A stretch of 62,885 bases of DNA, the filler included, from Stramenopiles sp. TOSAG23-2 (taxonomy: Eukaryota), in assembly GCA_900128395.1 (NCBI GenBank). It is 3 parts of 3 records of this genome, joined end to end, with 100 filler letters (N's around TTAATTAATTAA, not from the genome) between each part and the next. Parts side by side here need not be neighbours in the genome. Positions count along the whole stretch, not along the records: positions 21,023 to 41,915 come from LT649547.1; 2 more parts are not named here. One strand, 5' to 3'. The notes beneath the pieces were generated by a model. The model saw nothing but the letters and a program-made list of their open reading frames with translations, was not told where the DNA came from and did no database searches. The position numbers and the translations under genes are program-made. Below are positions 1 to 62,885 of the stretch, in pieces. The first letter of the stretch is position 1. The number at the start of each line of letters is the position of its first letter.

Positions 1-73
1 TAGATTATTTTTAGGATTTTTATTACATATACATAGAACTAGAATATACACAAGAAATATTAATTTTACAATT

Positions 74-541
74 TCAAGATAAGCATCTTTCTAATTTTTG
101 TTTAATATCTGCTATGGTTTGATCCAATTCTTCGATGCTATCTTGTTTGCGTTGCACTTGCTGTTCTAAATGCGTGACTATATTTGCACGAGCTTCGTGA
201 TATCTATATGATTTCAATAAAGCTTGTATCTTTGAAAAATATTTGTTAATTTGTTCAACGTCGTCCATATATCCATCTTTTTCAGTTGATTCTAACGTTT
301 CCAAGACTTTCTGCATTGCTTTCTGTAGCTGTTTAAAATTCGATTGCAAACTTTCATTGTATGTACTATTTACAGGCAGTTCATCCTCTACACTCCATTG
401 CTTGCCAAATATATTAAATATTTCTTTTTCATTACTTGGTGGTTTTGGTGGTTCTCTTTGAATATCTTCATCTGTTAAAAATGTTTTATAAAATGCAGGT
501 GGTGGTGGAAACCTTGGTACACTATTGTTATTTACAGCCAT
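74..541 (-). CDS. MED7: Mediator complex subunit 7
   Basis: N-terminal FPPPPxFYK..PPKPP..FNIFG and C-terminal YRYHEARANI..LEQQVQRK match my recollection of the Med7 family; 155 aa. Confidence 0.85.
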   Translation of the reverse strand: MAVNNNSVPRFPPPPAFYKTFLTDEDIQREPPKPPSNEKEIFNIFGKQWSVEDELPVNSTYNESLQSNFKQLQKAMQKVLETLESTEKDGYMDDVEQINKYFSKIQALLKSYRYHEARANIVTHLEQQVQRKQDSIEELDQTIADIKQKLERCLS

Positions 542-1270
542 AGTGATGGAAAAAGAAGGACAATTATATATGTGACTATGTGTGTGTCAATACTACAAGA
601 AATCAAGGAATATGCAGATCAAAATTGATTGATTGTGTTATTACAATGTACAATGTGTCATCTATTTTGTACGTCGTCCGTATATTAAATCATCTATATA
701 TTAATTATTAATTTCGAATTAATATTTATTATTTACCAGTTTATGGAAAAAAAAAAGTGGTGAAAAGTTGCAAAAAAAAAGTTGTTCATCAATTTTTTAC
801 ATTATTAAGGTATTATTCTAAATTATACGCAAGGAGAAAAAATCAAAAGCGGTGTCATACTTTTTTAAAAATATTATAAGTTTGATTTTTGGTATACTAC
901 CAGGTAACATTACTATCAATGTGATTTTTGGTCAAAAATAATAGGAATTTTCTTGTACAATCTTCTTCACATACTCTACTGTAATTTTTAATACACATTA
1001 ACATGTACCTTACACATGTTGCACATTTTGGTCACATATTTGCACATTTTAATTTAACTTGTGCACTTCGTCATTCAAAATTAATTTTTTATCAAGTATA
1101 TATATATATGTGTATATAATGCACTAATGTACATATAGTATGTATTTAATAGATATAGGTTGAGTGTCAAGAGAATTGTAATTATATAAACGAACTAAAA
1201 ATATAAATATATTAATTAATATATATTATTAATACACAAATATAACATTATAAAAATATAAAATTACAAC

Positions 1271-1714
1271 ATGTATCGACATAAATATAAGCGACGAGAT
1301 GATGGTGCGAAAAAAATGAATCAATCCCAATCGGAACCATTAGTAAAATTATATATCGAGATGAATATAGATTCAAATGGTGATTCTAAAATAAAATATG
1401 ATCATAATTTGAAATACGAATCGAAATTTAAAACTACTCGTACAACCAACAGAAAAAAGAAAAAAAAAATCATTAATAGACGACCAAAAACTGCATCATC
1501 ATCGTATCGTTCACCATCATCTTTTCCACCGTATCGTAAATGTTTATTATCTGAAAGTAAACTAGGAGGCGTATGTAATATATTATCATATTGTGGCCAA
1601 GATTATAAAACTGTTGGCAGTGGTCATCCTACATATAGAAATAAACATAATACAATTAATAATAGCCCATTAAAGATAATGATAATAATAATGACGAAGG
1701 AAAAGAAGGTACAA

Positions 1715-1747
<33 letters not shown>

Positions 1748-1953
1748 AAAGAACCATTACAAACGAAAAATTGATGATGCCAAATAATAACAATTCCAAT
1801 AAATTAGTCGAAAGTAAATATGTCGCTTCAAGGAGTAACAATAAATATACAACAAACTCTTCTGAAGCATGGGTTTGTAGCTTGTGCGGCAGGTCAAATA
1901 AAGTTGCTAAATCTAGATGTGCTACATGCAAAACAAGAAAAGGATATGCATAA
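1271..1953 (+). CDS. RanBP2-type zinc-finger protein (two ORFs, probably joined by intron 1571-1665 or by a frameshift)
   Basis: C-terminal WVCSLCGRSNKVAKSRCATC fits W-x-C-x2-C-x3-N-x6-C-x2-C. Removing GTATGT(1571)...TAG(1665) joins the 1271 ORF in phase 0 to the frame reading PIKDNDNN...SSSS...KLMMPNN. Confidence 0.6.
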
Positions 1954-2503
1954 AATAATAATAATATAATCGGTAATTCCTGATATGGGGGTTATTGACA
2001 CATATTGTGAGATGGATTTATAAGATTTTGGCTCAAACGCTATTATTCTTTAAACATAGGGAAGCATTGAAATATTATAAAAACTATGATAAATCTTTTA
2101 TTTAAAACAGAGAGAGAATAGAAAAAAATCTGTACACAATGAATAAAAATAACTTTTTGAGACGTACGTAGGAAATATAAATTTTAATATTTATTTTTGA
2201 GAGTACGATAGGAATTGTCATGGGTAGAAATTTAAAAAATTAAAATACGCGCGTACTTTTAATATTTTATAATATATTACGAAGTATTACGTTTCGTAAC
2301 ATATTGATACGAGTATATAATATATATATATGATATACGAATATATTTTATTAGTTCGCGTAATAATATAATGATACTTTTCCGTACTCGTACGAATTCG
2401 TAGAAGTGTATAATATATACTTCAGTATAAATTTAAACAAAATATATAAATATATTTTACTTCGCTAGTAATTTTATGCATATCATATCTTTAATTTTCT
2501 CTT

Positions 2504-4114
2504 TTATTCGGAATATTCGTCTTTTAAATTTCTCAATTCTTTTATAAATTCAATTTTAAAATCATTGATTTCTTTAATACGATCTCTATTCGATTGAAAT
2601 TTCATTTCTTTAAAATCAGTTAATATTTTTATCAACGCTCCAATTTCAGTTGCTCGCAATTCATCCTCCCGTCCAAGCAATTTACCAATATGAATATCAT
2701 TAGATGCTTGTATACATGTTGTCAAAGCATCTTTATCCCCTAATAGATCAGCAACTTCAACAGGGAAACTATCCCCTTCATCCGCTTCCAAATCTGCAGT
2801 TAATTGCTCTGCTAACTCAGTAAGGGCTTCATTAAAAGCTCCTTCAGCATCTTCTACAGAGCGGAAAAATTCATTTTGAAATTCCAAAACATTTTTTTGG
2901 TTCGTCTGCACTCTATTTTCAAATAAACCTGCTATTTTTTCTATTCCTTCCAATCGTTTGACCTCAATTGCAATTAAGTCCTGGCATACAATTTGAACTC
3001 CATCCATTAATTCACTAATTTTTGACAAGTTTGGATCATCCTCCATAGTTTCTTGCAAATAATTTACAAAATCATTTTTCCTATCTATCAAATCACGCAT
3101 TGCAGCATGGGATTCTTTAACTGCAGCTACACGTCTTTTCTCAATACTAGCTTTGAAACCTTCTTCCTCTTTCACACGCTCCTTGTATTTAACCATAGCA
3201 TTATTTTGAAATTCTTCCGCTGCTTCATTAATTTTTTCTTGATAATCTTCAAGTAACTCTTTTATGCCTGGTAACAATGTTAATTTTAACATTTCTTGGT
3301 CTTCTTTGAACATATCATTGTACATAGTTTCCACTACAATCATATTTGCTTTTCTTAAATTTTCTGTTACAGCAGCTTTCATGGCATCCCGATCCGCGTT
3401 TGCTTTTGCCATAGCTTCTTTCTCTTGCAAAATAATCATTTCATCTTGGAACGTTTCTTTAGCAGCTACTACTTCGTCACTGCCAATTAATGAATAATCT
3501 AGAAATTCGATGCTTTCAAGATGTGCCAATGTAAATGCTCTGTATTCCTCTTGTTTACAGACGGGATTACCTTCGAAATTCAGCGATTTTAATTGTGTAA
3601 ACTCACGTAACTTTGATATTTGATCTAATTTTTCTATTTTATTATTTCCCAACGATAACGTATGTAACCCTTTTTGGTTATTTAAACCGGAAACTTCAGT
3701 GATAAAATTGTTAAAAAGTGTTAAATCTTTTAATTTTGTCAATGTCTCTAGACCTTTAATTTCAGTAATACAATTGAAAGATAAATCCAACCATGTTAAA
3801 TTAACGAGATGATCAATATTTGTTATTTCTGGTATTTTATTATTATCAAGACATAGGTAAGTTAATGATTTTAAGCCTTGTAAATTGTCAATTTCACATA
3901 TATCTCTGTATGATAACTGTAACTTTTCTAACTCGTCGAGTTTAACTTCCATGGCGGCTTTTGTTGCAGCTTTCCAAGCCTTTTCTGTCTCCTTTCTGTC
4001 TTGCATAACTTCTTCATCGACCAATTCTTTAAAGTCTTTTACTAAAGAATCGTATATAATAGGTTCATCTATTACAACTTTTGGTGGTGCCAAATTGTAC
4101 CCTTTTGCTGACAT
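2504..4114 (-). CDS. DRC3: Dynein regulatory complex subunit 3 (LRRC48)
   Basis: SDS22-like LRRs (LCLDNNKI, WLDLSFNCI, LTLFNNFI, LSLGNNKI), an LRRcap (GNPVC..EYRAF), then a long acidic coiled coil; 536 aa. Confidence 0.85.
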   Translation of the reverse strand: MSAKGYNLAPPKVVIDEPIIYDSLVKDFKELVDEEVMQDRKETEKAWKAATKAAMEVKLDELEKLQLSYRDICEIDNLQGLKSLTYLCLDNNKIPEITNIDHLVNLTWLDLSFNCITEIKGLETLTKLKDLTLFNNFITEVSGLNNQKGLHTLSLGNNKIEKLDQISKLREFTQLKSLNFEGNPVCKQEEYRAFTLAHLESIEFLDYSLIGSDEVVAAKETFQDEMIILQEKEAMAKANADRDAMKAAVTENLRKANMIVVETMYNDMFKEDQEMLKLTLLPGIKELLEDYQEKINEAAEEFQNNAMVKYKERVKEEEGFKASIEKRRVAAVKESHAAMRDLIDRKNDFVNYLQETMEDDPNLSKISELMDGVQIVCQDLIAIEVKRLEGIEKIAGLFENRVQTNQKNVLEFQNEFFRSVEDAEGAFNEALTELAEQLTADLEADEGDSFPVEVADLLGDKDALTTCIQASNDIHIGKLLGREDELRATEIGALIKILTDFKEMKFQSNRDRIKEINDFKIEFIKELRNLKDEYSE

Positions 4115-5638
4115 GATGTATGTTTATAAATATGCAACGTATGTGGTATATATTTATATATTTATGTACTTATTTATTTATATGTACCTATAGCCTTGTA
4201 CACTATACAGAATATAGTTGGAGAAATAATATTATAAAGGTATGATATGTTTTGCCTATAAATATAAGAAATAAGAAATGTTTATAACAAACTTTGTTTG
4301 TAAAGTATATAATAGTGTGTTTTATTTTAAAAGTTGTTGGTTTTTTCGTTGATATGTAATAGTTAGTACTATAATATAATACAGCAGCAGTAGTATTAAT
4401 AATAGTATATTATTATCATTTAAAATACATAACGGTAAATGTAAAACTTCTTTAAAAAAGACGTGTGGCTATTATCCTGGAGGATATAATAACCAGATAA
4501 CTATACTACCAGTATTTATAATAGTGGTGTGGTACTTCACAAGTTTACTATTAGACTAGTAAAAAAATGCAGCACGATAAAAAAGGCGAAAAGGCTGTGG
4601 TGCTGTGGTGCTGGGTGGTTTGTTGTTTGTTGCTACTGTATCTGGCGTATTGGCGTATAATATTATGTCATAGTAATAGTAGTAAAGTAAAAGTACGGTG
4701 CCCTATATCTTAATATACTACATAATTATACCATTATACCATATAAATAATTACATATTGTACGAGAGGTTCTAAATAATTTTTTCAAAAACACAACTTT
4801 ATATATTTTTTCATGAATCATACCTCCTACATAATATGTATACGACCTCGTATACACAAATATATATCCTTTGTACCTATGATGCATTAAATTATTCATT
4901 TTTTTATTCCTTTCTTGCATATATCAACTATCATTTTCATCTTCTTCTTTCTTTTGTGGTTGTTGTATCAACATATCTACAATTCGAATAGTAGCTTGCT
5001 CATCCACATTTCTTTTCCAAAATCCCCAACAATTTTTTTTCCATCAATATATACACCACATTTATCTGCATGCGCGGCATGCCCACCCGTACCAATTACT
5101 GATAATGTCTGCAGCATCGTGCCACTTTTGTCTTTTTGTTCTATTGTCTATTTGCTGTACTATTTCATTTCTTATTTATTTTTCTGGATTGTAACAATCA
5201 AAATGTGTGTTGTGTACGTATATTAAATAATAATATATATGGCCAATAAAAATATAACTGCTAATTCTTAATACCAACTAATTTGGTAATATCAGCTATA
5301 TAGCAGCAGGCGGCTATAGTTAATAGTTACTACAATCATACTTGGTATAATACAAACTAGTCGAAAACACAATCAACAGCTTGTCCATGTCCATACAGGT
5401 TTAGGGGTTAGACTATAATACTATTACTATAAGACTACCAGAGTACATATACAATACACGATGTATTTGACTAAAATGAAGAATAGAAATAATAATTTAA
5501 ATTGATTTGGTGCATATATAGCTATAGTCGTCAATCGTCGATATAATATAAAGAAATATTAAAGACTATCATCATACAATCAAGAACCATCATTTCTCCC
5601 CCCTTTGTTATCTCTAAATCAATCATTGCTCATTTTGT

Positions 5639-5678
<40 letters not shown>

Positions 5679-5736
5679 CTTAAAGAAGATACAATCACGT
5701 TTTTTAGATTTATAGAAAATTACTAAAGAAAAAAGG

Positions 5737-7887
5737 ATGTTGTTGGAAGCTGATTATATTGTAATAGGATGCGGTGCCTCCGGTATGAATTTCGTAGATG
5801 TCATGTTAACTGAAGCGCCACGGGATACGACATTTATTTATGTTGATAAAAGACCTTTGCCTGGCGGACATTGGGTTGATTCATATGATTTTGTTCGTTT
5901 ACATATGCGTTCTGCATTGTATGGCGTCGTTTCAGAAAAACTATTGGAAGATCAAGACCCAAATGTTAGAAGGGCAACTGGTGCCCAAATTAAAGCATAT
6001 TTTCAACGGGTTTTAGAAAAACATTTAGCAAGTAGACGAGTTCAATTTTATGGACAATATTCGTACAATGAAAGTACAAATGAAATACGTTCAATCATGG
6101 GAGGAGAAACACACAAATTGAAATGGAATCGTAAATTAGTTGATACTTCATTTTTAACCTCGCCAGTTCCATCGGTTAATCCACCAAGTTTTCACGTGGA
6201 GGATACCCCTGAGATAAAATTTTGCCCGGTAAATGGTATTGCGAAGATACATGGTGGGAATAATCTACTAAAAAAGTTTATGATCATTGGTGCTGGTAAA
6301 ACATCTATGGATGCTATAGTTTTTTTATTGAACCATGGCGTTGATCCTGATTCAATTTCGTGGATACGCCCACGTGAAACGTGGTTGTTTTATAGGGATG
6401 ATGATGGCAAAAATGGTATTGGTGGTGTACGTGGTTTTGGTGTAGAAAATATAGGTATATTTGCAGATAGTACAAAAACAGTAGATGATTTTTTTCTTTT
6501 AGGCGAAAGACAAGGTATATTTTTGCGAATTGATGAAGATCATATGCCTGAAATGTTTCGTGGAGCTGCCATCTCACCCCATGAAATTATGCTTTGTCGA
6601 AAAGTGAAAAATATTATTAAGAATGGTCGTATTAAATCCATAGAAAAAGGACGAATTATTTTTGAAAATGGTAGTATGATTGCAACTGATAGTGATACTT
6701 TGCATGTTAATTGTTCCTCAATTGGTTTAACGACACGGAAACCGATACCTATTTTTACATCGGATCGTATTACCATACAGATGGTGTTTGCATTTCAGCC
6801 TGCATTAGGAGCAGCTGTGTTAGGGTATATTGAAGCACATTATGGTGAGAAATTAGACTTTGCAAATGAAGTAGCAATACCATTGGCATATCCAAAAACA
6901 AAATTTGAATTTTTCAATAGTATACGTATTTCATATGTAAATCTTGATCGATGGTTGAGGTATTTTCATTCATGGTTGAATACTATTCGTTTATTTTCTG
7001 GGAGTAAGCTAAATCCACCATTATGGTTCTTACAAGAGCTAAAATTATATTATCAATATAATTGGCAAGATCGAAATATTCTTTATGGAACACCTGGACA
7101 CAGATTGTTTGAAGAAGTTTATGAGAAAAACACTATCAATTTGAAACGTGAATTAGAAGATTTAATATATGTACAAGAGATTGATGATTTGAGAAACTAT
7201 GAGAACGCAACGACCATTTGTGCACCAACCATACAATTCAAGTCAATTGGAATTGATCATGATGAACAAGTAACTTGTAGTTTTTTATCAAATGTACCAA
7301 CGAATAAAGATCGATTAAATGTCGCTTCTGGATATTTAAATTTTACAGATACCTATACAAATTTAATGGCAACCAGTGGCGCATCAATACATGCTATGAC
7401 AGCATCGCCAAAAGCAAATGGTTTTTACACTGCAAATGGAGTAAGTGGATCATTACCATTGGCATATTCATTGCTAGAACAACAGTTTATAGAGACATTT
7501 AATAAAACACGTACCGATACTAAGATAAATATGCATGAATATGGACGTGAGGGATGGACATTTCACGGAAAAGGGATGTGGTTTATACCTGGTGGTAATG
7601 TCAATGAAAAGCAATCAATAAAAACACCAACTGGTACAATAATTGGAAGCCCAAATTACGGTTGGAGAAGTGTTTTACGTGATTCAGAATCACAAATCTA
7701 TTTACATACGTATGATCATGAATTACAACAAGATTTATATGATGAATGGAATTTAATGGAAAAAGATGCAAATATTGTGCATGAGGATATTTTCAAAGAA
7801 CCTGGTAGATTTACGAGGGAATTTTTCAATTGGAAAGAAGGTCATTGGATTAACGTAGGTGCGCGATTAGTAAAAACATTTATGTGA
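5737..7887 (+). CDS. FAD/NAD(P)-binding oxidoreductase fused to the C-terminal PLD half of phosphatidylglycerophosphate synthase (PGS1-like)
   Basis: N-terminal part: DYIVIGCGASG, PGGHWVDSYDFVRLH and second Rossmann motif IIGAGKTSMD. From about 7200: ASGYLNF, ASPKANGFY, WTFHGKGMW and IGSPNYGWRS..RDSESQ, typical of PGS1. Confidence 0.75.
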   Translation: MLLEADYIVIGCGASGMNFVDVMLTEAPRDTTFIYVDKRPLPGGHWVDSYDFVRLHMRSALYGVVSEKLLEDQDPNVRRATGAQIKAYFQRVLEKHLASRRVQFYGQYSYNESTNEIRSIMGGETHKLKWNRKLVDTSFLTSPVPSVNPPSFHVEDTPEIKFCPVNGIAKIHGGNNLLKKFMIIGAGKTSMDAIVFLLNHGVDPDSISWIRPRETWLFYRDDDGKNGIGGVRGFGVENIGIFADSTKTVDDFFLLGERQGIFLRIDEDHMPEMFRGAAISPHEIMLCRKVKNIIKNGRIKSIEKGRIIFENGSMIATDSDTLHVNCSSIGLTTRKPIPIFTSDRITIQMVFAFQPALGAAVLGYIEAHYGEKLDFANEVAIPLAYPKTKFEFFNSIRISYVNLDRWLRYFHSWLNTIRLFSGSKLNPPLWFLQELKLYYQYNWQDRNILYGTPGHRLFEEVYEKNTINLKRELEDLIYVQEIDDLRNYENATTICAPTIQFKSIGIDHDEQVTCSFLSNVPTNKDRLNVASGYLNFTDTYTNLMATSGASIHAMTASPKANGFYTANGVSGSLPLAYSLLEQQFIETFNKTRTDTKINMHEYGREGWTFHGKGMWFIPGGNVNEKQSIKTPTGTIIGSPNYGWRSVLRDSESQIYLHTYDHELQQDLYDEWNLMEKDANIVHEDIFKEPGRFTREFFNWKEGHWINVGARLVKTFM

Positions 7888-8053
7888 TAAAGTGTAGCTG
7901 GGAGAGATAGACGACTTTGTATGATGTACAGATTTAAAAATTATGTTTATTTTACACCGGATACGAGAAGAATAAAGTATCATAACTTAGCCAATATCAT
8001 ACGTATGATATGATCATTTGTGACTAAATATATTATTTCTGTAGAAGAGACAC

Positions 8054-11000
8054 TCAATAATCTCCATTGTCATTCCCCTCCTCTGGCTTTGCATCTGATG
8101 CCCATTTCACATTTGATGTATACGCTGCAATTGTAGGCAAAACATCTAATATATATTTCCATTCAACAGTGACAACAATTATTTTTGACTCATCATCTAT
8201 TTGTATATCAGACTTATCAACAGTTTTTACACCATAATAAGTACTATGGTATTTAATACGATATTTACCATCCTTATAAGCAGCCATTATTGTACCTTGC
8301 GCAGAGCGCTTTCTACCATGATAGATTGCGTTGGCAGACACTTCATCCCCCACATTAAGTATTTTTACTTTTTGATCTATTGCACAAATTCCCGCAGCCT
8401 TTAAATCATCAAAACTACTTATTGTCCCAGTATCGTTCAATTGCTTTTCAAGAATTTCTTTATTATGAGTTTTTTTCACTTGTACAATTACTAAATTTGT
8501 AAATTCTTTTTTATACTCTGGCGTGTTACGCATAGCACTGATCATTTCTTTATTTGCACTAGAATCTGGATTGAACGTTAGCAAACATGACAGACCTGGT
8601 TGGAACATTTTTTTTAAGTATGAATATGCATTTTCATTTGATTCTACTTGACTGATATTGTATCCATATGGCGATAATGTTTTTGATACAAACGACAAGT
8701 CTTGATAATCATCTTCGCGATTGAACAAAACAATTTCACCTGCTAAATTTTTCAAAAAACTGGTCTTTAATTCATTTACTCGTTTAGTAACACCAGCATC
8801 AAATGTTAATAATCGTAAATTGCCGCCACGACTTTGACCCTTTTCCCCACCACCAAATAAAATAATTTTATTGCGTAATTGCAAATCATTCGTATTTATA
8901 TTATTAAATAAATAGCTGGGGTTGCCATCAATAGCTATTTGTAATGTTCCAGCATTTGCATCAACAAATATTGTAATAACATGCCATGTATCCTTTAATA
9001 TAACCCTTTTCCCTTTCTTCTGGGGGCTATTTTCTAAATTATCCAAAAGTGCTACATCTCCAATTGGACAAATTATTTCCCCATCTTCATCTATTGCTAA
9101 ACTACATCGATTCCGTCTCCTACTTTTACTAAATGTGGGTGGTACAAAACGAATTAAGGAAGCTGATGCTCCTGAGTTTGGCAATACACTCAGTTGTATA
9201 TGCATATTCACAGTATATTTATCTTTATTTTTTTCCACAAACTGATTTGGTATTTGTAACAAAAAGCTGCAGCTGCTATTGCATGATAGATATGTTTCAG
9301 GTAAGTGATAATCATAAGAAATGTTATGATCTATACTCTTCTTCATGTTTAGCTTTTCAAAATATGTAGCTTTTGCTCTATCAAACGTTTTACTTTGTTT
9401 CTCCGCACAACTGTTACATATATCATAATCGCACACTCGGCAATATAAATTCTTATCAACAGCCGATCTAGTCTTAATACCAGTTTTACAGACATCACAT
9501 CGGGCATGCCAACGAGTTTTTAATGACAAGTTATGTCCAGCTCGACACATCAATTCTTTTTCTAAATCTTGAGTTCGCCCAACATGAATATTTTGAAAAG
9601 ACCAAGTACCACTGGGCACAAACCTCAAGGGCTTTTTTTTCTTAGTAAAATAAAAAATTAAAGTATTCTCAATTAAACATGGATTTGCGCCAGTCGGATT
9701 ATTTTTGCTGCTTTCCAATTCTTGTTGATACTGTTGATCGTCCAAATTATGGCGGAATGCAGCCGCTCTTAGTTGCCTTTGCCGTTTTTCTTCAATTTTT
9801 TGTCTTCTACGCTTTAAAATTAAAGATTTTAACTCCTCACCTCCATATGGTTCTATCTTATCCTTGCGAACGTTTTGTCTTGTCCCCCCTTCCTTCTCAT
9901 TGTTAGTTTTTTCATCACTGTCATCTTCTTCTTCACCAACTACTTTACATGGATCCCGTAAAGCATCAATATATTCATGATAATCAATTACTCCATCATC
10001 GTTGAAATCAGCTAATTCAAAAATATCTAAGACATCCTCAGCTGTTACATTTGGCATATTTAGAAATTTTAATGCCCCCCATAGCTCCTCAGGTGCAATA
10101 GTGCCAGAATCTATACAATCAAAAATATTAAATGCTTCCCACAATGTTAACCTATTATTTTCAATACCTCTTTTAATATATAAAAACATAGCACGTTGTT
10201 TCATCCCAATAAACTCATCCTCTACCATCAATGCTTTTTGCAATGGAGTTTCTTGCCATTTTCTATCCATACGGCGACGGCAACCAACTGTAGATAAGAA
10301 AAATTGTTCTCTTTCATCAATTGAAGTATGCTGTAAACTTTTAATTAGCATAAACACTGCCGGCTCGGAATAATGCATGTCACAATTAAAAAATTGAAAT
10401 GAATTTTGTGACAATGCTCGTTGAAAGAGAGAAGCGCCAGTGTTTATATCATTTTCGCTACGCCAATTTTTACTTGCATCAAGAATTAAACCTCCATCAC
10501 CACATAATGGACTATTTGATGTAGTGTTACCATTTGTAGGGTTGAAACGCAAAGCAATTTCCATATCACCATCTTGTATTAATGCTTCATGGCTTGAATC
10601 GTTGATATGGATAATCCGTCTAATCGTTTCCGCTTCAGCTAGTGATAAACATACAAAATATCTCCCGGATTCTTGTTCATGTAATATTCCACTTGATAAC
10701 AAATTTTGGAATTTATCAAATGTCATTACATGTTGCGATTCTTCCTTGCTTTTCTCACCAAATGAGTTCATGATATTATCTGCTTCAACCTCTTTTGATT
10801 GATTATCCGTTATTGAGCGAATTGCGCTTTTCAAATCATTTATTGTCAAAGCCTTGCCTTTACCTTCAAATGCAAACAACGAAAATGCACGTTTTAATGC
10901 TTTGTAGGCTTTTGGCGTCTCTTTAGGTAGGCATTTATCAACTTCCTCTATTGAATATTTTTTAAGTTTCGATATTGATGGTGCCCACTCAAGTACCACA

Positions 11001-14000
11001 ACAACGTTTTTCAAACGGCGCAAACCAGTCCATTTAGGATTGAAATAGCCAGTTGAAACTCCAACTGTTGAAGGAAATTTCAAAGGCCTTTGTGCTGATA
11101 AATGGAAGTTTCGCAAAGGCCGAAAGGGATGCAATCCATCGTTATCATCCCCCCAAGAGTGTTTCAGTATTGAAAATGGCCATGGCTTAGGGGTTTCTTC
11201 ACTTCGTGAATATTCACGGTCCACAAATTTTTCCACTTCGATTTGCTGATCCCTTCTAGCCTTCACTTCTTTCTCTTGCTCTTGTTCTTGCTCCCGCTCT
11301 TGTTCGGTATCCAAACGATTACTACTACGTTGTATGGAAGAAAATCTCCCAACTTGAGTCAATATTTTTTGTCCCACTTCATGTTCTTCTCTTGTCACAA
11401 TAAATTCTCCATGATCTTCAAGTAAATTTCTTAACTTGTCCCCAAATGGCAAAGGATCGGGCACCGTTGTGCCTAAGGAAAAATCTATGCTTTCATCAAA
11501 AATATCTAAGCCTCGTGTTTCATCTAAAGATAATAATTTTTCTTCGTAATTTTTATTATTTTTTACAAATGTTAGATCCATTGAATTCCCATCTTCAACA
11601 AATTCATCATTTAAAGAACTCTTCAGTTGCATGCAGTTATATGCATTTTTACGATATATATTTGAAGTATTTTGTACGCAAAGCATAGACCACTGAACTT
11701 TTTCAGAATTCATGCTATTAATAATTAACCAAGAAACGACCGAAATTAATGTTTCTTTCAATGCAGGAGGTTTTTGACTTGCTAGCATCTCTGGCTGATT
11801 TAAGCCTTTGCGCATCAAAGTAGCTACTTCTGGTATAATGAAACAATTTAACGTTTGTCCTTTGCCGATTCCTCTCATTCGATATGCACCTTGCACATAG
11901 TCTCTAAACACCATATCTTTCCCAAGTGTAATCACTGCTGTTGCATTTACAACATGTTTAATGTCCATGCCAGTTGTATGAATTTGATCATAAAACGCAA
12001 AGCGTTTTTCCAGTGGTACCCCACATTGATCTGCATTTACAACACGCCCTGTTGCACGAACTAGTACTTGTTGACGATCATTATCATCTAAAAATACAAC
12101 TCCCTCACACCACTCCAAGCCTTTATCCAAAAGCTGCTGTGCAACTTGTTTATTTGTATACCCAGTGATTAATGCACCAGTGTCAATTAACGAATGAAAA
12201 GGTGGATTATTTGCAGTTGCAATTTTTTGTATTAGTGATTTTGCGGTCCACCCTTCGTCAAGGTATGTACAAGAAACAATATCCTTATTCAAAACTGTTG
12301 TTAACATTTTCCCATCATCTCCACGAGCATAATCACATTGCCCTAATTCTAATGGTAATAAATCACTTGGCGTTCCGGAAAAACCAAGTCTTTTTCCAAC
12401 AAGTAAATCGCCACCAATAGCTTGACCACTAGCTGAAATTTTTGTGTGCTGGGATCTCATATATGCTGGATATATAATTTTTCTCAAGTAGTAATGCACA
12501 CATAATGGCTCTGTTGACCACAATTTATGCAATTTAGTCATCTGATCTAGATTTGACTTTTGCAAATATTTTAATTGTATAACCTCAACCGCTGCATCAC
12601 AACCAAGTTTTACTTCTACCTCACCCTCATCGTTTTCACCAATATTGTTTTGCTGTCGTTTCTTTCCTCCTCGAATTGCCCCCCCCAGCTGCCTTTACCC
12701 ATTTTTCATAAAGTTTCGCAGATGGTCTGTCATGAGCAGGACCTATTTCACGTGTGAACAAGGAGGTCATATGGTCAATTATATCATTGAAATCTTGCTG
12801 TCGAATGCCACTGTATCTATATGCTAAAACAGTCAAACCTAAAATCACATCTGGATGTGCAAATTCACTTGATTGAGATGGGACATCTTTTCCGATGAAT
12901 GGAACAGCTAGCTTTAACCTTGAAGGTGGCAATCTAGGATCATCGATCAATGCTTGGCGGCATTCAGCTTCTGTCAACAAGCCAAAACTAACTCTGTTAA
13001 TTTTCTTTAAACAATGCGGCAAAAACACATGTAACCAATCATGTGCTAGATTTAATAATTTTTGGTGCTCTGGCATTACTCGAGACATCAATTCTGCTGA
13101 TAGTGCAGTTCGTTCTAAAGATAATATTTCTGTTTTAATAGATTTGATATGATACACATGTTGTTCCTTCTCTATTTCAGTAGGTTCAGTACTAAAATAT
13201 GCCAGTGCCAATGCTGCTTCAACTCCCCATTCTGGACCTGCTTCTGCTAAAGCAGCCATGCTTTGTTTGTTGTCATTGTCAGCTACCGGACCTTCAAGTG
13301 AAGAAGGAAGACTATTACCTAGTTCCTCACGTCGCTTCTCTAGACATGTTTCTAATTTCTTTGCTGAATCTATGACTCTTTTAACAAACACTTCTTTCTT
13401 AATACCTAGATTATCTTTTAATTCATTAAATTTTTTATTCAATTCTCCCAATCTTTCTCTAAGTTTTTCTAAACGGGATGTGCCCCACGATGTTTGTCGT
13501 GAAATGCCAGGTGGTCCAATAGAGTTTGAACTTTGAGTATCCACCACTTTTGTCTCCTCAGTATGGCCATTAATTAAAGTCAACAAGTCATCATCCCCAT
13601 TCTTTTCGTCATCACTTTCATCTTTTTCATAATTTGCGTCACCTTCATCATCAATCTCTTTTGTTACGTTTTCCATTGCTAGCTGCAGCTCTTCTAGTGA
13701 ATCATAAACAGTTATTCCGCTTACCCAAAGATTCAAGCGATGTTTTTCGCTGAGTGGTTCAGCACCAGCAAAAATGAATAATCGATCAAAAGAAAAAGAT
13801 TCCAGGCGATTTAAAGAATCTACTATTTTGTCTGTAATATATTGAGGAACTCCGTGGCCTGCACCAATTACAAGACATCTTAACTTTTTGTTTGTAATTA
13901 ATGATTTCGTAATCTCTAACGCTTCATCTCCTTCATGGCCACATTGTCGCATTGAAAATCCTTGCTCCTCCATTTTCGAGCAAAGGCGATGGACTTCTCG

Positions 14001-17000
14001 CTCCTCTTTCACTAAATGTTTTTCATCTTCTTCATCATACTCCGACCCGTCATTCGAATCAAAGAGTGGTGCCATCCAAACAATAGTAGAATTATCCAAT
14101 GAACTGTCACGTGGATTTTCAAGCTTTTCAATTTTCAATTTACAAGATTGAATTTGCTTCATCATGTTTTGCCTTTCAATGGTAGTTGTAAGAACTACTT
14201 CCCTCAATCTTTCGCTATCTTCGCATACCGCAAATACCAATTCTTTTTCCTCCTCTGCAACTTGTTTTGCTGCTTTAAGATATTTAATTTCCGTTTCTAA
14301 AATGGCATGCTCTTCATCATCTATCTGGTCACTAGATATAGATCGTTTTATTGCATTGGCCTTTAAAATATTTCCACTATCCTCAAGTGATAAACTTGCT
14401 AAATGTGCTTTTGTCATTTCAGGGTCTTCATCAATTAAACCCTTTTTAATTTCGCGTTCACGAATGGCTAAATCTAGTAATTTTACTTTTGTTACACAAT
14501 CACCCTTTGCTGCAGCCCCATCAATAACATACCGCAACATTTCGCGATGGTCTAAACCAGCAACATGTTGTTGTCGCAGCCATAAAATAAGCCACTCAGC
14601 AAGGATTGGCATCATTTTGTCTTTGTAAAAGTCTAAATCAAGCAAAGTCAAATGTGGCAATCGTTGTAATGCATTTATTTGTAACCCCATAATAGTAGTC
14701 GCTTTCAACTTCTGCAAAATTTGTGCAGCTTGACCCCTATACTCAAATTCTGATACTCTACCAGTTGTTGTGAAAAAAATTGCATCCATTAAATGAACAA
14801 CTAAGTTCCATCGTGCACCATCTTCAGATGCATCTAAATCAAATTTTTCGCCCAATGGAAAATTCAACTCAGATTTTAATGGGTGCAGCAACAAATCTAC
14901 TTCATCAAGCAACATAACACCTGTTTTAAATAATTTTAAAGTGCTGATTAAGGTCTTGATTTCGCTTTCAATTTTTGTGATGTCCTGTGTTGATAACTCA
15001 TTTTGCATGGCATATTTTAATTGTCGTTTCTTCTCAATAAATGATAAGAACACACTTTTGATTGCAGTTGGCGTTGCTACAACAATACCTCGATTTTTCA
15101 CAGCGTTTTGCAACGATTGTGTCAAGGATGGTTTGACATCTGTACTTCGATCAAACTTTAAAGTATAGATCCTCTTTTGGACAATAATTGAAAACGTTTC
15201 TTGCATTCTTTTTCTGGACATTTCAAGCAATGCTCGAGGCACAACAGAGAGGACAAGATCATCCCCATTTGCAAGCATCAAAGCTAATAATGGAGCAACA
15301 ACAGTAGTTTTACCGGCGCCCATAATCATTTGTTTTACTTTTGATTTTCCTTGTTTTAATGAATCCATAAAATCTTTTACAATTTTTACCTGTGCTTTTC
15401 TCAAAACTATATTCCATGTAAACTCAAAAACTAAAAATCTAGGATCAAAAATAACCATTGACCCATTCTTGTCATCGTCACTCATGTCATACATGTAATG
15501 TCGCTTGGTGGCTAACATTTTCGCAAGATCGGAAGCAGCTTGTAATAAATTAGGCAACAGCCGAACTTTTTGCTCTTTTCGTTGTGATTCATTCAATTTT
15601 AAAATGTCTTTCAATTTTTTCTCTAATTTCTGTGCGGCACTAATGCATCTATTGGTATGACCCACTCTACTTGATCGCAAAATTGCTATAATTGTTAGCT
15701 TCATTATCCGTTTTAAATTTTCATTTGATAAATATGGATTCAATTTTAATAAATCATCTGTAGATTTAGTAGATAATAAAGTGCTAAATAAATATTCAAG
15801 CCAAACCAATGGCTCTTGTTTTGCCTCACGACGAAGTAGAAACATCAGTTTTCCTGAAAAATCTTTATCTTTTGATACACGAACATAAGAGCAAGCCTTC
15901 ATCAATAAAGGAATTGCTTGTTGCACCATTTTTGCATCACGATTTCGAATATGTTGCAATTCAACATTCATTACCTTCATATAATCAATTACAGCTTGCA
16001 CTTTGTCTTCACCGCCATGTAATTCAAAGATACTGTCAAATTTAATTGTGGAGAAAATATTCAATAATGGCATAGCAGCTTTATTTTCCATATTACTGTA
16101 TTCCTTCATATCATTAACTAATCGATTCCAAAAAGCAGAAGCAACATGGGATTGCGCTGCTTCATGTTTTTGGATATCAAAAGGAAGCTTTGCTGAAATA
16201 TTCGTCAACCCTCTGTCTGAACGGGACAAAATGGAAATATTTTTATTCTCTATTTCTGCTAATGGTGTAGTGGCCAAATTAAATAGATCTTTATCAATAA
16301 ATGACATTGTTTCAGCAACTTCGCTTGTAGATAAAGAAACGCCAGCTTCTTCACGGAGGAATTCAATAATCCCAGATCGCTCCGTTTCGTTGCTTAAATC
16401 TCTTATTCCTGTTGTAATGGCATTCAGCCATTGTGGCCCACCTCCAACAATTTTTTTAGCCCCATTAATAGGCATATTATTCCGAAAAAATATGGTTGTT
16501 GGCATTGATTCAATTTTATATTTTTTGGCAATGGCTTCACATTCATCAACATCTACAACTAAAAATTTAACTGATATTGCATTTTTAGCAATTGCATGAT
16601 ATATTGGTTCAATCTGTTTGCACGGACCACACCATTCTGCCGAAAATTTCACTACAACTAATTGTCCGATTTTATTGCTTTTCTGCATTTCTTCATCAAA
16701 ATGTAATTTTGACAATATTTCAATTGGATGATTCCATTTGATTAATTTTTGGCGAAGAATGTAATCTGCAGATCCAGCTAGCTGTTTTATATCCTCCACA
16801 TTCATACCCTCTAAGCTTCTTTTCTCACATCGTAAATCACTAATTTCAGGCCTTCGAACATTATTAGCAAACATATTATTTGTTTCTGTAACACTTTCAA
16901 CAACAATCTCTGATATAGGTTCCGGCAACTCATCATATGGTGCTTTTGGTGGATATCTAATCGCTCCACGTAATTTTTTAAATTTTTGAAACAAAGGTAA

Positions 17001-20000
17001 GATTTCATTAAATAGGTCAGCCAGGGGAGCTTTTGGATTTTTTTTATCAATCCAACCATTGAACACTCCATTCTTTGCATTGTATCTACTGCCTTTAAAC
17101 TTAGGTACATATCTACATAATCGACGGTTCAAAGAGAGAATATTTAAAATAGATGCAGGTATTGATTTGGTATGTCTATCTTTGAATAATTGCAGTAGCA
17201 ACACTGCAAGACGATGTGATTCATATGAGGATGAATCTTGACTGCGATTCCCAATTTGCCACCCACTAAACCCGGAGCTTAACAGTTTACATTTATGCTC
17301 ACCATTCAATAATTCATATATAAATAGAAAACCTAGTCTACTGTAAAATCCATCCATGTTTTCCCCTCTGGTCCATATTTTGTCAAGTATATCTAAACCA
17401 CTTGAACCTCTCAAAGTCATTGGCGGATCATATTTAAAACTCATAATTTTTATTGTTGCTCCAAGGCCGTCTCCTAATATATGACGTCTAACGGAGGACA
17501 CAGTATCACCTTTTTCATGACTCAGGCTATCGTCACTTCCAATGACATATATTGTCACACGTTCTCCTTCAACTGTACAAGTAACTTTTGCGGATCCACT
17601 TCGCCTGGCTTTTTCTAAAGTACGCATAGTTTCTTTTGAATATAGCCGCCACCCACTTTTTGTTTCATACATCCATATGCATTTATCAATATCATTCATC
17701 TCAGCATCCTTGCTTTCAATCTCCTTGACTTTCTTCACAGCTGCTTTTACCATATATTCACGTACTTTTTCCATCAAGCTCCCATCGTCCTCCATCGTGA
17801 CATCATATTGCATCCATATGCCCTCTTCATCCTCCAAGACTGCTTTACTTACAACTGCTGCCTCATATTTATTACTGCCTCTTAATTTGACTTGTACTTT
17901 GTCTCCAACTTTGAAAATTTTTTTCTTTGAAATTTGCTTTTGTGGTATCATCAAGGACTCGTCTTCCTCAAACCTTACAGTATATTTTCGACTATCTTCA
18001 TGATACTGTTGTATAATTGCATTTTCGTATCCGTACCCTATCTTTCGTTTAGCTTGTACCAATTGATCAATTTGAAACTTTTGCTCTAGTTTCTTATGTT
18101 CCTTCTCTTTACCTTCAGAATTTTCAGTCAGTTTCTTTGTAATAATTTTGCAACCAATTTTTGCAATAGCCTGTCGAACAAAATCATCTTGTTTATCAGC
18201 TGATATTTTTGAAATTTCTGATGGCAAAAGGCCACTTTTAAATGATAAATAATTTACATCAACTCCTTTCATCTCTGCCATCTCTGTTGCAATATTATTA
18301 TCGCTGCTTTTCTTCAAAGAATCATCTAGTATTTTACTTTCGTCATCACCCAAGTCGTCTTCTGCAAAAGTGGCATCATTTAATATGCTTTTAGCCAAAT
18401 CTTCATTTTTCATAGTTTCTTCTTCTACTACTACAAATTTATCTCCATCCTCCACTGTTGTTTCTTTAGCCAATCTAGATTCAGTAAATGTGTTATTTCT
18501 TGGAACAAAAAGTGAAAAATCTATCAATGCACTTGTACATACGATTGGAAAAACGTTGGAGGACTTTAATAATTTAAATATATTACCAATCGTCAATTCT
18601 GGTTTTACCATTTCGTTTATTGCTAATGTAAGTACCCCATTTTCTGTTATTGTGACAGTCAATGTATCTTCCTTCTTCCACAACAAAGACGAGTTGCTAG
18701 GAATTTCTTGGGCAATCTGCTTGCCGTTATGATATATGGTCCCATTTGCATATATCCCAATAGAATTAATTGAATTTCCAAGACATGGTGGTGCGGTTGG
18801 GCCAAAGTTTGAAAATCTATCGGAACATAAGCCAATTCCATCGCAACTTCCATCTATTACAGGTGTATGTAACCACTGAATTGTGAATTCAGTTTTTCCA
18901 GCTTTTTCATCTATTGCATCACCAAATTTAACAGCTTCAACACTTTTACCAATTCGCTTTTGAAGTCGACCTTTTTGAGCATTTTCAAACATTTTTTTGT
19001 TTTGTAATATTTGTTTATCACGTTGCTCCTGCCCCTCTACAAGCCATTCGTCCTTTTCATTTTTAACAATCTTCCTTAATCCTCGTCTTCTAAGATGAAA
19101 CATTTGACTTTCTTCTTCTTCCTCTTCCATCTCTTCGCCATCTTGTCCATAAATGCCAAACCAGCCGGTAACTATTTGGGATGAAATTTTGATTTTCTTA
19201 TGACGATCACGCTGGGTTTCCTTCGACACGTTTAAACACACCTGATCCATTTTCAAACCCTGTATGATTTTCTTGTTTCTTGGATTCTCAATTGTAACAT
19301 TATTCTTTCGATACAACGTCCCATTTATATATTCACGCTCTAAATAAATATTTTCGGGCATTGGCAGTGGAATCCATGCTTCAGATTCCCATTTCTCTGT
19401 CCTTTCCCATTGAAAATCTAATTGATTTGTAGTTGAAAGTACGGCTTGCCTTCCTTCATCAGTTATCATGAAGGATTCACCATGTACATCATCATTCCAA
19501 TAGTATGGCATGACTTCTTCCTCTTCTTCCAAATCCTCATTACCTTTACTTTCCAGTATTAATTGACGTGTGTATGCACCAAAAGCAGCTTGATCTTCTT
19601 GTGTGGTGTATTTTTCTAAAAATGAAGCTAGTTGTGCTACTGTTGCAGTTTCCCCTGCTAATGATGGGAAAGTGTTTAATGGTTCTCCATTTCTCAAAAA
19701 AACAAATGATGGGAACGAGGTAACTTTATAACTATTTGCAATTTTAGCCATGCCCTTTGCATCAGCTTTAATGCTTAAAAATCGAATCCATGGCCATGAG
19801 CTAATAAGATCTTGAACTTGTTTCATTAATGCAGTACACTTTTTTGACCATTGGACTTGGAAACATGCTAATGCTAACCACCCACCAGGTGGTGGTGGGG
19901 ACATTGTTCCACTAATTTCGGGGGTTTTTTCTTCCATAAAACCTTTTGGTGTATCAATATAAGTCATTTTACTGTATTTTTCGCCCAAAACACTTAAATC

Positions 20001-20922
20001 GGAGTAGTAGGTCCAATTGGATGTTTTCGCACGTTCTGGAATAAAACATTTAGCCATGATAGCTGTACCCTCTTCTTTATTTGCATTTGCTTTTGCTTTT
20101 AATTCGTATAATCTATTTTTTACAACAGTGCAAAAGTATAAATGGTGCTTTTTTGGATCATAATTTGGAGATTCCCGATCTAAAACAATATCTTCACTAT
20201 CCAAAAGTTGAATTTCTTCTTCATCCTTAAGCCTGCACACCACATTTGTATGATTGGATTTCAAAGTATATCGTGCTGCCTCTAATGTTAAATCCCATGG
20301 GGAATTCATCCCGGAATCGTTGGTTACTAATGATATTTTCAAGCGGCATGCATGTGCATCAGGGTGAAAATCATCTCCCATGCGTGTAAAATATTTAAAT
20401 ATGGTAGCGCTACTGCTTTTATAGTTTGTATCTGTAGCAACTGAATCTGCTAGGCGAAAGACGTGGTCGTATTGCCGATTTAAATAGCGCAATAACATTA
20501 AATATAATGCCGTATCTACCCCTTTTGTCATTAAAAACGCCAACGAAACATGGATTGGATATATATAATATTTTTGTGTTAAACCATTGTACCATTTTTC
20601 ATCTTGTCTATCAAGAACAAGCTCTGTAGTAAATGGCTGGCTTTCTACCACAGGTCTAACTGGGGAGACAACAGCAACTAAAACTGACAGTTCTCGTTGA
20701 GAATTAGACATGACTAGTGAATGTGGGATGCCTTCCAAAATTGCACCAATCATATGCGGTCTTTCATTTGAAATGTATAAATCTGCATGGTCTATAGAAT
20801 ACAAATTATTCTTTCCTTCGTGGTCTGTACGACTTGTAAATGCCAACTTTAATCTAGGCAATTCTACGGAATCAATTTGCGGGCAACCTTTTGCTAAATG
20901 CGAAGGGGCACTTACACTATCC
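8054..20922 (-). CDS. Giant DUF3638/DUF3645-type SF2-helicase-like multidomain protein (5' truncated; one +1 frameshift at C8 run 12679-12686)
   Basis: Frame is open to the contig end at 20922. Motifs: QMIMGAGKTT (Walker A), LLDEVD (Walker B), GFSGTP, FYDQIHTTGMDIK, QGAYRMR, EQEREQEQEQE, thioredoxin WCGPC, EF-hand (DFNDDGVIDYHEY) and a Cys-rich finger. Deleting one G joins ORFs 12636-20861 and 8054-12565. Confidence 0.8.
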
Positions 20923-21022
20923 NNNNNNNNNNNNNNNNNNNNNNNNNNNNNNNNNNNNNNNNNNNNTTAATTAATTAANNNNNNNNNNNNNNNNNNNNNN
21001 NNNNNNNNNNNNNNNNNNNNNN
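20923..21022. other. Artificial contig spacer (N44-TTAATTAATTAA-N44)
   Basis: 100-nt N pad with a six-frame stop linker; identical spacer at 41916-42015. Confidence 0.98.
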
Positions 21023-21065
21023 CAATGGCTAATACCACAATGAATGCAATTAATAATTTGTTCAT
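21023..21065 (-). CDS. 5' fragment of a secreted protein (signal peptide only), truncated at contig end
   Basis: ATG at 21065 reads MNKLLIAFIVVLAI into the gap. Confidence 0.45.
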
Positions 21066-21583
21066 ATTTTTGTTGTTTTTTTTGTTGTTGTTTTTTTTTA
21101 TATTAATTTGTTTTTACAAAATGTTACAATATATATATATACTCTGTTACTATCGTTTGTGTTTCTTTTATATATTTCTATATATTTACGAATGTCGATG
21201 ATCTCTCCCACTCTCTATGTATCTTTTCTATCGAACATAAGTATGTATTTTTGATGTGCGACACGTTGCAAAAAAATAAAAAAAAAGGCTGTGGTTTTTT
21301 CACAAATAGTATGAACATACCATTGCGTAGAAATCCGTGAACATTGATACTAGTTCGAGGATGTGAGGTGGAGAGAACCTCCAGGAAAACAACAAATATT
21401 ATACAACTTGTACCAGTTTTCATACTGTAAAACGCCACGAGAAGCCCTATATCATCGGGTCACAAAACGTCAAAAATAACACAATATGTTTAAGGAATTA
21501 CAGATCTTGTTTAGTCTATTAATCAAAGTAAGGGAAATTAGATAAAAAACAATTAGAATATTAGAATATCTTAAGATATACTC

Positions 21584-22193
21584 AAGACTCCTTCGTTCAT
21601 CTATACTTCAATAACACTATAACTACTATATAAAGAACAAGGATACAGGTAGCTTATACTAATACCTTAAATTACCGGCAATTTTGATATCGGGATTGTT
21701 CCTTGTTCACGAAAAGTTAAGGTTTTTCAACATTGCACAGTGATGATTTTGCACCTTATAACCTTTTTTGATCGAAAAGAAACAAAAAAAAATCAATAAA
21801 AATCAACAATAAAAACGTAGAAAAAAGATATCAATGATGTCATGCATGCATGTGTGTGTGTGTGGAAAGACTCCTTCGTTCATCTATACTTCAATAACAC
21901 TATAACTACTATATAAAGAACGAGGATACAGGTAGCTTATAATAATACCTTAAATTACCGGCAATTTTGATATTTGATATCGGGAAAATATGAATTCGTC
22001 TATGTACAAAAGTTGATATACAATATACATCCTCGTTCACGAAAAGTTAAGGTTTTTCAACATCGCACAGAGATGATTTTGCACCTTATAACCTTTTTTG
22101 ATCGAAAAGAAACAAAAAAAAATCAATAAAAATCAACAATAAAAACGTAGAAAAAAGATATCAATGATGTCATGCATGCATGTGTGTGTGTGT
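21584..22193. repeat. Imperfect tandem duplication (about 280 bp + 327 bp) with SNPs and an indel
   Basis: 21584-21863 recurs at 21867-22193 with substitutions (gaacaagg/gaacgagg; cattgcacagtg/catcgcacagag) and about 47 nt extra. Confidence 0.9.
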
Positions 22194-22443
22194 AGTTGGA
22201 AGGATAGATATAAATTATAAAAGACTTGACAACGGTTTTTTTCTTTAAGACAGGACACTATTTTATGATAATTGTTCATATTTAAATATTATATATATAT
22301 ATATATATATATCAATTTGTTTGATACTTTTTTTTTTTGACTGATCATTGATTAATTAACCATTTTAAGAATTTCCATAAGTATATATATAGACAAAAGA
22401 TACGGAAGAATAAACAAATTAAAAAGAAAAAAAAATAATTATA

Positions 22444-24108
22444 ATGAAATACAATAATAAAAAAATTACATTTATTATCACTGCTTTAACAATTTTATTC
22501 GCAATAGTAGTAACAACATTACCTCACAACGTTCATGCGCAAGATGAGGAACAAGAGCCACGACAACGAGTGAACATTGTATTAGTTGGTGCCACAGGAA
22601 ATTTAGCGAAAAAATATTTATGGCAATCATTATTTCGATTATTTAAAGAAACAATAATAACACCAAATGCACCATCATTTGTTGTATGGCCTGCTGCATC
22701 TAAACCAGCAAGCACTGCAAGTGGTATGTTGGAAGAAATCTTGGAGAAAAATATTGAATGTGTATTAGGCGTTGATTTTGTAGTACGTGCGGATATGGCT
22801 ATTTGCGAAGGTGATCGTCATTACTTTATTAAAAAAGTGGTAAGACCATATACACAATTACGTAAAGATATACATTACAAAGAATTAAATGACAAGATAA
22901 ATGAAGATATGGTTAATGATGGTGGTGCTGATGTTGTTCAATCGGAAGCTGGACGTTTATTTTATTTATCAATACCGCCAAAATTTTATAAATCCATTGC
23001 TAAATCAATTAATGATCATTCAAGACCAAAAGATATAGCATGGTTACGTGTTGTATTGGAGAAACCATTTGGTTCTGATGTAGATACCGCAAGAGATTTA
23101 TCAAATTCATTGACTGAACATTTAAAAGAAGACGAAATTTATCGTATTGATCATTATCTTGGTAAATTAGGTGTTCAAAGTTTATATGATTTCAGAGTGA
23201 AAAACCGTAATGTGTATGAACAATATTTAAACAATAAATATGTTGAACGTGTTGAAGTAGTGATGAAGGAAACGGAAGATTGTGCAGGGAGAACGAAATT
23301 TTACAATCAATATGGTGTCATACGTGATGTGTTGCAAAATCATTTAACAGTAATGGCGGCATTGATTGCAATGGATTTACCAGATGAAAAAAGTTTAACT
23401 GATTCACGTGAAATTATTCAATCAAAAATATCATTTTTACAACATGTTTCACCACCAACAATCGATGATGCAGTATTGGGACAATACGATGGATATCGTT
23501 CACATCATAGCAACGATGTACCTGAAAAAGATGCACGGGAGGCAGCAAAAACGAGACAAGTAACATTTGCTAGTGTTAAATTGAATGTTGATTCGAAACG
23601 ATGGAAAGGTGTACCATTTATTTTAACTGCTGGAAAAGTTTTAGATGAAAGAGCAGCATATGTACGTGTAGTATTTAAACATAAAACAAATGCAGAAATT
23701 ATCTTTAATGTTCAAGGTGGTAAACTTGGTACACGTATATCTGCTACTTCCGAAGCAGAGCCTTTTATTGTTCCAAATGGATATATATCAGTACCATCTG
23801 ATAAAGATCCAGAAGCAGTGACAACAGATGCAAAACCATTGGATACTCCAGTAAAAAATGCATATGAAGTACTTGTTGCTGATATTTTCTTTGGACGTAA
23901 AGAAAATTTTGTCGGTACTGCTAGTTTATTGCAAAGTTGGAAAGTATGGACACCACTTTTGAAAGAATATGATGATGAATCTACTAAGATTCATACCCCT
24001 ATTTTGTATAGCATTGGTGGGAAAGAAGTGTTTAAATCTGTAAGAGAAAAAAATTGGAGAAGTGAAAACGTACATGATAATGATGCGAAGAAGAGTGATG
24101 AATTGTAA
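22444..24108 (+). CDS. H6PD: ER-luminal hexose/glucose-6-phosphate dehydrogenase (H6PD-like, no lactonase domain)
   Basis: Signal peptide; GATGNLAKKYLWQSLF, EKPFG, RIDHYLGK, YGVIRDVLQNHLT; C-terminal SDEL. Confidence 0.85.
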   Translation: MKYNNKKITFIITALTILFAIVVTTLPHNVHAQDEEQEPRQRVNIVLVGATGNLAKKYLWQSLFRLFKETIITPNAPSFVVWPAASKPASTASGMLEEILEKNIECVLGVDFVVRADMAICEGDRHYFIKKVVRPYTQLRKDIHYKELNDKINEDMVNDGGADVVQSEAGRLFYLSIPPKFYKSIAKSINDHSRPKDIAWLRVVLEKPFGSDVDTARDLSNSLTEHLKEDEIYRIDHYLGKLGVQSLYDFRVKNRNVYEQYLNNKYVERVEVVMKETEDCAGRTKFYNQYGVIRDVLQNHLTVMAALIAMDLPDEKSLTDSREIIQSKISFLQHVSPPTIDDAVLGQYDGYRSHHSNDVPEKDAREAAKTRQVTFASVKLNVDSKRWKGVPFILTAGKVLDERAAYVRVVFKHKTNAEIIFNVQGGKLGTRISATSEAEPFIVPNGYISVPSDKDPEAVTTDAKPLDTPVKNAYEVLVADIFFGRKENFVGTASLLQSWKVWTPLLKEYDDESTKIHTPILYSIGGKEVFKSVREKNWRSENVHDNDAKKSDEL

Positions 24109-25186
24109 AGTGTTGTGTAGTGTGACACGAGAGTTTGTGTGTGTGTGTGTGTATACCGATGAAGTGAAAACGTACATGATAATGATGCGAAGAAGAGTGA
24201 TGAATTGTAAAGTGTGTGTAGTGTGACACGAGAGTTTGTGTGTGTGTGTGTGTATACCGATTTTTTTATGTTTCGTGTATTTTATACGACTGGTACGAAC
24301 ATGGCATTATTAATCAAGGATCAAAAGGATATTAAATTTGATACGAAAATACGAATATGAAGAAGAGTATATATTATTATTTCTCTTACTCATATATTAT
24401 ATAAATTTCTTTTACTCCCGGAAGTTAACATCTCAAATCAAAAATGATAATAAATACTCATTTAATAAATATTTAAACATTAGTAAAAAGAGAAGAGTAT
24501 ATATATAATGTACGTCGTAATACGAGTCGTACACATTTATCAAATCGTATTTACGAGTACGTAAAAAGACAAAAATAACACATATATTTTTTGATATTTT
24601 TATGATTATCAAAAATTAATCAATTTTATACTCGTGTAATGATATATTACACGTTTTTTATTTTTCAATTTTTATATTTTTATTAATCTAATTTTCTCTC
24701 TCTCTCTCTCTTCCCGAAACACACATGTACCAATTCTATATATATATTTAAAAAAAAAAATCAAAAGAAGCATCATGTTCTTTTTAACATTATGTGTTTG
24801 GAGAAAAAATAATTTTCCGTTTTCTAATTGACGAGACGTCTATAAACACACACACACAGTAGAATATTTAAAAAAAAAAATCAAAAGAAGCATCATGTTC
24901 TTTTTAACATTATGTGTTTGGAGAAAAAATAATTTTCCGTTTTCTAATTGACGAGACGTCTATAAACACACACACACAGTAGATGATATAGCTAACACAC
25001 ACACACACCTTTTTTAAATAATTGTACATCCACAACCAGTTCCTTTTGGTTCTTTATTATTTTCTCCTTCATCTTCCATTTTTTGTTTATTTGGAGAAAA
25101 AATAATTTTCCGTTTTCTAATTGACGAGACGTCTATAAACACACACACACAGTAGATGATATAGCTAACACACACACACACCTTTT

Positions 25187-26062
25187 TTAAATAATTGTAC
25201 ATCCACAACCAGTTCCTTTTGGTTCTTTATTATTTTCTCCTTCATCTTCCATTTTTTGTTTATTATTATTATTATTGTTGTTATTGTTATTATTATTATT
25301 ACCCATTTCAATACCATTACCATCTAAGTCAGTATCATTATCGTCCCTAGGAGTATTAACGGTTAAATCAACTTGATTTAAATCTTTGTCAAAGACATTA
25401 CATACTGCCTTACGCATTGCTTCATCAAATATAAGGGTACTTTCAACTGCCACTTGATATGGTGTTTTACCTTCACTATTTTCTACTAAATGATCGGCAC
25501 CACAATCCAATAATATCTTTGCAACACTTGCCCAACCATATTCAGCAGCAAAGTGTAAAGGAGTGGACTCTTTCGCTGCTTTACCAGCTTTTAATGTAAA
25601 ATCTGCGTTCTTATCTAACAACAATTTGGCACAGTCGGCTAAACCTTCAATACAGCATGAATGCAATGGTGTTGTTGAATATTTATTAACAGCATTAACT
25701 TCTGCACCATTATCTAATAAATGTTTCACAATTTCAAAACTTTCATTATGTTGAGAACGTCTACTTACTTTTCTCTTCACTTTATTTGGATTGAAAAGTG
25801 CCTCATGCAATGGTTTATTTTTCAATTTTCCACCATGTGCGTTGACATCAGCATTATTTTTCACTAACACTTTGACATGGCTTAACAAATTATATTTACA
25901 CGCAAGATGCAATAAAGTACCAACTTCCGGGTGAATAATTTTGGCTAAATCTTTATTTTTACCAATTCTTTTTAATGCTTGGTTATAACTACTTTCCGTT
26001 TGTTCTTGATACAATTCAGCAATTTCAAATGTTTCTTGTTCTAATTTATCCTCGTCTGCCAT
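25187..26062 (-). CDS. Ankyrin-repeat protein with C-terminal CaaX box
   Basis: GTLLHLAC, KPLHEAL, TPLHSCC, TPLHFAA repeats; ends GCGCTII. Confidence 0.85.
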   Translation of the reverse strand: MADEDKLEQETFEIAELYQEQTESSYNQALKRIGKNKDLAKIIHPEVGTLLHLACKYNLLSHVKVLVKNNADVNAHGGKLKNKPLHEALFNPNKVKRKVSRRSQHNESFEIVKHLLDNGAEVNAVNKYSTTPLHSCCIEGLADCAKLLLDKNADFTLKAGKAAKESTPLHFAAEYGWASVAKILLDCGADHLVENSEGKTPYQVAVESTLIFDEAMRKAVCNVFDKDLNQVDLTVNTPRDDNDTDLDGNGIEMGNNNNNNNNNNNNNKQKMEDEGENNKEPKGTGCGCTII

Positions 26063-26790
26063 GATGATGATGATGATTTGAATGTTGATATTTTGTTTTT
26101 GTTTTTGTTTTTTACGTTCACGTTCAATTTTTTGTCAGCAATTTCAAATGTTTCTTGTTCTAATTTATCCTCGTCTGCCATGATGATGATGATGATTTGA
26201 ATGTTGATATTTTGTTTTTGTTTTTGTTTTTTGTTCACACACACACACACTAACACATACTAGAGATATTTTCTCGGTGCATGCGATGAATATTTCTATG
26301 TTATTTATTCATTTTTTTCTATCTTTTTTTTTTTCTTTTATTATTTTTTCCCAGAAGATGAAATGGTAATGGTGTGTCTATGCTACCTGGTGGTAATATT
26401 ATTATATACCCTGATGAGAACATGAATGTGGGAGACAGCACCAGCTTTCGCTGGACCGCTACTTTTGTTTTATTGTTGTCAACATTTGTCGTTCCAGCTT
26501 TCGCTGGACCGCTACTTGTTGCGTTTACTGATTCCATTAACCTTTTTCAGTTATAATATTTACCCTTATAGAGTATTTCATTGAAGGATCGAATATCAAG
26601 ATTTGAAATTAAATAAAGAGTTTAAAATAAAATTTTTTTTGGGAAATATATTATCACTTTGTTATAATTATATTTAGAAAATACAAAATACTCAGTACAT
26701 GAATAAACAAAAGTAAATCATTTTCATGTGTCAGAAAAAGCAAGAATAAACAAAAACAAGAACCATATATTAAAAGAAATATATAAGAAG

Positions 26791-27520
26791 ATGGCATCAT
26801 CATTATTATCAAATGAAGAAGTCGATGCCCTTTCTTGGGTAGAACTTAAGAGAAAATGCCAGGAGTCAGGGATACCAGCAGTGGGTGTGGGGAGAACAAA
26901 GGACGTATTGACAACAGAGTTAAAAAATTACTACTACGATAAACGAGCCACAGAGGAAGAAGTGGCGGAAAAAGAAGGTGAAAGTAGTGACAGAGCAGAC
27001 GAACCTCCCCTTTGAGAATGTAGAATGGGAAGATTACAACGGCATCTGCGATGCGGCAACGAAATTAAAATTAAGAGCTCCAAGCATAAAAAAGGTATTA
27101 AACAAAGTGATAGAATTCACTGGTGGATATACCTTTGAGTGGGTAAACGATGTAATTTGGGTAAAAAAGAAAAAAAATTACCCTGATCACCGAGTTTATT
27201 TGAAATCGTATGAAAAGTTACAATTGGTCGAGCTGCACTGTTTGTTTAGAAACAAATGGTCAAAAATTTTGCGCATGGGCAACTTTGAAAGTACAACCAC
27301 TGAAGCAAAATTAAGAGATTGGATCCGTGCCAATCATCCCAGTCGATACAAGGCATCATTCACAAAGTCGTATCATGCAACAAAAACTTGTGTTTGCTGT
27401 GGAGAAAGAGAAGAAATTGATTATCAATTACATGTTTGCAAGCCTGCTAAAAGTTGCAAGAATAAGGATTTGGGGGCATATCTATTTACATTTAGGAATG
27501 CAGTTTTGTTACTAATATAA
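26791..27520 (+). pseudogene. SAP-like + NUMOD1-like + Cys-ribbon protein, interrupted by a +1 frameshift at CCC CTT TGA (27007-27015)
   Basis: LSWVELKRKCQESGIPAVG..KDVLTTEL (SAP/HeH-like); GICDAATKLKL..SIKKVLN..FTGGYTFEW (NUMOD1-like HTH); TKTCVCCGE..HVC..SC. Confidence 0.5.
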
Positions 27521-27777
27521 ATATAGACATTATATTTTCCATTTTATTATCTCTTGAACTAAATTGATTAATTTAGGATGAACACAGCACTAGGTATTGA
27601 CAACTACTACTACTATAGTAGTATACTACTAGTAATAAAAACAAAACACACAAATCTCCTCTTGTGTACATATCACCACAATAAATATACGACTATATAT
27701 AATAGTCGCATCAATCAGACGACTAGATGATAACAAGAGATAAATAGAGACATATATATATATATACAACTACAACC

Positions 27778-28299
27778 ATGACACGATCAGAGGCAGCATT
27801 AAAAAGGCGAGCGGCCAAGCGAAATAGGTCCATCGAGGAACAACGATTAAAAGATAATATGGAAGATGGAAATAAAATTAATAGTAATAATGATAATGTG
27901 AAAAAGCGTAAAATGGAAGATAATAATTATAATAATAATAATACCAATAATAAAAAACATTATAAAATAATATCCAAGGGAGGCTTTAATATTATGGTTT
28001 CTAAACGAAGAACAGATAATAATGGCAATGCAAGTAAAGTATTAATACCAAAATTAAAATGGCCAGAACAAGCTGGCCCAGAACGAATAAAATACAATCA
28101 AAATTTACGTGAAAGGTATAATCAAGATCAAACTAGTTTAGATGACAAAGAATTGGAAAGAGCATTAATTTTAATCAAACGTGATCAACGTAAAAAAGAA
28201 AAAAAATTAAAACAAAAAATTGAACGTGAACGTAAAAAAGAAATGAGACGTATACGTAAAGAAAGACATAATGCATTGATCAATCAATCAAAAAAGTAA
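27778..28299 (+). CDS. Hypothetical basic (Lys/Arg-rich) protein
   Basis: 173-aa ATG ORF with host-like Asn runs and a charged coiled-coil C-terminus. Confidence 0.6.
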   Translation: MTRSEAALKRRAAKRNRSIEEQRLKDNMEDGNKINSNNDNVKKRKMEDNNYNNNNTNNKKHYKIISKGGFNIMVSKRRTDNNGNASKVLIPKLKWPEQAGPERIKYNQNLRERYNQDQTSLDDKELERALILIKRDQRKKEKKLKQKIERERKKEMRRIRKERHNALINQSKK

Positions 28300-28682
28300 T
28301 TTTATCCACCAAAGAAAGAAAAGAGCGTGGAAGTGTGTAACAGTCCCGTGAATTTTAAAAGAGAACAAGAAAGAAAATAAATTTTTAGTGTATCATGATA
28401 TATATATTATATCATACCAGCATAGTCTATTATTGTGTGTTGTTTTATATTTTTTCTTATTTTTTTTATTTAAAACACAAAACAAAAATAAACAATAACA
28501 TATATATGTCACATATATATTATACATATACACAAAAAAACAGAAAGATAAACAAATGAAAATACGATGGCATCTTTAGTATCAAATAATAAATGTAAAA
28601 TAGTAACATGTACAAGCATGGCATGGCCAAATAATTATGGATATTGCACAAAAAAACAGAAAGATAAACAAATGAAAATACG

Positions 28683-31296
28683 ATGGCATCTTTAGTATCA
28701 AATAATAAATGTAAAATAGTAACATGTACAAGCATGGCATGGCCAAATAATTATGGATATTGCAAACTTCATCGTCAAGTTGATAATCAAGAAGAAAAAA
28801 ATAAATTATTATCCAACAATACAATAGCAAATAATCATGAATGTAAAGCACCAAATTGTACTCGTCGCTTTTTGCCAAATAATTATGGATATTGCGAGAT
28901 TCATCGAGAATATGTAAGTCGAAGACAAAAAAAATATAATATTGCCAATCGTTTGGGTGGAATTGTAAATACAGGACGGGATGGACATATAGAAGCAGAA
29001 ACTTTAAATAGATTAAGAAAAGCAGTGCCTGCTGGAGAAATGCCAGATGAGAAATTATTAGATAAACTGGTGAAAGATCCTATAATATCACAACTGAAAG
29101 ATAAAGTCCAAATTTTGAGTTATTACAAGCGAAGAATATACAAGGAAATTAGAAGACGCATAACAGTTTCAATGAAGGAAATAATAAAACACGATATTGA
29201 TGATAATGATTATATTAATGAAGAAATTAAAAAATTAATGAAAGATCCATTGCTTAGTAAACATTGTACAGAGAAATATATACGTAATTACTTCATTCAA
29301 AATACTAAAGGCAGTAATCGTAATAGAGGTAAATACAATCCATTGCCGTATGAGCAACATTTAATTCAAGTACAGCATTTATTATCATTGTGTATGAATG
29401 GACATGACGTTGATGGTGCATCAAATTGTACAAGTACATATTTAAAAATGTTATCATCAGATCTTATTACAAAACGGAACAAAACAATATTGCCGTATAA
29501 TGTTGTTAAAGCTGCATATGAAATAGCGTATCATAAGCAAGATAGCAATCTTATAGTACAATTTTTAAGAACGGTTTTAGAAAATGGAAATAGTTCAACT
29601 TGTTTTTATTATGCTAATATACAAATTGAATTGTTGAAATTTTTACTATCATATAATTTGAATCAAGCGGTAAGCACTGTAAGTTACCATATATTAAATA
29701 CTATAATTATAAATATACTATAGTATTATAGATGTAATATCACAATCAGCTAACAACATATATATATATATATTGTAAACCAACACGTACACACATACAA
29801 AGGCTCGTGATTTTTTTGTTAATACAGATGATTTAAAAGTTAAGAAAGCTTGTATAAATATATTGTTAATTAAATTAGAAAGAGATGATAACAAAGTTAT
29901 TAATGATGAGCTAATAAATGAAATTCGTACATATATTGATAGGACATTAAGAATGCATCCATCAGATGCAGATATATTTAGTAAATTAACCATTTCAAAA
30001 TTAAAGGTAAAAAATAGCGAATTGGAAATGTAGATGCAGATATATTTAGTAAATTAACCATTTCAAAATTAAAGGTAAAAAATAGCGAATTGGAAATGTA
30101 TGCAAGTAAATATTTAAAAAGTGCCAAAAAGATGGACAAATTACCTATTAGTGGTATTAAAGTGTCTTTGTATATATTGATGAATGGATTAAACAAGATG
30201 CACAGCAAAACAAATAATGGCCCTGGGAAAAACGACCGTCGTTCTGCACCGGAAATACCAAATGAAAAGGCTCTCCTTGATGGAACGGAAAGACGGACTA
30301 CTTTGATGATTCGTAATATCCCAAACAAATATACGCAATCCATGCTTTTGGAGGAATTAAACGAAGTTTTACATCGTAAATTTGATTTTGTTTATTTGCC
30401 TATTGATTTTAGAAGGGAAACAAATATGGGTTACGCATTTATTAATATGATTGATCCAGTTGCAACTGTTATTTTAGTGAAGCAGTTTCATGGTAAAGGT
30501 TGGCGTTCTAGTAAAAGTGAAAAGATTTGTCAAATTTCTTACGCACGCATACAGGGTAAACATGCATTAGTAGAACAATTTCGCAATTCCACTGTTATGT
30601 CCAAGAAAAAACAGTATCATCCTATTATTTTTCATAGCTCCGGTCATTCTATCGGTATGCCAGAGCTATTTCCTGGCGATACAACTAATACGTTTCTGGT
30701 AAAATTGCAAAATTTTTATGAAAATATATCAAAAGGAAAAGATGTAAATTTTTATTTAAATCCTAGAAACAGACGATACAACTAATACGTTTCTGGTAAA
30801 ATTGCAAAATTTTTATGAAAATATATCAAAAGGAAAAGATGTAAATTTTTATTTAAATCCTAGAAACAGACAAAGTAAAGAAAAAATCGTTATGTGGGAC
30901 AAAAAAATAGATAAAATTATGAAATGCAGTAAACATATTGCAAAAAGAGACCCGACAAATCTATATGCTTTGGGTTTATTAGAGCAACATTATAACTGGT
31001 CATGTTCTATCAATACAAATGAATTTATGAAAAGCATGAGAAATCAAGTTAGCGCATGTAAATTGATTGAAACAAAGGAATGGCTCAAATATTGCGTAAA
31101 TGCGATTGAATATGGATCTGAAACATCAAACCAAATTCACCACTTTCAGCGATTTTTAAAATATGCACAAAAAGTTAAAGAAGACGATCTAGAATGGTTT
31201 GATAATTTTGCTGAATCGAAACTTTGGTGGAAAGATGTTTACTCCCACCATACATATTTTCGCGAAGTAGAAAAATTGTTGTTTACAGGAAGGTAA
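28683..31296 (+). CDS. TAF1A/Rrn11-like helical protein with N-terminal Cys/His repeats and an internal Mei2-type RRM; intron 29670-29802; frame broken by 68-nt and 97-nt duplications
   Basis: Two C-x4-C...PNNYGYC-x2-H repeats. HLIQVQHLLSLCMNGHDVDGA resembles the Rrn11/TAF1A N-terminal motif (recollection only). A phase-0 GTAAGC..AAG intron joins LNQA|ARDFF. Removing duplicates 29964-30031 and 30677-30773 restores a single frame to 31296. Confidence 0.55.
30222..30677 (+). other. Mei2-like C-terminal RRM (RRM_2) coding segment embedded in frame
   Basis: RTTLMIRNIPNKYTQ..FDFVYLPIDF..NMGYAFIN..SEKICQISYARIQG..LVEQFRNS is the Mei2/AML RRM3 signature. Confidence 0.9.
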
Positions 31297-31813
31297 AGGG
31301 ATGTAAAAATATATATATATATAACATATATAATACATATATATATATATATATATTATTTACTCCCACCATACATATTTTCGCGAAGTAGAAAAATTGT
31401 TGTTTACAGGAAGGTAAAGGGATGTAAAAATATATATATATATAACATATATCATACATATATATATATATATATTATTATTTTGGAGAGTGTACGTTGG
31501 AATTATTAAAACATATCATATGATTATATGGAGAGAGGTAAAAATTAAAAAAATATTTAAAATTAAATGCCTGTGTAAAAAATTATATATATATATAATA
31601 TATTATATTAATGTATATATATAATAATTTACGCATAATTACGATTCGTACTCTACATTATGATGTGTAATTTCACTTCTTAACAAATACATGCCGCCAA
31701 ACAATTCCATCTGAAGATAAATAACGTTCCGGATCCATTTGATTAATCTCTCTTCCTGGTGGAATACCTAAAAAATGCTTTTCATTATTATTACCAATAG
31801 GAACTTCAATACG

Positions 31814-32866
31814 TTACTTCTTAACAAATACATGCCGCCAAACAATTCCATCTGAAGATAAATAACGTTCCGGATCCATTTGATTAATCTCTCTTCCTGG
31901 TGGAATACCTAAAAAATGCTTTTCATTATTATTACCAATAGGAACTTCAATACGTTTTACATCATTTTCAACAACAATTTTCGTAAAGGAAGGATAATAT
32001 TGTAGGCCATCTTCTTCATCTTCATCTCTTACCATGTTCTTATCGTTATTGTGATCATCCTGATACCATGATGGTTTCCAATTTAAAATATTTTCCGGTT
32101 CAATCGATTTGAAATTTTCTATACCAATTGGACTAAAAAATATTTTATGCATATGATCGAATGTCATTTCATTATCACTTTGTATATAAACAATTGTATC
32201 TTTTTCAACCCCATCACTTAAATAGTTAAGAACCGTTTCATTTATCATACGGCGTTTAATTTGTCGACGTTTAAAGCATGGATCTGGATTTAAAATAGAG
32301 ATGGATTGAATGCTTCCATTTCTTTTTGGAAATTCTTGTAAAAATTCTTTAAAAGATCCTTTTTTTGAGATAATATTTGCATGTATAAAGTGCAGATTAT
32401 GTTGATAGTTGATTAATAACTTTTCTCGTTTTTTAAAACATTTCTCAATTTGTCTTTTTTGGATTTCAAGACCAATAAAATTCGTATTTGGAAACATTTT
32501 AGCCAATCCAAACAGATACACGCCATTATGAGACCCAACATCAATATGAAAAGCTTTGTCCATACGATTATGATTTTCAAAATAATCTAATTCCTTATTT
32601 ACATCTATTTCTAAATTGAAATTTGTTTTACTTAATGGATTTACATGTTGTCTTGTTTTTACATATTGTCTAATATATTGTTTTACATGATTAGTTCGTT
32701 GTCGATTCAAAACAATTCGAGTGATGGGGGAGACGATGTTGAAATTTGTTTTACTTAATGGATTTACATGTTGTCTTGTTTTTACATATTGTCTAATATA
32801 TTGTTTTACATGATTAGTTCGTTGTCGATTCAAAACAATTCGAGTGATGGGGGAGACGATGACCAT
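31814..32866 (-). CDS. trmB: tRNA (guanine-N7)-methyltransferase, bacterial TrmB type (probably organellar); 123-nt in-frame N-terminal duplication
   Basis: RQHVNPL, IDVGS..G.YL, FIGLEI, NPDPCFKRRQIKRR, YIQSD motifs. Confidence 0.85.
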   Translation of the reverse strand: MVIVSPITRIVLNRQRTNHVKQYIRQYVKTRQHVNPLSKTNFNIVSPITRIVLNRQRTNHVKQYIRQYVKTRQHVNPLSKTNFNLEIDVNKELDYFENHNRMDKAFHIDVGSHNGVYLFGLAKMFPNTNFIGLEIQKRQIEKCFKKREKLLINYQHNLHFIHANIISKKGSFKEFLQEFPKRNGSIQSISILNPDPCFKRRQIKRRMINETVLNYLSDGVEKDTIVYIQSDNEMTFDHMHKIFFSPIGIENFKSIEPENILNWKPSWYQDDHNNDKNMVRDEDEEDGLQYYPSFTKIVVENDVKRIEVPIGNNNEKHFLGIPPGREINQMDPERYLSSDGIVWRHVFVKK

Positions 32867-33118
32867 AATGAATGATACATTTAGATGTTGTTGTTATTTG
32901 GTTGAGCTGGCGGTCTATGTGTAGCGAATGAGATGCGGCATTCGCTATATATATTTTTAATTTATTGTTTATTAAAATTTGTGCATTTTATTTTTTGAGA
33001 TGATGATGGCACGATGCACCGATGGAAAAAAAAAAATCTTTTATTAAGGCGATTTTGAAATCTGTAAATTCCTTAAATGAAATATAGAACTTATTTAAGG
33101 AGGATATGTACTGAAAAT

Positions 33119-33757
33119 CTAATCACGTCTCGACAAAACCGTATAAATTATTTCCATGATACCTTCCTGCTTGCTGGCAATATTTTCGAGAACAGAATGG
33201 ATATATCTGGAAGTGGATATTTGTTGAAATTGCTGAGTCTGCATCTGTGCTAATTGTTGCAACATTTTGCCAACCCCTCCCCTAGACCTAGCTGAAGGCA
33301 CAATTTCCGAATCTACCCGTGAGCTTCTGCCCCAAGGACTAAGTTGAGGTGAGCGAGATCCCACTGATCCACTAGATCGGCTAAAAAAGGATCCCGCCTC
33401 TAATTCATTTCCCCGACGATTCAGGAAGGAACCAACCTCAGATTCGCCATACCTAGAACTTCCACTAGATGTGCTACTACTGTTGTTCATCCTCAAGTTC
33501 TCTGCATGTTTGGCTTGCATACTTGCCGGTCCTAAAAACGTTCCCAATTGCTCCCTGACTCTGCTTAATTTTAATTGTTTTAAGTGTGCTAAATGTGTCA
33601 GCTCTTGTTCATGTTGCATGGTTTTTGCTTTCATTTTTGATTGCAAACTGGCAATGCATTGAATATGCTTGGTATTGGTACTGATCTTTTTCTTGCAGAA
33701 GCCAAAATCTGTTGCAGCAATGGTATATGTGGAGGCAACTGCCCAGAAGTGGTACAA
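33119..33757 (-). CDS. Hypothetical protein or degenerate gene in a GC-richer island
   Basis: 212-codon open frame with coiled-coil and Ser/Gly-rich parts; the start is uncertain. Confidence 0.35.
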   Translation of the reverse strand: MYHFWAVASTYTIAATDFGFCKKKISTNTKHIQCIASLQSKMKAKTMQHEQELTHLAHLKQLKLSRVREQLGTFLGPASMQAKHAENLRMNNSSSTSSGSSRYGESEVGSFLNRRGNELEAGSFFSRSSGSVGSRSPQLSPWGRSSRVDSEIVPSARSRGGVGKMLQQLAQMQTQQFQQISTSRYIHSVLENIASKQEGIMEIIYTVLSRRD

Positions 33758-33927
33758 TAATGTTGTTCATGGTTATATTGCAACTGGAGGAAGGTTAATC
33801 CATGAAGGAAATTAATATTATTGGAGAAGACGGTACGAATTTCTGTACAAATGTTACAATTCAGAAATAATGCAAAATTCAAGAAATTATATGAAGCCAT
33901 TATGTACATCAACAGAGATTTTCAGTG

Positions 33928-34120
33928 AAAAGTGGCTCAGGCAAGAAAAGCTCAGGTTACAGCGATGGTGCAGGCACAGGCTCAGGCAAAAGCTCAGGCA
34001 GCTCAGGCTCAGGAAAGAAAAGTGGCTCAGGCTCAGGCAAAAGCTCAGGAGGCTCAGGCAAAAGCTCAGGCAGCTCTCAGGCTCAGGAAAGAAAAGTGGC
34101 CCAGGCAAGAAAAGCTCAGC
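33928..34120. repeat. GCTCAG(G)-based minisatellite
   Basis: Recurring ggctcaggcaa(g)aaaagctcag / gaaaagtggctcagg units; all three + frames stay open. Confidence 0.8.
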
Positions 34121-34390
34121 GGAAAAAAAAAGGAAATCGTCGACTACAACTACATTGATGAGGTATCAGCACGTTTTTTGCATTGGTACCTCTTCTTGTA
34201 CATTAAACCAAAACATGTAATTGGCATGTTGTGGGCCAAATGTAATGGGGCATTTGCTTGGTTCTATATCTGACATGATGCTATTTCGATGGTATAACAA
34301 ATCCAAATTTTCATGTTACTCATTAGGGTTTACAGTTGGTACACATTTTTATTATTATTCCGACTATATTCTTCAATACACTTTAACTTA

Positions 34391-34703
34391 CAGATGTTTG
34401 CACCGAACGTGGGACAGGCCTCACGCGCCGGGCGCACAGAAAAAAAAAAAAAAGATTACACTACACCACTCGATCTTTTAGACAATAGCATGAAATAGCA
34501 TTAAGAAGCGTAATTTTGCTAAAAAATAATACCTTATACTTTACTTGATGTGTTCTATCTGGTTTTGTTGTTGGTTAGATCATCAAAATTGCTTTCTTAA
34601 TGCTATTTAATGCTATTGTGTAAAGATCGAGTCGTGTAGTGTAATTTTTTTTTTTTTTGAACACGGCGCGCGAGGCCTGTCCCACGTTCGGTGCAAACAT
34701 CTG
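34391..34703. mobile_element. MITE, Tc1/mariner-like (TA target-site duplication, about 128-bp imperfect TIRs)
   Basis: TA|CAGATGTTTGCACCGAACGTGGGACAGGCCTC ... GAGGCCTGTCCCACGTTCGGTGCAAACATCTG|TA. Inverted similarity continues to about 34518/34583; no transposase ORF. Confidence 0.85.
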
Positions 34704-34782
34704 TACTTGTACAGTTACCCTGGTTGCCCTGATGGCCTATTATTTATAAATATAAAATTCATATATATATATATCGATATAT

Positions 34783-36216
34783 ATGGTATTGATTGAAAAT
34801 AAAGAGATATATGTATATTTTCTAAAGAAAAAGAAAGACAGATGTCATTCTCAGTTGGCAAACAACGTAATAATAATAATTATGAAAATAACCAAAAAAA
34901 AAAAGTATAAACATGAAAGAAACAAATTTAAAAATAGAAATAACATGATTTTGCCAAATTGCATTAAAATTATCGTTTTCACCGTCTTTATTATTACAAT
35001 AACTTTTTCCTCATGTATTACTATATTATATTTCCAAAAATCACAACAATTTTCCATCATGAACCAAAGGTATATCAATACACGTTTTAATTTAGATCGA
35101 ATGAAAGAAATAGAAGAGGAAAGAGCTGTCAAAATGTATAACCAAAATAATGTTACCTATAGTAATAATAATAATAAACAAAATGTACCATCCTCACATC
35201 AACAGATTAAAAATAAGAAGAATAATGATGATGATGATGAAGAAAAAATACCAGATGTACTAATTTTAACAATATTAAAAGATAGTGAATCATTTGGTCA
35301 TAGAAGAAAAATAAATAGTTATATAAAAATGATACAAAGGCTTTCACATAAGTACGATCCAAAATTAATATCAATTGGTATGTTAGTAAGTGATAAAAGC
35401 ACATATGAAGATATTGAAAATGCATGGAAGAAACCAAATATGCTTTCACATAAGTACGATCCAAAATTAATATCAATTGGTATGTTAGTAAGTGATAAAA
35501 GCACATATGAAGATATTGAAAATGCATGGAAGAAACCAAATATTGCAAACTATTTTAATAAAATTAAAATTTTTCATAAAAGACTTGATGATGAAAGTAT
35601 ATTAGGTGGACACAATGATCGTTTACGACATGCAGCTGGAATACAAAAAAAAAGAAGATCCATTTTAGCAAGATATAGAAATTTATTATTATCATTAACA
35701 TTAGGTAATATTGGTTCAACTGTAAAATATGTTCTTTGGATTGATGCTGATATGGAAATGATACCGGCAAATATTATTACAACATTTCAAAAAACAAATA
35801 AAAAGATAGTTACTTTACATACGAAACGTAATCATGAAACATATGATTTAAATACATGGAAAGGTCCTCGAATACATCCATCAATGGGAGAATTAGAAGG
35901 TATTAAAAAAGGTCGATTATTTATTCCAAGGCCATCAAATGGTTTGAAACATATAGATCAATTTACGAAAAACGATATAGGTTCTGATAATTTAGTTCAA
36001 TTAGATTCTGTCGGTGGCACTGTTTTATGGGTAAATGCAGATGTACATCGTCAAGGAATCAATTTTCCACCATATTATGTGATTGGGACCGAATGGGATC
36101 GCCCTGGTTGGGATGGAATAGAAACTGAAGGTATATGTTACATAGCAGATCAAGTATATGGTGGGAAAAATTGTTATGGATTTCCAAATATAATTGCTGA
36201 ACATCATGCGTCATAG
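34783..36216 (+). CDS. Anp1/Mnn9/Van1-family (GT62) glycosyltransferase, type II membrane protein; true start probably 34882 or 34945; 102-nt in-frame duplication 35340-35543
   Basis: N-terminal TM helix; RRSILARYRN, YVLWIDAD (DxD), YDLNTW, LDSVGGT..VHRQGINFP, IETEG. Confidence 0.85.
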   Translation: MVLIENKEIYVYFLKKKKDRCHSQLANNVIIIIMKITKKKKYKHERNKFKNRNNMILPNCIKIIVFTVFIITITFSSCITILYFQKSQQFSIMNQRYINTRFNLDRMKEIEEERAVKMYNQNNVTYSNNNNKQNVPSSHQQIKNKKNNDDDDEEKIPDVLILTILKDSESFGHRRKINSYIKMIQRLSHKYDPKLISIGMLVSDKSTYEDIENAWKKPNMLSHKYDPKLISIGMLVSDKSTYEDIENAWKKPNIANYFNKIKIFHKRLDDESILGGHNDRLRHAAGIQKKRRSILARYRNLLLSLTLGNIGSTVKYVLWIDADMEMIPANIITTFQKTNKKIVTLHTKRNHETYDLNTWKGPRIHPSMGELEGIKKGRLFIPRPSNGLKHIDQFTKNDIGSDNLVQLDSVGGTVLWVNADVHRQGINFPPYYVIGTEWDRPGWDGIETEGICYIADQVYGGKNCYGFPNIIAEHHAS

Positions 36217-36493
36217 AGAGATAAAAGAAGGAGGGTGCATGTGTGTGTAAAATGTCTAGAGAGAGAGTTTCTGGTGTGGGTGGAGATATGGATTTCCAAA
36301 TATAATTGCTGAACATCATGCGTCATAGAGAGATAAAAGAAGGAGGGTGCATGTGTGTGTAAAATGTCTAGAGAGAGAGTTTCTGGTGTGGGTGGAGAAA
36401 AACTACGTGGTATGGTATTTGGAGATATATTGTTATTGTGCCTTTTGTGGTATATAAAATGTTCTCTTACTCATATATGTGGTATATATATTT

Positions 36494-36524
<31 letters not shown>

Positions 36525-36897
36525 ATTTTTATTTTGATAAAAAATATTTTACTCGTACAAACTTCGGTATACATAATTATTACGCGTAATACTTCGTATT
36601 ATAGATATATTACGTACGTCGTATATGATAAAAGAATTATTCTTGAGATTGAGTATTTGAGCAATATCATATTATTTTACCACGCGGGAAGTTATAATAA
36701 CTTTTACGTAGATTTTAACCATATATCATTATATATCACTTCGTAATATGATAAGTGCATATCATTTTATATGATATATACACACACTCTAAAAATCAAT
36801 TTGATCTAATTTTTTCGATAAATATGTATCTGCATCATCATATGTCGGTGGAGCATTTTCATTGGATTTGCTACTACTACTACTACATACACACACT

Positions 36898-38527
36898 CTA
36901 AAAATCAATTTGATCTAATTTTTTCGATAAATATGTATCTGCATCATCATATGTCGGTGGAGCATTTTCATTGGATTTGCTACTACTACTACTACTACTA
37001 TTACGATTATTATTATTACGATCCTCACTACTATCATTTTTGCTAACTTTATCCAATTGCAATGAAAAATACATCATTTCATTTCTAGTTTTTTCCCATT
37101 TGCTATAATTTCTTGGTTCAAAAATATATTCAACACTTGCTGGTAATACACCAATACGTGGTCGAACTCGTTTTTTTGTACATTCATTTAATGTATATAA
37201 TATTGAATGTATTATTTCACGTCTTTTCATAATAACATCCATATGATCACCATTTGTATTCACAGATAATGATGATGTATCGTAATCATCTTTATAAAAT
37301 CGAAGTTTTTGGAACAAATCACGCAATTCTTCACACCTAGATTTAATATATTCACTATGTGAAAACAAACGAATGATATTTAATTCATCCCATGCATTTT
37401 CACTTGCTTTTTTTTTCCCCTTCTTCTTCTTATTGTTATCATCATCTTTTTGATTTTTACTACTATAATCATTATTATTCTTCATCATTGTTTTAAAATC
37501 TTCAATATCAACTTTATCTGCTAAATTTGTATGCAATGGTGAGATACATACATGCCATTTATTTAACGTTTCAATAACACGTGTTAATGTTACGAATGGA
37601 TCTTCAATCGGTCGTTCGTTATCATTATTATTATTGTTCTGTTTACTATTATTGCCATTTATTTAACGTTTCAATAACACGTGTTAATGTTACGAATGGA
37701 TCTTCAATCGGTCGTTCGTTATCATTATTATTATTGTTCTGTTTACTATTATTTTTGTTGTTGTTGTTACTATTATTTTTGTTGTTGTTGTTATTATTAT
37801 TATTATTATAATTTGGATGTACCAATTCATACATTTCATGTTTCATGAGAAAAGATGGATTTGTTTCCAAAACACTATGGGTACATAATGCTAACGTAAT
37901 CCGTTCTAATAATTTTTCAATACGTTCAACTGAATTATAAAACCTAGATGATGCAGCTACCATTTTTAATGTTTTTACCATACCTGGAATAGATGTATAT
38001 ACATTTTTTAATGGTCCTTTCGCCAAAGCTTTGAATGGTTTTTCTAATATAGTTAAATATTTACTATTCCATGTTGCTTCTACAGATAAACGACGTAAAG
38101 ATGCACATGCTTCTCTTAATTTTTCCCCTGATGTGGAAGATATCATAGACAATACACGTATTGTCCATTGTACATCGCCATTCTTCTGATTTGCTTCTTT
38201 TGATAATGGTGTTAAATAAATCGAACGTTTCTTCCAAAAATATATTTCTTCCAAAGGAAGTTCAAATACAGAAGCATCGTCAGGTACTAATCGTGCACTA
38301 GTTACGTAACTTACAGCAACTTGTATTGTTTCCAACCAATCTTTACAATATGTTTCCAATACCTGAATAAGATTTGGTGACCCTATGACAATATCTGCCT
38401 CCGTATGTGGTAAATCACTTGGTAATTTCGTTAACGTTGGTGTTGGTGGAATATTATTATTATTATTATTATTATTATTATGAACAGAAAATGAAGTTTT
38501 CATACCACCACCTGTAATTGATGTCAT
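36898..38527 (-). CDS. Stand-alone dynein heavy chain N-terminal (DHC_N1)-like protein; frame broken by 100-nt duplication 37553-37752
   Basis: PLEEIYFWKKR, EATWNSKYLTILEKPF, SSRFYNSVERIEKLLERI, RLFSHSEYIKSRCEEL. Removing one duplicate joins ORFs 37649-38527 and 36898-37536. Confidence 0.7.
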
Positions 38528-39086
38528 GATGATGAGGTGTTTTATTTTTTGGGGTGGGTGGGGGGTGGTAAGGGGAAAGGGAGGAAAAGGGATGGAAATA
38601 ATTATATATCAATTATATATATTACACAACAAAGAATCTGAGCAGTTCTTGACGATGATATCAAGTGTACTATTATTTCCTAAACGGTTATACTGTAGGA
38701 AAAGGGATGGAAATAATTATATATCAATTATATATATTACACAACAAAGAATCTGAGCAGTTCTTGACGATGATATCAAGTGTACTATTATTTCCTAAAC
38801 GGTTATACTGTAATACTCCCTCTCTCCAGACGTTCACAATCACTTTTTATTATTTTTTTTTTAATTAATTAATAATTTTTTTTAATTTTCAAAAAGTGCA
38901 AAACTCATTTGATTTTGCCATTGCTGCATTTCTATCTAGAGAATCTCATCATCATTTCCAATGCTGTGTGTGTATTAATCCCCTTTCCCAAGATCTATTC
39001 TCCTGCTATGTCCATATTAATGATAAAAAATGATATATATACCAAAAAAATACATTTTTGTGTAACACGTAATGTGTTGATGAAGT

Positions 39087-39181
39087 GTCCTAGTAGCGCA
39101 ACGGTTAACGCGTCTGCCTACGGAGCAGGTACGTACTAGACTACAAAATGAAATAGAAAAAAACGAACACAGTCTAACATA
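39087..39181 (+). repeat. Partial duplicate of the tRNA-Arg 5' exon and most of its intron (122-nt tandem duplication 39060-39181 / 39182-39303)
   Basis: Identical to 39209-39303; lacks the 3' exon. Confidence 0.85.
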
Positions 39182-39208
39182 GTGTAACACGTAATGTGTT
39201 GATGAAGT

Positions 39209-39349
39209 GTCCTAGTAGCGCAACGGTTAACGCGTCTGCCTACGGAGCAGGTACGTACTAGACTACAAAATGAAATAGAAAAAAACGAACACAGTCTAAC
39301 ATAAAAACCATTATATAGAAGATTCAGGGTTCAAATCCCTGCTGGGACT
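39209..39349 (+). tRNA. trnR-ACG: tRNA-Arg(ACG) with a 68-nt intron (39251-39318) at position 42/43
   Basis: Exons 39209-39250 and 39319-39349 give a 73-nt cloverleaf: acceptor GTCCTAG/CTGGGAC, anticodon arm TCTGC-CTACGGA-GCAGA, T arm CAGGG-TTCAAAT-CCCTG. A box TAGCGCAACGG; B box GGTTCAAATCC. Confidence 0.9.
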
Positions 39350-39357
39350 TTCCTTAA

Positions 39358-39364
39358 TTTTTTT
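39358..39364 (+). terminator. Putative Pol III oligo-T terminator of the tRNA gene
   Basis: T7 run 9 nt after the discriminator base. Confidence 0.6.
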
Positions 39365-39840
39365 GTTTTTTCTAGTGCTATTACGATGGTCAACTTTTCT
39401 ATTTTAAGGAAAATGAAACTTGCAAACGTGGCCCCAGAGAGGAACTCGGATAAATATGGAAGAACATGTTCTTCCATATTTATTAGATTTATTGCAGATG
39501 TTATATATCATATGATATGATATGACATTATATTATAATAAAACAAAAAAAATATTATTTTTGTTTGTTTTATCTTTTTTTTTCTTTTCCTAGTAGGTAC
39601 GATTGGGGATTGGATTACATCTCTGAGATAGAATATTGAGCATATACATATAGTCTTTTTCATTGGGAGGTAAAATTATTTTAAAAATATATCACACTTA
39701 AAGGTTTGTGTAATTATTATTATATATATATTTATTAACAACTTAGATATCACCAACTATATATCCATCCGGGATGAACACACAGGGGGGTTTCTGTGAT
39801 TTAGCAGTTTTATCTTTGAAACAAATGGCCAACAAGAAAT

Positions 39841-40887
39841 TCAAAAATCGTCCAACTCCATTTCGTCAATAATATCATCATCCTCATTTACCTTCACAAA
39901 TTGCTCATGTCTAATCGTTTTTTGACTACCATCTTTTAGAGTTAATGTAAGTATTACATTACGTAAATCATCAATCGGGATATTGTTAATGCATACCGTC
40001 GTGCATTGAAGCGATTGCAAATATTTTACCACTTTTACACGATACCATAACTCTGTCCCATGCTCGTATAGCGTTCCAAAACTATCGTGGAAATATCGAA
40101 AGGCAAAATCCAGTACAGTGCCAACGCCTTTATGCACAACCTCGTTCAGTAGAATAGACCGGGCATCATGTTTCAATGCATAATTTACTAAAAACAACAG
40201 CAATTCAAAGCCATTTTCATCTTTACAGTTGTCAACAGCAGCATGCAACATATTTATTTGGGGATCGCGATGAAGCAAAAGTGTCGGACTAGCATTTATC
40301 TCTTCATCAACGTCTAACAAATATTTAACTATGTCTTGTTTACCGAAATGTATCGCCGTGAAAAAGCCACAGTAAGTTAGCTGTGTTTGTGTATTGCAAC
40401 CAGGTAGAGTTAAACAACGAAAAAAATGTTCCGTTCCACGAGTATAACTCACACATTTGGTGACGAACGTCATATCTCCTTTTTCACATGCACGGCAAAT
40501 TGGGTTGTAACCGGGGTGTTGTCGATGATACTCTAAGAAAAGATTATTTCCACTTTCATATTTCATTTTTCCAACTAAATCTTTCTTATATGCATCTACC
40601 GTGTTGCCACCGTGCAAGATGGTAAATTGCTTGATAAACGAAGTTAATGCTAAACTATGCATATCTGATGCCATGAGATACTCCAATATAATTTTCTCTA
40701 CTAGGTTTTCTGGTAAAATAACTAGAAAATGATATGAAGGATACCATGATTCGATCGTTCGTTGTTTTAATAATTGGCTAGGACTTAAGGTAGAACGTTT
40801 TGAATGTGGTTTCTGGTTTATATCCAGGGATTTAAAGCCTACTTTATTATTTTCATTTACATCATGTTCTTCTAATTTAGAAAGCAT
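39841..40887 (-). CDS. Divergent ankyrin-repeat protein with an F-box-like N-terminal segment
   Basis: LPENLVEKIILEYLMASDMHSL (F-box-like); NPICRACEKGD, FTAIHFGKQDIVKYLL, MLHAAVD, GTVLDFA (ankyrin-like). Confidence 0.6.
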   Translation of the reverse strand: MLSKLEEHDVNENNKVGFKSLDINQKPHSKRSTLSPSQLLKQRTIESWYPSYHFLVILPENLVEKIILEYLMASDMHSLALTSFIKQFTILHGGNTVDAYKKDLVGKMKYESGNNLFLEYHRQHPGYNPICRACEKGDMTFVTKCVSYTRGTEHFFRCLTLPGCNTQTQLTYCGFFTAIHFGKQDIVKYLLDVDEEINASPTLLLHRDPQINMLHAAVDNCKDENGFELLLFLVNYALKHDARSILLNEVVHKGVGTVLDFAFRYFHDSFGTLYEHGTELWYRVKVVKYLQSLQCTTVCINNIPIDDLRNVILTLTLKDGSQKTIRHEQFVKVNEDDDIIDEMELDDF

Positions 40888-41673
40888 TTATACATCCAAA
40901 ATATTGATCTCTCCCTTTCTATATATGTATATATATATATATTTATTTACGTATAATATTTTCAAATATATTTTTATATGTTATTAAATATAGTGAATGT
41001 GTTTCGTATATATTTGTTATATGTATTTCATCAATCTATCGATCGATTGAAAAGTAGTAGCATTTGTGTGTGTTCGATTTCTTTTTGTTAGCGTCGTGTG
41101 TCCCGACTACTTTTTTGTTTTTTGTTTGCACATTTGTCGTTTCTCTTTTTCTATATATGTGTTTGTCATATCTCTCTATGTGCATTACTTGTTTATCTAG
41201 TTGAAATGAGGACAGTCTCTCATGGAAAATGAGAAAGTCGAATTCTTTCTTTAGCTGCTGACGAAGAAATATTTGCTTAATAATATGACTTGAACACGCA
41301 TTAACATATTAATATGATGCCTTCTTTCTCTTCGACTCCCGCAATGCTATCGATAGTAAATCGTATTTTACCTTAACCTGATGATGGTTAATTGGTCAAT
41401 TTCATCAAAGAAGAAGCCAAATAAATTAAGAAGTTGAATTACAGAAAACAGAAAAAAAAGATTTGATTGTGTTGTGAAAATATAAATATAATTGCTGTTG
41501 CTAACCATTGGAAGAAATAAAAAAAAACCAGAAAGATATAACCCCCCGCGGACGAATATCATTGTTATATATATATATATTTGTGAAAATATAAATATAA
41601 TTGCTGTTGCTAACCATTGGAAGAAATAAAAAAAAACCAGAAAGATATAACCCCCCGCGGACGAATATCATTG

Positions 41674-41704
<31 letters not shown>

Positions 41705-41706
<2 letters not shown>

Positions 41707-41915
41707 GAAAGTAAATAATCTATTAACAACAACAACAACATGTCTATTTATATTTGTATTGATAATATTTACAACAACAAGTACATGTGCAGAAAAAAAA
41801 AAGAAGAAAAAATCTGACACGTATTTGGTTTTAGATATTGAAGATTATATCCAAATTACGGATTGGTTTTCACGATATGCATCCACTGTAGATCATAAAC
41901 AATGGGAATTATTTC
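41705..41915 (+). CDS. Secreted SnoaL/NTF2-like protein, 3' truncated
   Basis: Signal peptide, then IEDYIQITDWFSRYASTVDHKQWELF, which resembles the SnoaL_4 N-terminal helix. Confidence 0.55.
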
Positions 41916-42015
41916 NNNNNNNNNNNNNNNNNNNNNNNNNNNNNNNNNNNNNNNNNNNNTTAATTAATTAANNNNNNNNNNNNNNNNNNNNNNNNNNNNN
42001 NNNNNNNNNNNNNNN
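41916..42015. other. Artificial contig spacer (N44-TTAATTAATTAA-N44)
   Basis: Same 100-nt linker as 20923-21022. Confidence 0.98.
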
Positions 42016-45000
42016 CCGCCATATTTCTCAAAATTTGTAATATCCACTAAATCGTTAATTTTCCCCAGTAACTTTATTGTTGATTTCTTGCGCAGTTTGA
42101 TAGCTACACTATCAATTGCGCCAGTCAACGAATCGTTCATAGATTCATACAATTTGTTTAATGTCTTAGAATAATTCGAAATATGCCATACTAACGCACC
42201 CGCGGCGGCTATCATTGGAATTGCTTTTTCTGGTTTTAACAAGATACCAAGCATGACCCAGCATCCTATATTACCTAGACAAAATGCTGAAAATATGTAA
42301 GCAATCATTTTTATGCTGCTTGTTAAGGACAAAATTATTGTAAAAATGGAATCTACTCTCTTCTTGTCTATACTACATCTTGTAAATATTGCATGGCTAG
42401 CTTTTACAATAATAAAATCTATGAAACTAAATAATAAACAGCATGCTGCAATTACAGAACCAACTGTGATTAATGGCATTAATAATCTGTCCATAGGCTG
42501 GATTTGAAACTCTTCAAACAAAACGCTAGATCTATACAGCAAACTGACTAAAAATACTGGAGCTAGAGGTAGTAAAATAACGGCGGACATTACTACCGCA
42601 TCTATCCCTTTCTTTATCAAACGATTGATCTTTAGCTTCGTGACTTGGGGTATTACCCTCCATATTGGAAATATGAAGACATGGAAATCAGATGATTTTA
42701 CTGAAATACCAGGCCATGGCCACTTTGCTAACTCCTTTATGTGTTCTTTGCCTTTCCGATTAAAATATAGTTCTAATTGCAATAAATGTATGAAATTTAA
42801 ATGTGGTAATATGATAGATTTTTGGTACAGCAAATTACGTTCTGAAATGACATCCGTTTCTCGACGCGTGGTGGTAATTTCTTTGCAATAACGATGTGCC
42901 GTTGCTTCCATGCGTTCAGAATATAACACCCGCCCGACTGATTGCCACAGAAATATTAATATGAAACAAAACGTGATTGTTGCACCGACAGATACCCCGG
43001 CAATCCATTGAATCGGTTCCGACCAAACCCGGACGGAAAGCGTAGCACCATGTTCTAAATCTTCATATGATGGAACCCGATGAAATCGCCCAGATGCATT
43101 CACAAATGTCAGCTGTAACTCTGATTCTTCCCCAATCAAGTTCCGTAACGCCAGGGCTACTTGCATTTCCCTTTCTTTTAAACTATTTAAATGCGAACCT
43201 GTAACACATGTGCTTTCGTCTACATGTAATTCAACCGTGTGAATGGATGGTGCAAGCACAGATAACGAAAACGCTGAAATGTAGCTACTACTTAAATACT
43301 GATACGCATCATTATTTGTGAAACTCCATGTAGATAGAAATGGAACTTCATATCCCCATACAGTCACCAACACTATATCATACATTGACAACGCAGCTTT
43401 GAAATGTTCTACCGACTCACTTTCAAATGTCATAGCGGTTGGTATTGTATCATTAATACTATATGCCCGGGTGGTCGATGGGCCCTCATTATTACATGTA
43501 CCTTCATTTGTATCAATTGCGAAATAACCTTTCAGCATTCCTTGTATAACTAACTCAGCGGTGTCACTAAGTGGCAATGTTGCGAAATCATACTTATCGT
43601 TATTTGATGCCAAAAATGCTACATTATCATTTTGTACGAACAACTGACCGCCGGATCGAACACACACTAAATCTTCAGGGACATTTGATGTAATAACTCG
43701 AAGTGCGGTTTGGTCTGTTCCTCGTAGTATCATTTCCGCTGCACCATACATTTCAAATGCCTTTAGCTCCGTATAATCGCTGGAAACCTCAGTCAATTCC
43801 GCCGATACCATATGGGCTTCCATATGCAAATAATTTACTCGAATTTGGAACAATCGCGAGTTTATTGTTCCATATGTTTTATCTGTTGCATCTAACACTA
43901 AAGCTTTGAAGTTTAAAATATCTTTTACGCTGGTAGTATGGACCTCAATTTCTGGTTGGACTACATGTATTGACAGATCGTTTTTTGCAACAACCGGAAT
44001 CGTGTTGTCGATGCCTGGTGGAATAAAAATTTCGATTGTACATTTGTATTGTAAACTAGTTGGTAATTGTGACTTTTCAGTGAATTTACTAGTCTGGTTT
44101 ACTGACACAGCGTCATCTTCTGTGGCGAATCCAGCTCGTTCTAATGCAGCATTAATCATTGCAGTGGCATCTGCATCTGGTGTAACTGTGATTATCGTGA
44201 AATTACCATCAGTTTTTATTTCAAAGTTTTTGGCCCAAGTAGCACTACCATATCCGTTAACCACAGTTGCTAATACTTTTACATTACCATCTTCAGAAGG
44301 AGATAATAGATAGTTACAACCCTCACCGACAATTTCAAGATTTGGAGTACTCAGAGCTGGTATGAGCATAATTTCTCCATTACTTGAAACAAGCGTATAT
44401 ATAAAGAGGGGTAAGACTATACCAGCCGCAATTAAAAACAAAATGTACAACCAAATATGAAATGACGTTGCTTTTTTCGATGGCGCACTTTGATCATGTC
44501 TACGATTTTTAGATTTAGTGCATATGAAAAGAATTGATAATTCCATTACTGCCCAAAATGAGGCAGCAATAATTAAATAAATTGTAAAGACATGGCGCAA
44601 GGGTACATTTTCAAGCTGCGTAACCAGACCCATAAATATAACCCCTAAAATTAACACACCCGAAATTTGTATATTATCAACAATGTGATTTGAGCTAGTG
44701 TTAATTGTTGCTACCAATTTTGTATGCGCGTTTGTTATATCTGTGGTATGAACTCGCATTGCCCAAAATTCTATTTTCAACTTTGAGACATCACGCGATT
44801 TTTTAAATTGATTGAACATTTTATTTTTTATTTTTGAACGTAGCCAACTCAAATTTTTCTTGTTAGATGGGGAATGTGGTGTTCTTGGTGAGCGTGTTTC
44901 ATTCGATTTTCCTGATCCTTTTTCATACAGCAAAACGCCACGTTGGATTTTTTCACGTGTCTCTTCTTCTAATATATATTTCATTGCGTCTAGTAAATCT

Positions 45001-46205
45001 ACATCACATTCACGTCTGATCGGTATACATATTTCAACAGGAATAATAGTATTTATTAATTCGCTTGATCCAATTGCTTCTAACTTTTTCAACAATGTTG
45101 TATGGTCACTTTGCTTAAATTTAGCACCACACTGTAAAAACTTTAATGCTGCAGTATGGTCGGAAAATTTAAAAATGTTTTCTGTATCGTTTTTATCTAT
45201 GAATATTGTTTCTTCGTCACCTTTCAATAAGTGTTTTATTGTGCTTTTTTTCTCTGTGCAAATTTTAATTGCTGTTTTTAAGGCAAGTGCATTTTCTGCA
45301 TTCTTCAATTCCATTTCGGCTCGTTTGATAACATCTTTCGCGGCTGCATTAATTGTATTCTTCTCAGCAGCGGCCTTTGCATCTTTGAGAGCTTTCTTTT
45401 TTCTATCTACCTCCACCTTTTCAACTGTCGTATCAATGGCAGTAGTAGAAAGGGAACCATTCAATGCAACTTCTCCATTCTTGTAAATTTTACCATCTGA
45501 ATCTAACGACCATTTTTTCGTACATTCTTTATATGCCTTTTCCATTACAATAACAGATTGCTCTTCTAAATCTCTCACTGTTGCACTTGGTTTCAATTGG
45601 ACTTGTCCTAGGAAACAAACGCTATCATCCGTTTCCTCGTCGACTAACAATACTTTAACGTTGTATCTATATGTTGCTTTTTCATCAATATCTCGTGCAG
45701 CTTCAATATCATCACGTGGCTCTATTTGTTTATTACGGACAATTTTCTTACATATTTTCTTCCATAATTTTATATTAAAAATACCACAATGCATATATTG
45801 CACGCATGTTAATAGCAGAGTAAATAAGCCTATTGAAACAGCCGCAAAGGTTACTATATAAACTGAATTTTCCAATCCTGCGACTAAAGTTGATGACGAT
45901 AGATCTTGATATTGATCACACGTTAGGTGACAATTTGTTTCAAGATCTTCACAAGCACAATCTATACAAGATAAACATGTCTTTGATCCGTTACAAAATC
46001 CTGTGCCGCCGCAATCAGTGTGTGAGACGCATCTGGTAGGAGCGATGCTTGTAGAAACAGTACTAGCACCGGCACCGCTAGCATATGTTGATGGTATATT
46101 AAGAAACAGTATGAAAGATAATGCTATTATTGCCACCAATGTATTACACTTTGTCGTATGACCTATAAAATTATTTAATGCAAATGGAGAACTACCACGT
46201 CCCAT
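42016..46205 (-). CDS. Large multi-pass membrane protein of unknown function, 3' truncated
   Basis: About 1396 codons: signal peptide, Cys-rich ectodomain, multiple hydrophobic helices; runs into the gap. Confidence 0.75.
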
Positions 46206-47066
46206 GTTGGTTTATATCTTTTCACCAAATTTGCACTGATATGAAAGTGTATTCAACGTATAATTGATTGATACGACTGATCAATTACAACGTGCATGCA
46301 AGTTGTTTAAAATCCGTTCCTTTTTTGATACTACAGTCTAATTATTTCTTCTTTGCTTTTCGCCAGGGTTATGCGATAACTTAAATACTCTTATGTAGTA
46401 GAATAATAATAAATAATAATAATTATTTATTATTATTATTACTATTATACTACTAATAATAATACTGGTATAATATCTTGTAAAATCTGTGGTGGTATAA
46501 TTGCTGCTTTGCTGCTGGTTTGCTGGTGGTTTTTGCACTTGATGAAAAAAATCATCCTTTTTTTCGCGTAAGACGTATAACGTATAAGACGTAAAAAAAA
46601 GCTGGAAGATCAGGTATAGGTCATGTGTAGTGTTAATCATTATTCACCTATTATAATATACAAAGCTAAAAAAAGCTAAAATCTAAAATCTGCTCTTGTG
46701 TCCTGTGTTAGTCTAAACTAGTGTGGTCCTTGCCGGGCTTGGCACCTTAACCAGTTAACCTCTCCTCCTTGTTGTCCTTAAATTATTATTAAATTCGTCG
46801 TTCGTATTATATTTAATTTTTTATTATTAAATAAAGATAAAAAAATACAAACAAAAAAAAACATTTGAAAATAATCATCATACTTATATATATATATATG
46901 ATATATAATTTTATTACGCTCTTATAATATACTATATTTACTGATTAAAAACATATTAGAAGTAATACTTTCTTTTGATAAAATAGATTTTGACAACTTA
47001 ATATAATACAAATAATTGAAAATATATATATATTTTATTATTATTAATTTTTTTTTTTGAATTTAT

Positions 47067-47988
47067 ATGGAAGATTTTGATACAACTATTAAAATAATAG
47101 TAGTAGGAAATGGGCATGTTGGAAAAACTTCATTAACAACACGTTATTGTAAAGATACATATAGTGGTGATTATAAGAAAACTATTGGGTAAGTATTGCA
47201 AATTTTTATTTCAATTTCAAAAATCAATGAATATATACTAACTACAACAAACGCTGCGGTATTATTTTGATCTTATCAGTGCAAATTATTTAGAAAAAAG
47301 AGATATAGAATTAGAAACCGGTGATATTGTCAATATGATGATATACGATACGGCTGGACAAGAAGAATATGGTGCATTGACACGGTCGCATTTTCATGGC
47401 GCTGGTGCAGCAATTTTAGTATTTTCATCCACTGATCGCAATTCATTTTTGGCAATTAAAGATTGGAAAGAACGAGTAATAGCTGATTGTGACGAAAATA
47501 TACCAATCGTGATTGTACAAAGTAAAGTGGATTTATTAGCATTAGGTTCAGAAGAAAACCCAGAGGAGACTATTGATACAAATATTATTTCGGCAAAGGA
47601 AATCAATGATATGGTTACAAGTTTAAATTTGCCATTGTTTAAAGTGAGCTCCTCAAATAATTACAATGTCAATGAAGTATTTGAAAGTATTTGCGAGATG
47701 TATGTTACTGGTGGACATAAATTTGATGAATCTTTCTTATCTAATATAAGTGAAACAAGTCCTGAAAAAATAAATGTACAAAACAGTGGCGACAATAATA
47801 ATAATGATGATAGCAATGATAGAAATAATAATGTAAATAATAAAAGTAATACAAGGGAATTTTTAAAAAGTAGAATTAAAGGTATAAGCAGTGATGGGAC
47901 TATTAGTAATAAACGGATTGATTTAAATCAACCATCAAGAAGAAGGACTGGTGGAAAAAAAAGTAGATCCATATGTAGGATATCGTAA
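47067..47988 (+). CDS. RAB23: Rab23-like small GTPase; intron 47189-47279
   Basis: Exon 1 MEDFDTTIKIIVVGNGHVGKTSLTTRYCK..DYKKTIG; 91-nt GTAAGT..ACTAAC..CAG phase-2 intron; DTAGQEE, QSKVDL; C-terminal CRIS. Confidence 0.88.
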
Positions 47989-48295
47989 ATAATAATGATG
48001 GTTAAAAATTTTTATTTAAGTTTTTATATAAAATAATAATTTTAAATTTTACTTCCCGTGCTAAATAATATAATTTATATTAAAATGTGTGTAAAAATGT
48101 CACTCTAAAATTATACGAAGTGTAATATTATTGATGGGTAAAATCTACGAGTAAGTTATAATATTTTTACACTTCTCGTGTTAAGTAATATATACGTCGT
48201 ACGAGTACGTATTATGAGATTATGAATATATTTTTTACGAACGTACATATAAAAATATTACGTACACGACACAAATGTACTCTACCAGAATCTCG

Positions 48296-49480
48296 TCATT
48301 TCAATCGTTTTAATATTTTCTGAATCGAATATATAATTCCTTTACTAATCCCAGCAGTCAACACGCCTTTTAATGTTTGTGTACGACTAAATTGACGGAC
48401 AGTATTTTGTAATTTATCTTTACAAATATGTTTTGCATGTTGCAATAATAATCCATTGTTTACATTGGTTGACTTTATATCATGTTGATATGAACGAGGC
48501 AATTTTGAAATTAACATTTGAGATGTGTAATTATCGTTCCCATCGTCATTGCGGATAAATTCATTTGTATGTTTCATATATATATGCCCACCATCTTCAC
48601 TATTATTATTTTGTGTCTTCATCGTCAATACATTTTGATCAATTAAATCATCTACATACAATTCATATAAATTACGGAAGCGTTGAAAAGAATCACCTTT
48701 ATTAACTATATTGTCTATCTTATTTGGATTTTCAGCGATACCCATGCGAAAATCACCTTCGTATGATAAAGAGGTAATGCGTTTGTATAAGTCTAATTCT
48801 GAAAATTCAGATGGCAACAATAAAATTGCAGTTGATAATGCACTACATAAATTAGTTTCTAATGCATGATTAATTTCATGTTCGTTATTATTAGTAGTAT
48901 TATGACCATTATTGATATTGGAGGACGACATTATTGTTGATGAATCTGTTACTTCAGGTTTTTTCAAAAATGCTACTGGTTTTTGCAATCTACCAGATAA
49001 ATACAATGTTTCCCAATTTAATAAATCATTTATAAAGTCGGACTTGTTTATAACACCATATTTCATTAATTGTTTTCCATTGGTTTTATTATTACTATTT
49101 ACTACATTCTGTTGATATTTTTCTGGCATTGGTACAAGTGTATTATAATAAATTCTTGCCGAGGCACGCTGTACATTTGACACAAAACTTGGACCTAATA
49201 AACGAGGCAACGCTGCGTAATGTGATGAATTCCGCTTCAGATTATTACTATGCCATTCTAATTCATCATTTACTACAAATATCATATCTATCATAGGTGG
49301 TTCTTCAAATTGTGATATTGCCATTGTTTTATTCATCTGATCATTTTCATTAATATTATTTACATTATTATTATTATCATAGCCTTTTTGTTCAAAGACA
49401 CCACTACCATATCCAATAGCAACTTCAATTCCAGGTGGAAATGTCGAATCAATTAGTTCTGTTAATATTTTCTTATTCAT
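48296..49480 (-). CDS. TAM41: Mitochondrial phosphatidate cytidylyltransferase Tam41/Mmp37
   Basis: GYGSGVFEQ, MIDMIFVV, WHSNNLKRNSSHY, KYGVI, DLLNWETLYLSGRLQKPV, LSYEGDFRM..ENPNKIDNIV. Confidence 0.92.
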   Translation of the reverse strand: MNKKILTELIDSTFPPGIEVAIGYGSGVFEQKGYDNNNNVNNINENDQMNKTMAISQFEEPPMIDMIFVVNDELEWHSNNLKRNSSHYAALPRLLGPSFVSNVQRASARIYYNTLVPMPEKYQQNVVNSNNKTNGKQLMKYGVINKSDFINDLLNWETLYLSGRLQKPVAFLKKPEVTDSSTIMSSSNINNGHNTTNNNEHEINHALETNLCSALSTAILLLPSEFSELDLYKRITSLSYEGDFRMGIAENPNKIDNIVNKGDSFQRFRNLYELYVDDLIDQNVLTMKTQNNNSEDGGHIYMKHTNEFIRNDDGNDNYTSQMLISKLPRSYQHDIKSTNVNNGLLLQHAKHICKDKLQNTVRQFSRTQTLKGVLTAGISKGIIYSIQKILKRLK

Positions 49481-50003
49481 TATTTTTCTTTTTGATGTAT
49501 GAGTTCTTTTGTATGGATATGTTTGGGGTTATTTTTCGATATATATTTTTGTTTATTATTATTGTCGAAAAGTGCATACATACCTGTAAAAATAAATAAT
49601 AAATCATAAAATATATAATATACTACACCATCCGATATTGATGAAAAAAAATTTAATTATAAAAAAAATATAAATTATTACACACCACACAACAACACAC
49701 AAACACGAATAAAACGGGCAAAACACGTCTCTCAAGAATAAAAACAAATACCCTTTTCAAACCACAAAGTTGTCTTTTAATATAATTATATATATTATTA
49801 ATATAATAATACATGTGCATTCACAAACATTGTTTATTACAAGATAATCGTATCCACTTATGTATATATATATACCAGATATGATCCAATTTTGCATACC
49901 ATCGCGTATGGATAATTATTATACATTTTTTTCTTCCTTTTTTTGTTTTATACACACATAAAAACATATTGTTTTCGTATATATATCTATAATAATATGA
50001 TAT

Positions 50004-52433
50004 TTACCCACCTTTATTAACAACGACGGTATAACTTTTACTGCTGCGCTTAAATTGATTGTAAAAATAATAAAATCCCATCATGACTACTAAACACAAT
50101 GCGCTTAAAGCAAGCATAGCCATTGGTCCTTTTAAAACAAAACCCCCACTTTCATTCATATTTCCTTTTAGATTTGCATTTTTTACATCTACTTTTGCAC
50201 CACTTACACCTCCGGATAGAAGGTTTCCAGCAGTAACTTTTTTTGTTGCTTCAATTAATTTTTCTTGCATTTTTAAAATAGCATTTTTTGCTACATCAGC
50301 CGGTGATGCATCGACACTTTCTTTAAAATATTTTTTCGTTTTGAATTCTGCATTTTTACAATCTTTTGACAACTTTTCGAAATTTTCTTGCAAACAAAGT
50401 CTTGTGCGACCTTGTCCGGGTTTTACATCTTTACAAAGCTTTTCTTTATCGGATTTACATTTTTTGGCTAGCTCCATGTTCGAACGCCCATCTTGCAATT
50501 GATATTGCATTGCAAAGTATATTCCACGTCTACAATTTTTCGCTTTTGGTTCTTTCTTTGGGATTTTACCGATATTATCTGCTAAACAATTTACTACTGT
50601 GGAAGGATCATCAATTGCTTTATCACTACAATATTGTTGTACATAATCACGACAACTCCTTCGGATGCGATAATTGCGTTTCCAATCTTTGGATTGCATA
50701 ACCATGGTAGTTGATAAAACAGATCGACAAGTTTTGCCAATATCTTTTGGTGCATCTACCATTTTTGCAAATAAACAATTTAAAACTTGACCGCTGGCTT
50801 TTGGTAATTCCTTACAAAATTTTTCAATACCAGGCTTACATGCTTTAAATGCTTTGTAATTGATACGGATATCTTGCAATTCAAATTTCACTTGTTCCTC
50901 CACTGCTTCTTTGCATTCTAATGTCAATAATTTTTTATCTAATTTTTCTTTTAAACATTCCTTTGCTTTTCCATTGTCTTGTTCATTTTGAGCTGGAGTG
51001 TTAATTTCCTCTTCTGTTCCATCTTCTTTCGTCGCCTTTGCCTTTGCAGCACCTTTCAATGTTTCAGGTAATTTAATTTTACACAAATTTTCTAAATCAT
51101 CTTTACATTTTCCCATTAACCATGGCTGAGCAGCAATATCTTCCGCTTCATCGGCCATTTCATCAAATTCTTCCTTCCTACATGCCTCCGATAATTCTTT
51201 CATATGAGATCGTAAGCAATGATGCGTTCTTCCACCTCCCGGTTTCACCAATGCACAAAATTTAGTTAAATCAGCTTTACATGCTTTTGCTATTCCAGGA
51301 GATGCTTTTAAAAAAACAGCAGCAACGCGTTTTTCAACTACTACAAGTCTTTTGCAACTCTCGCCCATTTGCTTGTGATGTAAATTTCTCTTTAAGCATT
51401 TTAACTTTTCCTCCGCTTTCACATCATCGCATAGTAAATTTAATTCTTTTTTACATTTTTTCGTCAAAATTGGTTTTAAACGCACATCTTTCGCTTCCGT
51501 TTCCAATTCTTTAAACTCTGCTTTTTTGCACAAAGGAGATAATTGTTTTAAATGATTTCTTAAACATGCAATAACAGCACCTCCTTCTTGCACATCTACA
51601 CCGCCATCTTTCTTATCTTTTAAACAAAATGACGTTAAATCACCTTGGCGATAATGTAACAACATTGGCTTGGCAGTATATGTTTTTGATTCATCCACTA
51701 GCTCTTGCATTTTTGCTTTCCTGCATATTGAGTTTAACATTTTAAAATTTTGCATTAAACATACATTATCGCGCCCATTCCCTTTTTCAACAACGCGATC
51801 ATTGAAATCTGTAATTTGCTTATCCGGTCCACAAAATTTTATTAAATCTGCTTTGCACAGCTTGGCAACTTTTCCAGATGCCTTAGCAAATAATGATGCC
51901 ACTTTGATATCACTTTGTAGCTCTTTCTTGCACATTGGTGACATTTTCTTATCGTTATAATGATCTTTTAAGCAACGCAATCTTCTACCATCACCTTTTG
52001 GTATATCTTTGCAAAATCGAAACATGTCCACTCGACATTTCATAAACAAATTGAATTTTAAACGTATATCTGAACGTTCCTCTTTAATCTGTTTAAATTC
52101 AGCTGCTTTACAAGCAGGGGATAATTTCTTCAAGTTTTTTTTTAAACATGCCAGTGCTTTACCATCATCCTGTTTATTTTCTTTTTCCAATTTTACAACA
52201 TCGATTTGACATATATCTTTCAAATCGTTTTGACATGCTTTTGATAAATTTGTTTTTGCATTGATATCTTTTGCTTCATTCAATTGTTGTTCAAATTCTG
52301 CTTGTTTACATGCTTTTGATACTTTGTCCTTATTATCTCGTAAACATTTATGTGTACGTCCTTTACCTGGTTTTACATTTGAACAGAATTTTTTTAAATC
52401 ATCTTTACAATTATTATGTATTCCTGGCAAGAC
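50004..52433 (-). CDS. GLG1: Golgi apparatus protein 1-like (Cys-rich GLG1 repeats), last exon only
   Basis: Repeated C..D..KFC..VKPG.GR...CL....LS..C units, a C-terminal TM helix and a short tail; begins after an intron acceptor in the (AT)n tract. Confidence 0.8.
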   Translation of the reverse strand, partial: VLPGIHNNCKDDLKKFCSNVKPGKGRTHKCLRDNKDKVSKACKQAEFEQQLNEAKDINAKTNLSKACQNDLKDICQIDVVKLEKENKQDDGKALACLKKNLKKLSPACKAAEFKQIKEERSDIRLKFNLFMKCRVDMFRFCKDIPKGDGRRLRCLKDHYNDKKMSPMCKKELQSDIKVASLFAKASGKVAKLCKADLIKFCGPDKQITDFNDRVVEKGNGRDNVCLMQNFKMLNSICRKAKMQELVDESKTYTAKPMLLHYRQGDLTSFCLKDKKDGGVDVQEGGAVIACLRNHLKQLSPLCKKAEFKELETEAKDVRLKPILTKKCKKELNLLCDDVKAEEKLKCLKRNLHHKQMGESCKRLVVVEKRVAAVFLKASPGIAKACKADLTKFCALVKPGGGRTHHCLRSHMKELSEACRKEEFDEMADEAEDIAAQPWLMGKCKDDLENLCKIKLPETLKGAAKAKATKEDGTEEEINTPAQNEQDNGKAKECLKEKLDKKLLTLECKEAVEEQVKFELQDIRINYKAFKACKPGIEKFCKELPKASGQVLNCLFAKMVDAPKDIGKTCRSVLSTTMVMQSKDWKRNYRIRRSCRDYVQQYCSDKAIDDPSTVVNCLADNIGKIPKKEPKAKNCRRGIYFAMQYQLQDGRSNMELAKKCKSDKEKLCKDVKPGQGRTRLCLQENFEKLSKDCKNAEFKTKKYFKESVDASPADVAKNAILKMQEKLIEATKKVTAGNLLSGGVSGAKVDVKNANLKGNMNESGGFVLKGPMAMLALSALCLVVMMGFYYFYNQFKRSSKSYTVVVNKGG

Positions 52434-52467
52434 CTATATAATATATATATATATATATATTATATAG

Positions 52468-54897
52468 GTCTTGCCAGGAATACATAATAATTGTAAAGAT
52501 GATTTAAAAAAATTCTGTTCAAATGTAAAACCAGGTAAAGGACGTACACATAAATGTTTACGAGATAATAAGGACAAAGTATCAAAAGCATGTAAACAAG
52601 CAGAATTTGAACAACAATTGAATGAAGCAAAAGATATCAATGCAAAAACAAATTTATCAAAAGCATGTCAAAACGATTTGAAAGATATATGTCAAATCGA
52701 TGTTGTAAAATTGGAAAAAGAAAATAAACAGGATGATGGTAAAGCACTGGCATGTTTAAAAAAAAACTTGAAGAAATTATCCCCTGCTTGTAAAGCAGCT
52801 GAATTTAAACAGATTAAAGAGGAACGTTCAGATATACGTTTAAAATTCAATTTGTTTATGAAATGTCGAGTGGACATGTTTCGATTTTGCAAAGATATAC
52901 CAAAAGGTGATGGTAGAAGATTGCGTTGCTTAAAAGATCATTATAACGATAAGAAAATGTCACCAATGTGCAAGAAAGAGCTACAAAGTGATATCAAAGT
53001 GGCATCATTATTTGCTAAGGCATCTGGAAAAGTTGCCAAGCTGTGCAAAGCAGATTTAATAAAATTTTGTGGACCGGATAAGCAAATTACAGATTTCAAT
53101 GATCGCGTTGTTGAAAAAGGGAATGGGCGCGATAATGTATGTTTAATGCAAAATTTTAAAATGTTAAACTCAATATGCAGGAAAGCAAAAATGCAAGAGC
53201 TAGTGGATGAATCAAAAACATATACTGCCAAGCCAATGTTGTTACATTATCGCCAAGGTGATTTAACGTCATTTTGTTTAAAAGATAAGAAAGATGGCGG
53301 TGTAGATGTGCAAGAAGGAGGTGCTGTTATTGCATGTTTAAGAAATCATTTAAAACAATTATCTCCTTTGTGCAAAAAAGCAGAGTTTAAAGAATTGGAA
53401 ACGGAAGCGAAAGATGTGCGTTTAAAACCAATTTTGACGAAAAAATGTAAAAAAGAATTAAATTTACTATGCGATGATGTGAAAGCGGAGGAAAAGTTAA
53501 AATGCTTAAAGAGAAATTTACATCACAAGCAAATGGGCGAGAGTTGCAAAAGACTTGTAGTAGTTGAAAAACGCGTTGCTGCTGTTTTTTTAAAAGCATC
53601 TCCTGGAATAGCAAAAGCATGTAAAGCTGATTTAACTAAATTTTGTGCATTGGTGAAACCGGGAGGTGGAAGAACGCATCATTGCTTACGATCTCATATG
53701 AAAGAATTATCGGAGGCATGTAGGAAGGAAGAATTTGATGAAATGGCCGATGAAGCGGAAGATATTGCTGCTCAGCCATGGTTAATGGGAAAATGTAAAG
53801 ATGATTTAGAAAATTTGTGTAAAATTAAATTACCTGAAACATTGAAAGGTGCTGCAAAGGCAAAGGCGACGAAAGAAGATGGAACAGAAGAGGAAATTAA
53901 CACTCCAGCTCAAAATGAACAAGACAATGGAAAAGCAAAGGAATGTTTAAAAGAAAAATTAGATAAAAAATTATTGACATTAGAATGCAAAGAAGCAGTG
54001 GAGGAACAAGTGAAATTTGAATTGCAAGATATCCGTATCAATTACAAAGCATTTAAAGCATGTAAGCCTGGTATTGAAAAATTTTGTAAGGAATTACCAA
54101 AAGCCAGCGGTCAAGTTTTAAATTGTTTATTTGCAAAAATGGTAGATGCACCAAAAGATATTGGCAAAACTTGTCGATCTGTTTTATCAACTACCATGGT
54201 TATGCAATCCAAAGATTGGAAACGCAATTATCGCATCCGAAGGAGTTGTCGTGATTATGTACAACAATATTGTAGTGATAAAGCAATTGATGATCCTTCC
54301 ACAGTAGTAAATTGTTTAGCAGATAATATCGGTAAAATCCCAAAGAAAGAACCAAAAGCGAAAAATTGTAGACGTGGAATATACTTTGCAATGCAATATC
54401 AATTGCAAGATGGGCGTTCGAACATGGAGCTAGCCAAAAAATGTAAATCCGATAAAGAAAAGCTTTGTAAAGATGTAAAACCCGGACAAGGTCGCACAAG
54501 ACTTTGTTTGCAAGAAAATTTCGAAAAGTTGTCAAAAGATTGTAAAAATGCAGAATTCAAAACGAAAAAATATTTTAAAGAAAGTGTCGATGCATCACCG
54601 GCTGATGTAGCAAAAAATGCTATTTTAAAAATGCAAGAAAAATTAATTGAAGCAACAAAAAAAGTTACTGCTGGAAACCTTCTATCCGGAGGTGTAAGTG
54701 GTGCAAAAGTAGATGTAAAAAATGCAAATCTAAAAGGAAATATGAATGAAAGTGGGGGTTTTGTTTTAAAAGGACCAATGGCTATGCTTGCTTTAAGCGC
54801 ATTGTGTTTAGTAGTCATGATGGGATTTTATTATTTTTACAATCAATTTAAGCGCAGCAGTAAAAGTTATACCGTCGTTGTTAATAAAGGTGGGTAA
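52468..54897 (+). CDS. GLG1: Mirror copy of the GLG1-like last exon
   Basis: Exact inverted copy; tatatag|GTC acceptor at 52466-52467. Confidence 0.8.
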   Translation, partial: VLPGIHNNCKDDLKKFCSNVKPGKGRTHKCLRDNKDKVSKACKQAEFEQQLNEAKDINAKTNLSKACQNDLKDICQIDVVKLEKENKQDDGKALACLKKNLKKLSPACKAAEFKQIKEERSDIRLKFNLFMKCRVDMFRFCKDIPKGDGRRLRCLKDHYNDKKMSPMCKKELQSDIKVASLFAKASGKVAKLCKADLIKFCGPDKQITDFNDRVVEKGNGRDNVCLMQNFKMLNSICRKAKMQELVDESKTYTAKPMLLHYRQGDLTSFCLKDKKDGGVDVQEGGAVIACLRNHLKQLSPLCKKAEFKELETEAKDVRLKPILTKKCKKELNLLCDDVKAEEKLKCLKRNLHHKQMGESCKRLVVVEKRVAAVFLKASPGIAKACKADLTKFCALVKPGGGRTHHCLRSHMKELSEACRKEEFDEMADEAEDIAAQPWLMGKCKDDLENLCKIKLPETLKGAAKAKATKEDGTEEEINTPAQNEQDNGKAKECLKEKLDKKLLTLECKEAVEEQVKFELQDIRINYKAFKACKPGIEKFCKELPKASGQVLNCLFAKMVDAPKDIGKTCRSVLSTTMVMQSKDWKRNYRIRRSCRDYVQQYCSDKAIDDPSTVVNCLADNIGKIPKKEPKAKNCRRGIYFAMQYQLQDGRSNMELAKKCKSDKEKLCKDVKPGQGRTRLCLQENFEKLSKDCKNAEFKTKKYFKESVDASPADVAKNAILKMQEKLIEATKKVTAGNLLSGGVSGAKVDVKNANLKGNMNESGGFVLKGPMAMLALSALCLVVMMGFYYFYNQFKRSSKSYTVVVNKGG

Positions 54898-55420
54898 ATA
54901 TCATATTATTATAGATATATATACGAAAACAATATGTTTTTATGTGTGTATAAAACAAAAAAAGGAAGAAAAAAATGTATAATAATTATCCATACGCGAT
55001 GGTATGCAAAATTGGATCATATCTGGTATATATATATACATAAGTGGATACGATTATCTTGTAATAAACAATGTTTGTGAATGCACATGTATTATTATAT
55101 TAATAATATATATAATTATATTAAAAGACAACTTTGTGGTTTGAAAAGGGTATTTGTTTTTATTCTTGAGAGACGTGTTTTGCCCGTTTTATTCGTGTTT
55201 GTGTGTTGTTGTGTGGTGTGTAATAATTTATATTTTTTTTATAATTAAATTTTTTTTCATCAATATCGGATGGTGTAGTATATTATATATTTTATGATTT
55301 ATTATTTATTTTTACAGGTATGTATGCACTTTTCGACAATAATAATAAACAAAAATATATATCGAAAAATAACCCCAAACATATCCATACAAAAGAACTC
55401 ATACATCAAAAAGAAAAATA

Positions 55421-56605
55421 ATGAATAAGAAAATATTAACAGAACTAATTGATTCGACATTTCCACCTGGAATTGAAGTTGCTATTGGATATGGTAGTGG
55501 TGTCTTTGAACAAAAAGGCTATGATAATAATAATAATGTAAATAATATTAATGAAAATGATCAGATGAATAAAACAATGGCAATATCACAATTTGAAGAA
55601 CCACCTATGATAGATATGATATTTGTAGTAAATGATGAATTAGAATGGCATAGTAATAATCTGAAGCGGAATTCATCACATTACGCAGCGTTGCCTCGTT
55701 TATTAGGTCCAAGTTTTGTGTCAAATGTACAGCGTGCCTCGGCAAGAATTTATTATAATACACTTGTACCAATGCCAGAAAAATATCAACAGAATGTAGT
55801 AAATAGTAATAATAAAACCAATGGAAAACAATTAATGAAATATGGTGTTATAAACAAGTCCGACTTTATAAATGATTTATTAAATTGGGAAACATTGTAT
55901 TTATCTGGTAGATTGCAAAAACCAGTAGCATTTTTGAAAAAACCTGAAGTAACAGATTCATCAACAATAATGTCGTCCTCCAATATCAATAATGGTCATA
56001 ATACTACTAATAATAACGAACATGAAATTAATCATGCATTAGAAACTAATTTATGTAGTGCATTATCAACTGCAATTTTATTGTTGCCATCTGAATTTTC
56101 AGAATTAGACTTATACAAACGCATTACCTCTTTATCATACGAAGGTGATTTTCGCATGGGTATCGCTGAAAATCCAAATAAGATAGACAATATAGTTAAT
56201 AAAGGTGATTCTTTTCAACGCTTCCGTAATTTATATGAATTGTATGTAGATGATTTAATTGATCAAAATGTATTGACGATGAAGACACAAAATAATAATA
56301 GTGAAGATGGTGGGCATATATATATGAAACATACAAATGAATTTATCCGCAATGACGATGGGAACGATAATTACACATCTCAAATGTTAATTTCAAAATT
56401 GCCTCGTTCATATCAACATGATATAAAGTCAACCAATGTAAACAATGGATTATTATTGCAACATGCAAAACATATTTGTAAAGATAAATTACAAAATACT
56501 GTCCGTCAATTTAGTCGTACACAAACATTAAAAGGCGTGTTGACTGCTGGGATTAGTAAAGGAATTATATATTCGATTCAGAAAATATTAAAACGATTGA
56601 AATGA
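55421..56605 (+). CDS. TAM41: Mirror copy of TAM41
   Basis: Same protein as 48296-49480. Confidence 0.9.
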   Translation: MNKKILTELIDSTFPPGIEVAIGYGSGVFEQKGYDNNNNVNNINENDQMNKTMAISQFEEPPMIDMIFVVNDELEWHSNNLKRNSSHYAALPRLLGPSFVSNVQRASARIYYNTLVPMPEKYQQNVVNSNNKTNGKQLMKYGVINKSDFINDLLNWETLYLSGRLQKPVAFLKKPEVTDSSTIMSSSNINNGHNTTNNNEHEINHALETNLCSALSTAILLLPSEFSELDLYKRITSLSYEGDFRMGIAENPNKIDNIVNKGDSFQRFRNLYELYVDDLIDQNVLTMKTQNNNSEDGGHIYMKHTNEFIRNDDGNDNYTSQMLISKLPRSYQHDIKSTNVNNGLLLQHAKHICKDKLQNTVRQFSRTQTLKGVLTAGISKGIIYSIQKILKRLK

Positions 56606-56912
56606 CGAGATTCTGGTAGAGTACATTTGTGTCGTGTACGTAATATTTTTATATGTACGTTCGTAAAAAATATATTCATAATCTCATAATACGTACTCGT
56701 ACGACGTATATATTACTTAACACGAGAAGTGTAAAAATATTATAACTTACTCGTAGATTTTACCCATCAATAATATTACACTTCGTATAATTTTAGAGTG
56801 ACATTTTTACACACATTTTAATATAAATTATATTATTTAGCACGGGAAGTAAAATTTAAAATTATTATTTTATATAAAAACTTAAATAAAAATTTTTAAC
56901 CATCATTATTAT

Positions 56913-57834
56913 TTACGATATCCTACATATGGATCTACTTTTTTTTCCACCAGTCCTTCTTCTTGATGGTTGATTTAAATCAATCCGTTTATTACTAATA
57001 GTCCCATCACTGCTTATACCTTTAATTCTACTTTTTAAAAATTCCCTTGTATTACTTTTATTATTTACATTATTATTTCTATCATTGCTATCATCATTAT
57101 TATTATTGTCGCCACTGTTTTGTACATTTATTTTTTCAGGACTTGTTTCACTTATATTAGATAAGAAAGATTCATCAAATTTATGTCCACCAGTAACATA
57201 CATCTCGCAAATACTTTCAAATACTTCATTGACATTGTAATTATTTGAGGAGCTCACTTTAAACAATGGCAAATTTAAACTTGTAACCATATCATTGATT
57301 TCCTTTGCCGAAATAATATTTGTATCAATAGTCTCCTCTGGGTTTTCTTCTGAACCTAATGCTAATAAATCCACTTTACTTTGTACAATCACGATTGGTA
57401 TATTTTCGTCACAATCAGCTATTACTCGTTCTTTCCAATCTTTAATTGCCAAAAATGAATTGCGATCAGTGGATGAAAATACTAAAATTGCTGCACCAGC
57501 GCCATGAAAATGCGACCGTGTCAATGCACCATATTCTTCTTGTCCAGCCGTATCGTATATCATCATATTGACAATATCACCGGTTTCTAATTCTATATCT
57601 CTTTTTTCTAAATAATTTGCACTGATAAGATCAAAATAATACCGCAGCGTTTGTTGTAGTTAGTATATATTCATTGATTTTTGAAATTGAAATAAAAATT
57701 TGCAATACTTACCCAATAGTTTTCTTATAATCACCACTATATGTATCTTTACAATAACGTGTTGTTAATGAAGTTTTTCCAACATGCCCATTTCCTACTA
57801 CTATTATTTTAATAGTTGTATCAAAATCTTCCAT
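56913..57834 (-). CDS. RAB23: Mirror copy of the Rab23-like GTPase; intron 57622-57712
   Basis: Inverted copy of 47067-47988. Confidence 0.88.
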
Positions 57835-58695
57835 ATAAATTCAAAAAAAAAAATTAATAATAATAAAATATATATATATTTTCAATTATTTGTATTATAT
57901 TAAGTTGTCAAAATCTATTTTATCAAAAGAAAGTATTACTTCTAATATGTTTTTAATCAGTAAATATAGTATATTATAAGAGCGTAATAAAATTATATAT
58001 CATATATATATATATAAGTATGATGATTATTTTCAAATGTTTTTTTTTGTTTGTATTTTTTTATCTTTATTTAATAATAAAAAATTAAATATAATACGAA
58101 CGACGAATTTAATAATAATTTAAGGACAACAAGGAGGAGAGGTTAACTGGTTAAGGTGCCAAGCCCGGCAAGGACCACACTAGTTTAGACTAACACAGGA
58201 CACAAGAGCAGATTTTAGATTTTAGCTTTTTTTAGCTTTGTATATTATAATAGGTGAATAATGATTAACACTACACATGACCTATACCTGATCTTCCAGC
58301 TTTTTTTTACGTCTTATACGTTATACGTCTTACGCGAAAAAAAGGATGATTTTTTTCATCAAGTGCAAAAACCACCAGCAAACCAGCAGCAAAGCAGCAA
58401 TTATACCACCACAGATTTTACAAGATATTATACCAGTATTATTATTAGTAGTATAATAGTAATAATAATAATAAATAATTATTATTATTTATTATTATTC
58501 TACTACATAAGAGTATTTAAGTTATCGCATAACCCTGGCGAAAAGCAAAGAAGAAATAATTAGACTGTAGTATCAAAAAAGGAACGGATTTTAAACAACT
58601 TGCATGCACGTTGTAATTGATCAGTCGTATCAATCAATTATACGTTGAATACACTTTCATATCAGTGCAAATTTGGTGAAAAGATATAAACCAAC

Positions 58696-61600
58696 ATGGG
58701 ACGTGGTAGTTCTCCATTTGCATTAAATAATTTTATAGGTCATACGACAAAGTGTAATACATTGGTGGCAATAATAGCATTATCTTTCATACTGTTTCTT
58801 AATATACCATCAACATATGCTAGCGGTGCCGGTGCTAGTACTGTTTCTACAAGCATCGCTCCTACCAGATGCGTCTCACACACTGATTGCGGCGGCACAG
58901 GATTTTGTAACGGATCAAAGACATGTTTATCTTGTATAGATTGTGCTTGTGAAGATCTTGAAACAAATTGTCACCTAACGTGTGATCAATATCAAGATCT
59001 ATCGTCATCAACTTTAGTCGCAGGATTGGAAAATTCAGTTTATATAGTAACCTTTGCGGCTGTTTCAATAGGCTTATTTACTCTGCTATTAACATGCGTG
59101 CAATATATGCATTGTGGTATTTTTAATATAAAATTATGGAAGAAAATATGTAAGAAAATTGTCCGTAATAAACAAATAGAGCCACGTGATGATATTGAAG
59201 CTGCACGAGATATTGATGAAAAAGCAACATATAGATACAACGTTAAAGTATTGTTAGTCGACGAGGAAACGGATGATAGCGTTTGTTTCCTAGGACAAGT
59301 CCAATTGAAACCAAGTGCAACAGTGAGAGATTTAGAAGAGCAATCTGTTATTGTAATGGAAAAGGCATATAAAGAATGTACGAAAAAATGGTCGTTAGAT
59401 TCAGATGGTAAAATTTACAAGAATGGAGAAGTTGCATTGAATGGTTCCCTTTCTACTACTGCCATTGATACGACAGTTGAAAAGGTGGAGGTAGATAGAA
59501 AAAAGAAAGCTCTCAAAGATGCAAAGGCCGCTGCTGAGAAGAATACAATTAATGCAGCCGCGAAAGATGTTATCAAACGAGCCGAAATGGAATTGAAGAA
59601 TGCAGAAAATGCACTTGCCTTAAAAACAGCAATTAAAATTTGCACAGAGAAAAAAAGCACAATAAAACACTTATTGAAAGGTGACGAAGAAACAATATTC
59701 ATAGATAAAAACGATACAGAAAACATTTTTAAATTTTCCGACCATACTGCAGCATTAAAGTTTTTACAGTGTGGTGCTAAATTTAAGCAAAGTGACCATA
59801 CAACATTGTTGAAAAAGTTAGAAGCAATTGGATCAAGCGAATTAATAAATACTATTATTCCTGTTGAAATATGTATACCGATCAGACGTGAATGTGATGT
59901 AGATTTACTAGACGCAATGAAATATATATTAGAAGAAGAGACACGTGAAAAAATCCAACGTGGCGTTTTGCTGTATGAAAAAGGATCAGGAAAATCGAAT
60001 GAAACACGCTCACCAAGAACACCACATTCCCCATCTAACAAGAAAAATTTGAGTTGGCTACGTTCAAAAATAAAAAATAAAATGTTCAATCAATTTAAAA
60101 AATCGCGTGATGTCTCAAAGTTGAAAATAGAATTTTGGGCAATGCGAGTTCATACCACAGATATAACAAACGCGCATACAAAATTGGTAGCAACAATTAA
60201 CACTAGCTCAAATCACATTGTTGATAATATACAAATTTCGGGTGTGTTAATTTTAGGGGTTATATTTATGGGTCTGGTTACGCAGCTTGAAAATGTACCC
60301 TTGCGCCATGTCTTTACAATTTATTTAATTATTGCTGCCTCATTTTGGGCAGTAATGGAATTATCAATTCTTTTCATATGCACTAAATCTAAAAATCGTA
60401 GACATGATCAAAGTGCGCCATCGAAAAAAGCAACGTCATTTCATATTTGGTTGTACATTTTGTTTTTAATTGCGGCTGGTATAGTCTTACCCCTCTTTAT
60501 ATATACGCTTGTTTCAAGTAATGGAGAAATTATGCTCATACCAGCTCTGAGTACTCCAAATCTTGAAATTGTCGGTGAGGGTTGTAACTATCTATTATCT
60601 CCTTCTGAAGATGGTAATGTAAAAGTATTAGCAACTGTGGTTAACGGATATGGTAGTGCTACTTGGGCCAAAAACTTTGAAATAAAAACTGATGGTAATT
60701 TCACGATAATCACAGTTACACCAGATGCAGATGCCACTGCAATGATTAATGCTGCATTAGAACGAGCTGGATTCGCCACAGAAGATGACGCTGTGTCAGT
60801 AAACCAGACTAGTAAATTCACTGAAAAGTCACAATTACCAACTAGTTTACAATACAAATGTACAATCGAAATTTTTATTCCACCAGGCATCGACAACACG
60901 ATTCCGGTTGTTGCAAAAAACGATCTGTCAATACATGTAGTCCAACCAGAAATTGAGGTCCATACTACCAGCGTAAAAGATATTTTAAACTTCAAAGCTT
61001 TAGTGTTAGATGCAACAGATAAAACATATGGAACAATAAACTCGCGATTGTTCCAAATTCGAGTAAATTATTTGCATATGGAAGCCCATATGGTATCGGC
61101 GGAATTGACTGAGGTTTCCAGCGATTATACGGAGCTAAAGGCATTTGAAATGTATGGTGCAGCGGAAATGATACTACGAGGAACAGACCAAACCGCACTT
61201 CGAGTTATTACATCAAATGTCCCTGAAGATTTAGTGTGTGTTCGATCCGGCGGTCAGTTGTTCGTACAAAATGATAATGTAGCATTTTTGGCATCAAATA
61301 ACGATAAGTATGATTTCGCAACATTGCCACTTAGTGACACCGCTGAGTTAGTTATACAAGGAATGCTGAAAGGTTATTTCGCAATTGATACAAATGAAGG
61401 TACATGTAATAATGAGGGCCCATCGACCACCCGGGCATATAGTATTAATGATACAATACCAACCGCTATGACATTTGAAAGTGAGTCGGTAGAACATTTC
61501 AAAGCTGCGTTGTCAATGTATGATATAGTGTTGGTGACTGTATGGGGATATGAAGTTCCATTTCTATCTACATGGAGTTTCACAAATAATGATGCGTATC

Positions 61601-62885
61601 AGTATTTAAGTAGTAGCTACATTTCAGCGTTTTCGTTATCTGTGCTTGCACCATCCATTCACACGGTTGAATTACATGTAGACGAAAGCACATGTGTTAC
61701 AGGTTCGCATTTAAATAGTTTAAAAGAAAGGGAAATGCAAGTAGCCCTGGCGTTACGGAACTTGATTGGGGAAGAATCAGAGTTACAGCTGACATTTGTG
61801 AATGCATCTGGGCGATTTCATCGGGTTCCATCATATGAAGATTTAGAACATGGTGCTACGCTTTCCGTCCGGGTTTGGTCGGAACCGATTCAATGGATTG
61901 CCGGGGTATCTGTCGGTGCAACAATCACGTTTTGTTTCATATTAATATTTCTGTGGCAATCAGTCGGGCGGGTGTTATATTCTGAACGCATGGAAGCAAC
62001 GGCACATCGTTATTGCAAAGAAATTACCACCACGCGTCGAGAAACGGATGTCATTTCAGAACGTAATTTGCTGTACCAAAAATCTATCATATTACCACAT
62101 TTAAATTTCATACATTTATTGCAATTAGAACTATATTTTAATCGGAAAGGCAAAGAACACATAAAGGAGTTAGCAAAGTGGCCATGGCCTGGTATTTCAG
62201 TAAAATCATCTGATTTCCATGTCTTCATATTTCCAATATGGAGGGTAATACCCCAAGTCACGAAGCTAAAGATCAATCGTTTGATAAAGAAAGGGATAGA
62301 TGCGGTAGTAATGTCCGCCGTTATTTTACTACCTCTAGCTCCAGTATTTTTAGTCAGTTTGCTGTATAGATCTAGCGTTTTGTTTGAAGAGTTTCAAATC
62401 CAGCCTATGGACAGATTATTAATGCCATTAATCACAGTTGGTTCTGTAATTGCAGCATGCTGTTTATTATTTAGTTTCATAGATTTTATTATTGTAAAAG
62501 CTAGCCATGCAATATTTACAAGATGTAGTATAGACAAGAAGAGAGTAGATTCCATTTTTACAATAATTTTGTCCTTAACAAGCAGCATAAAAATGATTGC
62601 TTACATATTTTCAGCATTTTGTCTAGGTAATATAGGATGCTGGGTCATGCTTGGTATCTTGTTAAAACCAGAAAAAGCAATTCCAATGATAGCCGCCGCG
62701 GGTGCGTTAGTATGGCATATTTCGAATTATTCTAAGACATTAAACAAATTGTATGAATCTATGAACGATTCGTTGACTGGCGCAATTGATAGTGTAGCTA
62801 TCAAACTGCGCAAGAAATCAACAATAAAGTTACTGGGGAAAATTAACGATTTAGTGGATATTACAAATTTTGAGAAATATGGCGG
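58696..62885 (+). CDS. Mirror copy of the large membrane protein, 3' truncated at window end
   Basis: ATG GGA CGT GGT at 58696; inverted copy of 42016-46205. Confidence 0.75.
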   Translation, partial: MGRGSSPFALNNFIGHTTKCNTLVAIIALSFILFLNIPSTYASGAGASTVSTSIAPTRCVSHTDCGGTGFCNGSKTCLSCIDCACEDLETNCHLTCDQYQDLSSSTLVAGLENSVYIVTFAAVSIGLFTLLLTCVQYMHCGIFNIKLWKKICKKIVRNKQIEPRDDIEAARDIDEKATYRYNVKVLLVDEETDDSVCFLGQVQLKPSATVRDLEEQSVIVMEKAYKECTKKWSLDSDGKIYKNGEVALNGSLSTTAIDTTVEKVEVDRKKKALKDAKAAAEKNTINAAAKDVIKRAEMELKNAENALALKTAIKICTEKKSTIKHLLKGDEETIFIDKNDTENIFKFSDHTAALKFLQCGAKFKQSDHTTLLKKLEAIGSSELINTIIPVEICIPIRRECDVDLLDAMKYILEEETREKIQRGVLLYEKGSGKSNETRSPRTPHSPSNKKNLSWLRSKIKNKMFNQFKKSRDVSKLKIEFWAMRVHTTDITNAHTKLVATINTSSNHIVDNIQISGVLILGVIFMGLVTQLENVPLRHVFTIYLIIAASFWAVMELSILFICTKSKNRRHDQSAPSKKATSFHIWLYILFLIAAGIVLPLFIYTLVSSNGEIMLIPALSTPNLEIVGEGCNYLLSPSEDGNVKVLATVVNGYGSATWAKNFEIKTDGNFTIITVTPDADATAMINAALERAGFATEDDAVSVNQTSKFTEKSQLPTSLQYKCTIEIFIPPGIDNTIPVVAKNDLSIHVVQPEIEVHTTSVKDILNFKALVLDATDKTYGTINSRLFQIRVNYLHMEAHMVSAELTEVSSDYTELKAFEMYGAAEMILRGTDQTALRVITSNVPEDLVCVRSGGQLFVQNDNVAFLASNNDKYDFATLPLSDTAELVIQGMLKGYFAIDTNEGTCNNEGPSTTRAYSINDTIPTAMTFESESVEHFKAALSMYDIVLVTVWGYEVPFLSTWSFTNNDAYQYLSSSYISAFSLSVLAPSIHTVELHVDESTCVTGSHLNSLKEREMQVALALRNLIGEESELQLTFVNASGRFHRVPSYEDLEHGATLSVRVWSEPIQWIAGVSVGATITFCFILIFLWQSVGRVLYSERMEATAHRYCKEITTTRRETDVISERNLLYQKSIILPHLNFIHLLQLELYFNRKGKEHIKELAKWPWPGISVKSSDFHVFIFPIWRVIPQVTKLKINRLIKKGIDAVVMSAVILLPLAPVFLVSLLYRSSVLFEEFQIQPMDRLLMPLITVGSVIAACCLLFSFIDFIIVKASHAIFTRCSIDKKRVDSIFTIILSLTSSIKMIAYIFSAFCLGNIGCWVMLGILLKPEKAIPMIAAAGALVWHISNYSKTLNKLYESMNDSLTGAIDSVAIKLRKKSTIKLLGKINDLVDITNFEKYG

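Follow-up and report, generated by a model that had tools for sequence, protein, structure and literature searches.

What interrupts the tRNA-Arg(ACG) gene at this locus, and could a sequence with the signals of a spliceosomal intron have come to lie within a tRNA? The question concerns a stretch of 62,885 nt from Stramenopiles sp. TOSAG23-2, which was analyzed over its whole length and is called the window below; an earlier note, made from the same letters, had described in it a tRNA gene split by an insert with GT-AG ends. Introns in tRNA genes at non-canonical positions, bounded by bulge-helix-bulge (BHB) motifs, occur in archaea, Cyanidioschyzon, nucleomorphs and red algae. Canonical eukaryotic tRNA introns, as outlined in PMC12530127, lie at position 37/38, are cut by TSEN and have their exons joined by a tRNA ligase. 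Spliceosomal introns figure in PMC5855946 as species-specific occupants of fungal U1, U2, U5 and U6 snRNA genes and of ascomycete rRNA genes, and the U6 gene of S. pombe, which is transcribed by Pol III, is given there as a case in which the intron is removed by the spliceosome. The known hosts of spliceosomal introns are mRNA genes, snRNA genes and a few rRNA genes; tRNA genes are a host class for which our full-text literature searches found no published report of such an intron, in line with the earlier note, which knew of no established case. The answer that we reach, and hold to be rather likely, is that a spliceosomal-type (U2-type, GT-AG) intron was newly gained between tRNA positions 42 and 43 in this strain only; from its letters we infer both how it would have arrived and how it may be spliced.

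Judged by its sequence, the segment 39209-39349 of the forward strand is a Pol III-type tRNA-Arg(ACG) gene in which type 2 promoter elements are present. The Rfam tRNA model RF00005 matches it at 43.1 bits, where 29 is the gathering threshold, and models the 68 nt as an insertion that in the alignment adjoins the variable region of the tRNA. When 39251-39318 were deleted by coordinates, ARAGORN called a 73-nt tRNA-Arg(acg) with an acceptor stem of 7 bp and an anticodon stem of 5 bp (TCTGC/GCAGA), in agreement with the 73-nt cloverleaf that the earlier note had obtained by the same removal, and its coordinates and letters for the locus proved accurate. Exon 1 holds the 5' strand of the acceptor stem, the D arm with the A box, and the anticodon stem-loop as far as G42; exon 2 opens with A43 and holds the variable loop, the T arm with the B box, the 3' strand of the acceptor stem and the discriminator. 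The A box, TAGCGCAACGG (tRNA positions 8-18), and the B box, GGTTCAAATCC (positions 52-62), were read directly, and we take them to be such from their consensus sequences. Downstream stands a terminator-like T stretch (Table 1), and a T6 run occupies the corresponding place in an orthologue from a metagenome, L040. In its default mode ARAGORN called zero tRNAs in the 62,885-nt window, the unspliced form going uncalled without the intron mode. This bears out the earlier suggestion that standard tRNA finders miss such genes, a point that matters for gene finding. The intron mode returned 'tRNA-Ser(act) i(36,68)', a call that we rejected as a product of the fixed intron position of the tool. An Rfam search of the window at E-values up to 1 found no second tRNA. 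A loopless hairpin with 24-nt arms that are 88% complementary lies at 39443-39490, about 95 nt beyond the tRNA gene on its 3' side; it gives a weak mir-302-like Rfam match below threshold, and the run X3 introduced below is deleted in places there.

Table 1. Features at the tRNA-Arg(ACG) locus, with positions along the window
Feature	Position	Strand	Basis
Artefactual upstream copy of the 122-nt duplication, made up of 5' flank (27 nt), exon 1 and the beginning of the intron (53 nt)	39060..39181	+	
tRNA exon 1 (positions 1-42)	39209..39250	+	Rfam RF00005 43.1 bits; ARAGORN on the spliced form
68-nt spliceosomal-type intron	39251..39318	+	Splice signals; absent in four orthologous sequences
Putative 5' splice site GTACGT, preceded by exon CAG	39251..39256	+	Read directly
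5' arm TAGACT of the 6-bp intron stem	39259..39264	+	RNAfold, weak
Branch-point-like CTAAC, branch A 39299, 19 nt from the intron 3' end	39296..39300	+	Read directly
Putative 3' splice site TAG	39316..39318	+	Read directly; X3 joint, GT..AG ends
tRNA exon 2 (positions 43-73)	39319..39349	+	Rfam; ARAGORN; orthologue comparison
Pol III terminator-like T7 (39358-39364), G, T6 (39366-39371)	39358..39371	+	Read directly

The insert, which is composed of 36 A, 13 T, 11 C and 8 G with T runs of at most 2, shows the anatomy expected of a U2-type GT-AG spliceosomal intron. The GTACGT, the CTAAC with its A 19 nt from the end, the TAG and the T7 at 39358-39364, all pointed out in the earlier note, were found there on direct reading. 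The tRNA itself fixes the borders, within which the 2-nt AG repeated at both ends of the insert leaves three registers, so that the cut could lie at 40/41, 41/42 or 42/43. The earlier placement at 42/43 stands as the sole register in which GT..AG borders are obtained, while the other two are equally compatible with the repeated AG. The site that hosts the insert, AG/A in the anticodon stem, is proto-splice-like, as had been proposed. The 6-bp stem described earlier does appear when the intron is folded alone in RNAfold, where TAGACT/AGTCTA is the sole helix, but at -3.3 kcal/mol it is weak; its partner strand AGTCTA (39293-39298) overlaps the branch motif.

How often such a combination arises by chance was estimated from all 68-mers of the window on both strands (124,966), each scored for GTRHGT as its first letters, AG as its last, and between them a CTAAY whose A stands 8-45 nt before the end. 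Out of the 124,966, the insert alone passes all three; multiplied together, the frequencies of the single signals give 3.7e-6, GTRHGT by itself beginning 0.15% of the window 68-mers. The low T count of the insert is mildly unusual (4.2% of window 68-mers). The absence of T4 from it is uninformative, for 47% of window 68-mers are likewise free of T4, and the idea that T runs had been avoided under a Pol III constraint was dropped on this ground.

A Ras/Rab-family gene of the window (47068-47988; Pfam Ras) contains an mRNA intron at 47189-47279, which begins G/GTAAGT, has TACTAAC at a distance of 38 nt from the 3' site, and ends in CAG. The earlier note had assigned this intron to Rab23 and had likened the tRNA insert to it. 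The intron exists with the GTAAGT, TACTAAC and CAG signals, its gene is supported as far as the Ras/Rab family, and the shared signal grammar is correct for a comparison with n = 1 mRNA intron. When the window was scanned for GT..AG segments that separate two open frames and fuse them on removal, one clear coding intron was found, seen twice owing to a palindrome described below, and about 20 further long ORFs seem uninterrupted, which suggests an intron-poor genome with yeast-like, strict splice signals.

The history of the insert can be approached through relatives. Contigs of four runs were aligned to 39182-39800, namely X3, X4 (a seawater metagenome) and the RNA-labelled X6 and X15; the last two have no contig on 39182-39748 and are uninformative on transcription or splicing. 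The runs that contain the surrounding 3.4 kb are marine. The kind of X3 is unstated, and we took it as DNA because its longest contig reaches 75.5 kb and it covers intergenic DNA. Contig 2 of X3 (3212 nt) matches 39185-39248 and 39317-39496, with flanks 90-95% alike, and joins 39248 to 39317, so that exactly 68 nt with GT..AG ends are skipped; contig 9 of X4 joins the two sides in the same way and shows 0 differing letters across 39317-39362. None of the four runs has a contig over the interior of the insert, which is known from the window's own assembly alone.

Metagenome contigs were also scanned exactly with the last 23 nt of exon 1, giving 68 matches at 64 loci. The start of exon 2 directly follows the exon-1 match in 68 of 68, three of which end at the contig end after 5-14 nt. 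Two of the 64 loci, L001 and L040, share the 5' flank of the window and represent the orthologous locus; they are the sole members of the lineage among the 64. With the window duplications collapsed, 3822 positions of L001 align to the window at 97.4% identity, and the 68 nt are the largest window-only insertion in this alignment; L040 is 78-95% identical in the alignable flanking pieces. The exons of the window are the same as those of these intronless orthologues, at 73/73 positions in L040 and at the 56/56 positions present in L001: exon 1 is 100% identical to both, and exon 2 agrees at 31/31 in L040 and at all 14 nt present in L001. As a tRNA, L040 scores 62.5 bits with Rfam. Two unrelated metagenome loci differ in their tRNA content: L012 (643-720) is a tRNA-Arg(ACG) pseudogene with an internal T-arm deletion, and L033 (333-709) holds three tandem tRNA-Arg(ACG) copies 171-183 nt apart.

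The insert is absent to the base in 4/4 independent orthologous sequences (X3, X4, L001 and L040). The earlier note had left it as a question whether an intronless Arg(ACG) gene exists, and these relatives supply one in the orthologous gene itself; the same four sequences speak against its wider suggestion that the lineage matures tRNAs by the spliceosome. A single recent, strain-specific gain on the branch of the window appears to be the simplest history, since four sequences of graded relatedness are without the insert and its precise loss would need at least two events. That the insertion is real and of spliceosomal type we regard as highly probable.

In its features the insert resembles the introns of snRNA and rRNA genes as they are described in PMC5855946, with canonical 5', branch and 3' signals inside the gene of a structured non-coding RNA that is not an mRNA; as in U6, the host gene is a Pol III gene, and like many of these introns the insertion is species-specific and otherwise unconserved. 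Unlike the snRNA-gene introns, it lies in a tRNA, which is no component of the spliceosome, and its gain has been caught as a difference between strains 97% alike. Moreover, removal by the spliceosome has been demonstrated for the U6 intron of S. pombe, whereas the tRNA insert is known from DNA sequence alone.

The gene of a relative may have received an insert of its own. Contig 8 of X4 (315 nt, on window 39201-39250) has a 5' flank that is a diverged version of the window flank, then exon 1 and, uninterrupted at 42/43, the first 13 nt of exon 2 up to T-loop position 55, after which come letters beginning GTAAGT. The continuation is a 30-letter consensus of two contig ends with an agreement of 0.98; a GTRHGT is expected at a given place with a frequency of 0.0015 in the window. 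On this thin evidence, the 73-bp gene may in the relative represented by contig 8 have gained another spliceosomal-type insert, independently of the first.

Does the interrupted gene still give a tRNA? If it does, Pol III would read through the insert, which has no T run of 4 or more; the spliceosome would recognise GUACGU, CUAAC and UAG in the transcript; the intron would leave as a lariat; and the A43:U27 pair and the 73-nt tRNA would be restored. In favor of this proposal are the intact signals, the lack of T4 (a weak point), the second insert that a relative seems to tolerate, and a hint that the gene is single-copy. This hint comes from two observations, namely that all tRNA-Arg(ACG) contexts seen are of one locus (the window, L001, L040, contig 2 of X3, and contigs 8 and 9 of X4), and that the X3 contig (3.2 kb) crosses the tRNA gene unbroken at a depth of 10.6, its neighbours standing at 8.8-12.3. 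A repeated 73-mer would normally break an assembly contig. The cell needs this tRNA, since in nine long ORFs 57% of the Arg codons (237 of 416) are CGT, CGC or CGA. Against splicing is the rarity of the allele, which is missing from all four other orthologous sequences. Pol III transcripts are, with the exception of U6, generally poor splicing substrates. Provided that the insertion is real and of spliceosomal type, splicing to a working tRNA seems to us to fall just short of an even chance, and a dead allele to have about an even chance.

The alternative that survives best is phrased in terms of fate: the insertion would be real and unspliced, a fresh null tolerated by diploidy or by another Arg(ACG) gene, and on its way to being lost. 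Taken over all the uncertainties of the locus it is a serious contender, though we would not expect it to be the correct one. Absence of the insert from 4/4 relatives marks a rare or very young allele, and this fits a deleterious or neutral insertion too; an allele too young for decay would keep intact exons whether or not it works, which makes these neutral, and the missing T4 is matched by nearly half of the 68-mers in the window. The dead allele fits less easily with one locus in all contexts, with the unbroken X3 contig and its hint of a single copy, with the 57% of Arg codons that call for this tRNA, and with the tolerance suggested by the second intron-like insert in the copy of a relative.

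A fuller form of the splicing proposal holds that the spliceosome removes the intron from a Pol III transcript to yield the sole tRNA-Arg(ACG), and that tRNA genes are recurrent landing sites of transposing spliceosomal introns in this marine lineage. Its basis is the occurrence of two different inserts in one 73-bp gene among about six sampled alleles, and we consider it tentative and somewhat unlikely. If the allele is functional, the spliceosome would act on a Pol III tRNA precursor and its substrate range would be widened; if this is also the sole tRNA-Arg(ACG) and landing is recurrent, it would be the first spliceosomal tRNA intron. The recurrent landing, if true, would offer a natural snapshot of intron transposition by the spliceosome where selection cannot have shaped the splice signals.

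The origin of the insert is a separate matter from its fate. In a tRNA gene nothing would select for splice signals, nor has the insert existed long enough for them to evolve in it, from which it follows that they came with the insert; on arrival it would already have possessed all three, the 5' splice site, the branch point and the 3' splice site. It lies in sense orientation with borders that are exactly GT and AG, and ready-made signals together with exact borders are the signature expected of reverse splicing. The best reading is therefore in our view that of a transposed spliceosomal intron in a Pol III gene, with a putative route of arrival in which an intron, once excised, would have been put back by the spliceosome through reverse splicing, the target being either the transcript of the tRNA gene or the displaced DNA strand of that gene during transcription, and the product then being fixed in DNA. 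Both variants have counterparts in the literature: snRNA-gene introns are proposed in PMC5855946 to have originated by reverse splicing and subsequent copying into DNA, and reverse splicing into the displaced DNA strand of a gene under transcription is discussed in PMC11146597 for short introners without transposon features. A very young insert with perfect signals fits what reverse splicing or intron transposition predicts, and a tRNA host makes a clean case for intron movement, which is hard to show in protein genes.

A search for the donor returned, within the window, matches to the insert itself and to its artefactual copy only, and in the 64 metagenome loci (190,287 bases) matches of at most 15 nt. 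The 22-23-mers of the intron are absent from the viral and the bacterial and archaeal contigs searched, collections that are unsuited to the question and give this absence little meaning.

Introners that move at the DNA level are the main alternative route of intron gain (PMC11282704), and the insert could on this account be a copy of a short introner-type DNA transposon, inserted where a tRNA gene offers open chromatin, and not a reverse-spliced intron. Like the introners of marine algae and fungi as portrayed in PMC11146597 and PMC11282704, it is short (<200 nt), non-coding and a recent GT-AG gain with presence/absence between near-identical strains, being absent in contig 2 of X3, contig 9 of X4, L001 and L040; the host is marine, introners are commonest in aquatic microbes, and a class of <200 nt without TIR or TSD is on record (PMC11146597, PMC11282704). 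In contrast to introners, no family of copies was found, a second copy being absent from the 62.9-kb window and the 64 loci, and its target is a Pol III gene with no selection for splicing signals, so that the signals came with the insert. A comparison of the insert ends by eye found no terminal inverted repeat. The target-site repeat that flanks it, which might be credited to a transposase, is the 2-nt AG only, and such a repeat arises from any insertion at an AG site. The genome is, in addition, intron-poor, with one coding intron in the window. Taken together these points make an introner copy an unlikely source, and we retain the transposed spliceosomal intron as the preferred reading.

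The window does contain artefacts of its own, and these bear on whether the 68 nt belong to the cell. The segments 39060-39181 and 39182-39303 are 100% identical, forming a 122-nt tandem duplication that is single-copy in L001, L040 and contig 2 of X3; the upstream continuation of X3 corresponds to window 39033-39062, which places X3 among the sequences without the duplication. In all, 24,059-41,689 holds 17 tandem duplications, each of two copies that are identical or nearly so, 68-173 nt in size and spaced one per 0.3-2.3 kb. Six of them, in 35340-39303, are single-copy in L001 and a seventh (41472-41689) is single-copy in L040. We regard the tandem duplications as artefacts because these seven comparable ones are single-copy in relatives, and by this comparison of sequences the upstream copy of exon 1 is an assembly artefact. 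The duplications break reading frames in 24,059-41,689. A perfect palindrome occupies 42016-62885 (arms of 10,435 nt, 0 mismatches, centre at 52450/52451); it begins right after the N gap at 41916-42015, extends to the end of the window and probably arose as a chimera during amplification or through faulty scaffolding. Weak microRNA-like Rfam matches at 52408-52493 are explained by it.

The 68 nt might by analogy be a product of assembly or amplification, absent from the real tRNA gene of the cell. The 17 duplications and the palindrome with its 10,435-nt arms lend this some weight, as do the single-copy state in relatives of all seven duplications covered there and the lack of cover for the interior of the insert in the four runs. 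However, the artefacts seen are local duplications and inversions, and for the insert there is no match elsewhere in the window apart from its artefactual copy; its ends restore the tRNA to the base and three splice signals are in place, a combination of about 4e-6 by chance; and the junction of exon 1 and intron stands in both copies of the 122-nt duplication, which we read as the unmerged ends of two assembly pieces, so that two pieces would show the junction. An artefact is on these grounds very improbable.

With the canonical tRNA introns the insert has in common that it is an intervening sequence in a nuclear Pol III tRNA gene. Unlike them, it lies at 42/43 (or 40/41 or 41/42) and not at 37/38, falls in the 3' strand of the anticodon stem, leaves the anticodon loop intact in exon 1, and is unconserved even in the closest relatives. 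A reading with a canonical 37/38 intron, in which exon 2 would start from TATAGA, was tried and rejected, as it creates a C31-A39 mismatch and the intronless orthologues give the true mature sequence. Like BHB tRNA introns, the insert interrupts a tRNA gene outside 37/38; unlike them, it has GT, CTAAC and AG, and no BHB can be drawn around it. At 68 nt it is also longer than BHB tRNA introns usually are. In none of the three registers does the central 4-bp helix predicted for a BHB reach more than 2/4 pairs, nor do the outer and inner helices, and whether the MFE fold is taken or the tRNA arms are imposed as constraints, the 3' border falls in a long unpaired stretch. The folding of the precursor envisaged in the earlier note has thus turned up no BHB motif in any register, and the insert is, as far as these models go, not a tRNA-type (TSEN/BHB) intron. 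That a tRNA splicing endonuclease cuts it at a BHB or relaxed BHB, for which one could invoke the non-canonical intron positions known in some algae, is hardly tenable when central and flanking helices reach at most 2/4 pairs, the 3' site is left unpaired in the MFE and constrained folds, and the splice signals would have to be a coincidence of about 4e-6.

Elsewhere in the window, an ORF resembling hexose-6-phosphate dehydrogenase runs without interruption through 22444-24108. Among named proteins it is closest to GDH/6PGL of animals, with an identity of about 40% that is insufficient to name the group of the organism, and unnamed metagenome proteins match it at 99%, 78% and 71%.
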